Source: an uncultured Planctomycetales bacterium | GTDB taxonomy: Bacteria > Omnitrophota > Gorgyraeia > Gygaellales > JAHJCI01 | DNA: 61,555 nt | Assembly (NCBI GenBank): GCA_964592485.1 | Contig: CAZQEY010000006.1 | Span: forward strand, 1-61,555 | Direction of reading: 5' to 3' | Part shown: positions 1 through 61,555 of the stretch, piece by piece | How the letters are laid out: each line of letters begins with the position of its first letter | How positions within the stretch are numbered: the first letter of the stretch is position 1 | The notes under the pieces: model-generated | Databases searched by the model: none | Seen by the model: only the letters and a program-made list of their open reading frames with translations | Told to the model about the DNA's origin: nothing | Made by a program: the position numbers and the translations under genes

Positions 1-525
1 CGGAACATCCTTAACCACTACTGCATTTGCCCCAATATAAGAATTATCTCCAATAGTGATATCTCCCAAAACCTTAGCCCCAGCACCAACCACTACGTTA
101 TCACCTATAGTCGGATGGCGCTTAGTCTTTTGCTTTCCTGTGCCACCTAAGGTTACACCTTGATATAAAGTGACATTATCTCCAATGATGCTTGTTTCGC
201 CAATAACTACTCCCATACCATGGTCGATAAACAGCCTGCGGCCAATCTTTGCTCCCGGATGTATTTCAATTGCAGTTATGAATCGACTGTATTGACTAAT
301 CAGCCGAGCTAAAAATTCCAATTTTATTTTATAGAAAAAATGTGCGATGCGATGATAATAAAGTGCATATAGACCTTGATACATAAGGAGAACCTCTAAA
401 AGACTATATGCAGCAGGGTCTCTTTCTTGCGCTGCTTTTATCTCAGGATAGAAAAAGACCAGTAAGATAATCAATCTCAAAATAAATAGAGCAATTATTA
501 TCACAGTGATAAATAATAGAATCAT
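1..525 (-). CDS. cysE: Serine O-acetyltransferase, 3' end outside window; N-terminal hydrophobic extension
   Basis: Manual translation from ATG at 525 (overlaps the ispF stop as TAATG): [39 protein letters not shown]...[39 protein letters not shown]. Hexapeptide repeats; frame open to the window edge. Confidence 0.9.
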
Positions 526-1016
526 TATGTGCTCCTCCTTAAAAGCGCCGCACACCAAGCACTCATTGCCTTATTTTTGCCAATATCACCCATACCCTCG
601 GCAGTGGTAGCTTTAAGATTAAATGCCTGAGGGCTAACGTTGAGTAATCCGGCAATATTTTTCTGTATTTTCAATTTCCAATGGGAAATCCTTGGCGCCT
701 GAGCAACTACGACGGTATCAAGATTAACAATTGCAAAACCCTTTTTCTTTATAAGGCTTGAAACTCTCTTTAATATTTCTATACTTCTTATCCCCTTGTA
801 TTTAACATCTGTGCTGGGAAAATAATTGCCAATGTCTGCCAATCCTGCCGCGCCTAAGAGAGCATCGCATATCGCATGCAACAAAACATCCGCATCAGAG
901 TGCCCTGACAGCCCTTTTGAGTAAGGAATTTGGATTCCACCTAAGAATAATTTGCGACCTTTAACTAAAGGGTGAATGTCGTAACCAATCCCTATCCGAT
1001 AATTATCTCTTTTCAT
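525..1016 (-). CDS. ispF: 2-C-methyl-D-erythritol 2,4-cyclodiphosphate synthase
   Basis: [28 protein letters not shown] and KATTAEG motifs. Confidence 0.97.
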
Positions 1017-1072
1017 TCTAAAATTGGGGACACTCTCTGGGGACAGCCTGCCGATTGTATCCCTCGATTAGC

Positions 1073-1774
1073 TCAAAGCCTGCCTGCCGGCAGGCAGGGG
1101 TGTCTCTGTAAAATAGCGCGGGCAAATACCAAATCTTCCGGTGTGGTAATCTTAATGTTAAAATACGAGCCCATAACCACGGCTACCCTTTTACCCGACC
1201 GTTCCACCAAAGATGAATCATCAACCGCTTTAGAATTAAAAAACCTCCTGTAAGCATCAACAATTAATTCTTTTTGAAAGACCTGGGGAGTCTGAATCTC
1301 AAAAAGACTCCCCCGCTTTAAGGTTTTTATGACCGTATTTGCCCTGCTAATCTCTTTTATCGTCGGCTTGACTGGTATACCGGCTATAGCCGCTCCGGTT
1401 TTTTTTGCCTTATTAATCGCGCGCGAAATCACACCTGCTTCAATAAAAGGCCTTACTGCATCATGAATCAAGACTAACTCTGCCTCACCCGACACCCGCT
1501 TCAGCCCATTCCGGACAGACTGACACCTCGTAGCCCCTCCGATAACCAGCTCTTTTACCTTATTGATGCGGTATTTTTTAATATTGCGGCTTATTGAACG
1601 CAGGGTTTTTCTTGATACGACCAGTATAATCTCTTTTATGTCCGGATGCCTGTTTAATCTGTTTAAGGTATGAATGAATATGGGTTTTTTATTCAGACTA
1701 ACCAAAGGCTTTGGCAGCAATTTCCTTAACCGCAATCCGTAGCCTGCTGCAGGAACAATAGCACTTACAAACAT
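1073..1774 (-). CDS. ispD: 2-C-methyl-D-erythritol 4-phosphate cytidylyltransferase
   Basis: IVPAAGYG.R...PK, LIHDAVRP, QTPQ and NIKITTPEDL motifs; next to ispF. Confidence 0.97.
   Translation of the reverse strand: MFVSAIVPAAGYGLRLRKLLPKPLVSLNKKPIFIHTLNRLNRHPDIKEIILVVSRKTLRSISRNIKKYRINKVKELVIGGATRCQSVRNGLKRVSGEAELVLIHDAVRPFIEAGVISRAINKAKKTGAAIAGIPVKPTIKEISRANTVIKTLKRGSLFEIQTPQVFQKELIVDAYRRFFNSKAVDDSSLVERSGKRVAVVMGSYFNIKITTPEDLVFARAILQRHPCLPAGRL
1079..1098. repeat. Perfect 20-bp palindrome CCTGCCTGCCGGCAGGCAGG inside the ispD 3' end
   Basis: Read directly; encodes the C-terminal PCLPAGR. Confidence 0.9.
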
Positions 1775-1786
1775 ATTAAATGAGCT

Positions 1787-1834
1787 CCGCCCTTTTGGTT
1801 TATTAAACTTGATGTAAACGACCCAAAAGGGCGG
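1787..1834. repeat. Intergenic inverted repeat CCGCCCTTTTGG...CCAAAAGGGCGG
   Basis: 12-bp perfect arms; the same arms recur at 50844-50893. Confidence 0.85.
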
Positions 1835-1841
1835 GGCGAAT

Positions 1842-2813
1842 TTATTTTTCCAGGCGGGTAAAAATCATCTTCCCGGCCTGAGTCTGCAATACCGAACTAA
1901 CCTTAACCTTTACCTCCTGCCCAATCCGCCGCCGAGCATCCTCAACCACAACCATTGTTCCGTCATCCAAATATCCTACTGCTTGATTATGCTCTTTACC
2001 CTCGCGAATGAGTCGTATCTTTAATGTCTCTCCAGGGAAAACTATTGACTTTATTGCATTAGCCAGTTCATTGATATTTAACACACGTACTCCCTGGATA
2101 CTGGCAACGCGATTAAGGTTAAAATCTACAGTAAGAATCTTGGCCTCTAAAATCTTGGCCAGCCGGATGACCTTGGCATCAACATCTTTTGTATCGGAAA
2201 AATCCTCATCATTGATGATTACATTAAGTCCGGTATCCTTTTGTAGATTATTTAAAATCTCCAATCCCCTTCTTCCTCTTTGACGCTTTATCGGATCAGT
2301 AGAGTCAGCGATGCTTTGAAGTTCCCTTAAGACAAATCGCGGCAGAACCAATGTAGTATCCAAAAATCCACTCCTGCAGATATCAGCTATTCGCCCATCA
2401 ATAATTACACTGGTATCTACAATAACTGCTTCTTCCTTTTGGTCCTGGCGCCTAAGACGCACATACGGAATAATTATACTAAATTCATCCTTTCCCCGTA
2501 AACCAATAATCATACCTAAATAGCAAAACACCAAGGTCAAGATAACCCGGATTAAAGCCAGGGTATCCTCAGGTAGCTGTGTCAAGGTAAACGCGTCACC
2601 AACTAATTTTGCCATGATTAAGCCGAGGATGAGTCCGAATACAGAACTGGACAGACCTTTGCTGGAGACACGGCGCATACCAAGTTCTAAAAATATCATG
2701 CAAAGAGCTGCCAGTAATCCAATCACTAATCCTAAGAGGCTATTCCCTACCGACTGATAACCAACCAGCATGAAGGCAACAACAAATAGAATGCGGACTA
2801 ATAAAAAATTCAT
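1842..2813 (-). CDS. PIN/TRAM domain membrane protein (YacL-like)
   Basis: N-terminal TM helices, [13 protein letters not shown] motif, C-terminal TRAM ([20 protein letters not shown]); radA-PIN/TRAM-ispD synteny. Confidence 0.92.
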
Positions 2814-2968
2814 TTATCTATCCCCCCTCGGATGAAACCCGGACCTACGCAACGATGGTGAGCGTAAGTCTAACGGATGAATTTAACCCCTCGCCTTTTA
2901 TCTATTCAGGATGATAAAAATTACCTCTCAAATACATATGTATATATGGATATTAAAAAGACAAAGGA

Positions 2969-4363
2969 TTAATTTGCCCCGCCTTTGGCGGGGTTCATTA
3001 AAATAATCTCCAATGATTCCTTTAACGAAGAAACCGGCCGGAGCTTTAAGCCATTTCCTTTATAATCTAATCGAGTATGATTCCAACTTGGTAAAACACA
3101 AACCCTAAACCCTAATTTTTCTGCTTCGCTTATCCGTAAACCTACATGTAAGATGCTGCGGATTTCGCCGGTAAGGCCGACCTCGCCAAGGATTAAACTA
3201 TCCGCTAAAACAGGCGAATCCTTGAATGCTGAGGCAATGGCAATGCTAACCCCCAAATCGGCCGCCGGGTCTTCTATTCTCATCCCCCCTACAACATTGA
3301 TAAATATATCCTCACTGCCTAGGCGAAGGCCGATTCTTTTCTCTAACACGGCTACCAATAGACTCATTCGATTAAAATCAAAGCCATGACTGCGCCGACG
3401 AGCATAACCAAAACCAGAATGACTTACCAGCGCCTGTATTTCCACGAATAAAGGACGGCTGCCCTCCAAGGCAGATACCACTACTGTGCCCGAGGCATCC
3501 TTGGCCCGCTGGTCAATAAACATTTCCGAAGGATTTCCCACCTCTTTTAAACCAGAAGCAGACATTTCAAAAACTCCGATTTCATTGATTGAACCAAATC
3601 GATTTTTTACTGCCCTTAAAATCCGATACATTGCAAATCGGTCTCCCTCAAAATAAAGCACAGTATCGACAATATGCTCTAAGACACGCGGGCCGGCAAT
3701 CGTCCCTTCTTTGGTTACATGGCCAATAATAAACAAACTTATCCCTCGAGACTTGGCCAACATAGTCAGGCGACCGGCACATTCCCTCACCTGGCTGATA
3801 CTTCCAGGAGAAGAACTAATCTCTTCGCTGAAAAGCACTTGTATAGAATCAATAAACACAACTTTAGGATTTATCTTATCAATATATTCCATAATCAGGG
3901 AAAGGTCTGTCTGGCTGACGATATAAAGATAATCTCCTCCCATTCCTCTACCCAACCGGTCAGCACGCATCTTGGTCTGCCGCGTTGACTCTTCCCCGCT
4001 TACATAAAGCACGGGAATCTTCTTTTCGCTCAGTTGAGCAGAAATCTGTAAAGAGATTGTTGATTTACCAATGCCCGGGTCACCGCCAATCAAGACAACT
4101 GAACCTGGAACAATCCCTCCACCCAAAACCATATCCAGCTCCTGGATATCCGTTTTAATCCGTCCAACACGCGCACTCGTCACATCCTTTAACAAAACCG
4201 GCTCATCCTTAAAAACTGATGCCCTCTCTTTAGTCTTGGCTGACGGCGCAATATAGGTCTCCTCAACAAAGGAATTCCAGCTGTTACAATCCGGACATCT
4301 GCCTAACCACTTTGGTGACTGATAACCACAATTCTGACAACTAAATACTGTTTTAGGTTTCAT
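2969..4363 (-). CDS. radA: DNA repair protein RadA/Sms
   Basis: CQNCG...CPDC zinc finger, GDPGIGKST Walker A, KNRFG motif. Confidence 0.97.
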   Translation of the reverse strand: MKPKTVFSCQNCGYQSPKWLGRCPDCNSWNSFVEETYIAPSAKTKERASVFKDEPVLLKDVTSARVGRIKTDIQELDMVLGGGIVPGSVVLIGGDPGIGKSTISLQISAQLSEKKIPVLYVSGEESTRQTKMRADRLGRGMGGDYLYIVSQTDLSLIMEYIDKINPKVVFIDSIQVLFSEEISSSPGSISQVRECAGRLTMLAKSRGISLFIIGHVTKEGTIAGPRVLEHIVDTVLYFEGDRFAMYRILRAVKNRFGSINEIGVFEMSASGLKEVGNPSEMFIDQRAKDASGTVVVSALEGSRPLFVEIQALVSHSGFGYARRRSHGFDFNRMSLLVAVLEKRIGLRLGSEDIFINVVGGMRIEDPAADLGVSIAIASAFKDSPVLADSLILGEVGLTGEIRSILHVGLRISEAEKLGFRVCVLPSWNHTRLDYKGNGLKLRPVSSLKESLEIILMNPAKGGAN

Positions 4364-4514
4364 AGCTAAATATTGGGATATTTGGGTTTTGAGTTTGCTT
4401 ACCCCGTTAGAAGTTGAAAATTCCTAACGGAATGTAGGATTTTCCCGCCTTAGGCGGAATCCCGCTACGGCGGGAAGTGCCTTGCTTTGGATTCAGGATT
4501 TAACACTATAACAA

Positions 4515-5210
4515 TTATTTCTCCTTCTCGGTAGTCTTCCAGAATAACTTCCAGGGATGGTTGCGGAGGTCACTAACTAAAGCTTCTAACTCTTGATACA
4601 ATCTATCGTCATAAAGTAGCTTTCCGATTGTTCCTCGCTTTGCCTGCTGAAGGTCACTAACTAAAGCTTCTAACTCTTGATACAACTTATCGTCATAAAG
4701 TAGCTTTCCGATTGTTCCCTCTCCCTCCTTCAATTTCCGGATAATCTCCTGGAAGTCCTCAATAACCTTCTCTCCCTCATCAATCCAATGACGCATCATA
4801 ATCGGGTCAGTGCCGACTAAGGTATCACCTGCTTTTAAAAAGGTTGTATATTCGGAAGGCGGAACTATTTCGATATATTTCTCGCCCAATAATCCTAAGG
4901 TATTTATATAGGCCGCGGAGTTATCCGGTATATACAAAGCCTCTCTTATCCAGGCGATAATCTCGACTCGCGCATTATTATACTGTTCACCGGCAAGAAT
5001 ATTGACTTGATTTACCTCACCCACATCCACTCCGCTAAATCTAACCGGAGAGCCGGTCTTAACTCCCGAAACATTATTAAACAGCAACTTTATGGAATAG
5101 CCCCTACCGTAAGTCTTTAAATTGCCAATCTTAAAGACAAATATGCCAAGAATAACTAATGCAGCAAAAACAAACACGCCGACCTTTAATTCCACTTTAG
5201 ATTTATCCAT
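4515..5210 (-). CDS. mlaD: MlaD/MCE family lipid transport substrate-binding protein
   Basis: N-terminal TM anchor, GSPVRFSGVDVGEV, GLLGEKYIEI; operon with mlaE/F. Confidence 0.88.
   Translation of the reverse strand: MDKSKVELKVGVFVFAALVILGIFVFKIGNLKTYGRGYSIKLLFNNVSGVKTGSPVRFSGVDVGEVNQVNILAGEQYNNARVEIIAWIREALYIPDNSAAYINTLGLLGEKYIEIVPPSEYTTFLKAGDTLVGTDPIMMRHWIDEGEKVIEDFQEIIRKLKEGEGTIGKLLYDDKLYQELEALVSDLQQAKRGTIGKLLYDDRLYQELEALVSDLRNHPWKLFWKTTEKEK
4567..4718. repeat. In-frame tandem duplication in mlaD, period 84 bp
   Basis: 4567-4634 vs 4651-4718: 66/68 identical; protein repeat GTIGKLLYDD(K/R)LYQELEALVSDL. Confidence 0.92.
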
Positions 5211-5383
5211 CTGTTATTCTCCTCCGTCTTTGGTATCGCTCACCCCGGACCCCGCCTCTTTGACAGACTCCGGTGCTCCGCTCTGCTTTGCTTTGTTTCA
5301 ATGTCACGGCGTAGCCTGGCCTAAAGTGAGTTGAAAAACCTTCTCCCATAAATTCTCTTTTCGGTCCTTTCGTGTGCTTAGGT

Positions 5384-6139
5384 TCATCTTGCAGAAGAAT
5401 CGGTTATTGGACCGGTAGACAAACCATGGATGAACTGATGAACTACAGGGTCAGTAGTATGCCTAATTTCCTCAGATGAACCATAAGCGATAATTCTACC
5501 CTTATAAAGCATAGCAATCCGATCAGCAATTTTATAAGCGCTTTTCATATCGTGAGTAACCGCTATTGAAGTTACCTCTAATTTATCATGCAGGGTTTTG
5601 ATTAACCCATTAATGATATCGCCGGTAATTGGGTCAACGCCGGTCGTCGGTTCATCATAAAGGATAATCTGTGGCCTTATACAGATTGCCCGTGCCAAGG
5701 CTACACGTTTCTTCATACCGCCGCTTAACTCTGCCGGCATAAGACCCTCAATTCCCTCAAGACCAACCATTGCCAGCGATTCTTGCACGCGCCGAATAAC
5801 CTCATCTCTTCTTAGATGCCGATGTTCAATAAGGGCAAATCCCACATTGTCACCCACGTTCAGCGAATCAAAAAGCGCACAACCCTGAAAAACCATTCCC
5901 ATCTTAAGTCGCAATGAATTAAGCCTTTTTTCATCAAGAAGAGTTATATCTTTCTGGTCAATCAATATTCTGCCTTTATCTGGCTTTAAGATGCCGATAA
6001 TATGTTTTAGTAATACTGATTTACCGCATCCTGAGCGTCCAATGATTACTGTGGTTTTACTCCTCTCAATCTTAAGATTTAAGTCATCAAGGACCTTATG
6101 GGCGTTAAAAGACTTATAAAGATTTTCTATTGCAATCAT
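5384..6139 (-). CDS. mlaF: MlaF/Mkl ABC transporter ATP-binding protein (ORF track extends to 6181; MIAIE start at 6139 preferred)
   Basis: GRSGCGKS, LSGGMKKRVALARA, DEPTTGVDP; lies between mlaE and mlaD. Confidence 0.88.
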   Translation of the reverse strand: MIAIENLYKSFNAHKVLDDLNLKIERSKTTVIIGRSGCGKSVLLKHIIGILKPDKGRILIDQKDITLLDEKRLNSLRLKMGMVFQGCALFDSLNVGDNVGFALIEHRHLRRDEVIRRVQESLAMVGLEGIEGLMPAELSGGMKKRVALARAICIRPQIILYDEPTTGVDPITGDIINGLIKTLHDKLEVTSIAVTHDMKSAYKIADRIAMLYKGRIIAYGSSEEIRHTTDPVVHQFIHGLSTGPITDSSAR

Positions 6140-6227
6140 CGCACTAACCGCCGCCCCTTCCTCATCTCTGCCCACCCCCACCTACGCGGTAGGACAAGGC
6201 TAAAGGGTAAGGATAGTAATCCGTCAT

Positions 6228-7010
6228 TTAGGGGAAAATAAAATAGAAAATAGCAGTAATAAAGCAATCGGCAATAATAATCAAGATAAATGAATTAACT
6301 ACTGCATTAGTAGTTGCCCGGCCAACACCCTCAGCGCCACCGGTTACCTTTATCCCCTGATAACAGCTACTAATAGCAATAATCATCCCAAAGACGACAC
6401 TCTTAAATAAACCAATAAATAAATCTTTATAGAGAAGCACCTCAAAGGTGATATTTAAATACATTCCTTTAGTAATACCTAACTTATATACGCACATTGC
6501 ATATCCGCCAAATATCCCGATAGTATCGGCATAAAGGGTAAGGAGCGGTAACATCAACGTAAGAGCAAGGAAACGCGGCAAGACCAGATACTTTATCGGA
6601 CTATAAGCCAAGGTTTCCAATGCATCAATTTGTTCGGTTACCTGCATTGTGCCAATCTCAGCGGCAATTGCTGCTCCCACTCGACCGGCAACAACCAGAG
6701 CAGTAATTACCGGACCCAGCTCGCGCACTATAGAAAGGGCGACAATGCTGGCAATATACATCTCCGAACCCAGACGCTGCATCAAATAGGCAGTCTGCAA
6801 TGCCAGAATCAGTCCAATAAACAGTGAGACTACCGAGACAATTGGCATACTATCGTAACCCGTGCGTTTTGCCTGCATTAAGGTTCGGCGAATCTCAAAG
6901 GGAGGGGTGAATACCCAGCGCAGCATACGCAAGAATAATGCTCCCAGACCACCTAGAAAATAGAGGAATTCTAAAAACCTTTGGCCTATGCCTATAAACA
7001 AATTTGTCAT
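6228..7010 (-). CDS. mlaE: MlaE ABC transporter permease
   Basis: RELGPVITALVVAGRVGAAIAAEIGTMQVTEQIDAL signature. Confidence 0.93.
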   Translation of the reverse strand: MTNLFIGIGQRFLEFLYFLGGLGALFLRMLRWVFTPPFEIRRTLMQAKRTGYDSMPIVSVVSLFIGLILALQTAYLMQRLGSEMYIASIVALSIVRELGPVITALVVAGRVGAAIAAEIGTMQVTEQIDALETLAYSPIKYLVLPRFLALTLMLPLLTLYADTIGIFGGYAMCVYKLGITKGMYLNITFEVLLYKDLFIGLFKSVVFGMIIAISSCYQGIKVTGGAEGVGRATTNAVVNSFILIIIADCFITAIFYFIFP

Positions 7011-7079
7011 TTCCAGCGAGACCCAAGTTTACGTCATTTTATTCCGTAAGTTTGGGCTTTGCTTTACTTTGGCTTTATT

Positions 7080-9494
7080 TTACTGAAAAATCAATTCTTC
7101 CTTCTTACGGCCTACCTTAAGTATTTTTTTATCTTTCAGCCGACCGGAGATAATCTCGGAAGATAATGGGTCTTCCAAGTATCTCTGAATTGTTCTCTTT
7201 AATGGCCGAGCACCAAAAATGGGGTCAAAACCCTTCTCAATCAAAAGTTGTTTTGCTTCCTCGCTCACCTGAAGAGTAATATTCTGTTCTTTTAGTCTCT
7301 CATTAACATAACTAATCTCTAAATCAACAATTGCATTTAAATTCTCTTTTACTAAAGACCGGAATACAATGATATCATCAATGCGATTCAGGAATTCGGG
7401 CTTAAATGTGCGCTTGACCTCCTCTAACAGTTTCTCCTTCATCTCTTCATAAGAGACCCCTTCCTTCTGGCTTTTAAAACCCAAGGAACCGCTTTTGCGA
7501 ATAAGCTCTGCACCCACATTAGAGGTCATAATAACTGCGGTATTGCGGAAATCAACCTTGCGGCCAAAGCTATCAGTAAGTCGGCCATCTTCAAAAACCT
7601 GCAAGAGCAAATTAAACACATCCGGGTGCGCCTTTTCAATCTCATCTAAAAGGATTACTGCATAAGGCCGATGCCTGACCTTTTCAGTAAGTTGGCCACC
7701 TTCCTCATAACCGACATATCCAGGTGGTGCTCCAATAAGGCGAGAGACGTTGAATTTTTCCATATACTCAGACATATCATATTGAAGAAGAGCATCCTCA
7801 TCGCCAAACATAAACTCAGCAAGAGCCCTGGCAAGCAGAGTCTTACCCACCCCGGTTGGACCTAAGAAGATAAATGAACCGATTGGCCGCTTGGGGTCTT
7901 TTATTCCTGCGCGTGAGCGCCGAATAGCATGAGCAATTGCAGAAATTGGCTCCTCCTGACCAATCACCCGTCGATGTAATTCCTCCTCAATCTTTAATAA
8001 CTTCTCGGTTTCTTTTTCCTCCAATCTGAACAGCGGGATTCCCGTCCATTGGGAAACAATCTTGGCAATATCTTCGGCAGTAACCTTCGGTCGCATCCTA
8101 TCCTTGGTTTTTGTCCATTCGCGGTTTAGCTCCTCTAATTTTTCTCGTGCCTGCCTTTCCTCATCACGCAAAGCTGCTGCCTTTTCAAAATTCTGGGATT
8201 TAATATAAGTTTCCTTTTCCTTTTTTGAAGCCTCAATCTTATCCTCTAATTCCTTAATTTCAGGCGGAACAACCAAAACATTCAGCCGCGCGCGCGCTCC
8301 AGTCTCATCAATTAAATCAATTGCCTTATCCGGTAAGTATCTGCCGCTAATATATCTGTCTGATAACTTTGCTGCTGCCTCAAGAGCGGAATCCTCAAAG
8401 GCAACCCGATGGTGCGCCTCGTATTTATCGCGTAAGCCCTTTAAGATTTCAATGGTTAAATCAACGCTGGGCGGCTCAACCATAATTGTCTGGAATCTCC
8501 TCTCTAAGGCAGCGTCCTTCTCAATGTGTTTGCGATATTCGTCCAGCGTGGTTGCGCCAATGCATTGAATCTCTCCCCTGGAAAGGGCTGGCTTTAAGAT
8601 GTTCGAGGCATCAATGGCTCCCTCTGCTGCTCCCGCCCCAACCAGAGTATGCAACTCATCAATTAATATGATTATATCCTGGGAGCGTTTAATCTCCTCC
8701 ATCACTGCCTTGATTCTCTCTTCAAATTGGCCGCGGTATTTGGTTCCGGCAATCATCAAAGCCAAATCCAAAACAATGATGCGCTTATTCTTTAAAATCT
8801 CTGGTACATTACCGGCAATTATTGCCTGTGCAAGGCCTTCAACAATAGCGGTTTTGCCCACGCCTGCCTCGCCCAAGAGAACAGGATTGTTTTTGGTGCG
8901 TCGGCTTAATATCTGAATCACCCTTTCTATTTCGTTGCGACGGTCGATTACCGGGTCAAGTTTTGACTCTCGGGCTAAATGGGTTAAATCACGACCAAAG
9001 GCATCCAGGGCAGGGGTTTTTGTCTTGACCTTTTGCGTTTGTCCATAACCAGGAGTGGCTGAGCCTAAAAAATGCATTACCTGATTACGCACCATATCTA
9101 AATCCAGTCCCAGATTCATCAAGACCTGGCTGGCCACACCCTCTCCCTCGCGAATCAAACCTAGAAGTATATGCTCGGTACCGATATAATTATGCCCCAA
9201 TGAACGTGCCTCTTCTGCCGACAGCTCCAAAACTTTCTTGGCCCGCGGAGTAAAGGGGATATCTCCCAAAATCTGAGTTGTTGGACCAGGCTGCACCAGT
9301 TTCTCCACCTCAAGGCGAATCGTCTCCAAAGACATACCCATATTCTGCAGGACCGCTGCTGCCACCCCCTCCCCCTCGCGAATTAAACCTAGGAGTATAT
9401 GCTCGGTACCGATATAATCGTGATTAAATCGCCTTGCCTCCTCTTTGGCTAAAATGATTATCTTTCTTGCTCGTTCAGTAAACCGATTAAACAT
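7080..9494 (-). CDS. clpC: ATP-dependent Clp protease ATPase ClpC
   Basis: Two Clp-N repeats, two AAA+ modules ([16 protein letters not shown]), UVR coil; RBS GAGGAGG. Confidence 0.96.
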
Positions 9495-9509
9495 TGTATA
9501 GCCTCCTCT

Positions 9510-10580
9510 TTAATTCTTTTCTAATTTAACTATCTTCTGACGCAGGAGTTCTGCCCGTTTTAAGTCTCTCTCCTGATGGGTCAGTTTTCTGCCTTCTATT
9601 TTCTGCAGATGAGCAGGTTGCGTAAGAATAAACAATTCGTTTACTGTACCTCGGTCGATATCCTTAATAACACCCAAATCCAGACCGAGCCTTACCATTG
9701 ACAATAATTCAATCGTCTCCTGAGAGGTTATAATATGTGCGCTCTTTAATATTCCATACGAGCGCCAGATTCTATCTTCCAGTAAAGAACTGTCTTGTGT
9801 TAAGAGAGTCTGCCTTGCCTGCTGTTCCTGTTCGATTAACTGGCGGATTAAGCCATTTAAATTCTGTAAAATCTCTTCTTCGCTATGACCTAAAGATACC
9901 TGGTTGGAAATCTGGAAAAAATTTCCAGAAGCCTGTGTTCCTTCGCCGTACAAGCCTCGAGTAGTAAAACTTAATTTTGCCACTGCCGATAAAACACGAT
10001 TAATCTGCCGGCGTATTACCAGGGCAGGTAAATGAAGCATTACTGAACCGCGCATTCCTGTTCCGGTATTTGTCGGGCAGGCAGTTAAAAATCCCCATTC
10101 AGGAGAAAATGCATAAGGAAGATGTCGGGCTAGAACATCGTCTATCTGGTTAATAATATTAAAGGCTTCAAAAAGATTAAATCCAGACTGCATTACTTGA
10201 ATCCTTAAGTGGTCTTCCTCATTAATCATTATCGAAATAATTTCTTGCTCATCAACAACTACTGCCTTGAAATTTGAGGATTTGGCAAATTCCAAAGACA
10301 TAAGATGGCGCTCTAATAAAAATTGCCGGTCAACGACATCTAAATCACGCAGATGAAAAATCATACTTTTCTTAAGGTAATCGACCTTGGATATTGCCTG
10401 CTCAATGGTCTTCAGGGTCTGCTCGGCCTGTTTTTTATTTGCCCGGTGAGAAAATATAGCCTTATCCAGATTTCTTGCCAGGCGAATGCGACTGGAGATA
10501 ACCACGTCAGAATTTGGACCCATGCCCCGCAGCCACTCACTGGTATGGTTTATTAGGTCATTTATTTTCATTTTTCTCAA
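9510..10580 (-). CDS. mcsB: Protein arginine kinase
   Basis: SSRIRLARN, NEEDHLR, LTACPTNTGTG motifs; mcsA-mcsB-clpC order. Confidence 0.95.
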   Translation of the reverse strand: MRKMKINDLINHTSEWLRGMGPNSDVVISSRIRLARNLDKAIFSHRANKKQAEQTLKTIEQAISKVDYLKKSMIFHLRDLDVVDRQFLLERHLMSLEFAKSSNFKAVVVDEQEIISIMINEEDHLRIQVMQSGFNLFEAFNIINQIDDVLARHLPYAFSPEWGFLTACPTNTGTGMRGSVMLHLPALVIRRQINRVLSAVAKLSFTTRGLYGEGTQASGNFFQISNQVSLGHSEEEILQNLNGLIRQLIEQEQQARQTLLTQDSSLLEDRIWRSYGILKSAHIITSQETIELLSMVRLGLDLGVIKDIDRGTVNELFILTQPAHLQKIEGRKLTHQERDLKRAELLRQKIVKLEKN

Positions 10581-11058
10581 GCTCCCTTATCTTATCGCGC
10601 AACCGTGCTGCTTCCTCAAATTCTTCTTTGTCAATTGCCCTCTGAAGCCTCAAGCGCAGTTCAGCAAGGTCAATCTTCTTCTTTGGCCTTGCCGTTACCT
10701 TATAAGGAGACTTACCCAAATGTTGAGTTGAGCCATGAATCTTCTTAAGCAGCGGTAAGAGATATTTTTTAAAACTAGAGTAGCATTCGCCACAACCCAA
10801 GCGCCCAAGCTTCTTAAAGTCCTGGTAGCTCAAGCCGCAGTTTGAACACTTAAGGCTGGCTGTTTCAACGGTCTCCTCCGGCTTTCCAAATTCAGCCAAT
10901 CCTGCTAATAAATCAGGAAGGCCAAATTGCTGTTCCATCTGAATAGTCTTTTGATGCGCACACTCCTCGCAAAGGTGTAATTCATTTATCTGCTCATCAA
11001 TAATCTCAGTCAGATGAACAGTTGCTTGCTTCTTCTTGCAAAGGTCACAAAGCATCAC
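10558..11058 (-). CDS. mcsA: McsB activator with CxxC pairs and UVR domain
   Basis: CDLC, CEEC, CSNC, CGEC motifs and EEFEEAARLRD UVR motif. Confidence 0.93.
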   Translation of the reverse strand: MMLCDLCKKKQATVHLTEIIDEQINELHLCEECAHQKTIQMEQQFGLPDLLAGLAEFGKPEETVETASLKCSNCGLSYQDFKKLGRLGCGECYSSFKKYLLPLLKKIHGSTQHLGKSPYKVTARPKKKIDLAELRLRLQRAIDKEEFEEAARLRDKIRELEKNENK

Positions 11059-11066
11059 TCATCCTC

Positions 11067-11936
11067 CTAATATCTTATCCCATCCATTTTTGTCCGTTTA
11101 CGAAATTCCCGCATAATGAGTCTGGTAATCTTGCCTGGCTGTCCGCCGCCAATTACCCGGCCATCAACATAAACCACGGGCACCACCTCAGCCGCTGTGC
11201 CGGTTAAAAACGCCTCATCAGAGATATAAAGCTCATGGCGGGTTAACACATGTTCATGTGTAAGTATGGACAATTTCCGCGCAATATCTAAAACTGTATC
11301 GCGGGTAATCCCGCGTAATGTGCCCATACATTGCGGCGGAGTATAAAGCTGTTGATTCCTCACAATAAAAATATTATCTCCTGTACATTCGGCAATATAA
11401 CCTAATGAGTCGAGCATAATTGCCTCTTGATAGCCAGCATTGATTGCCTCAATCTTGGCAAGAATATTATTTAAATAATTCAGAGATTTTACCTGGGGAT
11501 TTAGTGCCTCAGGGTGATTGCGAATAGTGGGAACGGTAATAATCTTGAGGCCCTTTTTATAAAGACCTTCTGGATAAAGGGTAATCTTATCGGCAATAAT
11601 AATGATACTTGCATGACCGGCGCATTTGCGTGGGTCGAGTCCTAAATCACCTTCTCCCCGGGTTACCAACAAGCGAATATAGGCATTCCCCAGATGGTTT
11701 ATCTTGAGAGTCTTAATTACCGCCTTAATAACTCCCTCCTTGGAAAGAGGAATCTCAATCATTAAACTGTGCGCTGATTCAAAAAGCCGGTCAATATGCT
11801 CCTTTAACTTAAATACTAGGCGATTATAAGAACGAATTCCTTCAAATACACCGTCTCCATATAAAAGCCCGTGGTCAAAAACAGAAATCTTGGCATTCTC
11901 CCTGCTATAGAATTTGCCATTAATATAAACCTTCAT
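11067..11936 (-). CDS. ilvE: Branched-chain amino acid aminotransferase
   Basis: YGDGVFEGIR, KSLNY, GTLRGITR, FLTGTAAEVVP motifs. Confidence 0.94.
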   Translation of the reverse strand: MKVYINGKFYSRENAKISVFDHGLLYGDGVFEGIRSYNRLVFKLKEHIDRLFESAHSLMIEIPLSKEGVIKAVIKTLKINHLGNAYIRLLVTRGEGDLGLDPRKCAGHASIIIIADKITLYPEGLYKKGLKIITVPTIRNHPEALNPQVKSLNYLNNILAKIEAINAGYQEAIMLDSLGYIAECTGDNIFIVRNQQLYTPPQCMGTLRGITRDTVLDIARKLSILTHEHVLTRHELYISDEAFLTGTAAEVVPVVYVDGRVIGGGQPGKITRLIMREFRKRTKMDGIRY

Positions 11937-11971
11937 TAACCCTCCTTTTGTCGATATTATTCAAATATCCC

Positions 11972-12631
11972 TTATTGTAATAAGCCGTCACTTAAATGAT
12001 ACACCCTGTCAGCGACTTTGGCTAATTCTAAGTTATGAGTTACCAGTATCACGGTCATTTGGCGTCTCTGGTTTAGTTGCTTTACCAATTCGATTATCTG
12101 GCTGCCGGTGGCTGAATCCAGATTTCCGGTCGGCTCATCACAAAAGAGAAAATCTGGCTCATTAATCAAGGCCCGGGCAATTGCCAGACGCTGTTGCTCC
12201 CCCCCGGATAATTGATTGGGGAAATACGTCATTCTGTTTTTTAACCCGACAAGCTCAAGAAGCAGCCGGGCGTGCCCCCTGATATTGTTTTTCTTTTTTT
12301 TTATCAATCCGGGAAGTAAAGCATTCTCCAGAACATTCAATTCAGACAAAAGGTGATAGAACTGAAAAACGAAACCAATCCTTCTGTTCCTTAAATCAGC
12401 CAGTTCCTGGTCAGAGAGGGCATAAATCTCTTGACCGTCAAGAATAACTCTTCCCTCATTGGGAAAATCCAGACCGCCGAGAAGATGAATCAAGGTTGTC
12501 TTGCCTGCTCCGGAAGGACCAACGATAGCAATGAATCTTCCCTTTTCAATACTCAGCTCAATACCTTTTAAAACATGCAGCTTCTCTGGTCCATGATTAT
12601 AGATTTTATGTAAATTTTTGGCCTCTAACAC
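11972..12631 (-). CDS. lolD: Lipoprotein-releasing ABC transporter ATPase
   Basis: [23 protein letters not shown]; follows lolE. Confidence 0.85.
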
Positions 12632-12674
12632 GTCTTTCCTTCAACACAATAACGCTATAACCTGATAACGCTAA

Positions 12675-13856
12675 TTATTCGTATCTAAGCGCATCAACCG
12701 GCTTAAGTCTGCCGGCACGCAATGCCGGATAAATTGTTGATAAAACCGTAATTACTAATGCAGCAATGATTATCAAGGTTACATCTGGCCAGAGCGACAG
12801 AGACACAGGCAAGCGGTCAAGATAATAAATATCAGCTGGTAATTTTATAAACTGATACCTCTTAAGCAAGAAACAAAGTATCCATCCGAGGGCAATACCC
12901 AAACCGGTTCCAATAAAACCGATTGTCAGGCCTTCGTAGGTAAATATCTTGCGGATTCTCTCCCGCGACATTCCGACAGCCTTGAGTATCCCGATATCCT
13001 TGGTTTTTTGCACCACCATCACAATCAGGGTGCTGACGATATTAAAGGCAGCAACCAGGATAATCAAACACAGGATAATAAACATAGTAATCTTCTCCAA
13101 TTTCAAAGCAGCAAAGAAACTTTGATTTGCCTCCATCCAGGTTTTAATGCGGTAGGGATACCCGAGAAGACTTTCAATCTTTTCCTTTACTGCCGGCGCC
13201 CGGTCAAGGTTGTTTAATTTGATTGCTATTCCCGATACATTACGAATCCCGAGCATCTCCTTGACTTTATCAAGATGCAAAAAAATCAGCTCTGTATCAT
13301 ACTCATACATACCGGAACTGAATACACCCTTAACCGTTAGATTATGGATTTTTCGCGGAGATACCTGGAGGGATAAACTGCTATTCAAATCCAGGCCTAA
13401 TAATCTAGCCAGCTCTTTGCCTACAATTACGCCTTCAGAATCCAACTGCGAGAGCTCGCCTTCAATCAAATAATCCTCTATCTTGCCCACCTGAGCTATT
13501 GTCCCGGGGTCAATGCCTCTTATCTTAATGCCTAAGATTTTCTCGCCTCTATACAGGAGCGCCTGACCGTTAATAAAGGGACTGGCGCCTTGAATCTCAG
13601 GTATTGATTTAAGTTGATTAATAATTACGCCGGGATTCTCTATCCCTGAATCAGCGTTTATGGTAAGATGAGAAAAATTACCGATAATCTTGTCGCGCAG
13701 GTCCCGGCTGAAACCGCTCATCACAGCGGTTACAATCATTAAGGCCGCCACTCCTACAACCACGCCGAGAACGGCAATGATGCTAATCAGGCCGAGGAAC
13801 TTCTCTTTTCTTTTAGTTACCAAATACCGCCAGGCAATCCAATATTCTAGGTTCAT
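12675..13856 (-). CDS. lolE: Lipoprotein-releasing ABC transporter permease LolC/E
   Basis: IAWRYL, AVMSGF, KTKDIGILKAVG, YYLDRLP, YPALRA motifs. Confidence 0.88.
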   Translation of the reverse strand: MNLEYWIAWRYLVTKRKEKFLGLISIIAVLGVVVGVAALMIVTAVMSGFSRDLRDKIIGNFSHLTINADSGIENPGVIINQLKSIPEIQGASPFINGQALLYRGEKILGIKIRGIDPGTIAQVGKIEDYLIEGELSQLDSEGVIVGKELARLLGLDLNSSLSLQVSPRKIHNLTVKGVFSSGMYEYDTELIFLHLDKVKEMLGIRNVSGIAIKLNNLDRAPAVKEKIESLLGYPYRIKTWMEANQSFFAALKLEKITMFIILCLIILVAAFNIVSTLIVMVVQKTKDIGILKAVGMSRERIRKIFTYEGLTIGFIGTGLGIALGWILCFLLKRYQFIKLPADIYYLDRLPVSLSLWPDVTLIIIAALVITVLSTIYPALRAGRLKPVDALRYE

Positions 13857-13887
13857 TCTAGCCTCTCTACTCTATACTTACTACCTA

Positions 13888-15366
13888 TTACTTACTATCT
13901 GTGCCTTGAGGCTTAAGTAAAGGAAATAAAATCACATCGCGAATAGAAGCCTGGTCGCAAAATAACATCGCCAGGCGGTCAATACCGATACCCAAACCTC
14001 CGGCAGGAGGCATCCCATGCTCTAAAGCAACTAGAAAATCATCATCAAGAGTCTTGATTTCCTCAGCAGGCAAATCCCTCAACTCCTCTTGGAGGCGTGT
14101 TCTTTGCTCGAGAGGGTCATTTAGCTCAGAGTAAGCATTAGCAATTTCTAAACCGCCAATGAACAATTCGAATCTTTCCGAAAGCAAAGGGTTATCCTTT
14201 TTTCTTCGCGCCAAGGGACAGAGCTCAGTAAATAAATCGGTAACAAAAACCGGGCTATCCTGGCGAGGCTCAATCAAATCAGCGATTAGATTTACCACAA
14301 AGGAGCGAGAAATACGAGCCTCCTTAATAATTAATTGTTTGGTCTTGAGTTTCTCAATCCAGACCTCTAATTTATCCTGTGGCTCGATACCGAATCTCTC
14401 TTTCATCATTTGGGCAAAAGAAATCTCATTGAAATTGGTCAGGTTAATCCTTTTGCCCTGATAGACAATCTCTTCCTTGCCAAATAGGCTCTTGGCTAAA
14501 AAGCGAATCAGCTCTTCGGTCAATTTCATTACATCGCGATAATCAGCATAAGCAGTGTAAGACTCCAGCATCGTAAACTCAGGATTATGCCGGGTTGATA
14601 TCCCCTCATTACGGAAACTCCGGTTTATCTCGTAGACCTTCTCCAGCCCTCCGACAAGGAGTCTTTTAAGATATAACTCGGGAGCAATGCGAAGATAGAG
14701 CTCTAAGTTATATTCATTGTGATGCGTTTTAAATGGCCGGCCTCTGGCTCCGCCGGGAATAAACTGCATCATTGGCGTTTCCACCTCAAGATAGCCACGG
14801 CTGTCAAAAAATTCGCGGATTAATCTGATAATCTGGCTGCGCCGGAGAAATACACTCGCAACCTTCTCGTTAGCAATAAAATCTAAATAGCGCTGGCGGT
14901 AGCGCAGTTCAACATCCTTTAAGCCATGCCACTTCTCCGGTAAGGGCCTTATAGCTTTACAAAGTATTCTGTATTCTAAGACCTTCAGACTCGGCTCACC
15001 GCTGCGCGTAGTAAAAGTCTCTCCCTTTGCGGCAATAAAATCAGCAACCTCAATGTTCTCCAATATCTCAAATTTATCCTTACCCAAGATATCCTCTCGA
15101 AAATAAACTTGAATTTTACCGGTTGAATCTTTTAAATCACAAAAGACTGCCTTGCCATGCTGGCGTTTGGCCATAATCCTGCCGTAAACCTCTACGGATT
15201 TGCCTTCAGTGAAATTAGCCAGAACCTCAGAAATCAACTGGCGCCCGCACCAGCTGAGGGCTGGTCCGCCTTCGGCGGAAGCTGCCGCATCGTAAGGTTC
15301 AATCTGTTTATTCCTGAGCGAGTTTAACTTAGCTATCCTCTGAGCAATAAGTTCATTTAGTTCCAT
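13888..15366 (-). CDS. lysS: Lysyl-tRNA synthetase, class II
   Basis: KWHGLKDVELRYRQRYLD, LRIAPELYLKRL, FRNEG, HNPEFTMLE, GLGIGIDRL. Confidence 0.98.
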   Translation of the reverse strand: MELNELIAQRIAKLNSLRNKQIEPYDAAASAEGGPALSWCGRQLISEVLANFTEGKSVEVYGRIMAKRQHGKAVFCDLKDSTGKIQVYFREDILGKDKFEILENIEVADFIAAKGETFTTRSGEPSLKVLEYRILCKAIRPLPEKWHGLKDVELRYRQRYLDFIANEKVASVFLRRSQIIRLIREFFDSRGYLEVETPMMQFIPGGARGRPFKTHHNEYNLELYLRIAPELYLKRLLVGGLEKVYEINRSFRNEGISTRHNPEFTMLESYTAYADYRDVMKLTEELIRFLAKSLFGKEEIVYQGKRINLTNFNEISFAQMMKERFGIEPQDKLEVWIEKLKTKQLIIKEARISRSFVVNLIADLIEPRQDSPVFVTDLFTELCPLARRKKDNPLLSERFELFIGGLEIANAYSELNDPLEQRTRLQEELRDLPAEEIKTLDDDFLVALEHGMPPAGGLGIGIDRLAMLFCDQASIRDVILFPLLKPQGTDSK

Positions 15367-15374
15367 AAACCCTA

Positions 15375-15403
15375 ATTATATAAGAGAATTAACCCTCTGT
15401 CAA
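15375..15403 (-). promoter_or_regulatory. Consensus sigma70 promoter for lysS
   Basis: TTGACA-17 nt-TATAAT on the minus strand; ATG follows the -10 box after only 8 nt. Confidence 0.8.
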
Positions 15404-15546
15404 CCCCGCACCTTTGCCAAATTCATTCTTTTTAATTCTTTTTGAATGTCCAAAGGTGCGGGGTCAATTATTATCGGGGATGCCTCTTGGTTTGAATCCC
15501 GCACCTTCTTGCCCTAATCCTACGCTACTGCGTAGAAGGTGCGGGA
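15403..15546. repeat. Two adjacent CCCGCACC-armed inverted repeats
   Basis: ACCCCGCACCTTTG (15403-15416)/CAAAGGTGCGGGGT (15451-15464) and TCCCGCACCTTCT (15497-15509)/AGAAGGTGCGGGA (15534-15546); related copy at 59450-59503. Confidence 0.85.
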
Positions 15547-15959
15547 TGAATATCTGCCTTAAGAGTCAGCTTGATGACTGGATGGTCCTGTTGGTCAGTA
15601 TGAATATATACGAATTGCTTTTTTATGCCGGAATAACCCCGCGTGTTAAATTTGACCTGAATATCAACATCTCCTCCGGCAGGAATCTCTTTTTTCTTAA
15701 TCTCCGAGGTGGTGCAGCCGCAAGAAGTACGGACTCTTTTAATCAGCAAGTTAACCGGTGAGTCATTCTTTAATACAAATGTATGCTCAAGAATTTCTCC
15801 TTCAGAAACCTGGCCAAAATCCCAGAAATAAGGACCCTGCTCCTCTTCTATCTCTTCACTTTGCTCTTCACCTCGAGGAGAGTCAAATACATACCCAGAG
15901 GCTAATAAAAAAACCAAGAGAAATAAGATAAAGGTTCGCGCTCGCATGGATAACCTCAT
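15525..15959 (-). CDS. DUF1573 domain (Ig-like) exported protein
   Basis: Signal peptide, WDFGQV...HTFVLKN...TSCGCT...G.K...V.IHT pattern. Confidence 0.8.
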   Translation of the reverse strand: MRLSMRARTFILFLLVFLLASGYVFDSPRGEEQSEEIEEEQGPYFWDFGQVSEGEILEHTFVLKNDSPVNLLIKRVRTSCGCTTSEIKKKEIPAGGDVDIQVKFNTRGYSGIKKQFVYIHTDQQDHPVIKLTLKADIHPAPSTQ

Positions 15960-17125
15960 TGCCAGATTAAAAAAAGACCCAGACCTAAAAATAAAGTCAT
16001 CATCAGGATTTTAATTACCCCCATATGCCTCTGTGCAAATCTGCTGAACTGCCCAGAGGTTACTCCCCATAAGGCAAGCAGCATTATTATCCATAAAGGT
16101 AAAATGAACATTAAATTATAAAGCAGAAGATAAAATAAAGCCTCCAGCTTCAATGGCGTAGCCTTAAGCACAAAGACAATGGTAGGCAAATACACCTGAC
16201 CAGTGCAGACTGCTTCAAACAGAGAGACAAAAAAACCTACGATAAAAGCACTGAGGACTAATCTTAAGGGATGAACCTTTTTGTCCTCTCTGTCTTTATC
16301 CTGGCCTTTGCGATAATAAAGGCCGATTATCCGGTGAATTCTGTCCTTAAGCCCCTTGGGTAACTGTAACACCAGATCTTGTGCCTGACGCGTTTGACGG
16401 AATTTTATAAAATCATAAAAGGCAAGCCCAGCTAAAATAAAGCATAACAGAGCGCCTGCTATATAAAGCAATTTAACAGTAATCGGGTAGCCAGCTAATT
16501 TAAAAAGGAAATTGAATAGACCTAAGCCGATTAATACATAGGTTATAAATACTGCCAGGATAAAAGACAATCCTATGGTTAGAATCTGACGCTTGCCATA
16601 GCCCTGTAAGGTCAGAAAGGAGATAAAGAAGATAATTACCGTAAAGGCACAAGGGTTAACCCCGTCAATCAAACCGGCAAGAATTACTGCTAAGGGCGAG
16701 AAGAGCTTAAACCGGGAAACCAAATCAATGGATGATTTGGTCTTAGTCGAAGCATATCCCTTCTTGCTTAATGCCGTGTCAATATATATCTTTGAATATT
16801 TATTTATATCATCAAAACCTACCAGGAATTTACCGTCAATAAACATGGTCGGGGTTAAGTCCCTCTCGGGGTGCCACTCATATTTATCCCGCAGCTCCAG
16901 GAGTCTTACATAATTCTCTGGTTTATTAAAATCAAACTCCTGTATATTAATCTTTCCTCCATATTCTTTCTTAAGCCGGGGGATAACCTCACTATCCACC
17001 TTCTGGCAGGGGCGGCAATGGGCGGAAGTGAATAAAAGAATCTCAACGGGCCTCTCTGTCTGAGGAAACGCAGTAATGGAAAATAGAAGAAACAAGATTA
17101 GAATAATCGGGACTTTTATTCTCAT
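15956..17125 (-). CDS. Thioredoxin-like domain fused to a CcdA/DsbD-type membrane domain
   Basis: Signal peptide, CRPC, TM motifs GLIDGVNPCAF and FEAVCTGQVYLP. Confidence 0.8.
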   Translation of the reverse strand: MRIKVPIILILFLLFSITAFPQTERPVEILLFTSAHCRPCQKVDSEVIPRLKKEYGGKINIQEFDFNKPENYVRLLELRDKYEWHPERDLTPTMFIDGKFLVGFDDINKYSKIYIDTALSKKGYASTKTKSSIDLVSRFKLFSPLAVILAGLIDGVNPCAFTVIIFFISFLTLQGYGKRQILTIGLSFILAVFITYVLIGLGLFNFLFKLAGYPITVKLLYIAGALLCFILAGLAFYDFIKFRQTRQAQDLVLQLPKGLKDRIHRIIGLYYRKGQDKDREDKKVHPLRLVLSAFIVGFFVSLFEAVCTGQVYLPTIVFVLKATPLKLEALFYLLLYNLMFILPLWIIMLLALWGVTSGQFSRFAQRHMGVIKILMMTLFLGLGLFLIWQ

Positions 17126-17284
17126 TATTGAGATTTATTTTAATGTTCTTTTCTAAAATTGTAAAGGGTTTTCTGCGCCATCCCGCCCGGATATATGACA
17201 AAAAAGCCTTCCTCCTGGAAAGTAAGGTTTCATCAAGCTCCCCCTCCCTATCACCCTATTTTGGTTCTTCGCGGGGACATAAAT

Positions 17285-17319
17285 AAAAAGCCCTGCTTTG
17301 TAAATAAACAGGGCTTTTT
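17285..17319. terminator. Intrinsic terminator-like hairpin, potentially bidirectional
   Basis: AAAAAGCCCTG...CAGGGCTTTTT with A/T tracts on both sides. Confidence 0.65.
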
Positions 17320-17345
17320 TAATCAATTCCGTTTCTGCGACGAAC

Positions 17346-17385
17346 TATGATTCTACTTCAAGGGTACCCTTGAAGTAGAATCATA
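17346..17385. repeat. Perfect 40-bp spacerless palindrome
   Basis: TATGATTCTACTTCAAGGGT-ACCCTTGAAGTAGAATCATA. Confidence 0.92.
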
Positions 17386-17546
17386 AATTTCCTAACAGTT
17401 ACTCGGCTAAGTGTCTGGCGGTTGGGTGCAGACAGCCAGCCGAGCCAACACAGAGAAAATTCCACAAAAAATGGCGAAATTTAGTTCTAAATTGTAAACT
17501 GCTCTTTTACTATCACTAGGGGGACATTTTTGGTAATATTCTTGTA

Positions 17547-18227
17547 CTATTTACTCATTTGCGACTCCAACCATTTTACTGCTTTCTCGTAACTTTCTTC
17601 AGGTGCTGTAGTGTGACCCCCTTTAAACTCTATCCATTCGGTCTTCCAGCCAAGCCCCTTTAAAAAATTCCTATCGTTTTCCATATGGTGATAGTTATAA
17701 TCACTGGGGCTCGACAAAAAAACAGCAAGTTTATTACGCGCGTACAAATGCCTTTCTTTTTCTATGTAATTAGGATGGATACGGCCGCAGTTGCTTATAA
17801 CGGCCCAGGTCAAATCAGGATATGAAACCGAAAACATATGCGCAGCCATACCCCCGCCAGACATTCCCGATGTAATTACTCTCGATTTATCAATTGGATA
17901 TCTTGAATCAGACTGGCGCACTAATGTAGCCATGGTAGAAAAGGCAGGACCGGGGTCTATCCCATTCCTGAACTCCTTAGATGCCGCAATAATAAAACTG
18001 TGTTTTTCAGCAATATTTTTCCACAGGCCTATAAGGCCTTTAGCATTAGCGCCTGGGCAAAATCCAATAACCAACGGATATTTTCGTCCTTCATCTATAC
18101 TGCCTGGGATATAAAGAATATATTTATCGGTCTCGATGGTTTTAGCCTCACAGTCCTCAACATAGACCAGCATTGTAGCTGTAAATATCAACGCCAGAAT
18201 TAAAGAGATGAATCCTAAAGTTCTCAT
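17547..18227 (-). CDS. Exported alpha/beta-fold hydrolase/esterase
   Basis: Signal peptide, GMSGGG nucleophile elbow, FKGGH catalytic His. Confidence 0.75.
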   Translation of the reverse strand: MRTLGFISLILALIFTATMLVYVEDCEAKTIETDKYILYIPGSIDEGRKYPLVIGFCPGANAKGLIGLWKNIAEKHSFIIAASKEFRNGIDPGPAFSTMATLVRQSDSRYPIDKSRVITSGMSGGGMAAHMFSVSYPDLTWAVISNCGRIHPNYIEKERHLYARNKLAVFLSSPSDYNYHHMENDRNFLKGLGWKTEWIEFKGGHTTAPEESYEKAVKWLESQMSK

Positions 18228-18334
18228 GAGTAATCCTCCTGATAAAATATAAAGGGAACAACGGCCTTTTTACCATAAATTCCACTTACAGCCAGATATA
18301 ATTTAGTCCTGTCCAGAATATTCATGATTTCATC

Positions 18335-18745
18335 CTACCCTTTAGATACAATAACTTTAACTATTGCAATTGATAACCAGGTTAATCCCCAGTAACATGC
18401 ATATAACACGAGTATCACTTTAGCCCATCTTTTTTTCTTTATCGCACCCGTTCCTCCTATAAATAAAAATACAGGGGCTAAAATCACTGCCAAGCCAGCA
18501 AAGAATTTAATTCCGGGTAAAACTTGGTGCCCCAAAGCGTTTAAATACCAGAGAACTATAATTATGGGGTTTACTATAGTTACGGAAGTTATCCCCTCGA
18601 GTATATAGCTGAATCTACTAAATGCAACAAAGCCCAAATCAAAAATCATTCTACCAAATAAACAAAAATAATATAATGCCGCGGCAAGAATACAAAATAT
18701 GCCAACGCTTCTACTCAGAATATTCGTATTTTTGACCTCATGCAT
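18335..18745 (-). CDS. Hypothetical membrane protein
   Basis: 136-aa ORF with about 4 hydrophobic segments. Confidence 0.6.
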   Translation of the reverse strand: MHEVKNTNILSRSVGIFCILAAALYYFCLFGRMIFDLGFVAFSRFSYILEGITSVTIVNPIIIVLWYLNALGHQVLPGIKFFAGLAVILAPVFLFIGGTGAIKKKRWAKVILVLYACYWGLTWLSIAIVKVIVSKG

Positions 18746-18769
18746 ATCTCTTCCGCAATTAATATAAAT

Positions 18770-21109
18770 TTAGTTAATGTCGCTGGTATGATATAAGCGC
18801 ATATCCCAAGGATAAACATGCCATGGGCTATCGGGGTCATTAAGCAGCCGTTCGAACGCCTGCAGAAATATTAATTCTTCGTCCTTCGCCTTTCTATAAG
18901 ACCAGAATTCCCGCCCTATCATATAATTATTAGACAAATCATCCCAGGAGTCAAAGGTTTTCTGCATCTTAACTGCAACCGGTATAATTAATTGCCATGC
19001 TTCTTCTTCAGTTATATAGCCTGCAGTGTAGGCGTATCTACAGAGAAAAACATATCTAATATAATCCCATCCCATAATACTCTTGTCACCCAGTTCTTTA
19101 TAGTATTTTTTAACAACCAAGACTTTTCTGTCTCCATATCGCCTGATTAAATTTCTTTCATTTTCTCCCGACATCAAAGCGCAGGCAATCTCATTAAAAT
19201 CTGTTCGATGACCTCTTTGATCTAACCACTGTAATGTCGAATAGAAACTTTTGCTATCTGTTATCCCCCAGCTACTGGACAGCATGCGCTTAATAACCCG
19301 TATATTCTTTTCATTCATCTCCAGCGCGTTTAAAGAATCATGCTTATGCCAGTGCGCCTCCGTAAAGATAGAGGCAACAGCAATTGCCCATCCCTGAGAA
19401 GGAGACAAAAGCGAGAAATCCGGCTCTTTCATCAATCTAACTCCGGCTGCAAAATCAGGATGCATTTTATATTTGAGAAGCGTAAGTGCCCGAGGAAAAA
19501 TAATTACATTAAGTGAAGGCAATTCGCCAAATATGCGGAAATACTCCTTTGTTCTATAGAACCAATTTTTATCCTTTGCCATTACGTGCCAATAATCTAC
19601 TTGGAGTAAGCCTTTTAATCTGTATGAAAACTTGGGGTAACCAATATATTTTGTCTCCAGATTCATTATTTGTTTTAAAACATCGCTTGCCTTCTTATAT
19701 TCACCTAGAGTCAAAAAACAATAACCTACATACTGCCAGTAAACTCTCCAATCATCGGGTCTATATTTTAATATTTCCTTATAATGCCTCTCAGACTCAC
19801 CCTTGCCTTCTCCTCTATGGCAAACTTCAATAGCGAGCAAATGATAGAAAACATTGTCGGGTTCCAGCTCCAATCCCTTATTGATAAGGTCGAGCGCCCC
19901 CCGCGTCCAAAAACATTCCCAATAATAAATCTCGGCAAGTTTAAAATAATTGGAAGCGTTTTCCGGTTCCTCTTTTATTGCCTTTTTCAATTGAGCTATT
20001 CTCTCTTTTAAATCAAGCGGCAGCGGTATCAAGGCCGGAATTCTAGCTAAATAACACTGGAATATTCTTCTATCTTTAATACCGAAGGACCAGGGACTAT
20101 AATATGCTTCAAGCCTTTGTCTTCGGCTATCCGGTCCTACCAAAACTTGAGATTTCGTTATATCTATTCTCCAGAGCCCATTTGGGTCCCGCCTTAATAA
20201 AATGGGGCATTTGCGTTTTCCTTTAAACTCCACTACCGCTAAATCTCCTCTTTCCGTAATATAATAAGGGAACGCCTTTTGGAACCCACGGTAAGACATT
20301 TTTTGGTCCAAGGGTGATACAATATATTCTAGTCTCCGCATTTGGCTGCCCTCAAGCAAAATGTCCAGAAAAGGATAATTGATTCCTTCCTCGAGAGACT
20401 TAAGATAGCGCTTAAAAACAGTTTCAACGTCTTTATCTGCATTAAATTCACGTATCTTCTTCGCAGGTATTTGTTTTATTAAGCGGAGTTTGTTTTCCTT
20501 GCCATGGTAATACTCATCATCAATAATCCCTGCTCCTCCAGACAAATAAATCCATCCAATATCTTTATTTGAGACCGACGATATTAAATCATCTATAACG
20601 TCTTTATTATCGTAATAGAACTGTTCTGTTATTTTTAATTCCATCATAAGTAGTATGTCAAAAAATGCTTCGGCAAAAAGTCCGCTGGCATAAAAGGTTT
20701 TCGCCATCGGTTGTAACGAACTGCAAAAGGCATCTGTAAAAATACTCTCTAAGTTATAACTAACTTCTATTTTAAGAGTATGGGTATCTTCAACAAAGAG
20801 CACTAAAACCCCTTTGCCGTCCGTATGCTTACCAACCTGCCACTCATCAAACAAACCTGTTGCATACTGCTCAGGAGTCATATCCTTTGATATACCTTTA
20901 ACAAACACGGCTACAAATTCAATGCCGGTATTCCTTCTTGCGCTTAACAATACGGATACGACATCTTCATTTATCTCTATCAAATCGGTCTTATTATAAA
21001 AGTAAGGCATTGCTTTAGGTCTCTCAGGATATATTGACTTGTTATTTTCAGTATTGCCACAGCCAATAAAAAAACATAAGCAACAAATTAATATAATAAA
21101 CTTTTTCAT
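18770..21109 (-). CDS. Lipoprotein with TPM domain, TPR repeats and C-terminal DUF1266-like domain
   Basis: Lipobox FIGC; DEWQVGK..DGKGVLVLF...LKIEVSYNLE (TPM); NYFKLAEIY...LELEPDN (TPR); GWDYIRYVFLCRYAYTAGYITEEEAW...FDSWDDLSNNYMIGREFW (DUF1266-like). Confidence 0.75.
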   Translation of the reverse strand: MKKFIILICCLCFFIGCGNTENNKSIYPERPKAMPYFYNKTDLIEINEDVVSVLLSARRNTGIEFVAVFVKGISKDMTPEQYATGLFDEWQVGKHTDGKGVLVLFVEDTHTLKIEVSYNLESIFTDAFCSSLQPMAKTFYASGLFAEAFFDILLMMELKITEQFYYDNKDVIDDLISSVSNKDIGWIYLSGGAGIIDDEYYHGKENKLRLIKQIPAKKIREFNADKDVETVFKRYLKSLEEGINYPFLDILLEGSQMRRLEYIVSPLDQKMSYRGFQKAFPYYITERGDLAVVEFKGKRKCPILLRRDPNGLWRIDITKSQVLVGPDSRRQRLEAYYSPWSFGIKDRRIFQCYLARIPALIPLPLDLKERIAQLKKAIKEEPENASNYFKLAEIYYWECFWTRGALDLINKGLELEPDNVFYHLLAIEVCHRGEGKGESERHYKEILKYRPDDWRVYWQYVGYCFLTLGEYKKASDVLKQIMNLETKYIGYPKFSYRLKGLLQVDYWHVMAKDKNWFYRTKEYFRIFGELPSLNVIIFPRALTLLKYKMHPDFAAGVRLMKEPDFSLLSPSQGWAIAVASIFTEAHWHKHDSLNALEMNEKNIRVIKRMLSSSWGITDSKSFYSTLQWLDQRGHRTDFNEIACALMSGENERNLIRRYGDRKVLVVKKYYKELGDKSIMGWDYIRYVFLCRYAYTAGYITEEEAWQLIIPVAVKMQKTFDSWDDLSNNYMIGREFWSYRKAKDEELIFLQAFERLLNDPDSPWHVYPWDMRLYHTSDIN

Positions 21110-21138
21110 AACTATTTCTGATAAACGGTTTTTCCGTT

Positions 21139-21356
21139 TTAAAATTTCACCTCTACCGGATTATCAGCTTCTTCCGTTGACTCAAAGTAAGCTCTTTTTT
21201 TAAATTCGAACATTGAGGCAATTATATTACTCGGGAATATAGCTATTTTTGTATTGTATTCCCTAACGGCATAATTATACCTCTGCCGGGCAACATTTAT
21301 CCTGTTCTCAGCTCCTTCTATCTGGTCCTGAAGGACCATGAAATTAGAACTTGCTT
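21139..21356 (-). pseudogene. lemA: LemA family C-terminal fragment
   Basis: KASSNFMVLQDQIEGAENRINVARQRYNYAVREYN...FPSNIIA...PVEVKF; the N-terminal part is missing. Confidence 0.8.
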
Positions 21357-21536
21357 TTACTGTTCTTGGCGCTCTTGTTTTATCTTATCAAGTACAATAT
21401 ATAAAGAATTCTTCGCTCTGATTATACCATCATAGATTCCTTTTGCATAGAAGGAAAAGCTACTCCAGGGATATTCTAAGAGCGCAGTTGTTATACCTGC
21501 TCTTAAAGGATTGTTTTCAATATAACGGGCGCATTC
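21357..21536 (-). pseudogene. REP-associated tyrosine transposase (RAYT/Y1)-like C-terminal fragment
   Basis: Manual translation ECARYIENNPLRAGITTALLEYPWSSFSFYAKG...ERQEQ*, matching the RYIE.NP.RAG...YPWSS motif; no start and no HUH region. Confidence 0.75.
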
Positions 21537-21662
21537 AAAAAAAGAGACGCTTCTAATTTTTGGAAAAATAGAAACGCCCCGAATTTTAAAAAAGCCTTAC
21601 TCCTGAAAAGTAAGGCTCTGTCAAATTGGGCTGCCATATTGGGCGAGTTTCACAACTTGTTT

Positions 21663-22136
21663 TTACTGCTTAAAAATAGCCCTCCTTTTAAAAAAGTCGC
21701 TTAATTTATTATACTTAGCTATCCAGACAACTACAATCCCATAACCGGTTTCATTGGTTAAATGTATTGTAAATCCGTCTTTATCCAGGGATAATAATCC
21801 TATCTTAAATAGCTTTCCATTTATTTTCCTCTCCGCCGATGTTATCCTCTTACTTAATTCTAAACTCTCCGCAATAACCCTGTCCTCCCATACCATCTTA
21901 ATCTTAAAAACAATAGATACAGGGCAATGCCCGACTTCTGTTATAGCTATCTGCCCGGGCCTTATTTCCCCTCCCTTATAAAAGTAACCGCTTGTTTCAT
22001 GTGTAATTGACAAATATCCATAGATAAGAACTATTGCGGCGGTTGAGAAAGCTATAATTTTGGATGATGATTTTTTGGTTAGGAAAATGCCTACGAATAC
22101 TGCGATTAACGCTATGGATAAGACCATTAGTTCCAT
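21663..22136 (-). CDS. Hypothetical protein with two N-terminal TM segments
   Basis: 157-aa ORF; no family recognised. Confidence 0.55.
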   Translation of the reverse strand: MELMVLSIALIAVFVGIFLTKKSSSKIIAFSTAAIVLIYGYLSITHETSGYFYKGGEIRPGQIAITEVGHCPVSIVFKIKMVWEDRVIAESLELSKRITSAERKINGKLFKIGLLSLDKDGFTIHLTNETGYGIVVVWIAKYNKLSDFFKRRAIFKQ

Positions 22137-22359
22137 ATCTAATATTTATCTAAAGTAGTTATGGAAAATATCTGCCCGGTCGTTATCTCAATGAGTTGTC
22201 GTTATCATTCTACCAAATATTATTCATAAAGACAAGGAAAAAAATATAATTCCACTGGATTCGGATAAGTGGCTTGGGCCTAAATACAGGAAATATTTTG
22301 CCTATTTAAAAAAGAAAATAACATAAAAGCAGGTAGCAAGTTAATTACACACTTTTACC

Positions 22360-22388
22360 TTGACGGACATATAAATAAGATTTAGAAT
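22360..22388 (+). promoter_or_regulatory. Sigma70-like promoter
   Basis: TTGACG-17 nt-TAGAAT upstream of the 22475 ORF. Confidence 0.55.
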
Positions 22389-22474
22389 ATTAAGAAAGAA
22401 ATCCTATATACAACAAAGACCGCAAATTAGGAATTTTGTATATTGATTCTCGGCTGTAAAAAGGAGCAAAGGCT

Positions 22475-22828
22475 ATGTCTGGAAATATTTACGGATTTGT
22501 AATACTGTTTATGATTTCAATCGGTGTTGCTCTAATAGTGTATGCGTTGACTCGCCGGAGCTTACGACATCTTTTAGATGACGTAATTAAGCTTCCTTCC
22601 GGGACGAGTTTCTATTTACGCCTGTTCTCAATAGGCCTCTTCTTTATCGCCTTTTCCGCGTCTTTGGAAATTAAGTTTGACCTAAAGGCGGATGCTTCGT
22701 TCATGGAGTATGTCTGGAAAATCGCTATCGGACTTTCCACTGTGTTTGGAAACACATGCTTATTTATTATAGGATATCTCACCCTTATAACGGTTCTTTT
22801 AGCCGTTTTAAAATATAAAAATGTCTAA
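22475..22828 (+). CDS. Hypothetical 3-TM membrane protein
   Basis: 117-aa ORF, RBS AAGGAG, overlaps the next ORF. Confidence 0.6.
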   Translation: MSGNIYGFVILFMISIGVALIVYALTRRSLRHLLDDVIKLPSGTSFYLRLFSIGLFFIAFSASLEIKFDLKADASFMEYVWKIAIGLSTVFGNTCLFIIGYLTLITVLLAVLKYKNV

Positions 22829-23219
22829 CGAAGAATATCTTATAGTTTCTTACTTTATTGTAGGAGTGGTTTCTTTAGGGCTGGCCTTGGTAACTTACCT
22901 TTTGCTTCAGCGCAGCTTCCACGGTGTGATAAAAACTCTCCCCAGTAAACACTTTTTCCGGATTCTTCGAAACTTATTCCTAATGGGCATTGTCCTTCCA
23001 GCCCTTTTCGGGTTTTTCTCTGTAAGCTTCTATAGCTGCTCAAGGCAAACGTATGAGGAGATTATTGCGGAAAGAGCCTATCTGGTTGCAAAAAACCAAG
23101 AGCAGCTATCAACCTCTCTATTTTACGTAGTCATCGCACTTTTTGTATGGGGCCTAATCATCGGAAGTGCTCTTTTTATTATTAAGAAAACTAAGGCAGC
23201 AAAAAATAGCTTAATTTAA
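22821..23219 (+). CDS. Hypothetical 3-TM membrane protein
   Basis: 132-aa ORF coupled to the previous one, similar topology. Confidence 0.6.
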   Translation: MSNEEYLIVSYFIVGVVSLGLALVTYLLLQRSFHGVIKTLPSKHFFRILRNLFLMGIVLPALFGFFSVSFYSCSRQTYEEIIAERAYLVAKNQEQLSTSLFYVVIALFVWGLIIGSALFIIKKTKAAKNSLI

Positions 23220-23637
23220 TGCAGTCACCCGACCGCAAACTGCGCTATTGCTTTTAGGGACGTCCCTAAAAGGGACACCCTTTAGAAAAACTTATCTCCT
23301 AACCTCTTTATTAATAAATACTTCCTTTGGTCTAGCGCGGTACCTCAAGGAATATCCCCCCGTCTACGCAATATGTATTTTATATCATAGATAAAAACCC
23401 TCTGTAATATATTCTATCGCAGAGGGTTATAAGTAGCAACTCCTCTTGGATTAAGTCAACGAACTATTGCTATAATCTTACCAAATGCCATTCACGCTTG
23501 CAAGAAGAAAGATTTATAGGCCCCGCGCGCTGGGGCGCGCTTCCGTGTCTCCCGTGCGTCCGCTTCAGCGTCGCTGGGGTGTGTTTTAAAACCAACTTAA
23601 ATCAGAGTGGAATTTTACTGGCCTTGGAGTATAATTA

Positions 23638-23678
23638 TAAAAAGGCTAGCGGGGTGCGGTCAGCCAGCCTTTTAAAAA
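23638..23678 (+). repeat. 41-nt junction hairpin, copy 1
   Basis: TAAAAAGGCTAGCGGGGTGCGGTCAGCCAGCCTTTTAAAAA; homologous to 27252-27292 and 31172-31212. Confidence 0.8.
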
Positions 23679-23700
23679 TATATAGGATTAATTTTGCCTT

Positions 23701-24624
23701 ATGCTGAATAGGATAGATTATATATTATATGGCTTAGGCTATTTATTTAATACAAAAGTACTGAGAAAACATAGGCCCTTTGTAGGCGCCTTAGTGATAA
23801 ATGAAAAATGCAATTTGAAATGTGCCCATTGCCAAGTTTCAAATCGTCCCTTGCTTGATTTATCTTTCGAAGACACCCAAAAGGGGCTTAGAACATTTTA
23901 CGACATGGGAATAAGGTCAATAGCTATAGGAGGTGGTGAACCATTTCTATGGGAAGATAATGGCTATAGGGTTGAGGATGTTGTGGGTTTTGCGCGACAA
24001 ATGGGGTTTAAATTAATTATCATATATACTAACGGTACATTCCCTTTAAAAATATCAACAGATGCCTTATTTGTCAGCTTAGACGGAATCAAGGAAACCA
24101 ACGATACCCTTCGCGGGACTTCATATGATAAAATTATTGAGAATATCAAGAGGTCAAACCACCCCAACTTATGGATTAATTTCACAATAAATAGAAAAAA
24201 TTATAGTGAAATAGAGCTTTTTTGTAGTGAAATGGAAAAAATTAAACAGACCAAAGGAGTATTTTTCTATTTTCATACTCCTTATTATGGAATTGACGAA
24301 CTGTTTTTGAACTTGGATGAAAGAAAAAAAATTATCGAGAAGATAATTGCACTCAAGAGTAGATTTAGAATATTGAATTCCTATGCTTGCCTTGAAGCTG
24401 TATATAGGGAAGATTGGGAAAGACCATCTAAAATGTGCTATGTTTATGCTCATAATAAATTATATCAGTGCTGTAGATCTATAGGGAATCAGGAGGCGTG
24501 TGATAATTGTGGATATCTTAGTTACGCTGAAATTATACATGCTCCAAGACTACGCCTAAGTTCAATCATAACGGCGCTGAATTTTTTGCCCTTAAGTAAA
24601 AGTCAAATAGAAGCAATTGCATAA
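23701..24624 (+). CDS. Radical SAM protein with C-terminal twitch-like Cys cluster
   Basis: CNLKCAHC; GGGEPF; CYVY...CCR...CDNCG. Confidence 0.85.
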   Translation: MLNRIDYILYGLGYLFNTKVLRKHRPFVGALVINEKCNLKCAHCQVSNRPLLDLSFEDTQKGLRTFYDMGIRSIAIGGGEPFLWEDNGYRVEDVVGFARQMGFKLIIIYTNGTFPLKISTDALFVSLDGIKETNDTLRGTSYDKIIENIKRSNHPNLWINFTINRKNYSEIELFCSEMEKIKQTKGVFFYFHTPYYGIDELFLNLDERKKIIEKIIALKSRFRILNSYACLEAVYREDWERPSKMCYVYAHNKLYQCCRSIGNQEACDNCGYLSYAEIIHAPRLRLSSIITALNFLPLSKSQIEAIA

Positions 24625-25895
24625 TGGTAGACTATATTACTCGAAATATTAGAACATATTTTACTGGAAATAACTCAGATTATACGTTCAGAAAAATTGA
24701 CAGAGTAAAGCCTACCAAAATAGACTCAATCAACCTGTATATACATATTCCATTTTGCAATAATCTATGTCCATATTGTCCATACTTCAAAGTTAAATAT
24801 GATTCTCAGAAAGTACCTGTATATTTAAAAGCTATACTTAATGAGATTGGAATTTATCGTAACTTATTTGGTAAGGTAAATATATCTTCTATCTATATAG
24901 GAGGTGGAACCCCCACATTATTAATAGACGAACTTGGCATTATTTTTAAACATATACATGCTAAATTCAATGTTGCAGGGGACATATGCATAGAGGTTAA
25001 TCCATATGATATTACAGAAGAGCTTATATCGAAGCTAAAAGATAATAATATAAAACTGGTAAGTGTAGGTGCGCAAAGCTTTTTGAATAAACATTTAAAT
25101 TTTATAGGGCGGAAGTATCGATCCTCAGTAGTTAATGATGCATTGGGCCAGTTGGTTAAGGGGGGTTTTGAATCAATAAATATCGATCTTCTTTTTGCAT
25201 TACCGAACCAAAGCTTAAGAGATGTAACTTATGATTTAGAAAAGGCGATTGAAAGTGGGGTTAATCAGATAACAACATACCCATTGTTTACATTTCCATA
25301 TACCTCGATAGGTAGATATTTGAAATTAAAGAAAGTAAAAATGCCAAATTTACTTAAGAGGCATAGGCAGTATTACCTTATACATGAATATTTATCAGAC
25401 AAAGGCTTCAGTCGGGTATCTGTATGGGGGTTTAAGAAAGGAAATGTCCCCCGATACTCTTCTGTAACTAGAGACCAATATATTGGGTTAGGAGCAGGTG
25501 CAGGTTCACATCTTCCAGATGGATTCTATTTAAACACATTTTCAGTGGAAGAATATATAAAAAAGTGCATGTCAAACAACTTTCCTGTGGCTCTATATAT
25601 GAATTTCACGAAAAATATGCAGAAATATTTTTGGTTATATTGGCGTTTTTACGATACATATATTTATAAAGACGAATTACATAGCAAATTTGGGCTGAGT
25701 GATGAAAAATTAAATAAATTATTCGCAGCATTCAGACGGCTAAAACTGCTTCAAGAGAATGATACGCAGTATGAATTAACAATACGCGGGTCATTTTGGA
25801 TTCATTTGTTTCAGAATTATTTCTCATTGCGGTATATTAATAAGGTTTGGGGTATTGCAATGAAAAAAGCATATCCTCAGGAAATTAGTTTGTAG
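24624..25895 (+). CDS. HemN/HemW-like radical SAM protein
   Basis: LYIHIPFCNNLCPYCPY, IYIGGGTPT, NIDLLFALPNQ, YIGLGAGAGS. Confidence 0.85.
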   Translation: MVDYITRNIRTYFTGNNSDYTFRKIDRVKPTKIDSINLYIHIPFCNNLCPYCPYFKVKYDSQKVPVYLKAILNEIGIYRNLFGKVNISSIYIGGGTPTLLIDELGIIFKHIHAKFNVAGDICIEVNPYDITEELISKLKDNNIKLVSVGAQSFLNKHLNFIGRKYRSSVVNDALGQLVKGGFESINIDLLFALPNQSLRDVTYDLEKAIESGVNQITTYPLFTFPYTSIGRYLKLKKVKMPNLLKRHRQYYLIHEYLSDKGFSRVSVWGFKKGNVPRYSSVTRDQYIGLGAGAGSHLPDGFYLNTFSVEEYIKKCMSNNFPVALYMNFTKNMQKYFWLYWRFYDTYIYKDELHSKFGLSDEKLNKLFAAFRRLKLLQENDTQYELTIRGSFWIHLFQNYFSLRYINKVWGIAMKKAYPQEISL

Positions 25896-25924
25896 TCGAT
25901 GCAGCTATAGAAAAAGCCATAAGC

Positions 25925-26674
25925 ATGTCAAGTAAAGTGATATCTTCTGGAATGTTATATACTAGAGATAAAGTTAACATTGCATATGAATACATTAAGG
26001 AGAGCCGTAAATCAATAGTTATTATATGTCCGGGTTTTTTTAATAGCAAAAGCAACAGATGGATGCGTAAGACAGTCGATTTAATTTCCGAGGAATACGA
26101 TATCATAATTTTTGATTTTAGAGGACATGGTGATAGTGGAGGTAAATTTTCGTGGTTAGCTAAGGAACATTTTGATTTAGAAGCCGTGTTAGACTATGCA
26201 AAAAGACAAGGATACAAACAGATTGCCATAGTAGCATTTTCTCTTGGAGCGGCAGTTGCAATAAATGCTATTAGTAAGAGAAAAGATGTAACTAGTATGG
26301 TGTTAATAAGTTGCCCCTTAAGTTTCTGGAAGATTGATTATCATTTTTGGGAACCAGGAATGTTTTGGGACCTGAAGGATAATATTGAGTGTAATTGGGA
26401 AGGTAAAGGTTCACGAACTACAAATTTGTTTATTCCAAAACCAAAGCCTATTAAGATGATTAGCAAAATAGATACTACCGCAATACTTTTTATCCATGGA
26501 GATAGTGATTGGATTATTAAAGATTACCACTCTAAGAGACTTTATGAACAGACACAGACATACAAAAAGCTTGAGATAATAGAAAAAGGGCTTCATGCTG
26601 AACGACTTATTCAACAATATCCTAACGAGATGAAACGCCTTTTACATGGATGGTTTTCAGATACAATTAAATAA
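25925..26674 (+). CDS. Alpha/beta hydrolase
   Basis: FDFRGHGDSGG, AFSLGA nucleophile, IHGDSD, GLHAE. Confidence 0.85.
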   Translation: MSSKVISSGMLYTRDKVNIAYEYIKESRKSIVIICPGFFNSKSNRWMRKTVDLISEEYDIIIFDFRGHGDSGGKFSWLAKEHFDLEAVLDYAKRQGYKQIAIVAFSLGAAVAINAISKRKDVTSMVLISCPLSFWKIDYHFWEPGMFWDLKDNIECNWEGKGSRTTNLFIPKPKPIKMISKIDTTAILFIHGDSDWIIKDYHSKRLYEQTQTYKKLEIIEKGLHAERLIQQYPNEMKRLLHGWFSDTIK

Positions 26675-26750
26675 AAATTAAAACGCAGTTTAGAATATAT
26701 AGATTGTATGATAGAATTACTGTAACGATTTTTAACGAAAAGGAGGGTAT

Positions 26751-27221
26751 ATGAAATTGTTAGCTTTTACTAAAACTCACACGATACTTACAACTATTTG
26801 GGCTTTCTTTGCTTTACTTTGCTTGGTGTGGCTTATAGGTAATATTGCAGGGATATTTTTTCCAAATTCGTGGTTAGCCCAAAACAATATGCCAAAACCT
26901 CCTCAAGGAGGATGGCCGGAAGCGATTTTGGTTTATTTCCATATTTCCATGATTGCTAGCATCATCTTTCCTATATCATTTTGCTTCATTACTTTGTATG
27001 GTCTTCTAAAAAGACACCTCTTCAGCATATTTACCGGATATGTTTCACTTTCTACAGGTTTGTTCACGAATCTAATTTTCAACGTAGTCACTATAAGATG
27101 CGGGACTGTAGATTTATTTTTTATCCTCAAATGTGCTATTGTTTTAATTATTGAATTATTGGCAGCAGTTTATTTAGTAAAATATACTGCAGAATGCCTT
27201 AAAAACATAAAGACAGCCTAA
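26751..27221 (+). CDS. Hypothetical membrane protein
   Basis: 156-aa ORF, 4 hydrophobic segments, RBS AAGGAGGG. Confidence 0.6.
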   Translation: MKLLAFTKTHTILTTIWAFFALLCLVWLIGNIAGIFFPNSWLAQNNMPKPPQGGWPEAILVYFHISMIASIIFPISFCFITLYGLLKRHLFSIFTGYVSLSTGLFTNLIFNVVTIRCGTVDLFFILKCAIVLIIELLAAVYLVKYTAECLKNIKTA

Positions 27222-27251
27222 GTCATATAATATATAATCTATCCTATTCAA

Positions 27252-27292
27252 TAAAAAGGCTGGCCGGATGCGGGCGGCCAGCCCTTTAAGAA
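27252..27292 (+). repeat. 41-nt junction hairpin, copy 2
   Basis: TAAAAAGGCTGGCCGGATGCGGGCGGCCAGCCCTTTAAGAA; lies between convergent genes and may double as a terminator. Confidence 0.8.
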
Positions 27293-27345
27293 AATGTCAA
27301 TACCTAATCATTATTTTGACCTGTATTATGCAGATTGCCTCTTTC

Positions 27346-27849
27346 TTATTTATAATCAAAAGCTTGCTTATCTCTATTAGCTACTACGATAAGTAAAATA
27401 ATATTAAACACTATTCCAAATGCCCCACCAATCAAAACAGATATACCCATAAATGACATAGCAGCCATTGTTATAAGTCCTTTTAAAATAGTAAAGCCAA
27501 TGCTTATACCAGCAGCTAAATAGAACATTTTAATAGCTGATTTCTTAATCTGAAAAAGACCAATTGAAGCATATATATAAAATCCAGCAATAATCAAAGC
27601 GATAATTCCCGATATTATACACCAAGTGCCAAACCATTCGGGGGTATCCCACATTTTCTGCATTATATTCATAGCTTCCTGTGATGTTCCATATTGCTTT
27701 TCCAGCATTTCCTGCATTTGTGGCATCATTTCTTTTTGCATCTCAATCATTTTAGGCATCATAATTGTCTGTCCAGCTCCTAAAAGACCGAAACATCCTA
27801 AGATAATGCCAATAATCCCCACTACTTTAGCCCAAGTTGGTTTTTGCAT
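27346..27849 (-). CDS. Hypothetical membrane protein
   Basis: 167-aa ORF with 4 TM segments; last gene of the ytr-like operon. Confidence 0.6.
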   Translation of the reverse strand: MQKPTWAKVVGIIGIILGCFGLLGAGQTIMMPKMIEMQKEMMPQMQEMLEKQYGTSQEAMNIMQKMWDTPEWFGTWCIISGIIALIIAGFYIYASIGLFQIKKSAIKMFYLAAGISIGFTILKGLITMAAMSFMGISVLIGGAFGIVFNIILLIVVANRDKQAFDYK

Positions 27850-27868
27850 AACTTATTCCTTTCTCCAA

Positions 27869-29653
27869 TTATTCTGGATAATATTCCTTCATTTGTTTAT
27901 CTTGTAATCTTAATTGTTGCTCAATTTCATCGACTTCTTGACTGGTTTCGGTAGATTGAGCGGGTAGAGTGAAATTTTCTATTTTAAAATCTTTATGTTG
28001 TTTTCCTATTTTCACCGCATCCAGTCTTATAAGCTCAGCATCTTTTAACCATTCTTTATTAATTTTGGGCAGAGATACGTTTCTATCATTGATATATGTA
28101 AAATCAAATTGTTTAGCTTTGGTTTCAAGTCGTGTCGGGCCATATGCTGCCATCATATCTGCATATAGATTAGCTCCTATCTCTGTTAAAAATGCCTCAT
28201 TTCGTTTCTTATTTGCTATTAAATAGACATGGTTAAAATCAGAATATATATCTCGCGCAAAGTCGTATTTTGATTTCTTTTCAACTGTTCGATCAAACAA
28301 TAAATTTATTTTCTTTTCAGCAATAACAACTGTCACACCATTTGGTCTTTCCAGTATGTCATAAATTATTATTTGCTCAGAGCCAAATAAATCTCTCGTG
28401 CCTTGCTTTAAAGGCATTTGAGAACCAATCTTGTATTTATAAATATCAAATTCAGCATGAGCTGAATACGTTCCCATCTTATTTTTATAATTATTGAAAT
28501 CTAACTCTTCTATGCTAAATATTTCTACATGAGCTAAATCTTCTTTAAAAGGATTTAACAATTTAATATCTCCTAAAGCCGCCTGCAATGGAGCCATAAA
28601 TTTTTCATTAGAAAATGTTTCCTTTTTACTCGTTGAAACATATTTGGATTCGAGAATTTTTCCGTCAGGATATTTCATCTGTACTTCTTTTAATTCTCTT
28701 AAAATTGCGAACTGCTCAATAGGCAACCCCATAATTGTTTGCTTAGCACTTATCGACTTTTCCCTAGCATCTTTTTTGCTAAAACGGAACTCGTCAGATA
28801 CAACGATGTTTTCAGTATTAAATCCTACGGAGATGGATTCTACAATATCGACTGTACTTTTAACACTGCTTGCCTCTTTTAGAAAATCCCAATTCCATGT
28901 CCTTGTAAAAATAATCATAATCAGATAAGCGACAACAAACCATCTCACTGTCCTAGCGGTGTATCTTGTTAAAAACTGATGAATTACAAGAATAAAACCA
29001 ATTATAATAACGTATATATCTTTTGCCACTCCACACGATGCTTCCAAAGATGGATTCTTAAACATTTCAAAATTATAAAGAATATTTTTGGGAATCGGCA
29101 AAAACATCATAGCTATAGAACTGACAATTCCGAATACTATAAGCACTGTAAAGACAATAATCCCTACTAGCGCATATTTACTAAACTTTGGTGTTACCAC
29201 AGCTAAAATTAAGAAAGGAACAATAAAAGCTATTTTCTCTAACAATATTTCTGGAACCATAAGCAATATATGATGAGTGGTTACACCATTTGCTGCCAAC
29301 ACAATAATCTCAGCGATAAGAGGTAAGGCAACTAATAATGTCAATATTAGACATGATTTTGTTATTAGCAGGCCCTTTTTAGAAATTGGTCGGGTAAACC
29401 AAAATGATGTCGTTCCAACTAATGAATCATCTTGAATAAGCAAAGGAACAATAACAATTATCATCAAACCCTGCAGAATACTAAATAGCTTTGCAAGCAA
29501 AGGTAAAAACATTTGGAACTCTAGAAATTCGGCAGCTAAATCAATACCACCTATGCCTAAAGCTGATTGAGCAAGAATAAGCAAGAACCAAACAAAAAGT
29601 AATATTTTGATACGGAGAAAATCTTTTTTAAACAAATATGGAATAAAATACAT
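27869..29653 (-). CDS. ABC-2 type permease-like membrane protein with large C-terminal soluble domain
   Basis: 7-8 TM segments, FWFTRPISK...K motif; follows the ABC ATPase. Confidence 0.7.
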   Translation of the reverse strand: MYFIPYLFKKDFLRIKILLFVWFLLILAQSALGIGGIDLAAEFLEFQMFLPLLAKLFSILQGLMIIVIVPLLIQDDSLVGTTSFWFTRPISKKGLLITKSCLILTLLVALPLIAEIIVLAANGVTTHHILLMVPEILLEKIAFIVPFLILAVVTPKFSKYALVGIIVFTVLIVFGIVSSIAMMFLPIPKNILYNFEMFKNPSLEASCGVAKDIYVIIIGFILVIHQFLTRYTARTVRWFVVAYLIMIIFTRTWNWDFLKEASSVKSTVDIVESISVGFNTENIVVSDEFRFSKKDAREKSISAKQTIMGLPIEQFAILRELKEVQMKYPDGKILESKYVSTSKKETFSNEKFMAPLQAALGDIKLLNPFKEDLAHVEIFSIEELDFNNYKNKMGTYSAHAEFDIYKYKIGSQMPLKQGTRDLFGSEQIIIYDILERPNGVTVVIAEKKINLLFDRTVEKKSKYDFARDIYSDFNHVYLIANKKRNEAFLTEIGANLYADMMAAYGPTRLETKAKQFDFTYINDRNVSLPKINKEWLKDAELIRLDAVKIGKQHKDFKIENFTLPAQSTETSQEVDEIEQQLRLQDKQMKEYYPE

Positions 29654-29664
29654 AAGCTCGTCTC

Positions 29665-30573
29665 CTATAATTCAGAAATCTTAAATTTTTTGGCAAATAC
29701 AATAAATATCTCTTTTAAAGTCATTCCCGATACTTCTATATTGGAACAATTGGGGAAAATCTCTCGAATCTTATCCTCGCTCTTTCCTTTTATATATTGA
29801 CTATCCACAAAATGAATGGTTCTATCCTGTTGTTTTGGTAAAAACCATTCTTCACGAAACCTTGATTTAACATCAGTTGCCTCCCTTATAGTCAGTTCAA
29901 ACCGCCTGAATCTATTTTGTAATACTTCAGCCTCTTCGACAATTTTTAGCAATCCTTTGTCGATAATGCCTACCCAATCAGCTAATCTTTCAACTTCGTC
30001 AATATCGTGAGAAGATATGAATATCGTCCAATTCTCACTCTCGGTAATATCCAACACTCCTGATATAAATTCATCACGAACTAAGGGATCTAAACCACTA
30101 AAAGGTTCATCAAATATTAGTAATTTTGGTCTATACGCTAATGAAGAAACTAACGCTGCTTTCATTTTCATGCCTCGAGAAAGACTCTTCAGTTTTTGCT
30201 TTGGAGATAAACTAAACTGTTCTGTCAAATCGCTACAAAATTTATCATCCCATGTTGAATACATTTTTTTGCAATAATTCAAAAATTGATTTACTGTCAT
30301 CCACTCTGGCATTTCTTGATTCTCAGATACGTATCCAATTTGAGCGAATTCTTCTGGACCGAGTTTCTTAGAATCAACTCCCAATACAATCGATGAACCC
30401 TGAGTAGGTTTCATAATATTCATTACATTTTTGATTGTCGTTGTTTTGCCTGCTCCATTTGGGCCCAGAAAAGCAAAAATGCTACCGGCTGGAACGGTTA
30501 AATTTAAATTGTTAACAGCTATATTTTTACCAAATCTTTTCGTTAAATTTTTTGTTTCAATAGCATTATTCAT
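29665..30573 (-). CDS. ABC transporter ATP-binding protein (YtrB-like)
   Basis: GPNGAGKTT, LSRGMKMK, DEPFSGLDP, SSHDIDEVER. Confidence 0.88.
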   Translation of the reverse strand: MNNAIETKNLTKRFGKNIAVNNLNLTVPAGSIFAFLGPNGAGKTTTIKNVMNIMKPTQGSSIVLGVDSKKLGPEEFAQIGYVSENQEMPEWMTVNQFLNYCKKMYSTWDDKFCSDLTEQFSLSPKQKLKSLSRGMKMKAALVSSLAYRPKLLIFDEPFSGLDPLVRDEFISGVLDITESENWTIFISSHDIDEVERLADWVGIIDKGLLKIVEEAEVLQNRFRRFELTIREATDVKSRFREEWFLPKQQDRTIHFVDSQYIKGKSEDKIREIFPNCSNIEVSGMTLKEIFIVFAKKFKISEL

Positions 30574-30961
30574 TTTTTCCTTCCTTATTATTTAATTTCC
30601 AATGGCGATCAATCGCATCCACAACTTCCTTTTTTTTGATAGATAATCGCTTGGATTCAACAACCAATTTTTCTACCTCATTATTAAGTATCTTATCACG
30701 CTGAGCTTTAGTCGCTATACCGAATTCAGAAACAGTACTGCCAATACCTGGTTTTATTTCTAATAGCTTTTCCCTAACTAAATGAGCTACCACTTTTTGA
30801 GCAGTATTAGGGTTTATCTTTAATTCCTTACTCATTTCTCTAACTGAGGGAAATCGATCCCCCGGCTTCAACTGCTCTGTTACAATGGACTTTTTCACAG
30901 CGTACACCACCTGTTCATAGATTGGGATACCAGATTGAAATTTTATTGTAAAGTTTATCAT
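30566..30961 (-). CDS. GntR family regulator, YtrA subfamily
   Basis: PIYEQV...LKPGDRFPSVREMSKELKINPNT; short C-terminus; precedes ABC genes. Confidence 0.9.
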   Translation of the reverse strand: MINFTIKFQSGIPIYEQVVYAVKKSIVTEQLKPGDRFPSVREMSKELKINPNTAQKVVAHLVREKLLEIKPGIGSTVSEFGIATKAQRDKILNNEVEKLVVESKRLSIKKKEVVDAIDRHWKLNNKEGKNE

Positions 30962-31018
30962 ATCTAAAAACCACAGTTTGTTAAATACCTAATTAGAGAG
31001 TTACAATTTTTATTTAAC

Positions 31019-31050
31019 TGTATTATATCACATAATACACCTATTGTCAA
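31019..31050 (-). promoter_or_regulatory. Consensus promoter overlapped by a YtrA-type palindromic operator
   Basis: TTGACA(31050-31045)-17 nt-TATAAT(31027-31022); TGTATTA-N7-TAATACA at 31019-31039. Confidence 0.8.
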
Positions 31051-31171
31051 GGTTAGGGCGTTATTTTTCTAATCTCCCTACTGCTACATGCCATCCAGTT
31101 AACAAGCTGCCATAAAGGCATAGGCTCGTCCGCATTCAGTAGAAACATAATTAAATTAAGGACACATACCA

Positions 31172-31212
31172 TTCTTAAAGGGCTGGCCGAGCGCATGTGG
31201 CTAGCCCTTTTA
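31172..31212 (-). repeat. 41-nt junction hairpin, copy 3 (inverted)
   Basis: Reverse complement TAAAAGGGCTAGCCACATGCGCTCGGCCAGCCCTTTAAGAA. Confidence 0.8.
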
Positions 31213-31370
31213 TTATAGCGTAAAATTTAGTTTACTTTTCTAATTTTTGGCGCTCAAGTGCTATACGCGAGAGGCGCGGTATAGCGCAGTCCATAGAAGT
31301 TTTTAACGTGGCTTAAGGCGATATAGCGGACGACCATAGTTTTTGGGAAGCATTAGAGGACGTGCGGCTG

Positions 31371-31497
31371 GCGGCTGCCCGCACCTAGCTGCAAACCGAC
31401 GAGAATTTTTGTCCTAAAAAGAAAAAGTCCCTACTCCTAGGAGCAGAGACTTTTTCTTTGGAAGGCAAAATTTTGGGTGCGGAAAAGTTCTGCCTCT
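31371..31497 (+). repeat. Left 127-bp inverted repeat flanking the phospholipid cassette
   Basis: About 88% identical by manual alignment to the reverse complement of 36038-36163; internal hairpin AAAAAGTCCCTACT...AGCAGAGACTTTTT. Confidence 0.88.
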
Positions 31498-31498
31498 A

Positions 31499-34228
31499 CT
31501 ATCTATCTTCTTTATCTATCCTTATCTTAAGATCCCTAACTCTCCCTTCCACTTCTTTAACAATATCTTTATAGACTTCGTATCCTGTTTTTTTCCTTTG
31601 AAACTCATGAGCATATATGGGTTCGGCGAATGTTACAATAATCTTCCTAGGCCTAGGAAAAATACTTCCCTTCGGAAGAGCTGCATATGCTCCGTAAATA
31701 TAAGTAGGAATCAAGGCTACGTCAAGCTCTAAAGCCAAAGAACCAATACCTGGCTTAAATGGCATAAGTTTGCCTTCAACCGACCGCGCGCCTTCTGGGA
31801 AAAGTATAATTGACTTTTTCTTTTTGATAATCTCTGAACATATCTTTAAGCCTTTAACAAAATTCCCAAAGCGCTCAAAGGCGAACGTGTTAAAAGACAT
31901 CTCTACAAGATGGCGTTTTAAAAAACTGGTGTAAAAATAATCCTGTGCCGCCGGAGCTATAACATCCTGCGTTTCAGATAACGGCAGACAACTAAATAAA
32001 ATTGGGAAATCCAACATACTGGTATGATTACTGGCAATGATAAAAGATTTTTTACTGGGAATATTTTCTATGTCTCTCACCTCAAGCCGAAAATAAATTT
32101 TTGCAAACAGGCGAAATAAACAGGTACTAATTAACCGGATGGTCCTCACGAAAACATTCCTTTTAAGAATTGATTCTATATCTTCCTCGCTAATGGATAC
32201 ATCGTCAACTCTCCCATTTTTGTATTCGGAAATGATTCGCACAAAATCATTAAATGTGTTAATTTCATAAGCCAATTCATCCGGGATAGTTAAACCAAAT
32301 TCCTTCTCTACAAGGCATAGCAATTCTACCTTCATAAGTGAATCTACGCCAAGGTCATTATAAAGATTTGAATGTGTCCTAATGTTACTCTCGGGAATTT
32401 TAAGTAAATCAGCGAGAATATTTTTCAATTTCAAAGTAAACTCATCTTCTCTAATCTGTATCTGCTCAACAAATTGGTCCTGTTTCGCCCGTCCTGTCTC
32501 TTCGTCTTTCTTTTGTATGAACTCAAGCAGCACCTTTCGCTTTATCTTCCGTGTAGATGTTTTGGGCAAATCACCATTGTAAATCTCAAAATCTTTAATC
32601 CTTTTATAATCAGCGAGATTCTTACTAAGTCTATCTATCTCTAGAGAGATTTTTTCTTTTATTGCGGCCTCACTTTTTCTCTTGCTTTCATCAAAATATT
32701 CAAGATTGGGCACAACCACAGCATAAACCTCTTCACAGCCTTTTCTTGAACCCGTAGTTACAACTTTACCCAAAACGCAAATCTCTTTTATATAAGGGCT
32801 GTTGCTCATTACTTCTTCTAATTCCTCCGGAAAAACCTTTTTGCCCACACCTAAAACAATTAAGTTTTTCATCCGGCCCGAAATATATAAAAAGTCATCC
32901 TCATCTATCCAACCAATATCACCTGTATGGAACCAACCATTTCTAATAACCTCGCCAGTTTTTTCTGAATGCCGATAGTAGCCCTTCATAACATTCGGAC
33001 CGCGTACTATTATTTCACCTTCTTTGCCTCCAGTCTCAGAGCTCCTTAAAATTTTAACATCCAATCCCTCAAGCGGTTTTCCTACAGAGCCGTATTTTTT
33101 TCTTTTAGCCGTATTCAGGCTAATCACGGGAGAGGTTTCGGTTAATCCGTAGCCCTGAAGTACGTAAAAGCCCATTGCGTTAAAATCAATCTCTACTGAA
33201 GAATCTAAAGGGGCACCTCCACATACAAAAGTTTCTATATGGCCGCCAAATTTTTTATGCACCGGATAAAATAAAAATCTGCCAATACGAATATTAAACT
33301 TTAGTAAAAATTGCGATATGTGAAGTAATGTTTTAAAAATCTTCTGTTTTATTGGATTTTGTTTATCTAATTCCCGCATAATCTGACCATGGAACATCTT
33401 TAAAACAAGTGGCACGCATATCATATTTGTAGCTTTAATTTTTCCCATTAAAGTAAGCAGGCCAGTAGGCTTTAGACTCTTAGCATAGGTTATGCTTGCT
33501 CCTCCGTATAAGGGCCCAATAAGACCGCCGGTTATCTCAAGCATATGATTAAGCGGTAAAATAGATATAAAGCGATTTTTTCTGCTGAAAGGGGTAATCC
33601 TGTGTAATGCTATTACCTCAAACAAAAGATTACCATAGGTTAATTCAACGCCTTTAGCTACCCCCGTTGTGCCGGATGTATAAACAATAAGTGCCGTATC
33701 TTCGGCCTTAATTTCATCCGGACGATTGCGCTGATCGCCTGCTTGGCATTTCAGGTCTTTCAGATAAATAACTTCTTTGTGTCTTTCTTGAGACTCATCA
33801 AAACTTACAATATACCCTAAAGAAAGCAGCTCATTTTTTAGCTTAGTAATGATAGGTAAAAATCTCCCGGAAACAAAAATACACCTTGCACCTGAATCTC
33901 TAAGAACGAAAAGGATCTCTGCCTCAGTTAATTTAATATCCATGGGTACAGTAATACCTCCCGCTGAAATAATACCGAAGAATGTTATTACCCATTCGGG
34001 CCGATTTTCAGAAAGAATGGCTATACGGTTATCTTTTTTAATACCCATTTTGATAAGAGAAGCAGACACATCAACTGAACACTCTCTCAGCTCATCAAAG
34101 GAAAAACTACGCATGCCCTCCTCATCTTCAATTTGCAATGCAACCGCATTTTTGTGCTGTTGACTTATAGCGTAAAGCAAACCTAGCACCGTTTCATCTC
34201 TTACTGGTTCTCTACATATTTTATACAT
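31499..34228 (-). CDS. Acyl-CoA synthetase (AMP-binding)-ACP-PlsC acyltransferase fusion
   Basis: YTSGTTG, QGYGLTETSP, FHTGD (ANL); DLGVDSL (ACP Ser); NHTSMLD and FPEGARS (PlsC). Confidence 0.9.
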   Translation of the reverse strand: MYKICREPVRDETVLGLLYAISQQHKNAVALQIEDEEGMRSFSFDELRECSVDVSASLIKMGIKKDNRIAILSENRPEWVITFFGIISAGGITVPMDIKLTEAEILFVLRDSGARCIFVSGRFLPIITKLKNELLSLGYIVSFDESQERHKEVIYLKDLKCQAGDQRNRPDEIKAEDTALIVYTSGTTGVAKGVELTYGNLLFEVIALHRITPFSRKNRFISILPLNHMLEITGGLIGPLYGGASITYAKSLKPTGLLTLMGKIKATNMICVPLVLKMFHGQIMRELDKQNPIKQKIFKTLLHISQFLLKFNIRIGRFLFYPVHKKFGGHIETFVCGGAPLDSSVEIDFNAMGFYVLQGYGLTETSPVISLNTAKRKKYGSVGKPLEGLDVKILRSSETGGKEGEIIVRGPNVMKGYYRHSEKTGEVIRNGWFHTGDIGWIDEDDFLYISGRMKNLIVLGVGKKVFPEELEEVMSNSPYIKEICVLGKVVTTGSRKGCEEVYAVVVPNLEYFDESKRKSEAAIKEKISLEIDRLSKNLADYKRIKDFEIYNGDLPKTSTRKIKRKVLLEFIQKKDEETGRAKQDQFVEQIQIREDEFTLKLKNILADLLKIPESNIRTHSNLYNDLGVDSLMKVELLCLVEKEFGLTIPDELAYEINTFNDFVRIISEYKNGRVDDVSISEEDIESILKRNVFVRTIRLISTCLFRLFAKIYFRLEVRDIENIPSKKSFIIASNHTSMLDFPILFSCLPLSETQDVIAPAAQDYFYTSFLKRHLVEMSFNTFAFERFGNFVKGLKICSEIIKKKKSIILFPEGARSVEGKLMPFKPGIGSLALELDVALIPTYIYGAYAALPKGSIFPRPRKIIVTFAEPIYAHEFQRKKTGYEVYKDIVKEVEGRVRDLKIRIDKEDR

Positions 34229-35297
34229 ATATCCAGTTAATTAAGTGGAAGGTAATGGGGATGGTAAAAATGAGGCTGTCAACTCGATCTATAATTCCGC
34301 CATGCCCGGGAAGCAGGGTGCCGGAATCCTTTATCCCGATATCCCGCTTTATCATTGAGAATACCAAATCGCCCATCAAGCCTAAAATTCCTATTGCCAG
34401 GCCTAAAATAGTGCCAAAAGAATAAGTCAATCTTCCCTTTGGAAATTCGGGCATAATGGGAATAAAAGCTAACGATAAAATAGCGACAACTAAGGCGGTT
34501 AATATTCCTGCTCCCCATGTTTTCTTGGGGCTTACACTTTCTGCAATTTTAGTATTCAAAATTTTAAATATAGTATTTCTGGGAACCTTTTCGTAGCATA
34601 GCGATAAGCCCTTACCTATCCAAAACGATAAGAGATCTCGAGCCTCTGTCAAAAAGAAACAATACAGGAGCACCATTGCACCCATATTAACCATAAAAAG
34701 GCTGTGCCCAAGATTAAAAACAAAAAACATAAGCCCAATAGAAATAAGCCCCAAAGACCTTATCGTTCCTTCGGTTCTGTTTTGCAAAACGAAAATAATA
34801 GGTATGAGCAAAAAGGCATAAACCGGAGCAAGAATAATGTACAAACCATACCATTGAATATAAGCTAAATATACAGTGACCAGAATGACTAGATAACATA
34901 ATAATATAGGCAGCCTATCTTTCAAAGAAAGGTTTTTGCTTCCCCCGGTTTCTTTCTTCGGCAGAAGCGAAAAATACTCCTTCAACGCCAAAAAACAAAG
35001 AAATCCCATAAAACAGAAGGAAACAATTCTATGAGTTGAGACTGCTATCATAAAAACCGCGGCCATCCACCACCAAGTTATTGTCCTGTTAACTATTTCT
35101 TCGGCCAACTTTGATTTCCTAATTACTAATATAGCAGCAACGAAGCTAAAAAATAAAAGCAAACCAATAATAACTCCCATAATAATAAGCATAGAATAAT
35201 TCTGCTCATAAACCAAGATGCCCAAGGATGTAAATATCATTACTACAAATATAATAAATTTCCTTAAGCCTTTAAGCATCTTTACCTCCCGATCCAA
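34221..35297 (-). CDS. Phosphatidate cytidylyltransferase family (YnbB/CdsA-like)
   Basis: SPKKTW.G, GDLVFSMIKRDIGIKDSG.LLPGHGGIIDRVDS. Confidence 0.88.
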   Translation of the reverse strand: MDREVKMLKGLRKFIIFVVMIFTSLGILVYEQNYSMLIIMGVIIGLLLFFSFVAAILVIRKSKLAEEIVNRTITWWWMAAVFMIAVSTHRIVSFCFMGFLCFLALKEYFSLLPKKETGGSKNLSLKDRLPILLCYLVILVTVYLAYIQWYGLYIILAPVYAFLLIPIIFVLQNRTEGTIRSLGLISIGLMFFVFNLGHSLFMVNMGAMVLLYCFFLTEARDLLSFWIGKGLSLCYEKVPRNTIFKILNTKIAESVSPKKTWGAGILTALVVAILSLAFIPIMPEFPKGRLTYSFGTILGLAIGILGLMGDLVFSMIKRDIGIKDSGTLLPGHGGIIDRVDSLIFTIPITFHLINWIYV

Positions 35298-35920
35298 GTA
35301 TAAGATTCGTATTTTTTGCCTTTAGCTGCTTGAAGTATTTTTTTTATTCTTATGATGCAGGTCAAGCCAATTAAAACAGATACAGCTCCGAGATAATAAG
35401 GCAGGTAATGAATAAATTCCGGCTTAAAAAATGTGATAATAGCGAACAAGCCCATCCAGACTGCTCTATCAGGCTTGCCTCCACCAAAGGTCTCATGTCT
35501 ACGTGTACCTCCTGGCATACTTTTTCCAAGAACCCCGAAAAATTCTGCAGCCCAAGTCAAAATAAGATATATAGCTAATAAAAAAGTCGGGCTATTGGGT
35601 ACAAAAAAAAGTGAACCATAACAAACTGTATCCCCGACAATATCTAACGTCTCATTCCAAAGTTCGCCAGCAACGGTTGCAGTTTTATACTCACGGGAGA
35701 GCATTCCGTCTAAAGTATTCATCACCATCCGCATGAATAAAAAGAAAGGCACAAGCAGCAATGCCCACCGATAATTATTGAAAGAAAGTCCAATATAATA
35801 GCCTAATGCAGTTAGAACTACAAAAATACATCCAAAAAAAGTCGCCTGATTAGCAGTCATCCAAGAGCCACCAAACCAACGGACTACTTTCTGAAAATTC
35901 CCTTTCTGCAGATAAAGCAT
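35282..35920 (-). CDS. CDP-alcohol phosphatidyltransferase family (YnbA-like)
   Basis: NTLDGMLSRE...GELWNETLDIVGD motif; GKPDRA. Confidence 0.88.
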   Translation of the reverse strand: MLYLQKGNFQKVVRWFGGSWMTANQATFFGCIFVVLTALGYYIGLSFNNYRWALLLVPFFLFMRMVMNTLDGMLSREYKTATVAGELWNETLDIVGDTVCYGSLFFVPNSPTFLLAIYLILTWAAEFFGVLGKSMPGGTRRHETFGGGKPDRAVWMGLFAIITFFKPEFIHYLPYYLGAVSVLIGLTCIIRIKKILQAAKGKKYESYTWIGR

Positions 35921-36037
35921 TGTATCCTCCTTTTATTTTCAAATATGGATGATTTCTATTTTAAGAATCGAACAACCGTAAACACACGACTTTTTATTAT
36001 ATCACAAAAAAATAAAAAAACATTTCTTCGTTGTGCA

Positions 36038-36163
36038 AGAGGCAAAATTTCTTCCACCCAAAATTTTGTCTTCCAAAGAAAAAGTCCCTACTTCTAGGAG
36101 TAGGGACTTTTTCTTTTTGGGACAAAAATTCTCATCGGTTTGCGGCCGGGCGCGGGCAGCCGC
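36038..36163 (-). repeat. Right 126-bp inverted repeat flanking the phospholipid cassette
   Basis: Reverse complement aligns to 31371-31497 with 14 substitutions and 1 gap. Confidence 0.88.
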
Positions 36164-36240
36164 AAACCCCGCTCTCTTCTAGAGGGACGGGATTTTTAAC
36201 TTTTCTTTAGAAAAGGATTTATTTGGATGGCATGCGCTTT

Positions 36241-36745
36241 TTACCAATTATACATAAATTCTTTATATTTTATCCCTAGTCGCTCAGAAAAGATCTTTAT
36301 TTTATCCTCAGAAATTTCCTTTGAGATGTAAAAGGGATCAGAAAAAGCATCATACCATTCAATAAGTACTTTATTATCTCTATATACAAGAAGGTGAACA
36401 GCAATTTCAAGCTCTGCGTGTTTTTCCACTAGCTGTGCAAGCCCTTCAAGGTTCTCTGTGGTTATAGGTAAGTGAAATATTCTCGGCCGTGGCCAAATAG
36501 TACCCATCTCTACTTTAGTAATTTGTGCGGGTTTGCGAGCCTCCAGATATTCTTCTATTTCTTTTGTCGGACCCCCCACCCTCAAGATATAAGATAGAAT
36601 CACTGGGGAGTAAGTCATTTAACGCCTTCAAAAAAGCAGGGAAGTCTTTAGCGCAAGATAGTTCCCAGCAAGGTCCTTTATCCATAGAGATTCCTTTTCG
36701 GTCTTTAGCTGGAACATAACCAAATATTTCTGATAACCAACTCAT
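36241..36745 (-). pseudogene. Hypothetical protein split by a frameshift in a G6 run (36572-36577)
   Basis: 36745 ORF (MSWLSE...LYLEGG) and 36618 ORF (GPTKEIEEYL...YNW) join in frame if one G is removed. Confidence 0.7.
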
Positions 36746-36756
36746 ATCTTTCCCTT

Positions 36757-36940
36757 TTATGTTAGCAAATTGTCAATTTTTATATCTAAGGCTTTTGCTA
36801 ATTTCAGTACTGTTTCTATCTTTGGATTTTTAATCCTACCACTTTCGAGTTTTATAAAAGTATGGTATGGAATGTTTGCTTTTATTGTCAACCATTCTTA
36901 AATCAAAGTCCCTTACTTTTTCTTTAATTTTACCACCGTT
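36757..36940 (-). pseudogene. Degraded XRE-family HTH regulator (5' limit approximate)
   Basis: ...KANIPYHTFI / KLESGRIKNPKIETVLKLAKALDIKIDNLLT* with a frameshift and an upstream stop. Confidence 0.65.
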
Positions 36941-37075
36941 AAATAGCTAAGCAATATCTATTTCGTGGCTAAAAGGATTGCCTGGAATATAGTTATGGAT
37001 TAGATTTTAGGGCTTTGAGCGGAAGCGTATCAGAAATTTCTCGGCATTTCGAGTGCGGGTTTTACAGGTTTTCTG

Positions 37076-37103
37076 TTGACTTAAATCTTATTTTGGGTAA
37101 AAT
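37076..37103 (+). promoter_or_regulatory. Probable tRNA promoter
   Basis: TTGACT-16 nt-TAAAAT, 10 nt before the tRNA 5' end. Confidence 0.55.
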
Positions 37104-37113
37104 AAAACCTACT

Positions 37114-37443
37114 TCCCCCGTAGCTCAGTCGGTAGAGCAGATGGCTGTCAATTCGCCAAAGGCGAATTGACCCCGAGCATCACCCTAAAAAAGTTAAGAT
37201 GCGAGGGGTTAATCATGGCAGCTTTCCCGAGAAATCGGGATTGAAAAAGCGGGCTAATTCAGGAGAGCCCTAAAAGTAAGGGTAATCCTGAGCTAAATCT
37301 TCGCTAAAGGCGGAGTAAATGTGCAGAGACTATATACCCGCTATCCAAACGTAAAAACGAGGATAAAGATATAGTCCAAGTCCGAAAGTAATTTCGGGTT
37401 ACTTGTAACCATCGTGTCCGAGGTTCGAGTCCTCGCGGGGGAG
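37114..37443 (+). tRNA. tRNA-Asn(GUU), intron-containing: exon 1 37114-37148, exon 2 37406-37443
   Basis: Joined exons give a 73-nt cloverleaf: acceptor TCCCCCG/CGGGGGA, discriminator G, D arm GCTC/GAGC, anticodon arm GATGG-CT GTT AA-CCATC, T arm CGAGG-TTCGAGT-CCTCG; CCA not encoded. Confidence 0.92.
37149..37405 (+). ncRNA. Group I self-splicing intron, 257 nt, no ORF, resembling bacterial tRNA (IC3-like) introns
   Basis: 5' exon ends in U and intron ends in G; P3 GCGGG/CCCGC, P4 TTCAGG/CCTGAG, P5 GCCCT/AGGGT, P7 GCAGAGACTA...AAGATATAGTCC, P8 TATCC/GGATA, P9 CCGAAA/TTTCGG; IGS GCAGCT at 37218-37223. Confidence 0.9.
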
Positions 37444-37450
37444 TTAATTT

Positions 37451-37478
37451 AAAAAGGCCGTCACAAGACGGGCTTTTT
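37451..37478 (+). terminator. Intrinsic terminator after the tRNA
   Basis: AAAAAGGCCGTC-ACAA-GACGGGC-TTTTT. Confidence 0.75.
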
Positions 37479-37584
37479 GCTTTTAACTCCCCAATAGTAG
37501 GCTCGAACCTATCAGTGGAACCTAAGTCGGAAGAGAACTATCCGAATAGCGGCCTAAGAGTGGCTCTGAAAGAACATCGGCAGA

Positions 37585-38757
37585 TTATTCTTTCGCTTCA
37601 GGCATTTTCCTCGGTACAGTTATATTGGTCTGCCGAAGCTTCCAACCTTCTCGCAAACACGCTTCGCATGAACTATTGAATTTACTAGTTATGAGCTCCT
37701 CTCGGAGCTTTTGGAAAGGTATCCCATTCCATATATCCAACAGCGATTCTTCTGCCAAATTACCGAGAGGCTCTTCTTGATAGTAACAACACGGTTTAAT
37801 ATCTCCACTCGCCTCTACAAAGAATGCGTAAAATGGTTCAATACAAGGCACTCTAGATGAACTAGGAAGGTAGTTCTTTTTTTTCAAAGAACTGGCCAAA
37901 TCATCCTCCATAAACTTAGTGAAACGGTGGACACCAGAACCAACCAGCATGATACCATTCCGACGAACGTTCTCCATGGTCTCAATGAATAGAGGTAAAT
38001 GAGCACGATAGTCTTCATCTGATAAATAAAACTTCTCTGGTCCGTAAAACTCGCTTGCGATGTTTTCTTCAATATCATGCAAAACCAAGCAAGCGGGCTG
38101 ATAGGGCAATATAAAGTTTGAAAAGTCGAGTAGCTCATGAATGTTTGGTTTCATCAGTACCATGCAAAAGTTCAGTTTGGGATTGCACTTATTGCATTGT
38201 GCCTTAGTCTCAACTAAGGCCTCAATATTTCGGACGATCTGGTCGTAACTCGCTCCAATACGTATGTATTCAAAGGTTTCCTTTGAAGGGCTATCCATTG
38301 AAATAGCGACTTGGGTAACATTCTGATCTATCAAGCAATTGATAATCTCCTTGGTGGCCAATGTAAAGTTAGTTGTCAGCGCAATTTCTATTTCATTTGA
38401 TGCACTTCGGATTGTACGAACTATCTCCATAAATCGGCTGTGCATGAGTGGTTCACCCCACCAACTCAAGTTAATAGATTGTGCATAGGGGAGAATCGGG
38501 ATGATTTCCTGAAAGACCTTCTCTTTTATTTCTCCAATGTAAAAACCCGAATTACATAAATAATTCCAGTAATTTGGAGTTCTACACATCCGGCAAGATA
38601 GATTGCATCTATTTGAAATTTCTACTACTATCCAAGCAGGCATATTGTCTAAGCATAATGTTGGTCTCAGAATACCTCGCAACGTCTTCAGAGCATTTGT
38701 GTACTTTGTAAACTGAGTGTGATCTGAACCCATTTGCGTGAAGGATAAATTTGGCAT
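37585..38757 (-). CDS. Radical SAM protein with SPASM/twitch domain, putative RiPP maturase
   Basis: CNLSCRMC; WWGEPLMH; CIEPF...GDIKPCC...GNL...IWNG...CEAC. Confidence 0.88.
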   Translation of the reverse strand: MPNLSFTQMGSDHTQFTKYTNALKTLRGILRPTLCLDNMPAWIVVEISNRCNLSCRMCRTPNYWNYLCNSGFYIGEIKEKVFQEIIPILPYAQSINLSWWGEPLMHSRFMEIVRTIRSASNEIEIALTTNFTLATKEIINCLIDQNVTQVAISMDSPSKETFEYIRIGASYDQIVRNIEALVETKAQCNKCNPKLNFCMVLMKPNIHELLDFSNFILPYQPACLVLHDIEENIASEFYGPEKFYLSDEDYRAHLPLFIETMENVRRNGIMLVGSGVHRFTKFMEDDLASSLKKKNYLPSSSRVPCIEPFYAFFVEASGDIKPCCYYQEEPLGNLAEESLLDIWNGIPFQKLREELITSKFNSSCEACLREGWKLRQTNITVPRKMPEAKE

Positions 38758-38901
38758 AATCCTATCCCGAGGTGAGCGAAGTAGTACTTATTCTATCGCC
38801 TTTAACCACCCCTTGTATTCTAGTCGCAATTTCAAGGAATGGGAGACACTACCCACTCACTACAACACTAACGAATGATTTTTGTCATCCCTCCACCCAG
38901 A

Positions 38902-39255
38902 CTATTTTTTAGGCGGAACTTTTTTAGTCGTAACTGCAGGAGCTGGGGCCACAGTAACCACCACTACAACCCTAACAGCTGCCCTGACAGCTGGTCTGGT
39001 CGCTGCTGTTACGCCTGCCTTTACCCGAAGGGCTTGGTATTCGCCTCCCATGGTAGTCAAGATACCTTGAAGGTCTATCCCTTCCTTGAAAAACTCCTCG
39101 GGAAGGTCGATTCCATATTCGTCAAGAATGCGTTTTGGCTCGCGTTCAAACTGCTTCTGGAACTCATCATTTTCTAATAACTTATCAATCAGTTCAAGAA
39201 CCCTTTCATCCGAGCTGTCCACTTTGATTTCAAATTTGATCTTGTTTTTTTCCAT
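38902..39255 (-). CDS. Putative RiPP precursor with NHLP-clan-like leader and Val/Ala-rich core
   Basis: Acidic leader LIDKLLENDEFQKQFEREPKRILDEYGIDLP, TMGG junction, 46-aa core EYQALRVKAGVTAATRPAVRAAVRVVVVVTVAPAPAVTTKKVPPKK; lies between two radical SAM genes; RBS AGGAG. Confidence 0.75.
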   Translation of the reverse strand: MEKNKIKFEIKVDSSDERVLELIDKLLENDEFQKQFEREPKRILDEYGIDLPEEFFKEGIDLQGILTTMGGEYQALRVKAGVTAATRPAVRAAVRVVVVVTVAPAPAVTTKKVPPKK

Positions 39256-39664
39256 GGCTTCTCCTCATATTAGGCAAAAAAGCTTATCTAACAATTAACA
39301 TATTCCTCCCAGACGGTTCACGTTTTGTCCTTTTAGTCTTTCTACACCTGACCGACATGATGATAACAATTTCACTATATTATGGGCTTCTGCACTCCAA
39401 AAGTGCACAATAATCACTCATAACTCACCTCCTTTCCAAACCGAGATGAACCATCTGTGTTTTTTAAGACCTCAGTTCAAATTTTTCTAAGTGCTAAGTT
39501 CGGCCTTAAGGAGTTATCTTGCCTACCGGCATTCAAACCCAATAATATAGGGTATGGCAACGAACTTAGGCGAGCTAATCACTTGGGTTATGCCCGAGCA
39601 TCTTCTCCGCCCCCCACTGGTGACAGCATCCTTTGAAGATTTAGAGCATTTTCCAAAATAATGT

Positions 39665-41092
39665 TCAACCTGATTTACTCGTCGTTAAGCAAGGTTTCTT
39701 ATTGTCTGCTAATTTTTCTCTATAAGGTGGAGGTATGCTGAACTCAATTAATTCCCTTTTAAAATTCAGGCACTTGAGCAACTTGATGAGGCCAACAATT
39801 TTCTCCCCGATTTTGAAGACCTCTTCACGGCTGAGAGATATCCCTTTAAAAGTGAGGTACGGATTGTGGAAAAATCCAAACTCATCATACATGCTAATAT
39901 CCACCTCGCCGCGTCTGTGCAACTCATTCCAAATCTTGGAGCCGGGTATGAGACAATGCCATTGTAGATAAAGGGTAATTCCAAAGCGGGCAGCTAACCG
40001 GCCGGCGAATTTCACCGTCTGTAGAACATCTTGATATCGTTCCCACGGCAAACCGAGGATAAAAGAGAACACTGTTCTGTCGGAATATCCGGCTTCGGCA
40101 ACTAACTGGGCAGCTCTCTCGATGGTCTTAGTCGTCAATCCCTTCCCAACTCGTTTGAGACCTTCATCGTATCCACACTCAGCCCCAAACATAACAACAT
40201 TAGTAATACGTCCCAGCACGTGTCCGAATTCAAGGGTCTGCACATCAGAGCAGCGGGCGTCCAAAGCCGCTTGAAAATACAAACCTCGGTTCTCAATGCC
40301 GTTGACGATATCAACCACCCGTTGGTTATCAATGGTGAAGCAATCATCGATAAGACTGAATGCATTTGTTATGGATTTTGAAACATACGGCTGAAGTTGC
40401 TTGACTCTCTCGATGAACCGCTCGGCCGATAACGCACGCCAGCAACGCTTAAACGGGATGGAGCAAAAAGAACAAGCAAAGGCACAGCCCCTAGCGGACT
40501 CAATCGAGATACCTTCGTAGACACCAGATGGTAATAAGTCGTAGGCGGGTGCAGGAAGGTTCTCAAGCTCACAAATTGACAAAAGCTCTGACTCTTGGTG
40601 ACGAATAAACTGGCCCCGACCATTCAGATAACTCAAGCCTGAAATTCCTGATAGACTCCTCTTACCGTCGAAATAACGAATCAACTCAGGGAGAACCTTC
40701 TCTCCTTCGCCTCGTACGACAAAGTCTATGGGATAATGGTGTAGAATATAATCATCATATAAGGTACCATGGATGCCGCCGAGAACAATAGGTATGTCGC
40801 ATTTGCTTTCACGAACAATACGAATCAACTCTCGCGCGGTAGACCAATTAAGCGAGTTTGCAGAGATACCCAAGATATCGTATTGAGAAACTGTTTGTTG
40901 AATCTCCTCTTTATAGAGTCCACCTCGGGCGATTAAATCCAGAATATCCACATCGTGCCCTGCTTGCCGCACCATTTCGGCTAGAAGATAAAGGCCATAG
41001 GGGGGGTTTGCACGTGTCTTATCCATCATAATTGGTTCAAGTGAACCATTGATCGGTTCCATGATGGGAACGGCTACTAACAAGATTTTCAT
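39665..41092 (-). CDS. Cobalamin-binding (class B) radical SAM protein, probable methyltransferase
   Basis: PPYGLYLLA, IVLGGIHGT, VVRGEGE, ESARGCAFACSFC; RBS AAGGGGG. Confidence 0.9.
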   Translation of the reverse strand: MKILLVAVPIMEPINGSLEPIMMDKTRANPPYGLYLLAEMVRQAGHDVDILDLIARGGLYKEEIQQTVSQYDILGISANSLNWSTARELIRIVRESKCDIPIVLGGIHGTLYDDYILHHYPIDFVVRGEGEKVLPELIRYFDGKRSLSGISGLSYLNGRGQFIRHQESELLSICELENLPAPAYDLLPSGVYEGISIESARGCAFACSFCSIPFKRCWRALSAERFIERVKQLQPYVSKSITNAFSLIDDCFTIDNQRVVDIVNGIENRGLYFQAALDARCSDVQTLEFGHVLGRITNVVMFGAECGYDEGLKRVGKGLTTKTIERAAQLVAEAGYSDRTVFSFILGLPWERYQDVLQTVKFAGRLAARFGITLYLQWHCLIPGSKIWNELHRRGEVDISMYDEFGFFHNPYLTFKGISLSREEVFKIGEKIVGLIKLLKCLNFKRELIEFSIPPPYREKLADNKKPCLTTSKSG

Positions 41093-41206
41093 TGAAGACC
41101 CCCCTTCTTATTCACCTACTCCTTAGGTGTCCATGACAGATACCTGGCAAAATGAGTTATAGGAATTTGCTCTTACCGAGTACCTAAAAGTTTACCTGAT
41201 TATATA

Positions 41207-41235
41207 ATTTTACTAAAGCAAGGATAGTTAGTCAA
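41207..41235 (-). promoter_or_regulatory. Sigma70-like promoter heading the RiPP cluster
   Basis: TTGACT-17 nt-TAAAAT on the minus strand. Confidence 0.6.
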
Positions 41236-41521
41236 GCTTTTTGCGCCTTTCATTTGTGGACAACGCGGGGAAATCAGAAGTCATATCCACAAAGCTTATC
41301 CCTGTCTTTTAATATGAGCCAGCCACTTAGTCGAGCCTAGCGAAAACTACAAATTCTTCCTTTTTTTATGTATAGTACTTGGTAGAATTATGGGGATGGT
41401 TTTTTGAGATAACGAACGAGGAGTTGATTAAAAAAGCCCTGCTTAAAAGAAAAAAATATCTATCAGAATTAATTTACAGGCGGCGGACTAAATTGTTAAG
41501 ATTAAAGAAAGCTAATCTTTG

Positions 41522-43486
41522 TTATTCATATCTTAATGCCTCAATTGGGTCAAGCCTTGAAGCTTGTCTGGCAGGCCAAAGACCGAACCCTATTCCTACA
41601 ACGATAGAAAAGGTTGTGGCAAGTATTATAGAGAAGGAAGAAATCTTGGTTGCCCAACCAGCAAAGACTACCAAAAGCCAAGCAACGCTTGAACCAATAA
41701 CGATACCAGCTATTCCGCCGATAAAGGTCATAACTACCGACTCAATAAGAAACTGAATCATTATATCTCTCCTGCGTGCCCCCACTGCCTTACGCAGGCC
41801 TATCTCCCTTGTGCGCTCGGTTACCGAAACCAGCATAATATTCATAATCCCTATACCGCCTACCAAAAGGGATATAGCGGCAATAGAACCCAGGAGCCAG
41901 GTCATTGTCTTGGTTGTGCTCTCGAGGGTCTCCTGAATCTCGGTCATATTGCGGATTTCAAATGTATCTTCGTTATCTTTATTAATGCGGTGGCGCTTAA
42001 TAATAAGTTGGCGTATCGCGTCTTGTGCCTCTTGCATTAAATCAGTATTCCTGACTTCTACGTCAATGGAATCGACGTATTCCTTTCCTAAAAGTCGGTA
42101 CATTGCTGTAGTAATAGGAATTACCACTACATCATCGTGGTCACGCCAACCGCCTGCCCCCTTCTCCGGGAGAACGCCGATTACCTGAAAATTTATGCGG
42201 TTTATCTTAATTGTCGCGCCCACCGGATTCACATTGCCAAAGAGCTCTCCAGCTACTGTAGTGCCCAACAATACTAGCTTTTGCCTCGCCCTTAATTCCT
42301 CTTCCGTAAAAAACCTGCCAATGGTAGGCACGGATGCCCGCATTGTTGCGTAATCCACCCCTGTGCCCTGAACCTGCGTATTCCAGTTCTTATTGCCGTA
42401 AACCAGTTGGGCGCTGCCCCTGACCGAGGGCGAGACGTCTTTGACCTGAGAAAGTCCAGATATAGCATTTGCGTCCTGCAGAGTAAGGCGCGTAACTGCT
42501 CCTGCCTCTAAGGCTACTCCGTGTAGCCGATGCGAGCCTGGCCTTACCATTAGCAGGTTTGAACCCAAAGAAGCTAATCTCTCCGAAATAGATTCTCTGG
42601 CTCCCTGACCCAGGGCAAGCATAGCAATTACTGCGGCAACCCCGATAAGAATACCCAGCATAGAAAGAATTGAGCGCATCTTATGTGAAACAATAGCGCT
42701 TAAGGCTTGCCGGAAGTGGTCTATGAATTCTGCCTTTCCCACGGAAGAATGAGACTCAGATAAAATCTGGTCTATTGAATTAACCATAGAAACCGACGAG
42801 GGTTTTTCCGGTTCGGCAATGATTCTCTCGTCAGAAACAATCTCGCCGTCACGCATACCGATGATTCTTCCTGCATGTTGGGCAATCTCTTTTTCATGGG
42901 TAACCATAATAATGGTTTTACCCTTTTGGTTAAGATTCCTTAAAATCGCGATAATCTCCTCTTCGCTTTTGGTATCCAGATTCCCGGTCGGCTCATCCGC
43001 AAAGATAATCAAAGGCTCATTTACCAAGGAACGGGCAATGGCTACCCGTTGCTGCTCCCCGCCCGAAAGCTCATTCGGGCGATGAGAAGCTCTCTGGGTA
43101 AGTCCTACCTCTTTAATCTTTTCATAGGCCTTTTGTTTTAGGTGGCGCTTCCCGGCATAGATTAAAGGCAACTCTGCGTTTTCTAAGGCATTTATCCTGG
43201 AGAGCAAGTGAAACTGCTGAAACACAAATCCTGCGATGCTGTTTCTTAAAACCGCTAATTCATTATCGGTGAGTTTGGTTATTTGTATATTTCCTAATTG
43301 ATAGGAACCTGAATCAGGCCTGTCTAAAAAGCCCAATATATGAAGGAGTGTGGATTTGCCCGAACCAGAGGGACCGATAATAGCAATAAATTCACCCGGC
43401 GTAATCCTTAGGGATACATTGCGCAGCGCCTGTACCCCGATTTTGCCTGTCCTGTAAGTCTTGGTAATATTTTTTAATTCTATCAT
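41522..43486 (-). CDS. macB: MacB-type ABC exporter (ATPase-permease fusion)
   Basis: [55 protein letters not shown]. Confidence 0.92.
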
Positions 43487-43551
43487 ATTAGATAAGCACG
43501 CAGCAGATTATACCACTCTACCACACTCAGGACATAAGTTGTGCTTTAGCT

Positions 43552-44520
43552 TTACTTATTTCGCTTGCGTCTGCCAAATGGCATAAAAGGATTGGTTCCT
43601 GAATTAGTATTGTTTAAGGGAAGGTATTCCTGAGTAGTTATCAATATCTTATCGCCTGCTTCTAACCCCGAGACAATCTCTATATTTTTATCATCGGAGA
43701 TTCCCAGTCCAACGCTACGCTTAACAGATTTTTTATCTTTACCCTGACTTAATAAGACAAAGCTTCCTTCTTTCTCCTGGATAACCGCCTCAAGAGGAAC
43801 AATTAAAACATTCTCTTTGCTTTCCTCTATAATATCCACATTAGCACTCATACCCGAGCGAAAAACTCGCGGCACGCTTTTAGGAAGAATATCGACCTCA
43901 TAAATAGTGACATTATTCACAACCTCGGATTCATAAGATATGTGGTCAACCTTTGCCTCTACCTTGATTTCGGGGTATGCATCCAGGCTGATAATTGCTG
44001 CTTGAGCAAGTTTCACTTTCCCGATATCAGTCTCATCAACCTGAGCCTTAACAATAAGACGATCCGATAATACAATTACCGCGTCGGCGGAGGTAACGGT
44101 CTGTCCCGGCTCAACTGCCCTTACAATCACCTCTCCGTCAATTGGGGCAATAAGCGGAGTAGCCTTATATGCCTCCTGCCAATACTTTAAGGCTTCTTCA
44201 CCCTGCGCCCTGGCAGCATCCAAAAGCGCTGCCCTTTCTGTTGAACTCATCCAGGCTAAGGTTTGACCAATTTCAACCTTCTGGCCTTCTTTAACTAAAA
44301 TCTCTTCAATCCGCCCGCTAATCGGCGGCTTTATCTCTAAGCGGTTTTGGGGCTCGACTATGCCGGTTGTCGATATGTAGGTCTGGATACTGCCGTATAT
44401 AGGGCTTATTTCTCTAACGCTCTCAACAGAAGTCTTTCCTTGTTTCAACTTTATTATTAGAACTATAGAGATGATTACAATCAGCAAAATAAGATAAATT
44501 CTGTATTTTTTATTCTTCAT
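43552..44520 (-). CDS. macA: MacA-type periplasmic adaptor
   Basis: TM anchor, ISGRIEEILVKEG, APIDGEV, VDETDIGKV. Confidence 0.88.
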   Translation of the reverse strand: MKNKKYRIYLILLIVIISIVLIIKLKQGKTSVESVREISPIYGSIQTYISTTGIVEPQNRLEIKPPISGRIEEILVKEGQKVEIGQTLAWMSSTERAALLDAARAQGEEALKYWQEAYKATPLIAPIDGEVIVRAVEPGQTVTSADAVIVLSDRLIVKAQVDETDIGKVKLAQAAIISLDAYPEIKVEAKVDHISYESEVVNNVTIYEVDILPKSVPRVFRSGMSANVDIIEESKENVLIVPLEAVIQEKEGSFVLLSQGKDKKSVKRSVGLGISDDKNIEIVSGLEAGDKILITTQEYLPLNNTNSGTNPFMPFGRRKRNK

Positions 44521-45781
44521 CCAATGTCCCTCCCCTTGCCTTAACCCAGTTAGCTTCAGTGATTAAGGCATTGGCCTGAGCCTCCAGGAAAGATTTTTTA
44601 GCGCTGACCAAATCATCCTCGATAATTGTCCAGTCATCAAAGGAGATAAGGCCGGTGGAATATTGTGCCTGAGTAATCTTTGCTCGTTCTTCCGCCGCCT
44701 CTAAGAATTTCTGTTCGACTTGTACTTTATCTATCGCATCCTGCCATGCCTTCCAGGAATCCTCTAAGGTCAGAATGACGCTATCCCTACCGCTTCTCTC
44801 ATCAGCCTCTGCCTGCTTAAATTCAGCATTGGCTTTAGAGACTTCAGCCAGTCGGCTTCCGCCTTCAAATATGGGAAAGGATAGGCTTAGCCAAGCCGAC
44901 CACTCATTCTTGTCCGGCGGCCAGTCTGAAGCAGTTTTTCCGCTGCTGGCATTTGCATACATCTCAGGGAAGAAATCAGCCTCAGCTGATTTTAAATCGA
45001 ATCGTGCCGCTTCTCTCTTAGCAATCAATTCAAGTAAAGCGGGATTGCTTTCGGTTAAATATTCAAAATCCGGCTTATCCCGATTAGAATATTCAGACTC
45101 GAAATCCCCTCTTACTCTAACTGGCGTCGATTTCTTCCTGCCCAATTCTTTAATCAATTGCCTCTGTTTCAAATTGATATTCCTTCCCGCCTGAGTTACC
45201 TCAAATTCGGCTTTAGCCAAATTGGCTTGAGCATTTAATAGCGAACCCCTATGCTCTCTGCCTGCCTCATAACGCAATCTAACCAGCTCTACGTTCTGTC
45301 TTCGGCGCGCGGCAATATCCTTTGTAATATCAAGAAGTCGCTGCGCTTTTAAAAGCTCAACAAAGGCAGTTCTCAAACTCAATCTTATATTGGACGAGGC
45401 CACTTCATAATTGTATTGCGAAGATTTTATATCCTCTGTAGCGGAAGATACGCCGTAAGCGGTTTTAAAACCATCAAATAATAATTGTTTGCCGGTTACG
45501 CCGTAGGAATATGTATCGGTGGTAACGTTAGTAGATGCCCTTGAAGTCTTTCCGGTTAAACTACTGGATATCTGAGGCAGAGAGCCGCTCCTGGCAATCG
45601 CCTTATTGGCTTTATACTGATTTAATTGTTCTTCTGCCGATATTAAATCCGGGTGATTTTCCTTTGCCTCTCTGAGGCAATCCTTCCAAGTGAGTATCTC
45701 TTCGGCTCTTGCATCAACTAAAACTAAAGCACCACCTAAAAACAATAAAATTATAGCCATAAGCCTTACACGCATAAACAT
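44510..45781 (-). CDS. TolC family outer-membrane efflux protein
   Basis: Signal peptide, two OEP repeats (LFDGF; LSFPIFEGG). Confidence 0.88.
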   Translation of the reverse strand: MFMRVRLMAIILLFLGGALVLVDARAEEILTWKDCLREAKENHPDLISAEEQLNQYKANKAIARSGSLPQISSSLTGKTSRASTNVTTDTYSYGVTGKQLLFDGFKTAYGVSSATEDIKSSQYNYEVASSNIRLSLRTAFVELLKAQRLLDITKDIAARRRQNVELVRLRYEAGREHRGSLLNAQANLAKAEFEVTQAGRNINLKQRQLIKELGRKKSTPVRVRGDFESEYSNRDKPDFEYLTESNPALLELIAKREAARFDLKSAEADFFPEMYANASSGKTASDWPPDKNEWSAWLSLSFPIFEGGSRLAEVSKANAEFKQAEADERSGRDSVILTLEDSWKAWQDAIDKVQVEQKFLEAAEERAKITQAQYSTGLISFDDWTIIEDDLVSAKKSFLEAQANALITEANWVKARGGTLDEE

Positions 45782-45785
45782 TTTA

Positions 45786-46025
45786 CTAACCCTTCCTGGA
45801 AATCTCTGCCTTTAGCGTAGATATGTGTTTTTCAAAATGGGACAAAAATTGCGCAAAATCATCAGCCGGAACAAGACTAATCATCTTTCTGTCCGGATGG
45901 CCAGAAGTAACAATCAATTTATCGCCTGCCTTAATCTTAAACAGCTTCCTGATGGCTTTAGGAATTACGACCTGCCCTCTGGCGCCCACTGTCACCAGAC
46001 CGTAAAATTTAGGAAACTTATGCAT
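45786..46025 (-). CDS. AbrB/MazE/SpoVT family regulator
   Basis: VTVGARGQVVIPKAIRK.F.IK.GD. Confidence 0.88.
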   Translation of the reverse strand: MHKFPKFYGLVTVGARGQVVIPKAIRKLFKIKAGDKLIVTSGHPDRKMISLVPADDFAQFLSHFEKHISTLKAEISRKG

Positions 46026-46061
46026 CTACCTACCCCCTTTAACTACTATGTATGATAAATA

Positions 46062-46113
46062 TGAATAATATGATTATTCAAATAAAGTATATCATGGATT
46101 TTACAATTGTCAA
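46062..46113 (-). promoter_or_regulatory. Promoter with downstream palindromic operator
   Basis: TTGACA-16 nt-(TG)aTATACT at 46113-46086; TGAATAAT-ATG-ATTATTCA at 46062-46080. Confidence 0.65.
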
Positions 46114-46180
46114 TAGGATTAATGATAAATTAAAGGGCGAGCTGTCACGAAGGGATTAAGATAAATCCAGGGATGGTTCT

Positions 46181-47083
46181 TTAATTATGCCCGGACAGAT
46201 ACTTAAACGCGCTAAGGGCTGCCTTGGCGCCTTCTCCGCAGGCAATTATGATTTGCTTCTCCAAAACGTTGGTTACATCACCGCAGGCAAAGATTCCTCC
46301 GACATCGGTCCTATTTAAACTATCAACGACAATCTCGCCTGACTGGTTCTTCTTAACTATCTTGGCGACATCAGAATTGGAAATCAATCCAATCTCAATA
46401 AGCACCCCCTGCAGTTTTAAATCCAGATTTTTTCCCTCCTGTTTAACCTCTACCCCTTCTACAAAAGTCTCTCCATAAATCCTTGTTATTGTGGCGCTAT
46501 TTAACACCTTGACATTGGCAGCGTTGATAACCTTCTCAATCATTATCTGGTCACCGGTCAACTTGGGGGCGATATTTATAATGTAGATTAAGGGGGAAAT
46601 CTTTATCATCTGCAATGCTGCATCCAAAGCAGAGTTACCACCTCCAATTATAGCAACAATTTTGTCCTTGAACAAAGGGCCATCACAGGTAGCGCAATAG
46701 GTAAGTCCCTTATTTTTAAATTCCTTTTCCCCTTTTATATTTAACAGGCGGGGCCGTGCACCGGTAGCGATTATTAATGCCTTGGAAAGATATTCCCCTT
46801 TATCTGTAATCGTCTTTATGAGATTATTTTCTTTTTTTACTTCCTTTGCTTCTTCAGGCATATTGACCCTTATATCAAATGCCTTCATATGCTCCTGGAA
46901 CTTCGAAGCGAGCTCCGGACCAGTGATAAACTGATATCCCGTATAATTTTCAATATCGCCGCTTAATGCAGCTTGGCCGCCGATATCCTTAGCAATAACT
47001 AAAAGCCTCATTCTTTTACGGGCAGCATAGACAGCAGCGGTTATTCCGGCTGGACCTGCGCCGATTATGATTACATCGTGCAT
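46181..47083 (-). CDS. Thioredoxin reductase/AhpF-like FAD oxidoreductase
   Basis: GAGPAG, CATCDG, GGGNSA, FACGDV. Confidence 0.92.
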   Translation of the reverse strand: MHDVIIIGAGPAGITAAVYAARKRMRLLVIAKDIGGQAALSGDIENYTGYQFITGPELASKFQEHMKAFDIRVNMPEEAKEVKKENNLIKTITDKGEYLSKALIIATGARPRLLNIKGEKEFKNKGLTYCATCDGPLFKDKIVAIIGGGNSALDAALQMIKISPLIYIINIAPKLTGDQIMIEKVINAANVKVLNSATITRIYGETFVEGVEVKQEGKNLDLKLQGVLIEIGLISNSDVAKIVKKNQSGEIVVDSLNRTDVGGIFACGDVTNVLEKQIIIACGEGAKAALSAFKYLSGHN

Positions 47084-47090
47084 CTTGTAT

Positions 47091-47327
47091 TTATATGCCT
47101 AAGGCCTTACTTATGGCTTCTTTGTCAAAACCAGTAATAATCTGGCTATCAACTTCCAGAACCGGAACCCCCATCTGTCCAGATTTGCGTATCATCTCCT
47201 GAGCTGCCTGTTGATTAGAGGAAACATCAATATCTTCGAAATCTATATTGTTTTCCTTTAGAAACTGCTTCGCGCCCCTGCAGTAAGGACAAGTGGGTGT
47301 GCTATATACTTTTACCTTCCTGGCCAT
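47091..47327 (-). CDS. Glutaredoxin/NrdH-like redoxin
   Basis: CPYC, GQMGVPV, GFD. Confidence 0.9.
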   Translation of the reverse strand: MARKVKVYSTPTCPYCRGAKQFLKENNIDFEDIDVSSNQQAAQEMIRKSGQMGVPVLEVDSQIITGFDKEAISKALGI

Positions 47328-47339
47328 ATTTTACCCCCT

Positions 47340-47423
47340 CAATTTTACCCGCCGCAAGGCAAGGCAAGGCGGGAAAATTGATACCGAGCGGCTTTAGTCA
47401 ACACCGAAGCTGCGAGGGATATT
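47340..47423 (+). repeat. Bipartite REP-like element (CAATT-hairpin-AATTG plus GA-mismatch hairpin)
   Basis: Same scaffold as 37149-37213 and 48542-48612. Confidence 0.75.
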
Positions 47424-47898
47424 ATAAACTCTTCTTTAAATCAGTTAATTTTCTTAGGTGGTCTTGCTCTTGAGTAATCAACTCATTAATGACTTTATGG
47501 TCATATTCCGGAGCAACCTTCTTCATGCCCTCATAAAAAACTATTGAATCCTCCTCAGACTTTATGCCCATATCAATCGCTTGATTATCGCTGGTAACCT
47601 TCTTGGCTAACTCATTACCCTTGTCTTTTTGGGTGAATACGTTCCCACTGGCTAAGGCATTCATATAGGCGAAATACTCACCCGGATACGACTCTGGCGG
47701 TTCGTATTTGCTTACCGAATCCAGAATCTTCTGAAAAACAACTATATGTTTTTCCTCTTCGCCTGCCAGATATTTAAATATCTCCTTTGCCTTTTGATTT
47801 TTAGATTTCCCGGCAATTGCATTATAGAAATCTCTGCCGTTTTTCTCTATCTGGATTCCTATTTCCACTATCTCACTGCCTGCAAATATATTCCCCAT
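47422..47898 (-). CDS. Ferritin-like/rubrerythrin-family diiron protein (MGNIF start preferred over the ORF track 47949)
   Basis: EKNG..FY, EEEKH, EEDSIVFY, EQDH; RBS GAGGAGG. Confidence 0.85.
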   Translation of the reverse strand: MGNIFAGSEIVEIGIQIEKNGRDFYNAIAGKSKNQKAKEIFKYLAGEEEKHIVVFQKILDSVSKYEPPESYPGEYFAYMNALASGNVFTQKDKGNELAKKVTSDNQAIDMGIKSEEDSIVFYEGMKKVAPEYDHKVINELITQEQDHLRKLTDLKKSL

Positions 47899-47904
47899 AT
47901 GCCT

Positions 47905-48090
47905 CCTCCTCAAATGAGCAGATAACTTATGGAGCACGAAGTGCGACATAAGTTATAGGCCAAAGGCCGTCTGCGAATTTGACCCCTCACTCAGCTCTCT
48001 ATAATAATAAGCTGAAGGCTGAGTGAGGGGTAAGTTCGGACAAATGACTTATGTCGCTTTCCAAGCTCCATAAGTCATGTCCTCACTTAC
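47905..48090. repeat. Modular intergenic scaffold, copy A
   Basis: Three blocks (20 bp and 33 bp identical, 64 bp similar) shared with 50736-50954. Confidence 0.85.
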
Positions 48091-48530
48091 AAATCCACTT
48101 CCTTAATCCAAGAACCGTGCAAATTGCAATGCTCTATTACCGTAAGTTTGCCACTTTGAGCCTTCATATGAAGTGCAGCTGCCGGATTTAGTTTATCAGG
48201 AGTCAATTGTACCCTTGATATAAACTGATTATCTATATAAAAGTCGATACTCATAATATAGTGCTCCGGCAACATAGGATGCTGTATTTGGCCCATCTTC
48301 ACGTGCACATCCTGACAGCCCTCAGGTATCAGGCCGCATTTTTTTACCACAGTAATAACCGGTACGTGCTTTTTCTCTAACTCACTTGGATTATTCACGT
48401 CCTTTGGAGTTTTTATAGCGTCCTGCTTTTCCTCGAATGATGTCTTTGAAGCCCCACAAACAGGACATTTATCCGGGGCGCTGCCGTCTATGGATATAAA
48501 CCCACATACCTTACAAACAAATCCTTTCAT
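48087..48530 (-). CDS. Rubredoxin-like domain fused to superoxide reductase (desulfoferrodoxin) domain
   Basis: CKVCG...CPVCG; EKKHVP, HPM.PEHYI, HCNLHG. Confidence 0.88.
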   Translation of the reverse strand: MKGFVCKVCGFISIDGSAPDKCPVCGASKTSFEEKQDAIKTPKDVNNPSELEKKHVPVITVVKKCGLIPEGCQDVHVKMGQIQHPMLPEHYIMSIDFYIDNQFISRVQLTPDKLNPAAALHMKAQSGKLTVIEHCNLHGSWIKEVDL

Positions 48531-48541
48531 AATCCGTCTCC

Positions 48542-48612
48542 CAATTATCCTGCCGCAGGTAGGATAATTGATCCCGAGTGACCATAGTTAACCACCGGTC
48601 ACGAGGGACCAA
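48542..48612 (+). repeat. Bipartite REP-like element overlapping the flavodoxin stop
   Basis: CAATTATCC...GGATAATTG-ATCCCGAGTGACC...GGTCACGAGGGA. Confidence 0.75.
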
Positions 48613-49195
48613 CTACTTTACCCGCCAACGGCGGGGTAACAATTCTTTCTCCTAACTCAAATGCCTTTTTTAAAATATCCGGATGTTTTAGAATTTTCCC
48701 TTTTTCATCAACACCCGAACAAAATAGTTCTTCCTGATAGACTGCATTAATGGTGGCAAATAGATTTTTAACAATTGATTTTGCATTATCAAAAAAATCT
48801 TTTCTGTCCGATGCCTCTACGGAAATAAAAGCACCTTTGCACTTTCTCTTAAATATATCTTTTTTCAATATATATTTTGCCCTCCAAGCACACTGGAACC
48901 GGTCTATCATCATCTTGGTCTGGGCACTCAGAGAGCCAAAGAATATTGGAGAGGCCAGGATTATTGCATCCGCCTCATCAATCTTTTTATAAAGGGGCTG
49001 CATATCATCCTCTACTATACAGGTGCCGTCATCCCTTATTTTTTCACATTCCTGACAGGGAGAAAACTTAAGAGTATTTAAAATAATCTTTTCTGTCTTA
49101 GCGCCTTTAGTTTTAGCCCCCTCTAGAACTTTATCAAGCAGGATATCCGTATTGCCGCCTATCCTGGGACTGCCATTTATTCCTAATACATTCAT
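48599..49195 (-). CDS. Flavodoxin/NADPH-dependent FMN reductase family
   Basis: GSPRIGGNT, PCQECEKI...C...DDM, ASPIFFG. Confidence 0.88.
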   Translation of the reverse strand: MNVLGINGSPRIGGNTDILLDKVLEGAKTKGAKTEKIILNTLKFSPCQECEKIRDDGTCIVEDDMQPLYKKIDEADAIILASPIFFGSLSAQTKMMIDRFQCAWRAKYILKKDIFKRKCKGAFISVEASDRKDFFDNAKSIVKNLFATINAVYQEELFCSGVDEKGKILKHPDILKKAFELGERIVTPPLAGKVVGPS

Positions 49196-49205
49196 ATCTA
49201 AGCAC

Positions 49206-49511
49206 CTACTTTTTTAATTTCTTAATCTCTTCCTCTACTTCGCCGGCACCTTCGACATAGAATTTTTCCTCATCCGGCGCAAGATGTTTCAAAAGCCTTA
49301 AGAATTCTCCGGCGTGAACACGTTCTTCATCAGCTATATCCTTTAATACCTCCTGTGCCAATTTGTCATTTGTTGATTCCGCAAGCTGCATATAGAGTTG
49401 GACTGCTTCATACTCCGCAGCAATCATAAAGCGTATTGCTCGAATCAATTCTTCATGCGTAACTTTACGTTCTTTTGCCAGGCCGGAAAACGGCGTTCCA
49501 AATTCAGGCAT
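49206..49511 (-). CDS. Small ferritin-like protein of the Flp/encapsulin-cargo-like family (MPEFG start)
   Basis: RAIR..IAAEYEAVQLY...IADEERVHAGEF; RBS AAGGAGG. Confidence 0.82.
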   Translation of the reverse strand: MPEFGTPFSGLAKERKVTHEELIRAIRFMIAAEYEAVQLYMQLAESTNDKLAQEVLKDIADEERVHAGEFLRLLKHLAPDEEKFYVEGAGEVEEEIKKLKK

Positions 49512-49524
49512 AACAACCTCCTTT

Positions 49525-50100
49525 TTAGTAACTCTCACAAAAAAGTTCAAAATAGGCTTGAGGATGAGCACAGGAAGGACAGCACCTTGGTGCCTCTTGC
49601 CCCTCGTACACATACCCGCAATTGCGGCACTTCCACTTAACCACGGTATCCTTTCTGAATACCCTGCTCTCCTTTATGTTCTTCAGTAATTTTCTGTATC
49701 TTTTTTCATGCTGCTCTTCTACCTTGGCGATTTCTTGGAATTGAATGGCAATCTCTCCAAAACCTTCTTTTCTGGCTGTTTCTGCTGCTTCTTTATAAAG
49801 CCTTGTCCATTCAAGATTCTCTCCTGATGCAGCCTCTTGTAGATTTGTTGCCGTATCCCCGATTACGCCTGCCGGATAACTGGCTGTAATTTCAACATCA
49901 CCCCCTTCTAATAATTTAAAGAACCGCTTGGCATGTTCTTTTTCGTTGCCGGCAGTCTCTAAAAATATTGCCGATATCTGCTCGTAACCTGCCTTTTTTG
50001 CTACGCTGGCAAAATAGGTGTAGCGATTCCTCGCTTGCGATTCTCCGGCAAATGCCGCCAGGAGATTCTTTTCTGTTTTTGTCCCTTTTAGCTTTTTCAA
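49525..50100 (-). CDS. rbr: Rubrerythrin (TTG start)
   Basis: AFAGESQARNRY, EKEHA, C-terminal WKCRNCG...CPSC. Confidence 0.93.
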   Translation of the reverse strand: MKKLKGTKTEKNLLAAFAGESQARNRYTYFASVAKKAGYEQISAIFLETAGNEKEHAKRFFKLLEGGDVEITASYPAGVIGDTATNLQEAASGENLEWTRLYKEAAETARKEGFGEIAIQFQEIAKVEEQHEKRYRKLLKNIKESRVFRKDTVVKWKCRNCGYVYEGQEAPRCCPSCAHPQAYFELFCESY

Positions 50101-50121
50101 CTTTCTTCCTCCCTTCTTCGC

Positions 50122-50583
50122 TTATTTTATCTGATGCGGAGTAAGGTCTATTATTTCGCTCACCTGCATTACAATCAAATATGCAGGTTTAGGCAGGAGC
50201 GCTTCCACTTGTCGGGAATGCCCCTTATCTCCCTGGATATTCTTTATAATGCGGCGGGTTATTCTGGTAGTAAGCCTCCTCTCCCATGCCTTCATTATTC
50301 CGGGACCAAGATTTCTATCCGATATTATTCTTGCCCTCCCTTTCAGGCAATACCCGATAAATCTATGCTCATCAACCGCCGTAATACTTATGTGCGGATT
50401 TTGCCTTAAATTTTCATATGTTTTAGCTCGATAAAGGTCAAGTAGATAAATCAGGCCCTGCGGTTTTATCTTTACTATACCTTTACAGGAGCTATGCGGG
50501 CTTCCATGCTTATCGATAGTGGAGACAATAACAAAACTCTGATCTTGAAAAAACTGAATTATATCATCGTGCAATCTCTTCAT
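50122..50583 (-). CDS. Pyridoxamine 5'-phosphate oxidase-like FMN-binding protein (MKRLH start preferred)
   Basis: VSTIDKHGSPH, KTYENLRQNP, GYCLKG. Confidence 0.78.
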   Translation of the reverse strand: MKRLHDDIIQFFQDQSFVIVSTIDKHGSPHSSCKGIVKIKPQGLIYLLDLYRAKTYENLRQNPHISITAVDEHRFIGYCLKGRARIISDRNLGPGIMKAWERRLTTRITRRIIKNIQGDKGHSRQVEALLPKPAYLIVMQVSEIIDLTPHQIK

Positions 50584-50603
50584 AATTCTGTTCTGATTCT
50601 CAA

Positions 50604-50729
50604 TCAACCTCCTATCTTCTCCATCGGTTCCCCGCAACAAACGAGTTCTCCGCCGCCTACCTTTGTTACGGTAACCTCATTACCGCAAACATTGCATCTA
50701 TATTTCTCTCCCACCTTTTCTACGGCCAT
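50604..50729 (-). CDS. Desulforedoxin-like FeS4 protein, 41 aa, absent from the ORF track
   Basis: Manual translation [41 protein letters not shown]; RBS GAGGAGGTG. Confidence 0.9.
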
Positions 50730-50735
50730 ATCACA

Positions 50736-50954
50736 CCTCCTCAAATGAGCAGATACCCCGGCCCTTTCTTTACCTTACCTTACCCTTTCGTTTCTTTGTT
50801 GAAAGAACTGGAGTATAGGCCAAAGGCCGTCTGCGAATTTGACCCCGCCCTTTTGGTTCATTAGACACTACGTTAACTATCCAAAAGGGCGGGGTAAATT
50901 CAGACATATAAGTTATGTCGCTCTCCGAGCTCCATAACTTATGTCTTCATTTAC
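50736..50954. repeat. Modular intergenic scaffold, copy B
   Basis: Shares blocks with 47905-48090 but has different inserts in two slots. Confidence 0.85.
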
Positions 50955-51901
50955 AATTTTATATTTTTGATTATCCCCCTTAGTGTTTCTGCCGAATGCT
51001 TAAACTGCTCCTGCTCAATAGTAGAAAGCTCAAGCCTTAAAAACTTCTCCACACCATTTCGGTTCACTATAGATGGTATGCTTAGGCAAACATCGCTTAT
51101 CCCATAATAATTATTTATTAATGTAGAAATCGGCAAAACAGAATTCTCATCTCTCAACACAGCCTCCACAATCCTAACCAGCGCCAGGCCAATAGCATAA
51201 TAAGTGGCGCCCTTTGCTTCAATAATTTTATAAGCCGCATTTTTTACTTCTTCAAAAATCTTACCCAGTTCATTTTTATAATCACATTTATTACTACAAA
51301 TCGGACAATACTTAGCCAATACCATACCGCCGATATTGGCATTACTCCATACAGGAAGCTCAGTGTCTCCGTGTTCGCCTATGATGTAAGCATGGACGTT
51401 TCTTGGGTCTACGTGGCAGTGTTCGCTTATTAAATATCTGAATCTTGAACTATCCAGAACCGTACCCGAACCAAAAACTCTATTAGCAGGAAAGCCTGAA
51501 ATCTTTAATGTTAAATAAGTGAGGATATCCATAGGATTTGAAACCACTAATAAAATAGCATCACCAGCATATTTCGCTATCTTGGGTATAATATCCTTAA
51601 AGATTTCGGCATTTCTTTGCACTAAATCTATTCTGGTTTCACCCGGCTTCTGTTTAACGCCGGCGGTTATAACTACGATATCCGCATCTTTGCAACCCTC
51701 ATACCCTGCAGCGTGTACATCTACCGGCTGAACCAGACTAACCCCGTGGTTTAAATCCATGCATTCACCACGAGCGCGCTGTTCGTTCCTGTCAATAAGG
51801 ATTATTTCCCTGGCCAATCCGCTTATCATCAGCGAAAACGCGAAGGTGCTGCCGACATTTCCTGTGCCCACTATAGCAATCTTAGACCTTGGACCTTTCA
51901 T
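50951..51901 (-). CDS. ldh: L-lactate dehydrogenase
   Basis: VGTGNVG, QKPGETRIDL, GSGTVLDSSR, GEHGDTE, KGATYYAIG. Confidence 0.93.
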   Translation of the reverse strand: MKGPRSKIAIVGTGNVGSTFAFSLMISGLAREIILIDRNEQRARGECMDLNHGVSLVQPVDVHAAGYEGCKDADIVVITAGVKQKPGETRIDLVQRNAEIFKDIIPKIAKYAGDAILLVVSNPMDILTYLTLKISGFPANRVFGSGTVLDSSRFRYLISEHCHVDPRNVHAYIIGEHGDTELPVWSNANIGGMVLAKYCPICSNKCDYKNELGKIFEEVKNAAYKIIEAKGATYYAIGLALVRIVEAVLRDENSVLPISTLINNYYGISDVCLSIPSIVNRNGVEKFLRLELSTIEQEQFKHSAETLRGIIKNIKL

Positions 51902-51909
51902 CTTGACTC

Positions 51910-52554
51910 CTAATTGATTATCTCTTTTAACTTTAAGAGATTATCTATTATGTAATCCGGTTTGGCTCTCAGGATATCTTCAATTTTGCCTATCCCATAT
52001 GTAACCGCGCAGGTAATTATACCCGCCCTCCTACCGGTTAATATATCTATATCCATATCTCCAACCATTATAGTTCTTTCTTTATTAATATCAAGTCTTT
52101 GACTAAATCTGTCCAAAGGGCAAGAGGAAGGTTTCATACAACTCGTATCGTCGCCACCTATTGTATCTTCGAAATAATCATATATGCCGGTTGTTTTTAA
52201 GGTAAGTATTGCGAACTCGCGGTTCCTGTTGGTTATTATTAACTTTTTCTTATTTTTAAAAAAATTTAATATTTCTTTAACGCCAGGGTACAGAGTTGAA
52301 TTATCTGTTGAATGCTTTCTATAATACTGCTCGAAAATGGATATGGCTTTTTTAAAAAGAGTGCTCTGTTTATCTGCCAGAGATTTCCTGATTAAATCCT
52401 CTACACCCATGCCAATATAAGAACTTATTTCTGTAAGACTTTTCTCGGTAAGACCGACTTTTCTTAAGGTAAAATTAACTGCATTGGCTATGTCTTGCCT
52501 GGAATCAATTAATGTTCCGTCTAAATCAAATATAATAAGCTCTACGAATTTCAT
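51910..52554 (-). CDS. HAD phosphatase (Gph/PpaX-like)
   Basis: FDLDGTL, MKP, MVGDMDIDI. Confidence 0.88.
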   Translation of the reverse strand: MKFVELIIFDLDGTLIDSRQDIANAVNFTLRKVGLTEKSLTEISSYIGMGVEDLIRKSLADKQSTLFKKAISIFEQYYRKHSTDNSTLYPGVKEILNFFKNKKKLIITNRNREFAILTLKTTGIYDYFEDTIGGDDTSCMKPSSCPLDRFSQRLDINKERTIMVGDMDIDILTGRRAGIITCAVTYGIGKIEDILRAKPDYIIDNLLKLKEIIN

Positions 52555-52565
52555 AATAATTTAGC

Positions 52566-53282
52566 TTAATAACCCAGAAAATTCTCTGTCTTGATTTTAT
52601 CTTCTTGAATGCTTAATTTATTCCTTAAAACATTTCTTAAGCCTTCCACCATTCTGGGAGGGCCGCAGATGTAAAAAAACCTCTCATTGTAATCTTGTAT
52701 CTCCTGTCTTATCATTTCATCATCTATATAACCAATTCTGCCCGGCCAGGTTTGTTTGTCTATGTCTGGAGAAGTCAAGGTGTAAACTATGCGGATATTT
52801 TTATTAGCTGAACCCATCTGGTCTAAGTCCTGTCTAAAAATAATATCCTCCTGATTATGGTTGCTATAAAGTAATACTATATCTGTAAGTAATCCTGTGT
52901 CCGCGACGAACTTGCATATACTCCTTATGGGAGTAATCCCTATTCCACCTGAAAGAAAGGCTATTTTTTCATTCTCTCCTCCAAGACCAAATGAACCATA
53001 GGGCATCTTTATATGTGCCCAATCGCCTATTTTTAATTTATCCAGAGCCTGGGAAAATTCACTATCAGTTATCCTTTTGGTAAACTCTACATACCCCTTC
53101 TCGGTAGGAGAATTTGAGAAAGAGAAATGCTTTTGCCTCTCACGGTCACCAAGCTTTATGGTAATGAAAAAGAATTGACCCGCTTTAAATTCTACACCTT
53201 CTTCTATTTTAAAACGGAGGCTTTTTACGTTATGGGTTCTTTGTATTATATCCAAGACTTCTGTATCGAACTTAATTATCAT
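52566..53282 (-). CDS. FNR-family FAD/NAD(P) oxidoreductase (MIIKF start preferred over 53369)
   Basis: GQF, HFSFSNSP, GGIGITP, YICGPP. Confidence 0.88.
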   Translation of the reverse strand: MIIKFDTEVLDIIQRTHNVKSLRFKIEEGVEFKAGQFFFITIKLGDRERQKHFSFSNSPTEKGYVEFTKRITDSEFSQALDKLKIGDWAHIKMPYGSFGLGGENEKIAFLSGGIGITPIRSICKFVADTGLLTDIVLLYSNHNQEDIIFRQDLDQMGSANKNIRIVYTLTSPDIDKQTWPGRIGYIDDEMIRQEIQDYNERFFYICGPPRMVEGLRNVLRNKLSIQEDKIKTENFLGY

Positions 53283-53331
53283 ATATTCTTTCTGGTTTGA
53301 TATAAATCCTGACCTTTCACAATTAAAGGCC

Positions 53332-53883
53332 CTAAATTCTATGCGCCACAAATTCAGCCAAAATAACAATATCCTCTGTGCATAAGATATCCTTTATGCT
53401 TTTATCAAAAAGAATATTGGCTTCGGGACCGAATTCCTCATCAGGACGCCAGATGGAAATAAGCACAGGTATATTATCAAACACCTCCAAAACAATACTG
53501 AAATCTGCCAGTTGAATCCTTTTTGCTTGAAAACGCTCTGATAAATCAAGAATAGCTTCGGGATTCCTGCCATATTTCTTAATAATAGGGTCGATCACCC
53601 GCTTCTTAAATGCCGGATAATAACCCTGGCCCCCGTCTAATTGCTGAAAGGTAATCCACTCTCCGCTTAACTTGGGCAGTCCTGTTAATCTCTGTTTAAG
53701 ATAATGCAGAATCAGTATACTAATATGGTCTTTCGCCAAAACGTTACAGGATAAGGATAAAATACGCCTATTCTCTAAATCAACTGAATATTCGTCGGAC
53801 AAAAAGCGCAGAGCAATATTTTTATCCTTAGTTTCGACCTCTAACTCCGACCAAGCTTTAGATAGAGCCACAGCATAACCCAT
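53332..53883 (-). CDS. DUF3786-like protein
   Basis: LILHYL...GEWITFQQLDGG..Y...F.KR; DEEFGPEANILFD..I..IL..ED. Confidence 0.78.
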   Translation of the reverse strand: MGYAVALSKAWSELEVETKDKNIALRFLSDEYSVDLENRRILSLSCNVLAKDHISILILHYLKQRLTGLPKLSGEWITFQQLDGGQGYYPAFKKRVIDPIIKKYGRNPEAILDLSERFQAKRIQLADFSIVLEVFDNIPVLISIWRPDEEFGPEANILFDKSIKDILCTEDIVILAEFVAHRI

Positions 53884-53896
53884 TTTAAATATTCCT

Positions 53897-54631
53897 TTAA
53901 CTCATAACCTTCGCTAATACCATAAATAATAGGCCGAGGATAAAAGTGATAAAGGCAATATTTGCCCTTCCGATATCCTTCTGTTTATGCAGTTCTGGTA
54001 TTAAATCGGATGCGGCAATATAGATAAAACCTCCGGCAGTAAAGGAAATCAAAAATATGGAGAAATTTTCTGTAATCCCGGATAAGATATATCCCGCAAT
54101 AGCGCCCAATACTGCACAAAGCGCACATATAAAGTTAAATAATAACGCTTTGGACTTGCTAAAACCGCCATAAACCAAAATCCCAAAATCGCCCATCTCC
54201 TGGGGGATTTCATGGAAGATAACAGCCAGGGTAGTAACTATACCTAATCTCAAATCAGCCACAAAGCTGGCTGCTATGATTAATCCGTCAGTAAAATTAT
54301 GCACACCGTCTCCAATTAAATTTAAATAAGTAAATGTATGAATATCGCAGATACCATTATGGCAATGTCTCCAGTAAAGATACCTTTCCATCAAGAAAAA
54401 GATTGTAAAACCAATCAAGGCGTAAAAGAATACAAGATCACAACTGCATTGCTCTACTGCCTCTGGCAGAAGATGCAAGAAAGCACCTCCAATTAATCCG
54501 CCAGCGGCAAACCCCACAAGCAGAACCAACAGTTTATCAAAAATCTTTGTCTTTACTCCGAGGGTAAATATTCCAACGAGCGAGATAAGACTAACCAGTA
54601 TTGTGGCGGACAAAATCCATATCAGGGTCAA
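53897..54631 (-). CDS. ZIP family metal transporter
   Basis: GDGVHNFTDG, FHEIPQEMGDFG, YIAASDLIPEL. Confidence 0.92.
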   Translation of the reverse strand: MTLIWILSATILVSLISLVGIFTLGVKTKIFDKLLVLLVGFAAGGLIGGAFLHLLPEAVEQCSCDLVFFYALIGFTIFFLMERYLYWRHCHNGICDIHTFTYLNLIGDGVHNFTDGLIIAASFVADLRLGIVTTLAVIFHEIPQEMGDFGILVYGGFSKSKALLFNFICALCAVLGAIAGYILSGITENFSIFLISFTAGGFIYIAASDLIPELHKQKDIGRANIAFITFILGLLFMVLAKVMS

Positions 54632-54673
54632 TTAGAATACCTCCTTTATAACTCCGTCGCCTTTCTTATCATA

Positions 54674-55840
54674 TCAAAATATCACATTCGCCAAAATGCC
54701 CAAAATTATTACCTGCGGCACTGTTATTATAGGCAACCAAATAGCTACTCTTCTGCCTACGTTGGCCCATAAAAGACCTATTTCGGTATAATCAGTTACC
54801 ACGCCCGCCATAAGAAATACAAATACATTTCCAAATGCCGCTGTCTGTCTGTATATCTCAAAGGCAAGAGGCGCTGTTCCTTCCGAACATACCTCCAGTA
54901 TTGTAGCAACAAGGAGGGTAATAAACAGCCCCGGAAGCGTTGGACCCATATAATTTTGTAAGATATTCGGCGGTATATAGGCTGCGGCGAGACTGGCTAA
55001 ACCTATACCTATCAATATCCACCATAATACCATATTAGTTAAAGAAACCGAACCGAAAAATACTCCTTTTATATCTTGTATTAATTGCTTTAGGGAAAAC
55101 TTATGTAACCTGATTCTGGTTTTCAAGTCTTTGAGTATAGAGAATCCCTCCTCAACCTGTTTGATGTTTCTATTACTTTCTATGAGATTCTTTGCTTCCA
55201 GGAGTTGATAAATAAAACCTGTTATTACCGCAATAACCAGCGCACAAACTATTATATACAATGCCTTCAGTCCGAAAAAGCCTATTAGCAGAACGGTTAG
55301 AGGAAGGTTTGCCCAGGGGCTGGCTAAAAGAAATGCTACAACTGCGGCATTGGAAGCGCCTTTTTTGTGCAACTCAATGGAAAGAGCTAAAATTCCGTGA
55401 CTGCATGCGCTCATAAAAAACCCGAGTATTACAGAGTAAAATATGGTTCTCTTTTTAGGCTTTGACAAAATATGAGATACGTATTCCCGCGGTATAAAAT
55501 AATCTATCACCCCACCCAGCAATAACCCCAGAAGAACAGCCCACCAGATTCTTTGAATATACATTGATAAGGATTTTCTAAATGGTTCCAAGACAGGAGT
55601 AATATATGAAAGAGCAGAAATCAGAAATAAAGCGAAGATTACTATCAATGTCTTATTTTTATACCATTTTGCCATTGGCTGAACTGGACAAGCAGCTAAT
55701 TGTTTATCTCTGATGTTGTGCTCTTCGGCGAATTTGTTTAGGCAATTCTGGCTGCAAAAATAATAGAATTCACCCCCTTGCTTGAGCTTTAACGCCGTAG
55801 ATTCATCAACTCGCATTCCGCATATCGGATCTTTAGCCAT
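54674..55840 (-). CDS. YHS domain fused to an ArsP-like (DUF318) permease
   Basis: KDPICGM...YYFCS..C (YHS); ACSHG, ASPW, VCSEG TM motifs. Confidence 0.85.
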   Translation of the reverse strand: MAKDPICGMRVDESTALKLKQGGEFYYFCSQNCLNKFAEEHNIRDKQLAACPVQPMAKWYKNKTLIVIFALFLISALSYITPVLEPFRKSLSMYIQRIWWAVLLGLLLGGVIDYFIPREYVSHILSKPKKRTIFYSVILGFFMSACSHGILALSIELHKKGASNAAVVAFLLASPWANLPLTVLLIGFFGLKALYIIVCALVIAVITGFIYQLLEAKNLIESNRNIKQVEEGFSILKDLKTRIRLHKFSLKQLIQDIKGVFFGSVSLTNMVLWWILIGIGLASLAAAYIPPNILQNYMGPTLPGLFITLLVATILEVCSEGTAPLAFEIYRQTAAFGNVFVFLMAGVVTDYTEIGLLWANVGRRVAIWLPIITVPQVIILGILANVIF

Positions 55841-55846
55841 TTTATA

Positions 55847-56053
55847 TTATTCCTCTCCGATACATTCACTGGCCCTCTTACACCAATCAATGCAGGATGG
55901 TAACCTCTCTTGATATACCAAAGTTTTGCATTTCGGACATTTAGCATTTATCTCATCAGAGAAAATCTCTACTTTGTATCCACAATCTGGACACTCAAGC
56001 ATTCTAACCTTAAGGTTTCTTCTGTCCTGTCCGGGGCATTTATTATTTATCAT
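55847..56053 (-). CDS. Small Cys-rich zinc-ribbon-like protein
   Basis: CPG, CPDC, CPKC, CIDWC...C; 8 Cys in 68 aa. Confidence 0.75.
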   Translation of the reverse strand: MINNKCPGQDRRNLKVRMLECPDCGYKVEIFSDEINAKCPKCKTLVYQERLPSCIDWCKRASECIGEE

Positions 56054-56057
56054 TGAA

Positions 56058-56468
56058 TCAATCGCTCCTGTTTTCCAGTAAGGACGCCAATGTAATACTT
56101 CTTAACTCGGAGATAACAAACCTTTGAATACTATCTAATCTTTTCTTAAGCTTGCAGGTCTTGATATTTGGACAAATCCTTTTTTTAAAAATGCATTCGT
56201 CAAGCTTTATCGGACCCTGGAATATCTCAATCAAATCCAGCAAAAATATCCTATTTATTGACCGCGCTAACACAAAACCGCCTCCCTGACCTTTATACGA
56301 CCTGAGTAGCCCTTTTTTATTTAATATCTGCAGTATCTTTCTTAGAAATGGCCTGGGGATTTTCAATTTACTAACCAAGCTCCTAACTGAAATTATCTCA
56401 TTCTTCTGACAAGCAATAAATGCCAAAGCCCTTACTGCATAATCGGTATCGCGGGTAATTAGCTTCAT
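56058..56468 (-). CDS. Rrf2 family transcriptional regulator (MKLIT start preferred)
   Basis: TDYAVRAL, FLRKILQ.L...G...S.KGQGGGF, C-terminal C..C...C. Confidence 0.92.
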   Translation of the reverse strand: MKLITRDTDYAVRALAFIACQKNEIISVRSLVSKLKIPRPFLRKILQILNKKGLLRSYKGQGGGFVLARSINRIFLLDLIEIFQGPIKLDECIFKKRICPNIKTCKLKKRLDSIQRFVISELRSITLASLLENRSD

Positions 56469-56483
56469 ATCGAACCTCAAGAT

Positions 56484-56512
56484 AATGATACCATATTAGT
56501 ATCATTTGTCAA
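56484..56512 (-). promoter_or_regulatory. Promoter overlapped by an 8-7-8 inverted repeat, probable Rrf2 operator
   Basis: TTGACA at 56512-56507; AATGATAC-N7-GTATCATT at 56484-56506 covers the -10 region. Confidence 0.7.
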
Positions 56513-56572
56513 GTAAAATTTTAAGCGCCTGTTATTTTTTAAATTAACAAAAGGCACTTGCGGGCTAAACGA

Positions 56573-57661
56573 TTAAACCAAAATAGGGATTCTGGAGCCT
56601 GAACTATCAAAGAAATACATCCGAGAACTATCTAGGTTCAAATTAACTGAATCCCCTGATTTCAACCTAAACGTACCCTGTATTTTTACATTTACCTCTA
56701 TGTCTCTGCTTAATCTTATATGGGCAAAACTATCTTCACCGATTGTTTCTGTGAAGATGAGCTCACCGCCAAGTTCTGCCCTTTGTGTTAAGGCTATGCC
56801 GGAAGGCCTGATGCCAAGATAAATTCTTTTATTAACGAATCTCTCTAATGACCTCTGAAACTCATGAGGAATTTGGAATTCAAAATCACCCTTTCTCAGA
56901 ACTAACCCACTATTTTGCCTGAATACCTCTAATTCAATTATGTTCATTGGGGGAATACCGATAAACTCAGCCACAAATAAATTGCCGGGATTCTGATAAA
57001 GTTCTTGGGGTGCGGATATTTGCTGTATCTGACCGCCCTTTATCAACACCACCATTTCACCCAAAGCCATTGCCTCTATCTGGTCGTGGGTCACATAAAC
57101 AACTGTTTTCCTAAGCTGCCTATGCAGCTTTATAAATTCTGCCCGCAATTCAACGCGCAGTCTTGCATCAAGGTTCGATAACGGCTCATCAAACAGGAAG
57201 AGTCGCGGTTCTCTTACTATCGCCCTACCGGTTGCCACGCGCTGCCTCTGTCCTCCGGATAGCTCCCTGGGGAAACTGCCCAGTTTCTCCTCAATGTTTA
57301 ATATCCGGCTGACCTTTTTTGTCCTTGATGCTATCTCTTCCTTCTTTAGTCCTCTAACCCTTAAACCAAAGGCAATATTCTCAAATACAGAAAGATGTGG
57401 ATATAGAGCATAATTCTGAAATACCATAGCAATATCCCGTTTATGAGGAGGTAGCGCGGTAATATCCCTATCGCCCAAATATATTTTGCCCGTGGTTGGT
57501 TCTTCTAATCCGGCAATCAGATTTAACAGGGTAGATTTTCCGCATCCAGAAGGACCGAGCACTACACAGAATGTGCCATCACTAATCTCTAAATTGATAT
57601 TAGATAACGCCGTTATCTTACCAAAGCATTTGGATAGATTTTCTAATCTCAAAGTAACCAT
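56573..57661 (-). CDS. Sugar ABC transporter ATPase (MalK/UgpC-like)
   Basis: GPSGCGKST, FQNYALYPH, LSGGQRQR, TOBE domain. Confidence 0.92.
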   Translation of the reverse strand: MVTLRLENLSKCFGKITALSNINLEISDGTFCVVLGPSGCGKSTLLNLIAGLEEPTTGKIYLGDRDITALPPHKRDIAMVFQNYALYPHLSVFENIAFGLRVRGLKKEEIASRTKKVSRILNIEEKLGSFPRELSGGQRQRVATGRAIVREPRLFLFDEPLSNLDARLRVELRAEFIKLHRQLRKTVVYVTHDQIEAMALGEMVVLIKGGQIQQISAPQELYQNPGNLFVAEFIGIPPMNIIELEVFRQNSGLVLRKGDFEFQIPHEFQRSLERFVNKRIYLGIRPSGIALTQRAELGGELIFTETIGEDSFAHIRLSRDIEVNVKIQGTFRLKSGDSVNLNLDSSRMYFFDSSGSRIPILV

Positions 57662-57727
57662 ATCTTTATTCTTTACTTTAGGGACACCCTCCCGATTGGC
57701 AGAAAGGATGTCCCTAGGTTTTTATTG

Positions 57728-58546
57728 TCAGCCCTTCATTGCCCCTGAGAGATACCCTGGCTTTAGGTGTTTCTGAAACACAAAGCTCAAAAACAACACA
57801 GGCATAGTGATAATTACTGCATAGGTTGCCGAATAAAATAAATCACCTCGGGATATATAATAATACATTTTAAGCGGCATTGTCGGTTCGGCCAGGCAAA
57901 GATAGGAAGCATAGATAAACTCATCCCAGGAAAGAAGAAAAGAAAATATTCCGGCAACAGTTATCCCCCCCAGAGAAAGCGGAAGAATAATCTTAATTAA
58001 TGCCTTTAGCCGGGAACAGCCATCAATACGCGCCTGCTTTTCCAAGTCTGGGGGAAATCCAGAAAAAACCCCCACAAGGATAAAGCAGGTTATCGGCAGA
58101 ATCCTGATTAAGTGAGCCAATATAAGGCCAGCTATAGTATCAAAAAGGCCCATCCTAATAAAACTAATTGAGACAGGAAGAGCTATACTTACCTCAGGAA
58201 TCATACGGGTCATAAATATTACGAGAACCAATGCATATCTAATCCGGTAGTCAAACCTTGAGATAGCGTAAGCAGCAGGAATGGCAATTAACAATGCCAG
58301 CAAACTGGCCAAGAAAGCAGTAATTAGACTTTTTTTAAGCGGTGAGAAAAGACTGTCTCCCGAAACAAATACATCCCTAAAATGGCTGAACGTAAAATGT
58401 TTTATAAGATAGGGTGGTTTTTCTGTGAATATATCCGAGGGTGCACTCATTGAGATTTTGAACATTATATAAAGGGGGAAAAGCAAAAGCAGGATAAAGA
58501 TAATTACGATGCAAAATATCCAAAAATTCCCAATCCTGTTTCTCAC
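57728..58546 (-). CDS. Carbohydrate ABC permease (MalG-like)
   Basis: EKQARIDGCS EAA motif, SWDEF. Confidence 0.9.
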   Translation of the reverse strand: MRNRIGNFWIFCIVIIFILLLLFPLYIMFKISMSAPSDIFTEKPPYLIKHFTFSHFRDVFVSGDSLFSPLKKSLITAFLASLLALLIAIPAAYAISRFDYRIRYALVLVIFMTRMIPEVSIALPVSISFIRMGLFDTIAGLILAHLIRILPITCFILVGVFSGFPPDLEKQARIDGCSRLKALIKIILPLSLGGITVAGIFSFLLSWDEFIYASYLCLAEPTMPLKMYYYISRGDLFYSATYAVIITMPVLFLSFVFQKHLKPGYLSGAMKG

Positions 58547-59436
58547 GCTGCTGCCATTCCCTTTCTGCCCACAGCTCTAATATAGATAAAAACCGCTACC
58601 AAAATCATTGAGAGCAACAATACAGAACTGGCAGCTGATAGATATGGGTTGTTATATTCTGCATACTCTAAATAAGCATAGGTGCCGATAACCTTTAAAT
58701 TCTGGCCCATCAGAATTAGGGGAAGGGCAAAGATTCTGAAGGCATCTATACCGCGAATAATCACCGCTGCAGTAATAAAAGGTAAAAGCAAAGGAAGGGT
58801 TATGCGCCTGAATATATAAAGGCCGCTGGCCCCATCAATGCGCGCTGCACGGTATAAATCCTGGTCGATAGCCTCCAGACCCGCTAAAAGTATCAGCATC
58901 ACAATAGGGGTAACCTTCCAACAATCAGCCAGGGTAATCATTATTAAAGACCTAATACCCCCGGCCATCCAGTAGATAGGTAAATCTATCAGTGAAAGGT
59001 CAATTAATATCCGATTAATCCACCCAGAAGTGGAAAATAAATAAGTCATAATCACGCCCACAACCACAGTAGGGATAGCCAAGGGAAGGATAAATAGGAA
59101 CCTTAGAAATCTTAAGCCTTTTTGGTTATAAGACAGAATCAATGCCAGAATCAATCCCAGACTTACCTCCAGCAAAAGGCTAACCAGGGCAATAAAGACA
59201 GTATTAAGGAATGCCCTTCTGAAGCCCTCCTGAAGCAGCAATTCTTTATAGTTTAAAAGTGTAAATCCCCACATCGAAAGTTTTGATGCAGGGGTAAAAT
59301 GGGTTGCTGGATTTTGAAAACTTAAAAGTATAGTGCGCAGAATAGGCATAAGTGTAAAAAATAACAGGAATAATACAAGAGGGCTAATCAGTATTATCTC
59401 GAAGTAATACCTGTTTATGAGTCTTATGATTCGCAT
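58543..59436 (-). CDS. Carbohydrate ABC permease (MalF-like)
   Basis: CWKVTP, LYRAARIDGAS. Confidence 0.9.
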   Translation of the reverse strand: MRIIRLINRYYFEIILISPLVLFLLFFTLMPILRTILLSFQNPATHFTPASKLSMWGFTLLNYKELLLQEGFRRAFLNTVFIALVSLLLEVSLGLILALILSYNQKGLRFLRFLFILPLAIPTVVVGVIMTYLFSTSGWINRILIDLSLIDLPIYWMAGGIRSLIMITLADCWKVTPIVMLILLAGLEAIDQDLYRAARIDGASGLYIFRRITLPLLLPFITAAVIIRGIDAFRIFALPLILMGQNLKVIGTYAYLEYAEYNNPYLSAASSVLLLSMILVAVFIYIRAVGRKGMAAA

Positions 59437-59449
59437 ACTCTCTGTTTGT

Positions 59450-59503
59450 ACCCCCGCACCAATTATCTCTGAAGTTAACTATTTCAATAATTGGTGTGGG
59501 GGT
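59450..59503. repeat. CCCGCACC-armed inverted repeat overlapping the SBP stop
   Basis: ACCCCCGCACCAATTA/TAATTGGTGTGGGGGT. Confidence 0.8.
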
Positions 59504-60695
59504 AAATCGCCTTTTCTCTTTCCAGTTTCGCCTTATAGATATTTAGTGTCCGCTCAACCGGCGCGCCCTCCATAACAATCTCACGGAATGCCTCGGTTAT
59601 ATATTTCTCAAATACCGGCCACCAGGTAACATTTTCCCTGAACACACCATGTCTCAACGCCTGTTTGACCGATTCAAAATAAGGTCTTTGCCAGTCCTCA
59701 ACTTCCGCATAGGCATCTTCTCTTATAGAAGGCCAGCCGAGCTTCGAAACCAAAATCTCCTGAACCCGCTTTGACTGCATAAAAAAGATAAACTTCAGGG
59801 CGAGTTGTTTATTTTTAGAGTTCGCGGGTATGCCAAATACATCTCCTCCAATTACATGAAACTCTCCTGCCGGACCCTGCCATCCCTTATAGGTTTTTAT
59901 AAATTTAAGGTCGTATTTTTTAACCAGAATTACCACCCCGAACGGCCAGTTTGCCGCTATATAAGCCTCTTTCCTTGCCAAGATATCGTTAGTGGTATCC
60001 CATTTTGCCCTTTTTGACTCAACGCAAAGATAGGGACTAAGAGCCTGGAGGAATTTAAATGCTCTGATACAACCCCGGTCATTAAAAGAATATGGCCTTC
60101 CGCCTGCTTGAATAATGAATTCATAGACCTGAGTGGCAGTGGGATTACCGCCAAAGCCCTTGAGCAGCAACCGACCCGCTCCTTCTTCCTGCTTGAACCT
60201 TTTAGCAATTTTTATTAATTCATCCCAATCCTTAGGCGGGCTCAGATTGTACTTAGTAAATGCATCCTCATTGTAATACACAATTTGGACATTGGGTCTG
60301 AAAGGTATAAACATCAATTTACCGTTGAACTTGCCGGATTCAATTAGATTTGGCAGGATTTCTCTGGGCATCTGGTCTTCGTACTCGGATAAATCTAAAA
60401 CTAGATCCTTGTTTACCAGCGGCGCCAAATTCATATTGTCCTGGGCAAACAGGTCTATTTCTGACTTTTTAGCTAATCTCAGTGCTTCCAGCTTAGTGGC
60501 AAGCTGACCTGACCCTATCTGATAAGCCCTTATTTTTACATTGTTTCTTTTCTCAAAGATTGGGAATACTTCTTTGCGCAAGACCTTCCATTCATCTTCC
60601 CCTAGACTCATTGTAATAGTCAACACATCTGACTCAAATCGCCCACAACCGGTTAAAAAAAAGATGGATGTAAGAATGTATATAAATTTCCTCAT
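59484..60695 (-). CDS. Sugar ABC substrate-binding lipoprotein (MRKFI start preferred over 60764)
   Basis: Lipobox LTGC, GGDVFGIP, FMQS..VQ. Confidence 0.85.
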   Translation of the reverse strand: MRKFIYILTSIFFLTGCGRFESDVLTITMSLGEDEWKVLRKEVFPIFEKRNNVKIRAYQIGSGQLATKLEALRLAKKSEIDLFAQDNMNLAPLVNKDLVLDLSEYEDQMPREILPNLIESGKFNGKLMFIPFRPNVQIVYYNEDAFTKYNLSPPKDWDELIKIAKRFKQEEGAGRLLLKGFGGNPTATQVYEFIIQAGGRPYSFNDRGCIRAFKFLQALSPYLCVESKRAKWDTTNDILARKEAYIAANWPFGVVILVKKYDLKFIKTYKGWQGPAGEFHVIGGDVFGIPANSKNKQLALKFIFFMQSKRVQEILVSKLGWPSIREDAYAEVEDWQRPYFESVKQALRHGVFRENVTWWPVFEKYITEAFREIVMEGAPVERTLNIYKAKLEREKAIYPHTNY

Positions 60696-60774
60696 TGCCG
60701 ATTTCTCCAATCGGGGAAGATTCTGTATAACCTTAAACCATCCATCTTTTTCTCTAAAATACACCTTATTAGGC

Positions 60775-61554
60775 TTAAGCGGCGCTAGTTAACCTTAAGA
60801 CATCCAAATCCCTGGGCAAGATAACCCTACCGGCAAAATTCCTCTTTATCTCCTTGAGAACTGTGCTGAAAGAATACTTAACCTCGCAAGCAAAGTGAAT
60901 CGGAATTAATACCCGAGGATTTATTTCTCTGGCTATCCTGCCCAGATTCAGACTCGAGGTGTGCATATTGCTTAACTGCGGATATTTTCTGAAGAATCTC
61001 ACCGGAGCAAAACAATCATGAACCAAATAATCACAATTCCGAGCAGCTTCAATCAAATCTGTGCTGCTGGCAGTATCGCCGGAATAAACTAAACTTACTT
61101 TGCTTTTATTAAAACAAAACTTAAACCCTAAGGAATCGGGAGAATGTTTTACATCAAATGCCCACGCTGAGATACTCCCTGAATTATAGAACGGCTTCCC
61201 AAGATTAGCTTTTACCTTTTTATAGATAATCTTAGGAAATTTTTTTGCATCCTCTAATTTGAAGAGTCTTCTTATATCTCTAACTAAATTAATTGTATCG
61301 GGATGAGCAAATATTCTTATTTGGTCATTTAGTTTATATCGGGAGTGCAATAAGGACACTACTCCATACAGATGGTCAGGGTGACTATGGGTAATAAAGA
61401 TATTTTGAATTTGGCGGTAGTCAGTGTTAAGTTTGGACAGTTTTACCAATAAGCTGCCGGGGGTGTCAATTAAAATTCCCTGCCTGCCTTCCTGCAATAA
61501 TATCGAGGCATTATCGCGATCCTGAGAGGCAACTGCTGCTGCGGTTCCTAAAAA
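60775..61554 (-). CDS. rnz: Ribonuclease Z-like metallo-beta-lactamase, 5' end outside window
   Basis: Frame stays open upstream of 61497 (FLGTAAAVASQDRDNASILL); THSHPDH, YSGDT, HDC, HTS, PIHF. Confidence 0.8.
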   Translation of the reverse strand, partial: FLGTAAAVASQDRDNASILLQEGRQGILIDTPGSLLVKLSKLNTDYRQIQNIFITHSHPDHLYGVVSLLHSRYKLNDQIRIFAHPDTINLVRDIRRLFKLEDAKKFPKIIYKKVKANLGKPFYNSGSISAWAFDVKHSPDSLGFKFCFNKSKVSLVYSGDTASSTDLIEAARNCDYLVHDCFAPVRFFRKYPQLSNMHTSSLNLGRIAREINPRVLIPIHFACEVKYSFSTVLKEIKRNFAGRVILPRDLDVLRLTSAA

Positions 61555-61555
61555 G

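Follow-up and report, generated by a model that had tools for sequence, protein, structure and literature searches.

Can a bacterium outside the CPR (Patescibacteria) carry a tRNA gene that is split within its own anticodon by a group I intron, and if so, is that intron a newcomer or part of the lineage? This question is raised by a gene that default tRNA finders pass over in silence. Within the 61.5-kb stretch of DNA analysed here (61,555 nucleotides in full, referred to as the window), we find at 37114-37443 (+) a gene for tRNA-Asn(GUU) in which a 257-nt group I intron separates U35 from U36 of the anticodon. The conserved core, the U.G pair in P1 and the terminal intron guanosine (omegaG) are all present, and the element is a member of the group I family. 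We put at roughly 88% the probability that this is a stand-alone Omnitrophota tRNA-Asn(GUU) gene whose ORF-less intron would be removed by ordinary group I self-splicing.

The Rfam model RF00028 matches 37185-37398 (+) with E 1.2e-22, scoring 93.1 bits against a gathering score of 50; model positions 1-253, which is the full model, are covered, and this is the sole Rfam match in the 61.5-kb window. In addition, the pattern used to search for the core has a single match in the window, compared with none in 100 shuffles, and the intron is not overlapped by any ORF of at least 90 aa. Eight junctions would restore a 7-nt anticodon loop; on enumeration, U(-1) and omegaG are combined in just one of them, which places the end of the exon at U37148 and that of the intron at G37405. 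This is the GU^U junction of the original prediction, with U35 as the last exon base and G as the last intron base. The joined exons give a flawless cloverleaf of 73 nt with the anticodon loop CUGU/UAA, which ARAGORN calls tRNA-Asn(gtt). Their 5' half reads acceptor UCCCCCG, D arm and anticodon stem GAUGG, then CUGU, while the 3' half reads UAA, CCAUC, T arm, CGGGGGA and the discriminator G. Compared with tRNA-Asn genes annotated in E. coli records, the joined exons are 85.7% identical over positions 7-62, without a gap across the junction; U1-A72 and G73 are usual in bacterial tRNA-Asn. Both the RF00028 search and the tRNA call on joined exons had been proposed earlier as checks of the locus, and both came out in its favor. 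The expectation that standard scanners would miss the gene was likewise borne out, given that default ARAGORN reports no tRNA anywhere in the 61.5-kb window. However, the predicted misreading as Asp was not seen, and the intron mode of ARAGORN labels the gene Tyr instead. The features of the locus are collected in Table 1.

Table 1. Positions in the window of the interrupted tRNA-Asn gene, its intron and the flanking signals, with the evidence for each
Feature	Coordinates	Strand	Evidence or remark
Sigma-70-like promoter, TTGACT-16 nt-TAAAAT, ending ~10 nt 5' of the tRNA	37076..37103	+	10/12 consensus match only; putative function
5' exon, tRNA-Asn positions 1-35 (acceptor 5' strand, D arm, anticodon stem 5' strand, C32 U33 G34 U35)	37114..37148	+	97% identical to the 5' exon of the Omnitrophota SAG locus L100
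P1 5' strand, exon GGCUGU and intron CA; 5' splice site after U37148	37143..37150	+	Pairs with 37216-37223 in the MFE fold; intron +1 pair covaries
Group I intron, 257 nt, ORF-less	37149..37405	+	RF00028, junction, covariation
L1 hairpin A, UCGCC-AAA-GGCGA; extendable to 37149-37169, then competing with the two inner P1 pairs	37153..37165	+	Homologous hairpins in L100, L036, L129, L126, L130 and L128
L1 hairpin B, tandem G.A mismatches flanked by ACCCC/GGGGU and GCAUC/GAUGC; site of the HNH ORF in relatives	37166..37212	+	Outer stem covaries
Internal guide sequence UGGCAGCU, P1 3' strand; G37218 opposite U37148	37216..37223	+	Sequence, fold, covariation
P2, 6 bp, GAAA tetraloop	37225..37240	+	6/6 pairs compensatory; loop G and last A invariant
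P3 5' strand, partner 37337-37341	37249..37253	+	3/5 pairs compensatory; 99.3% paired
P4 (37258-37263 with 37287-37292) enclosing P5 (37267-37271 with 37279-37283)	37258..37292	+	P4 98.8% paired, P5 86.3% paired
P6 distal stem, 7 bp	37299..37315	+	7/7 pairs compensatory
P7 5' strand GAGACUA with bulged A, guanosine-binding helix, partner 37372-37377	37326..37332	+	Invariant, but fixed by the search pattern, so covariation is uninformative
P3 3' strand	37337..37341	+	Covariation alignment
P8	37342..37365	+	4/5 pairs compensatory
J8/7 and P7 3' strand AAGAUAUAGUCC	37366..37377	+	Conserved in all relatives
P9, 6 bp, GUAA tetraloop	37382..37397	+	6/6 pairs compensatory; loop G and final AA invariant
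omegaG, final intron nucleotide	37405..37405	+	Junction enumeration
3' exon, tRNA-Asn positions 36-73 (U36 A37 A38, anticodon stem 3' strand, variable loop, T arm, acceptor 3' strand, G73); CCA unencoded	37406..37443	+	
Intrinsic-terminator-like hairpin CCGTC ACAA GACGG, then T run	37458..37479	+	Consensus match only; putative function

Splicing at this junction would require that the 5' splice site be held in a P1 helix. As originally predicted, exon GGCUGU (37143-37148) can pair with GCAGCU (37218-37223), with the wobble U37148.G37218 at the splice site, and this pairing is confirmed by the sequence, the MFE fold and covariation of the intron +1 pair. The helix extends by two pairs into the intron (C37149-G37217 and A37150-U37216), for a total of 8 bp. 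Since the CUGU/GCAG part of P1 was fixed by our search pattern, covariation is uninformative there; at the intron +1 position, the base before GCAG is its partner in 100 of 104 related introns among the matches listed, as C-G (46), A-U (33), G-C (13) or a wobble (8), and the pair is kept in 105 of 108 once metagenomic members join the set. Since this +1 pair is so widely kept, the U.G wobble sits inside a genuine helix. If P1 is carried on into the anticodon stem (exon -5 to -9), 4 of 5 pairs form in the window, but the family shows no covariation there (1.64 against 1.57 for shuffles), and we dropped this extension as a general feature. P10 has at most two pairs in the window (U.G and A-U), and its positions are paired in 57 of 108 family members compared with 51.9 +/- 3.8 in shuffles. 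With P10 unsupported, only omegaG and the core would be left to define the 3' splice site; some group I introns do without P10.

The core itself is intact from P3 to P9, as had been predicted, both in its full-model match to RF00028 and in helices that covary among 27 relatives. The pre-tRNA has an MFE of -130.4 kcal/mol (z = -7.3 versus shuffles), and the fold recovers P1, the two L1 hairpins, P2, P4/P5, P6, P8 and P9. In an alignment of 27 tRNA-Asn introns, 94.2% of cells in the P2-P9 helices are paired, compared with 32-50% when the partners are slid by 1-3 columns. Compensatory changes occur in 29 of the 46 core pairs of these 27 introns, with P2, P3, P6, P8 and P9 all covarying, and GNRA loops are conserved in P2 (GAAA) and P9 (GUAA), a trait also seen in compact tRNA introns of the Azoarcus type.

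The original prediction held, as a point to be checked, that 35/36 introns in Asn and Asp tRNAs had been reported only recently, and in Patescibacteria. The first part does not stand: a 2020 seed alignment already names Asn.4Ug, Asp.4Ug, Tyr.4Ug and Lys.4Ug, site 4 being 35/36, and lists the classical sites as fMet.2, Leu.3 and Arg.5/Ile2.5 (Williams 2020, bioRxiv 10.1101/2020.01.27.920355), in agreement with the earlier statement that classical introns lie at 33/34 in fMet, 34/35 in Leu and 36/37 in Arg. Labels other than CPR also occur among the matches listed. To collect relatives, one genome per GTDB species was scanned with a pattern of the guide, P7/J7-3 and J8/7, which gave at least 120 matches. 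Intron-mode ARAGORN and permissive enumeration of splice sites produced many false registers as mapping tools; this looser mapping was replaced by one under the constraints of an exon end CUGU, site 4 and a paired anticodon stem. The splice site could be resolved in at least 104 introns among the matches listed, of which about 50 interrupt tRNA-Asn genes, 33 tRNA-Asp, 20 tRNA-Tyr and 1 tRNA-His. Among these matches, about 80-85% of the relatives of this intron type carry Patescibacteria-type labels, as do at least 35 of the approximately 50 tRNA-Asn introns at site 4. Among the other tRNA-Asn hosts in the matches listed are two Omnitrophota (L100, a single-cell genome, and L091, a MAG), one Ignavibacteriota (on a 434-kb contig), one 'Planctomycetia', one 'Bacteroidetes', two 'Bdellovibrionales' and several 'Gammaproteobacteria', though a number of these TPA labels are doubtful. 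As far as these sequences and their labels go, interrupted tRNA-Asn genes of the 35/36 type are common, and the window is one of several cases labelled as non-CPR.

With the Asn.4Ug class (Williams 2020), the window shares the tRNA-Asn host gene, site 35/36 and U(-1)/omegaG. However, Pam37.Asn.4Ug, the sole published seed of the class, belongs to another lineage, in which a hairpin is inserted between P7 and P3' and P1 is of the form UGUA/UGUA. The core of the window intron aligns to it with a score of 25, against 55.5 to Wba81.Asp.4Ug; percent identity to the Williams seeds does not discriminate, and it is the alignment score alone that favors Wba81. Wba81.Asp.4Ug and the related CPR introns at CUGU sites (in Asp, Tyr and Asn) use, like the window, a guide GGCAG that pairs with CUGU and intron +1, and they share with it the core signatures AUUGAAAAA, GGCUAAUUC, GAGCUAAAU, GUAAAUGUG-AGAGACUAUAUACC and AUAGUCC, as well as a compact P2-P9 with GNRA loops in L2 and L9. 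What sets the clade of the window apart from them is CAGG/CCUG in P4, GCAGAG rather than GUAGAG before P7, exons of the Omnitrophota type and, in most members, a large structured L1. The window intron can also be likened to the IC3 introns of Azoarcus pre-tRNA-Ile(CAU) and cyanobacterial tRNA-Leu(UAA), which are compact (~200 nt), lie in the anticodon loop and self-splice, and for which mechanism and structures are established (PMC13168695). These introns lie at 36/37 in Azoarcus and 34/35 in tRNA-Leu, in contrast to 35/36 in the window, and L1 is short in both. Measured against the IC3 seeds available in Williams 2020, the layout of the window fits the compact IC3 core, which lacks P2.1 and P7.1/7.2, and so do the GNRA loops L2 and L9, which in IC3 are available for tetraloop-receptor contacts, whereas the junctions differ: J3/4 is AAA and J7/3 is GA(C) in those seeds, compared with CUAA and UAUA in the family of the window.

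Among the genes of the contig are those for LolCE, a TolC-family outer-membrane protein, MacAB and its adaptor (RND adaptor proteins), ClpB, RadA and LysS, a gene set of the diderm (outer-membrane) type and not of the CPR type. For LysS, at 13888-15366, the best 120 homologs listed are 59-83% identical, and all of those named by NCBI are Candidatus Omnitrophota/Omnitrophica bacterium. On the strength of this one marker protein and the gene content, the host very probably belongs to the Omnitrophota (PVC group). The original prediction had allowed that the contig might be of Patescibacteria origin; instead, the nearest LysS proteins and the diderm gene content both point to the non-CPR host it had supposed. 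The neighboring lipid-synthesis gene has taxonomically mixed matches and is uninformative about the host. GC around the tRNA gene is 0.40, the level of the contig, with no break at the gene, and we found no integrase, mobile-element gene or genomic island flanking it. Among the papers searched, none links tRNA group I introns with Omnitrophota.

Among the matches listed, the nearest relatives of the window intron core are L100 (84%), L091 (79.5%) and L036 (74%). Scanning metagenome contigs with a pattern specific to this clade brought up six more loci, L125-L130. A neighbor-joining tree was built from 108 intron cores, drawn from the matches listed and from the metagenomic loci chosen by the clade-specific pattern. 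It unites the window with L100, L091, L036 and four of the six metagenome contigs, those with complete introns, at bootstrap 196/200, while the branching order inside this clade is not resolved. The intron phylogeny proposed with the original prediction therefore places the window in an Omnitrophota-associated clade. The exons co-diverge with the intron: within the clade they are at least 90% identical to those of the window, compared with a median of 75% and a maximum of 83.6% for CPR tRNA-Asn among the matches listed. In the D loop, clade members have in common a 5-nt segment GYYGG, a segment that is mostly 4 nt in CPR tRNA-Asn. The suggestion that a non-CPR case would either extend the class or mark a transfer thus holds in its first part, as a modest extension, and not in the sense of a one-off or a fresh transfer, in view of two Omnitrophota genomes, six metagenome contigs and co-diverging exons. 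A synteny search for an uninterrupted orthologous tRNA-Asn found no close homolog of the radical-SAM neighbor; the lipid-gene neighbor has many homologs, but no tRNA lies near them on their contigs and gene order is not conserved. Proteins of the window gave generic ABC-ATPase matches only, and no synteny, against the flanks of intron-bearing loci.

The clade also stands out in the loop of P1. L1 is at most 17 nt in nearly all introns among the matches listed, whereas in the window a 69-nt expansion forms two hairpins, with P1 closing a three-way junction. The L1 lengths of other clade members are 41 nt in L126 and L130, 102 in L129, 120 in L100 and 134 in L036, while L091 and L125 have a short L1, the minimum being 7 nt. 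All members with an insertion fold in the same way, as a junction closed by P1, with hairpin A, starting from the intron 5' end, and hairpin B. The outer stem of hairpin B is ACCCC/GGGGU in the window, ACUCC/GGAGU in L100, AUCCC/GGGAU in L129 and AUCCU/AGGAU in L036, and tandem G.A mismatches recur in the L1 insertions of the clade. In L128, L1 holds hairpin A, the ribosome-binding site AAAGGAGG and a 109-aa ORF with CxxC...HH...CxxCH motifs, which crosses the guide and P2 and ends in J2/3. This ORF covers all 47 positions of the Pfam HNH model with 20.6 bits, slightly below the cut-off of 21.4, and its homologs (50-69% identity) lie inside L1 in at least 10 other loci and beside a tRNA gene in at least 5 more. 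Like group I introns that carry a homing-endonuclease gene in a peripheral loop, these relatives hold an HNH gene in a ribozyme loop, with its own ribosome-binding site and a 3' end overlapping the core, although the endonuclease remains putative. The window copy, in contrast, is ORF-less, and tblastn found no HNH trace in its intron (best E = 8.7, elsewhere in the window). Because the HNH gene sits in L1 of relatives, the family presumably spreads, or once spread, by homing, L1 being its cargo site.

It is tempting to view the L1 hairpins as neutral debris left after deletion of the HNH gene. The ORF fills exactly L1 in relatives, the length of L1 varies widely in the clade (7, 41, 69, 102, 120 and 134 nt), and L091 and L125 manage without an insertion. 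On the other hand, hairpin A is present upstream of the L128 ORF and in every ORF-less member with an insertion, compensatory changes are seen in the stems of both hairpins, and tandem G.A mismatches recur. These comparisons point to some constraint on the hairpins, at least that of keeping the two strands of P1 together, and we give a selected structure and a leftover scaffold roughly equal weight, the chances of pure debris being just short of even. Two other views of L1, as a mini-element present in several copies and as the remnant of an ORF, were examined and rejected, since L1 is unique in the window and has no similarity to the HNH gene. A broader scenario can be put forward as a tentative one, and we do not consider it likely: Omnitrophota may keep their own vertically inherited lineage of CUGU-site introns, in which L1, the site of the HNH gene in relatives, was remodelled into a structured three-way junction with recurrent tandem G.A motifs that now aids P1 formation. 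The place of this lineage beside CPR introns would then reflect an old exchange of introns between two co-occurring, ultra-small phyla.

The tRNA might still be foreign to its host, either through recent transfer of a CPR gene or intron or through a chimeric CPR-Omnitrophota assembly. The Patescibacteria-type labels of about 80-85% of the relatives among the matches listed would fit such an origin, and Omnitrophota and CPR share habitats, e.g. groundwater. However, the best CPR core is only about 73% identical to that of the window and the best CPR exons 83.6% (both among the matches listed), the intron groups with the Omnitrophota SAG and MAG copies in 196/200 replicates, the D loop is of the clade's own type, and the GC of 0.40 is continuous with the contig, with no flanking integrase or mobile-element genes. 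The exon identity within the clade and the D-loop type in particular argue for inheritance within the lineage and against recent CPR transfer or a chimeric contig, and we find a foreign origin hardly credible. A different identity comes close to negligible in our judgment. The gene could in principle be read with another junction, for instance as tRNA-Thr(UGU) with an intron at 33/34 or as tRNA-Asp(GUC), and intron-mode ARAGORN does give Thr(tgt) i(33) for many relatives besides its Tyr for the window, while 58 of 106 relatives among the matches listed have U(-1)/G(omega) at site 2 as well as at site 4. In the window, however, site 4 alone has U(-1) with omegaG, the GCAG/CUGU pairing puts the wobble on U35 rather than U33, and the exon body matches annotated tRNA-Asn across the junction, including the typical U1-A72 and G73.

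We consider it very unlikely that the locus is a tRNA pseudogene with a decaying relic of an intron, while another, uninterrupted tRNA-Asn serves translation. Decaying introns typically lose their endonuclease gene along the way, and no trace of HNH is found in the window; P10 is weak; and, with 61 kb of the genome visible, the window holds no other tRNA. Against decay, all core helices are intact and the window fits the structure of a covarying family, with U.G, omegaG, J8/7 and the P7 pocket all present. The cloverleaf is flawless, and matches to promoter and terminator are retained. Moreover, no fewer than 8 diverged members of the clade share this arrangement, with exons at least 90% identical, which implies purifying selection on exons and intron alike. 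The reading of a working, stand-alone tRNA-Asn gene accounts for these features, and the window intron would then be an endonuclease-free derivative inherited in the Omnitrophota clade.

The main practical weight of these findings lies on tRNA annotation. This is the sole tRNA-Asn visible on the contig, on which the host may depend, although a second, uninterrupted tRNA-Asn gene may lie beyond these 61 kb; yet it is hidden from default finders and mislabelled in intron mode. Because default finders miss the gene, Omnitrophota and many CPR genomes will seem to be without tRNA-Asn, which skews inferences about completeness and codon usage. The class of tRNA-Asn introns at 35/36 was already catalogued in 2020 and has many members in CPR; what the window widens is the host range, and it represents neither a new kind of element nor a new mechanism. 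A group I intron within the anticodon (35/36) is thereby documented in a diderm, non-CPR phylum, in a clade that includes copies carrying the putative endonuclease. The clade offers a tractable set for the spread of tRNA introns between phyla and the tolerance of a ribozyme to large P1 insertions, the expanded P1 loop being in itself a modest structural curiosity.

How the intron would be removed can be laid out from its structure. A transcript running from about 37114 to the terminator near 37475 would form P1 by pairing of UGGCAGCU with the last six bases of the exon and the first two of the intron, so that U35.G37218 marks the 5' splice site. The P3-P9 core would fold around the guanosine-binding P7, with the GNRA loops of P2 and P9 assisting. 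An external guanosine would then attack 3' of U35, after which G37405 would take its place in the P7 pocket and the 3'-OH of U35 would attack after G37405, joining CUGU to UAA. The predicted ligated product is a normal 73-nt tRNA-Asn (...GGCUGUUAACC...), to which CCA would be added afterwards. As a separate observation, the 69-nt L1 parts the two strands of P1, and competition from hairpin A could slow folding.

The U(-1) and omegaG required for splicing at 35/36 of the anticodon loop (site 4) are also available at 33/34 (site 2) in 58 of the 106 relatives listed, and many of the tRNA-Asn introns at 35/36 are affected. Because of this double reading, ARAGORN assigns such genes the label tRNA-Thr(UGU) with an intron at 33/34. 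The seed sequence Pgr210.Thr.2Ug of Williams 2020 has a cuguc/GGCAG P1 identical to that of the Asn introns at 35/36, with the wobble on the second U, and, judged from this pairing, could in fact belong to Asn.4Ug. The ambiguity between the two sites is a pitfall for annotation. The classical 34/35 position of tRNA-Leu(UAA) is also occupied by the same intron core pattern, in at least four loci.

Some host labels may mislead as well. At least 13 intron-bearing loci come from TPA MAGs deposited as 'uncultured Gammaproteobacteria bacterium', and yet their introns and tRNA exons cluster with sequences from Patescibacteria (CPR), while one of the contigs so labelled, at ~1.0 Mb, has the size of an entire CPR genome. 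These labels may be wrong.

The 3' CCA of the tRNA is not encoded in the window (37443-37446) or in the Omnitrophota genome L100, where the sequence at the 3' end reads GGGGGAG-TTA/TTT. It is encoded (GGGGGAGCCA) in L091, a second Omnitrophota genome, in L036 of the same clade, and in L125, L126, L127, L129 and L130, the five members among metagenome contigs L125-L130 whose sequence includes the 3' end. In this clade, recurrent tandem G.A mismatches (5'-GA/3'-AG) mark both hairpins of the P1 loop (L1), except that in hairpin A of the window UC replaces the 5' GA, giving Watson-Crick pairs instead. The tandem G.A might serve for docking of a protein or an RNA; alternatively, the mismatch might just be tolerated.

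The intron family is accompanied by an HNH-type ORF of ~100 aa. It lies within the P1 loop in at least 11 loci, with its 3' end overlapping the guide sequence and P2, and in at least five others a homolog stands free beside the interrupted tRNA gene.

Features and loci by position (L-numbers are comparison loci)
Feature	Location	Description
Tandem G.A regions	window 37153-37212; L100:6363-6476; L1 of L129 and L036	
Core pattern in tRNA-Leu(UAA)	L003, L004	IMG/VR contigs classed as viral
Core pattern in tRNA-Leu(UAA)	L005, L078	rumen Clostridiales MAGs
HNH-type ORF inside L1	L128 (762-1091, +), L038, L115, L095, L039, L046, L022, L116, L120, L049, L076	
HNH homolog beside tRNA gene	L057, L072, L059, L107, L040	
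Gammaproteobacteria-labelled loci	L010, L018, L029, L044, L046, L071, L072, L075, L081, L084, L090, L106, L112	
Lipid gene cluster	window 31499-35920 (-)	909-aa protein matching AMP-binding acyl-CoA ligases; CTP-transferase-like protein; 212-aa CDP-alcohol phosphatidyltransferase

Elsewhere in the window, GC falls to 0.32-0.38 over ~18000-36000, against 0.41-0.45 in both flanks. Several ORFs in this region match no family. It also contains two radical-SAM genes and a gene for a DUF1266/TPM-domain protein, and no integrase turned up in it. The window also holds a lipid gene cluster, whose counterpart in locus L131 adjoins a phage-integrase-domain gene and includes a 907-aa protein, corresponding to the 909-aa one, that has PP-binding and acyltransferase domains as well. 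Homologs of the 212-aa protein (60-80% identity) are scattered across Omnitrophota, Planctomycetota, Zixibacteria, TA06 and Desulfobacterota, and the cluster is possibly a lipid module that moves by horizontal transfer.

Follow-up and report, generated by a model that had tools for sequence, protein, structure and literature searches.

The P1 loop of a tRNA-Asn group I intron probably houses a copy of a dispersed Omnitrophota hairpin repeat

Nesting of one selfish element inside another is rare and has precedents. REP/REPIN systems are characterized by RAYT transposases and by palindromes with a GTAG-type head. Ssn nucleases are single-domain GIY-YIG proteins of ~80–95 aa whose genes are flanked by dispersed NTS/SRM hairpin repeats (Chenal et al., 2025; PMC11893778). 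The closest published precedent for the present locus comes from Candidatus Thiomargarita nelsonii, whose "MITEtron" consists of a hairpin repeat of MITE type lodged in the P9 region of a group I intron in dsrA (Flood et al., 2016; PMC4853749). The ends of the MITEtron repeat are inverted and it carries direct repeats of TATAG; the authors liken it to Correia elements (PMC4853749). IStrons are described as a group I intron combined with an IS element and a transposase gene that move as one unit (Tourasse et al., 2014; PMC4227781). In the tRNA-Leu(UAA) group I intron of Nostoc, the P6b stem-loop is composed of repeat motifs of Class I and Class II (PMC4476775).

The locus analyzed here lies in a window (the whole stretch of DNA under study) of 61,555 nt from an Omnitrophota bacterium, whose assembly comprises 1.70 Mb and is 92% complete. 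A tRNA-Asn gene is split by a group I intron, and the loop of the P1 substrate helix of this intron (L1) is filled by a module of two hairpins, hp1 and hp2, that belongs to a chromosomal family dispersed in the same genome. The three-level nesting put forward in the original prediction, with a repeat housed by a ribozyme that itself interrupts a tRNA gene, is borne out by the family covariance model R1, by the Rfam model RF00028 and by the exon junction. The L1 occupant is probably a non-coding member of a modular hairpin-repeat family found across Omnitrophota, and this copy would be an old or recurrent tenant rather than a fresh local insertion. As with the MITEtron, a bacterial group I intron carries a peripheral non-coding hairpin repeat that is widespread in the same genome and has no transposase inside. 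Whereas the host of the MITEtron is a protein gene, the host here is a tRNA anticodon loop and the site is L1; the module also differs in its two hairpins, its tandem-GA clamp, the lack of clear terminal inverted repeats or target-site duplications, and its link to GIY-YIG genes. IStrons (PMC4227781) similarly nest a group I ribozyme with a DNA-level mobile element, but the module nested here is non-coding and no transposase is present. The Nostoc intron (PMC4476775) is likewise a bacterial tRNA group I intron with a conserved core and a strain-variable peripheral repeat stem-loop; P6b, however, consists of short repeat motifs, not of a discrete two-hairpin element, and is not L1. The tRNA-Asn intron host, the L1 site, and the element type with its GIY-YIG link are new relative to these precedents. 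A search of open-access papers and preprints found no publications on bacterial tRNA-Asn group I introns or on Omnitrophota group I introns.

The tRNA-Asn(GUU) gene is interrupted between positions 35 and 36 by an intron of 257 nt on the plus strand. RF00028 matches the intron over the full model length (93.1 bits, with a gathering threshold of 50; E 1.2e-22) and is the only Rfam family matched in the window; by this match, the conserved P3–P9 catalytic core is complete. The junction GGCTGT/TAACCA was set from the intronless tRNA-Asn genes of two relatives, G007 and G019, which gives the following features.

37114–37148, plus strand: tRNA-Asn 5′ exon, positions 1–35, ending in GGCUGU, as aligned with intronless G007 and G019
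37149–37405, plus strand: group I intron, last base G37405, from RF00028 and the exon junction
37406–37446, plus strand: tRNA-Asn 3′ exon, from U36 to the discriminator G, with CCA not encoded

The flanks form the acceptor stem TCCCCCG/CGGGGGA with discriminator G and the anticodon stem-loop GAUGG-CUGU/.../UAA-CCAUC. The joined exons match the G007 and G019 genes base for base, and the exons are contiguous and intronless in four relatives (G007, G019, G027, G029). A second tRNA-Asn gene was not found in the 1.70 Mb assembly (92% complete), and splicing of the intron is therefore presumably required. The 257-nt intron contains no ORF, and hence no transposase ORF. ARAGORN with default settings calls no tRNA in the window and so misses the gene at 37114–37446; with introns allowed, it calls a tRNA-Tyr(GTA) with a misplaced intron, a call that is overruled by the intronless homologues. 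Automatic annotation of Omnitrophota genomes will thus tend to lack tRNA-Asn, and annotators should be warned that the gene may be missed or miscalled as tRNA-Tyr by this program. Among sequencing runs, the locus is found only in a metagenome that is the probable source sample; a single RNA run contains a short conserved part, from a relative.

L1, from the splice site to the guide sequence, is 69 nt long. The letters of the element and its occupancy of 65 of these 69 nt are as originally described when checked in the sequence. The helix and its loop are composed of the following parts.

37143–37150, plus strand: P1 5′ strand, GGCUGU/CA, with the U37148·G37218 wobble at the splice site; pair probabilities 0.76–1.0 in the ensemble of 37139–37245
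37149–37169, plus strand: hp1, CAATTCGCC AAA GGCGAATTG, a GC-rich hairpin with an A/T base, from sequence and fold
37170–37209, plus strand: hp2, ACCCCGAG-CATC-16 nt loop-GATG-CGAGGGGT, with a CGAG/CGAG tandem G·A clamp; the R1 match spans 37164–37213
37210–37217, plus strand: L1 tail, TAATCATG, whose final UG pairs with intron C+1 A+2 in the predicted fold
37216–37223, plus strand: P1 3′ strand, UGGCAGCU, including the internal guide sequence GCAGC at 37218–37222
37226–37239, plus strand: P2 hairpin, CCCGA GAAA UCGGG, from the Rfam match and the fold

The guide sequence GCAGC is kept in all 84 parsed homologues, and the U37148·G37218 wobble at the 5′ splice site has a pair probability of 0.997. 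In the predicted fold, P1 is extended into the intron by pairs of C+1 and A+2 with U37216 and G37217, and tails of 6–10 nt, mostly ending in TG or AG, are also found in other module-bearing L1 loops. Because C+1 and A+2 pair in P1, and because nine of 15 short, module-free loops in homologous introns begin with CAAT or CAAA, the 5′ edge of the element is ambiguous by 2–4 nt; the letters of hp1 do begin at 37149, but an element start at exactly the first intron base is too precise a reading. A clear target-site duplication is not seen around the L1 module, only CAAT...TAAT. The CAA[A/T] at the start of L1 and a [T/C]AA[A/T] in the tail agree in six of nine introns when compared by eye, which is not convincing. 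CGAG opposite CGAG is a classic context for stable tandem sheared G·A pairs in both RNA and DNA, and such pairs would account for the invariance of the clamp.

The predicted minimum-energy fold contains P1 together with hp1 and hp2 (z = -5.5), and P1 is thus predicted to form despite the L1 module. At the RNA level, hp1 and hp2 would branch off the extended P1 as a three-way junction that leaves the U·G pair and the guide sequence intact; since the hairpins are removed with the intron, the mature tRNA-Asn would be unchanged. The extended hairpin GTCAATTCGCC/GGCGAATTGAC over exon bases G34–U35 does exist in the sequence. The proposal that it competes with P1 holds only in part: it is disfavored at equilibrium, where the P1 pairs have probabilities of 0.98–1.0 and the exon-spanning pairs of at most 0.001, and forcing the competing hairpin GUCAAUUCGCC/GGCGAAUUGAC costs +5.8 kcal/mol. 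It becomes the most favorable structure only when the transcript ends ahead of the guide sequence. As modeled, the competing hairpin would occur as a co-transcriptional intermediate only, and a kinetic effect on splicing is possible.

The two intergenic elements with which the intron module had been compared share its bipartite scaffold, CAATT-stem-AATTG-A-NNCCGAG-stem/loop-CGAGGG, as predicted.

47340–47423, plus strand: intergenic hp1+hp2 copy, R1 43.3 bits, antisense to the flanking minus-strand genes
48542–48612, plus strand: intergenic hp1+hp2 copy, R1 47.8 bits, abutting the Shine-Dalgarno-like GGAGA and the ATG of a small minus-strand ORF

The small ORF beside the latter copy has a rubredoxin-like Cys motif, as judged from its translation. 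A genome-wide scan indicates that hp2 is the conserved unit of the family, consisting of TCCCGAG, a covarying stem of 4–5 bp, a loop of ~15 nt, and CGAGGGA; its usual length is 38 nt. The covariance model R1 was trained on 22 other genomic hp2 copies with the intron copy left out. At E≤0.01 it recovers 37 copies from the 1.70 Mb assembly, all of them intergenic. With 38.2 bits (E 7.8e-8), the intron copy ranks 25th among the 37 and falls within the range of the training copies (37.4–55.4). Covariation in the inner stem is strong: 41 cells are changed on both sides, compared with 13.7 in shuffles, none of 500 shuffles is as high, and the signal collapses when the partner column is slid. The score of the held-out copy and this covariation indicate that the likeness of the scaffolds is real and not due to chance, so that the intron module is a member of the family. 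Its CCGAG...CGAGG span is 35 nt, compared with 33–36 nt typical of copies in this genome. Family copies agree only in the clamp and the structure, with a mean column identity of 58%. Rfam at E≤1 over 47300–48650 yields no family for the module; weak matches on both strands at 47968–48042 (mir-4433, antizyme frameshift element) are considered spurious. This palindromic stretch between the two intergenic copies may be a hairpin element of a different type.

The copies are dispersed over the genome in several arrangements. A GC hairpin on an A/T base lies directly upstream of hp2 in about 20 of the 37 copies, other copies occur as inverted doublets or arrays (C1 161226–161320; C32 2955–3173), and several are located directly after tRNA genes. 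The array at C32:2955–3173 consists of five hp2 copies of alternating orientation at a spacing of 42 nt, which fill one intergenic region; copies of the same orientation are 84 nt apart, and the layout is REPIN/BIME-like. Single copies show an 18:6 bias toward the strand antisense to neighboring genes, which cannot separate an effect of replication from one of transcription because GC skew in this genome locally follows the orientation of the genes. The copy in the intron belongs to the antisense majority, as tRNA-Asn is opposite to its own neighbors. The hp1 end of many copies abuts a CTCC or CTCCTC run (window 48519–48541; C14:11129, C5:4846, C28:8717, C4:60154); read on the other strand, this run serves the next gene as its Shine-Dalgarno sequence, so that the element often lies in antisense just ahead of a ribosome-binding site. 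The interior of the intron hp2 has no close match elsewhere in the genome, and neither a donor copy nor a recent insertion is therefore demonstrable; the interiors in the family are too divergent for dating. The family is also too divergent for BLAST: a search with the L1 of relative G008 in five genomes returned only the self match. A relaxed regular expression for the clamp produced mostly noise and was dropped. At 9145–9406 on the minus strand, two near-identical CCGAGCATATAC...CGAGG stretches, 228 nt apart, match a loose regular expression; they have no R1 match and resemble part of a repeated coding segment more than members of the family.

The family extends beyond this genome. With R1 it is present in 16 of 40 relatives, at 1–16 copies each, and five additional Omnitrophota genomes contain the clamp TCCCGAG..CGAGGGA in 39, 11, 4, 2, and 2 copies, compared with 0–1 for the reversed control. 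In the orthologous tRNA-Arg/tRNA-Lys spacer, which measures 72 nt with hp1+hp2 here and 9 nt in G004 and G001, two genomes from the same bacterial family, the module has been gained or lost at the DNA level. No publications on GIY-YIG hairpin repeats in Omnitrophota were found among open-access papers and preprints; the hairpin-repeat family is widespread in Omnitrophota and apparently unpublished.

The genome encodes five GIY-YIG ORFs of 79–91 aa in which PF01541 is the sole GIY-YIG domain; four of the five weakly match the related T5orf172 model, and NCBIfam gives sub-threshold GIY-YIG matches only. Three of these five ORFs have an R1 copy within 100 nt, where the chance for a given 500-nt interval is ~1%, and most genomic copies have no ORF nearby. 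The linkage is most complete at C7:12806–13330 (L093), where a unit of ~400 bp after tRNA-Arg contains hp1+hp2, a 91-aa GIY-YIG ORF located 14 nt downstream in sense orientation, and two inverted hp2 copies. This unit ends with an 18-nt duplicate of the tRNA-Arg 3′ end (caactcctgccaggcgca), and partial tRNA duplications also flank the GIY-YIG ORFs at C1:23432–24149 (tRNA-Pro) and C24:1–580 (tRNA-Glu). The GIY-YIG/hairpin elements thus seem to target tRNA genes.

As a description, the term "REP-like" is apt: in common with REP, BIME, and REPIN elements, the copies are short intergenic imperfect palindromes that occur singly, as inverted doublets, and in arrays, with an orientation bias. In the stricter sense the term does not apply. 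A six-frame search of the 92%-complete assembly for a RAYT (Y1 HUH transposase, PF01797) gave no match, whereas control genomes were positive; a GTAG-type palindrome head is absent, the conserved letters being TCCCGAG...CGAGGGA; the family is tied to the genes for 79–91 aa GIY-YIG proteins; and, unlike in REP, BIME, and REPIN elements, conservation is limited to the clamp while the interiors covary freely. As in Ssn systems, single-domain GIY-YIG genes of ~80–95 aa are flanked by repeat copies, on both sides in the case of C7, and hp1, with its A/T base and CCGCC-type stem, resembles the dRS3/NTS ATTCCCGC...GCGGGAAT of the Ssn system. In contrast to that system, there are ~37 copies instead of hundreds, and the conserved part is the CCGAG/CGAGG clamp of the second hairpin. 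The SRM pattern HGTCWYN(0-2)YYVSBRHN(0-5)WNVSBRGN(0-2)RNCYNB has one site genome-wide, compared with 1–9 in shuffled sequence, and none within 60 nt of family copies. The family is accordingly filed as one that may work like Ssn/SRM, and not as a member. By analogy, mobilization may proceed via recognition of a single-stranded DNA hairpin by a GIY-YIG protein.

The intron itself belongs to a lineage that is common in the phylum: the tRNA-Asn intron was found in at least 22 of 40 relatives, with homologues in at least 80 Omnitrophota genomes. A census of the L1 state over 74 distinct homologous introns distinguishes the following classes.

Short loop of 7–10 nt: 15 of 74 introns, nine beginning with CAAT or CAAA
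HNH endonuclease ORF of 309–384 nt (109–123 aa): 21 of 74 introns, PHROG 2255, E 1e-27 to 1e-29
ORF-less remnant: 11 of 74 introns, with the leader hairpin and the last ORF codons kept
hp1+hp2 module: 20 of 74 introns
Mixed or unclassed: 7 of 74 introns, five with a GCGAG-type first hairpin and a clamp-type second hairpin

The strong match of the HNH ORF is to PHROGs; with Pfam, one of three proteins gives a match, at E 0.003 and below the cut-off. L1 is a tolerant site that changes quickly. Its states are scattered on the intron-core tree (38 changes, compared with a shuffled mean of 42.8), the module needs at least 10 changes even when only well-supported branches are considered, and short L1 loops of 7–10 nt are also found in members of the well-supported clade to which this intron belongs. 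In genus g24, the module, a 21-nt loop, and an ORF are found on nearly identical cores, and the whole of L1 is replaced rather than interrupted. The intron L047, one of the 20 module bearers and from a distant core clade in another genome, has a 21-nt hp1 identical to that of this intron and a much longer hp2. No local repeat is identical to this hp1, which suggests that it was inherited or exchanged among introns. The long hp1 in the L1 of G009 recurs at five other sites in G009 and at 10 sites in the present genome, one of them directly upstream of a GIY-YIG gene, and the long hp2 of G009 is found in introns only. On such sequence matches, L1 modules are drawn from genomic pools. The intron of G008 (L008; C63:1–508) is 431 nt long. 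Its P8 loop contains another clamp hairpin between 8-nt direct repeats (GTTCAGTT), and the P5/P6 region has an additional insertion.

The likeness of the intron module to the elements at 47340–47423 and 48542–48612 could in principle be a coincidence among GC-rich hairpins, and a search for the 13-mer AATTGANNCCGAG with one mismatch would permit this, with three sites in the window against 1.3 expected and 12 of 100 shuffles reaching three. This search alone is insignificant and the covariance model was therefore used instead; the E value obtained with the intron copy left out of training, together with the agreement in length, clamp, hairpin order, and connector, refutes coincidence and makes it vanishingly improbable. 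A more substantial alternative, unlikely on present evidence, is that the hairpins are a native extension of P1, a three-way junction under RNA selection that might aid the folding or docking of P1 or protect the excised intron, and that the genomic likeness reflects a shared stable motif or copies derived from the intron. The junction letters (CAA[A/T]..., ATTTG-A[C/T][C/T]CCGAG, CGAGG[G/A][G/A]T, and the tail) recur in 20 of 74 L1 loops, hp1 is identical in L047, ORF-type L1 loops also open with a GA-clamped hairpin (GCGAG-stem-CGAGC), and P1 with both hairpins is the minimum-energy fold, all of which such an extension would account for. In addition, homologous introns with the same L1 in genomes free of the family would speak against the module being an insertion, and G008 comes close to this case: in its 76%-complete assembly the L1 scaffold is present, and its only two R1 copies are both inside the intron. 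A native extension is difficult to reconcile, however, with the 15 introns in which L1 is merely 7–10 nt long, some of them in the clade of this intron, with the scatter of states on the core tree, with 36 further copies outside any intron that are mostly antisense to their neighbors, with the lack of the module at orthologous non-intron sites in relatives, and with hairpin interiors that are unconserved between introns. G020 in particular has 10 genomic copies and a 7-nt L1 (CAAUAGG), and the state of L1 is only loosely linked to the presence of genomic copies. As its scaffold is common to 20 homologous loops, the module is not an insertion private to this genome.

The module might alternatively be the leftover of a homing-endonuclease cassette that kept its GA-clamped leader hairpin and lost its ORF. 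A GA-clamped hairpin precedes the HNH ORF in 21 of 74 introns, 11 more keep the hairpin and the last codons, and at C7 hp1+hp2 stands 14 nt upstream of a GIY-YIG ORF in sense orientation. Against this, L1 here lacks the ORF remnants of true derivatives (...AAAAATGCTCAAAGC) and has the tail TAATCATG instead, hp1+hp2 differs from the GCGAG-type leader in its first bases and its layout, and most genomic copies are without a nearby ORF; this origin is very unlikely. It is also conceivable, although quite unlikely, that the GA-clamped double hairpin is a recognition structure of GIY-YIG nucleases and that L1 is a shared landing pad on which two unrelated selfish systems, HNH homing-endonuclease genes and GIY-YIG-linked hairpin modules, displace one another by cassette exchange; intron homing that carries the module between genomes would then explain the identical hp1 in distant intron lineages. 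In a stronger variant, the module would be co-opted to tune co-transcriptional P1 formation and so the supply of tRNA-Asn.

In the reading that we favor, a resident copy of the dispersed repeat, the unit is a variable GC hairpin (hp1) followed by an hp2 clamped by CCGAG...CGAGG, and at the DNA level the family acts as a dispersed gain-and-loss element tied to tiny single-domain GIY-YIG genes. L1 would be a permissive loop on which selfish DNA can land, and may be one of the few sites in an essential gene where a hairpin element or a homing-endonuclease ORF can sit harmlessly. The L1 cassette would often be swapped, probably by re-insertion or by recombination in the conserved flanks formed by the exon and P2, and frequent swapping within the intron lineage is what makes the copy an old or recurrent tenant. 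We infer that the module is neutral for splicing and that L1 cassettes are exchanged. The family would thereby reach the sole tRNA-Asn gene found in the assembly, with the ribozyme as a safe harbor. The homologous introns provide a natural series for the tolerance of a group I substrate-helix loop, in which the same core carries a 7-nt loop, a two-hairpin repeat, or an endonuclease gene of 340 nt. Moreover, hp1+hp2 and the 79–91 aa GIY-YIG proteins are defined substrates and candidate enzymes for studying Ssn-like single-stranded DNA nuclease recognition of other hairpin types.

In introns of the HNH class (L007, L011, L022, and L084 among the examples), the 3′ end of the ORF reads through the guide sequence GCAGC into P2, so that the substrate-binding strand of the ribozyme is also coding sequence.

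Follow-up and report, generated by a model that had tools for sequence, protein, structure and literature searches.

A three-gene operon that probably modifies a valine-rich peptide tail represents a precursor and B12 radical SAM gene pair found in many bacterial phyla

Introduction

A small ORF enclosed by two radical SAM genes raises the question of whether its product is a true substrate of both enzymes and, if so, which reactions they might carry out on its aliphatic tail. In the reading we consider probable, the operon modifies this Val/Ala/Thr/Pro-rich tail post-translationally, through methylation by the B12 radical SAM enzyme and a second radical step by the twitch-type enzyme. The evidence for this reading and for its competitors is presented below along with the features of the locus.

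Results and Discussion

Organization of the operon

The window, i.e. the whole stretch of 61,555 nucleotides that was analyzed, contains an operon of three genes on the minus strand in the order B12 radical SAM enzyme, precursor and twitch radical SAM enzyme. An earlier note on this DNA had claimed these three ORFs, and all of them are present where it had placed them:

39665..41092, minus strand: 475-aa radical SAM enzyme of class B (cobalamin-binding), with B12-binding and Radical_SAM domains
38902..39255, minus strand: precursor-like small protein, 117 aa, with a GAGGAG ribosome-binding site ahead, recognized as an ORF and by its homologues
37585..38757, minus strand: 390-aa radical SAM enzyme whose C-terminus is of the twitch type (truncated SPASM), with Radical_SAM and SPASM domains
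39043..39255, minus strand: leader, residues 1-71, acidic, with the NHLP-clan motif EFQKQFEREPKRILDEYGIDLPEE and a TMGG end
38905..39042, minus strand: tail or "core", residues 72-117, predicted to be disordered
38938..39000, minus strand: conserved segment TRPAVRAAVRVVVVVTVAPAP, family-wide motif plus sub-clade VAPxP
41207..41235, minus strand: promoter-like site TTGACT-17 nt-TAAAAT, 10/12 matches
37458..37471, no strand assigned: GC-rich hairpin, then a T-run on both strands

The operon had also been credited with a promoter of its own. The site TTGACT-17-TAAAAT does exist at 41235-41207, within the 430 nt that separate the start of the B12 radical SAM gene from the MacB stop, but because such sites are as frequent in shuffled sequence (11 found versus 10.7 expected), its role as the operon promoter is graded as plausible only. 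The hairpin is likely a bidirectional terminator common to the operon and a convergent tRNA gene. Phospholipid genes are located downstream at 31.5-36 kb, with the tRNA gene and the terminator standing between them and the operon. On the opposite strand, an ORF at 38882-39070 arises from the same low-complexity region as the small ORF. Searches of the three proteins with domain and family models gave no match to YcaO, LanM, protease or PqqD/RRE, in line with the previous description of the cluster.

A MacB/HlyD/TolC efflux set (41522..45781) that the earlier note had missed lies directly upstream on the same strand:

45781-44510, minus strand: TolC-like outer-membrane factor
44520-43552, minus strand: HlyD-type adaptor
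43486-41522, minus strand: MacB-type ABC transporter

This set is a possible exporter. It was not found next to the relatives L002/L004/L007, and no MacB cluster was shared with the 80 genome loci described below.

Conservation of the small ORF next to B12 radical SAM genes

Only four metagenomic relatives of the operon were found, each with a homologous small ORF at the same position. In the locus L001, the enzymes were 60% and 46% identical to those of the window and the precursor 51% (E 9e-32), while a homologue from Luteitalea was 30% identical to the window precursor (E 6e-13). The order B12 radical SAM, small ORF and twitch radical SAM was observed in L001, L002-L005 and L007/L008, and in L171 the B12 radical SAM gene is followed by the precursor gene. 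A profile made from the homologous small ORFs was searched against 4369 small ORFs in 80 genome loci (E <= 1e-3). It matched in 36 of the 80 genomes from many phyla, including Luteitalea, Myxococcus, Kribbella, Bradyrhizobium, Rhodopseudomonas, Methylocystis, Chlorobium and Arcobacter, and all 36 matches were immediate same-strand neighbours of a B12 radical SAM gene; nothing else matched anywhere in these loci. The association is well above chance.

These data bear on the suspicion that the small ORF arose by chance in a low-complexity region and that a lipid or cofactor is the substrate of both radical SAM enzymes. The antisense ORF at 38882-39070, the phospholipid genes at 31.5-36 kb and a word-indexed homology search that returned only the query would all agree with such an origin. 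It is nevertheless hardly to be credited, since an exhaustive HMMER search does find relatives, the leader is half identical to its L001 homologue, every profile match in the 80 genomes adjoins a B12 radical SAM gene, and the tRNA gene and terminator part the operon from the lipid genes. Conservation of the small ORF refutes it. The earlier note had named a lack of conservation beside homologous enzyme pairs as the finding that would speak against its proposal; this objection falls away because the small ORF is conserved in exactly this position, and the locus stands as a genuine precursor-plus-maturase operon.

Common to the family is a core motif, (T/G)(R/K/S)P-x-V-x-V-x-V, which TRPAVRAAVRVVVVVTVAPAP joins with VAPxP, the sequence that ends the Val run in the small sub-clade of the window. 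From the 36 same-strand matches it follows that the conserved unit combines a dedicated B12 radical SAM enzyme with a precursor made up of an NHLP-clan leader and a P-x-V-x-V-x-V core. The twitch radical SAM enzyme is restricted to the window's sub-clade and absent from most family members. As judged from these comparisons, the widespread unit is precursor plus B12 radical SAM and the second enzyme a rare add-on, so that of the two-radical-SAM cluster proposed before, both enzymes are present, but one of them is only an accessory. We found no paper on this precursor/B12 radical SAM family, and the pair is apparently widespread in bacteria and unstudied.

Leader and core of the precursor

The leader is acidic and ends in TMGG, as reported before, with 19 D/E versus 11 K/R over residues 1-71. 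TMGG as the end of the leader did not hold up in the four closest relatives, which carry TLES, EIEM, SDME or AAME instead. GG after the leader is present in the window and several relatives (L006, P0159, P0162, L031 and L063). Three short helices were predicted for residues 16-46, with a pLDDT of about 75 over residues 10-50, and the tail was predicted to be disordered (pLDDT below 50).

We scanned the leader against the NHLP clan, as had been suggested. Four clan models matched below threshold (E 7e-5 to 3e-3). The NHLP leader model TIGR03793 gave 22.6 bits against a cutoff of 50.9 and covered only model positions 8-42 of 77. The family profile matched nitrile hydratase alpha (1v29_A, E 4e-4) and, more weakly, an NHLP peptide (8tb1) and Os1348 (6lk7). 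For NF038399 (cutoff 40 bits), homologues from Methylocystis (45.9), Kribbella (39.9) and Bradyrhizobium (39.3) reached or grazed the cutoff, with a pass for the relative L051, while the window precursor scored 20.3 bits. By these profile matches the leader belongs to the NHLP clan, which bears out the NHLP-like assignment at clan level.

The 46-aa tail consists of 12 V, 10 A, 5 T, 5 P, 5 K and 4 R, with one each of Y, E, Q, L and G, lacks C, S, W, H and F, and contains RPAVRAAVRV and VVVVV, all in exact agreement with the earlier note. Its cationic character with Arg every 4 residues, likewise noted before, is real but specific to the window and not kept in relatives. The sactipeptide/ranthipeptide, streptide and spliceotide classes were rejected because the core has no Cys, Trp or Tyr-Gly splice motif; the previous exclusion of thioether and splicease classes thus stands, the single Tyr, which is not conserved, being followed by Gln and not Gly.

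Relatives have long C-terminal extensions, namely coiled-coil-like tails (L009, L021 and L024) or Lys/Arg-rich ones (L006, L011, L028 and L065), and L170 has a 333-aa protein with an HhH domain (HHH_3) to which the leader and Val-rich repeats are joined. The pair has no conserved protease, RRE or dedicated transporter alongside it. This absence and the L170 fusion are equally compatible with a peptide that is released and with a modified protein that is never cleaved. The small protein could accordingly stay intact, cytoplasmic or cell-associated, its Val-rich strand permanently modified for a structural, assembly or nucleic-acid/membrane-binding role, on the model of QCMT and Mmp10, which modify MCR. 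The C-terminal extensions also favor this option, as does the place of the protein-modifying QCMT among the closest solved relatives of the B12 radical SAM enzyme. We regard it as somewhat unlikely, since a structured leader with a disordered tail is the layout of NHLP/Nif11 RiPP precursors, the window and the five relatives named above have GG after the leader, and an efflux pump adjoins the window operon. Moreover, clavusporin precursors too have followers, which are later removed (PMC10849626).

The B12 radical SAM enzyme

The identification of the first gene product as a class B (B12) radical SAM enzyme was corroborated by matches to PF02310 (E 1.7e-18, residues 30-137) and PF04055 (Radical_SAM, E 2.5e-11) as well as by the cluster motif CX3CX2C (C203/C207/C210), which is invariant in 14 homologues. 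Its best NCBIfam match was ApyD (138.5 bits versus a cutoff of 750, E 2.6e-40, residues 28-390), followed by BchE, and the PoyB/C-type model TIGR03975 matched only partially (47.8 bits versus 281.85). The scores lie far below the cutoff of every named NCBIfam family tested, and the enzyme belongs to a large family without a curated name. Among solved structures, its profile was closest to OxsB (3e-27), with QCMT (9ccb, 3e-19) second.

Of the characterised class B enzymes with a peptide or protein substrate, most are C-methyltransferases (ApyD, MpcB, QCMT and PoyB/C); QCMT is a protein C-methyltransferase (PMC12931638) and ApyD a peptide C-beta-methyltransferase that acts on Tyr (10.1101/2023.10.30.564719). 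ApyD, the B12 radical SAM enzyme of aminopyruvatide, is the best-scoring curated family and also has a ribosomal peptide substrate. The window enzyme falls far short of its cutoff (138 bits versus 750), and ApyD differs in its length of 645 aa with a C-terminal RRE that is absent from the window enzyme, and in its unrelated substrate motif GYLYD. The window enzyme might instead alter the Val-rich segment by a different radical reaction, for instance C-C cross-linking, cyclisation or rearrangement, with the twitch enzyme cooperating in new chemistry. The ring-contracting OxsB as closest solved relative, the cyclase BchE as second-best NCBIfam match and the lack of a curated family name point in this direction, as does PbsB, a class B enzyme of a RiPP pathway that makes a C-C cross-link (PMC12257519). 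We judge such a reaction unlikely in view of the prevalence of C-methylation among the characterised peptide and protein enzymes, a core that offers no conserved aromatic or otherwise activated residue for a cross-link, and the resemblance of its pattern to the methylated clavusporin core.

The twitch radical SAM enzyme

The second enzyme matched Radical_SAM (E 8e-15) and SPASM (PF13186, E 3.9e-13) and carries the cluster motif CX3CX2C at C51/C55/C58. A SPASM domain has seven Cys and two auxiliary clusters, and a twitch domain is a four-Cys subset with one cluster. The C-terminal domain of the window enzyme contains only five conserved Cys (C305, C323, C324, C364 and C367; C-X17-CC...C-X2-C), and its best PDB match is the twitch enzyme BtrN; it is therefore twitch-like. 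The SPASM/twitch subfamily proposed before was thus correct, in the one-auxiliary-cluster form and not as a full seven-Cys SPASM.

By sequence, the closest solved structures were BtrN (7e-14), anSME (6e-7) and CteB (8e-6), while the predicted fold best matched SuiB, DesII, SkfB, CteB and anSME, of which SuiB, SkfB and CteB are RiPP maturases. With a TM of 0.5-0.6, this modelled similarity is generic and does not tell epimerase, dehydrogenase and cross-linker apart. In BtrN, anSME, CteB, SuiB and SkfB, as in the window enzyme, C-X17-(G-X4)-C ... C-X2-C comes after the radical SAM core, but identity is only 13-19% and the window enzyme has no N-terminal RRE. The window substrate contains no Cys, Trp or Lys-Trp pair, and thioether or Lys-Trp chemistry is therefore excluded. 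The PoyD epimerase model TIGR04517 (cutoff 325 bits), which is part of the model set searched, was not among the best 25 NCBIfam matches, all with E <= 6.9e-8, so that its E exceeds 7e-8.

The Val-rich substrate invites comparison with TvgB/TigE, rSAM-SPASM enzymes that act on Val/Ile in repeats (PMC10878394), and the twitch enzyme could be such a cyclopropyl synthase, converting Val to cyclopropylglycine. This is highly improbable: these enzymes require a strictly conserved GYW motif, which gives a Tyr ligand to auxiliary cluster I (PMC10878394) and is absent from the 390-aa window enzyme, TigE is missing from the sequence and fold matches of the window enzyme in spite of an available crystal structure (PMC10878394), and the window enzyme has a one-cluster twitch domain instead of a three-cluster SPASM architecture.

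Comparison with known systems

Proteusins (polytheonamides, aeronamides and landornamide) combine an NHLP precursor with a PoyD/OspD radical SAM epimerase and PoyB/C B12 radical SAM C-methyltransferases. Like them, the window has a leader of the NHLP clan, a core of aliphatic residues and a second radical SAM enzyme besides the class B one. In a true proteusin of the polytheonamide/landornamide type, the twitch enzyme would act as a PoyD/OspD-like epimerase and the B12 radical SAM enzyme as a PoyB/C-like C-methyltransferase, and the product would be a beta-helical, pore-forming and membrane-active peptide with alternating D-residues, for which the cationic tail in the window organism would be suitable. 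Membership, as previously proposed, is improbable and was not borne out, with TIGR03975, TIGR04517 and TIGR03793 all far below cutoff for the window proteins. Within the NHLP domain, the match to the leader is confined to the first half, the cationic tail and its Arg periodicity are not kept in relatives, most family members lack the second radical SAM enzyme, and the operon encodes no N-methyltransferase, hydroxylase or C39-type protease/transporter.

The Os1348 family NHLP clan protein (NF038399) from Pseudomonas sp. Os17 has a crystal structure (6lk7; PMC7726476). Its short helical leader is of the same type and homologues of the window precursor come up to the 40-bit cutoff or close to it, but the window protein itself stays below it, and the Os1348 cluster contains a GNAT, a HEXXH protein and a SagB-type dehydrogenase without radical SAM enzymes.

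A parallel in the core was observed for the clavusporins, encoded by the mpc cluster of Streptomyces clavuligerus with MpcA, the B12 radical SAM enzyme MpcB and the DUF5825 protein MpcC; the B12 radical SAM enzyme beta-methylates P, V, I and T residues of clavusporin KPSVGITITVPFR (PMC10849626). In clavusporin and the window precursor alike, a ribosomal peptide has basic residues on either side of a hydrophobic Val/Ile/Thr/Pro core, and K/R-P-x-V-x-(V/I)-x-(V/I) is found in KPSVGITITVPFR as well as in RPAVRAAVRVVVVV and RPAVGVAVAVVVAP. The basic residue and Pro ahead that define the core type are present in the window segment, and a class B radical SAM gene adjoins the precursor. On the Mpc side, some precursors have seven-Val/Ile runs and modification is leader-dependent (PMC10849626). 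MpcB differs from the 475-aa window enzyme with its CX3CX2C motif in having CX7CX2C and more than 600 aa and in needing a DUF5825 partner (PMC10849626), to which no match was found in the window operon; for these reasons, membership in the Mpc class was rejected. Furthermore, Mpc clusters occur in actinomycetes only, include an S9 peptidase and an MFS transporter, have a 17-residue leader unlike an NHLP-type domain, and lack a second radical SAM enzyme.

Proposed mechanism and implications

In the reading we favor, the B12 radical SAM enzyme would dock on the leader and, via methylcobalamin, methylate side-chain carbons that are not activated, C-beta of Val, Thr or Pro being the most likely site. 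Our best guess, by analogy to the clavusporins and ApyD, is that this C-methylation of aliphatic residues is iterative, probably proceeding along one face of the extended strand as for MpcB (clavusporins) and ApyD (Tyr). The twitch enzyme would then abstract hydrogen from this segment as well, opening the way to a further modification in which no Cys or aromatic partner is needed. Candidates are C-alpha epimerisation, a BtrN/anSME-type two-electron oxidation and an aliphatic cross-link. A very hydrophobic, protease-resistant peptide with surface or membrane activity would result, cationic in the window organism, and it may exit the cell via the adjacent MacAB-TolC-type pump.

A broader proposition, which we put forward tentatively and with more doubt than confidence, is that the operon is one case of an undescribed multi-phylum class of ribosomal peptide or small-protein modification, in which a B12 radical SAM enzyme acts on P-x-V-x-V-x-V, the twitch step near VAPxP in the sub-clade is chemically new and the products are physiological. 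If this is true, a dedicated class B radical SAM enzyme recognises an NHLP-clan leader and modifies the P-x-V-x-V-x-V strand, while the sub-clade twitch enzyme would add a chemically new modification of unactivated aliphatic residues beside VAPxP. The products would then serve physiological functions such as surface activity or self-assembly and would not be classical antibiotics. The pair being widespread and apparently unstudied, its chemistry is worth testing.

Organization of the operon and its surroundings

The operon on the minus strand (41092-37585) is a genuine RiPP-like operon, whose chemistry we infer. The earlier note had described the cluster correctly but tied it too closely to the proteusins, both the PoyB/C-type and the NHLP models scoring below their cutoffs. 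ORF calls and domain searches bore out its three-gene layout as well as the absence of YcaO, LanM, protease and RRE domains from the three encoded proteins.

Features of the operon
41092-39665, minus strand: class B (cobalamin) radical SAM enzyme gene (B12-rSAM), 475 aa; B12-binding E 1.7e-18, radical SAM E 2.5e-11; CX3CX2C at C203/C207/C210
39255-38902, minus strand: small precursor ORF, 117 aa
38757-37585, minus strand: second radical SAM enzyme gene (twitch rSAM), 390 aa; radical SAM core C51/C55/C58; SPASM-family C-terminus E 3.9e-13
37458-37471: hairpin with T-runs on both strands, at the operon end, facing the convergent tRNA gene

The promoter previously proposed for the operon can be read as TTGACT-17-TAAAAT at 41235-41207, but promoter-like matches were no more common than in shuffled sequence (11 versus 10.7). 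Rfam identified no RNA in the 5' region or in the 410-nt gap separating the B12-rSAM gene from the precursor, either at gathering cutoffs or at E <= 1, and comparison of this gap with the 780-nt gap of the metagenomic relative L001 revealed neither similarity nor a conserved mini-ORF. Stability of the RNA fold 3' of the precursor was slightly above that of shuffled sequences (z = -2.1). The gap also contains a mini-ORF of 13 codons, MSDYCALLECRSP (39380-39421, minus strand), preceded by a strong ribosome-binding site, AAAGGAGGTGA; it has no counterpart in L001, L002 and L007 have no room for one, and by this comparison it is probably fortuitous.

Directly upstream of the operon, TolC-like, HlyD-like and MacB-like genes (minus strand) encode a set that could export the product; this set was not kept beside the relatives. 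Past the terminator, the operon is followed by a tRNA gene and then by phospholipid genes. The tRNA-Asn(GUU) gene (37114-37443, plus strand; exons 37114-37148 and 37406-37443) is interrupted after anticodon position 36 by a 257-nt group I intron (37149-37405; Rfam RF00028, 93 bits), and ARAGORN called tRNA-Asn on the spliced but not on the unspliced genomic sequence. Since the bacterial tRNA hosts usually cited for group I introns are tRNA-Leu, tRNA-fMet, tRNA-Arg and tRNA-Ile, Asn may be an unusual host. A possible acquired island related to lipids lies at about 18000-36000, where G+C content is 32-38% versus 41-45% elsewhere. Its genes include those for a 909-aa acyl-AMP ligase/ACP/acyltransferase fusion (34228-31499) and a HemN/HutW-like radical SAM protein (24624-25895), as well as for a cytidylyltransferase and a CDP-alcohol phosphatidyltransferase. 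By its housekeeping genes, the window is bacterial chromosomal DNA.

Conservation of the small ORF in metagenomic relatives

A word-indexed homology search with the precursor matched only the query itself, and its relatives were obtained by gene-context look-ups and exhaustive HMMER searches.

Metagenomic relatives of the operon (identities to the window's proteins)
L001: B12-rSAM 60%, twitch rSAM 46%; small ORF between them 122 aa, leader 51% identical, E 9e-32
L002-L005: B12-rSAM 55% plus a second copy 53%, twitch rSAM 40%; small ORF between them 98 aa
L007/L008: B12-rSAM 51%, twitch rSAM 33% (partial sequence); small ORF between them 122 aa
L171: B12-rSAM 54% (C-terminal fragment), contig ending before any twitch rSAM; small ORF 104 aa (P0157)

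The earlier note had named lack of conservation of the small ORF beside homologous enzyme pairs as the observation that would speak against its proposal; the relatives keep the ORF. On this sequence evidence the small ORF is a genuine conserved gene, and the conservation data exclude both a chance ORF and a lipid or cofactor as the substrate.

In L001, the closest relative, the B12-rSAM gene (347-1700, plus strand) has a frameshift near 1344-1354 and was called as fragments; either the gene is a pseudogene or the Logan contig is misassembled. The second, paralogous B12-rSAM of L002 (8207-9715, plus strand) and L004 (8001-9509, plus strand), 502 aa in length and 53% identical to that of the window, sits after the twitch rSAM, resulting in three radical SAM genes around one precursor. 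Neighbors of these two loci include hybrid sensor kinases (Y_Y_Y and AraC) and Bat/VWA genes, which suggest a Bacteroidota-like host.

A widespread precursor/B12-rSAM pairing

At E < 1e-10 the B12-rSAM family numbers at least 383 proteins; they come from many phyla, are about 40% identical and bear database names that are generic or wrong (e.g. 'B12-binding radical SAM protein', 'Mg-protoporphyrin cyclase'). A scan of species-representative genomes, in which the top match reached 45% identity, left 80 loci, and a profile built from eight precursors was run against their 4369 small ORFs at E <= 1e-3. All 36 matches lay on the same strand immediately upstream or downstream of the B12-rSAM gene, so that at least 36 of the 80 loci kept contain the pairing, including those of cultivable Myxococcus, Kribbella, Rhodopseudomonas, Bradyrhizobium, Methylocystis, Chlorobium and Arcobacter. 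Common to the family are a leader with the pattern L..L..R...D..F...(F/L)E.(D/N)P...L.E.G(I/V)..P and a core of Pro followed by alternating Val, as in VRVGTRPGTRPGVSVGVRVATGTS (Luteitalea and Myxococcus), GTRPVVNVVVSSAVVA (Methylocystis) and KPLVRIITKGTKPAVSVITKGTQPAVQVGV (Kribbella); in the alignment with the Luteitalea homologue (30% identity, E 6e-13), the window's TRPAVRAAVRV stands opposite TRPGVSVGVRV. As judged from these alignments, the operon is one member of a widespread pairing of NHLP-clan precursor and B12-rSAM. No publication on this family was found among open-access papers and bioRxiv preprints.

The second rSAM is missing from most of the 80 loci. What sixteen of them have in common is another companion of the pair, a polytopic membrane protein of about 235 aa. 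The window does not encode this protein, which falls into neither a Pfam nor an NCBIfam family. Its conserved motifs are GAGAG..E, ER...GH..SRG and DG.AAYG, and proteolysis, export and immunity are its possible roles.

Examples of the membrane protein gene in genome loci
L006 7589-8284; L015 5961-6644; L028 6007-6765; L051 5919-6647
L011 2555-3304; L063 2496-3200, minus strand

Neighbor clustering of the 80 loci gave no group of proteases, RRE proteins or transporters that the window also encodes; an apparent shared cluster of 638-aa neighbors corresponded to an unrelated AMP-binding enzyme. One possibility is that the modified small protein stays uncleaved, in line with the lack of a protease or transporter conserved alongside the pair, with the long C-terminal extensions of many relatives and with the relative L170, which fuses leader and Val-rich repeats into a 333-aa protein with an HhH domain. 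This fusion (491-1492, plus strand), directly upstream of a B12-rSAM 50% identical to that of the window, consists of a window-type leader, many successive Val-rich P-x-V repeats and an HHH_3 domain at the C-terminus, and thus indicates that the modified segment can be part of a larger protein.

Just upstream of the pair in a Luteitalea sp. MAG (L006/L010, 1553-5004, plus strand) are genes for an APH-type kinase and a HopA1/LanC-like fusion, resembling the kinase/lyase/cyclase set of lanthipeptide synthetases. Distant B12-rSAM family members (30-37% identity) lie near other small ORFs.

Small ORFs near distant B12-rSAMs (plus strand)
L073 1389-1538 (Blautia caecimuris)
L055 778-978
L067 2150-2371

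One of these has an Ile/Val-rich tail, GIVIVIVVGVAVTGV, while two have Cys-rich tails (GCGCGCILGC, SGCISPCM), both with a 450-aa rSAM/SPASM enzyme nearby, a hint that B12-rSAM peptide systems form a broader set.

Leader and tail of the precursor

The precursor consists of an acidic 71-residue part ending in TMGG (19 D/E versus 11 K/R) and a 46-residue tail containing RPAVRAAVRV and VVVVV, for which a recount (12 V, 10 A, 5 T, 5 P, 9 K/R and 1 Y, with zero C, S, W, H or F) exactly matched the composition noted before. The proposed NHLP-like leader held at clan level: four NHLP-clan models match it, three relatives score above or marginally below the NF038399 ('Os1348 family NHLP clan protein') cutoff, and the family profile best matches nitrile hydratase alpha chains (E 4e-4), followed more weakly by an NHLP peptide and the Os1348 crystal structure. 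The NHLP model itself remained below cutoff (22.6 bits versus 50.9), with only its first half matching. AlphaFold predicts three short helices (residues 16-46, pLDDT about 75) and a disordered tail, at a mean pLDDT of 50 that is too low for a fold search; as modeled, helical leader and disordered tail are the usual layout of NHLP/Nif11 precursors. TMGG as the leader end did not stand, as none of the closest relatives keeps it; more distant ones again have GG at the matching place, and any cleavage there is therefore putative.

Relatives and putative chemistry of the B12-rSAM

The best curated match of the B12-rSAM was ApyD (138 bits, cutoff 750), a peptide Tyr C-beta-methyltransferase (10.1101/2023.10.30.564719), and among solved structures OxsB and the protein Gln C-methyltransferase QCMT (PMC12931638) came closest. 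The PoyB/C-type model scored 47.8 bits (cutoff 281.85). Among published enzymes, the nearest analogue in function is MpcB; acting with a DUF5825 protein, it adds beta-methyl groups to Pro, Val, Ile and Thr in clavusporin, KPSVGITITVPFR (PMC10849626). The clavusporin core pattern is strikingly similar to that of the window's family; however, MpcB, with CX7CX2C and its DUF5825 partner, is a different enzyme type. By analogy, methylation of the precursor core by the B12-rSAM appears moderately probable, a grade kept modest because RiPP B12-rSAMs such as PbsB can cross-link instead of methylating (PMC12257519).

The twitch rSAM and its sub-clade

The SPASM/twitch assignment of the second enzyme was upheld at family level and narrowed to a five-Cys, one-cluster twitch type: its five conserved C-terminal Cys (C-X17-CC...C-X2-C) fit the arrangement of BtrN, which was also the best PDB match (7e-14), followed by anSME and CteB. 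The AlphaFold model (pLDDT 81) resembles SuiB, DesII, SkfB, CteB and anSME at TM 0.5-0.6, neighbors too generic to give a reaction. Cyclopropyl synthase was rejected for want of a GYW motif, and a PoyD-family epimerase because the PoyD model (TIGR04517) was missing from the enzyme's best 25 NCBIfam hits.

Among the loci examined, the twitch rSAM is limited to the window's sub-clade. A metagenome scan with its alignment retrieved only distant rSAM/SPASM proteins (22-32% identity), none beside a precursor of the window's family or a close B12-rSAM; lacking further members, the sub-clade is rare, and in it the pairing carries, as judged from gene content, a rare second radical SAM enzyme. Only the precursors of this sub-clade close the Val run with VAPxP (VAPAP, VAPAP, VAPTP, VAPVP and VAPTP). 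Conserved Cys, Trp or aromatic residues are missing from the putative substrate, and the enzyme could epimerize or dehydrogenate it or cross-link it near VAPxP through an aliphatic or ether bond.

Significance

Few radical SAM enzymes functionalize unactivated aliphatic carbons of peptides, and such enzymes are in demand as biocatalysts. Because the pairing is widespread and its members bear generic or wrong names, one successful reconstitution would annotate hundreds of genes. New chemistry is most likely in the window's sub-clade, with its second radical enzyme and a substrate without a Cys or aromatic partner. If the products resemble clavusporins, peptide biosurfactants or morphogens would be extended beyond actinomycetes.
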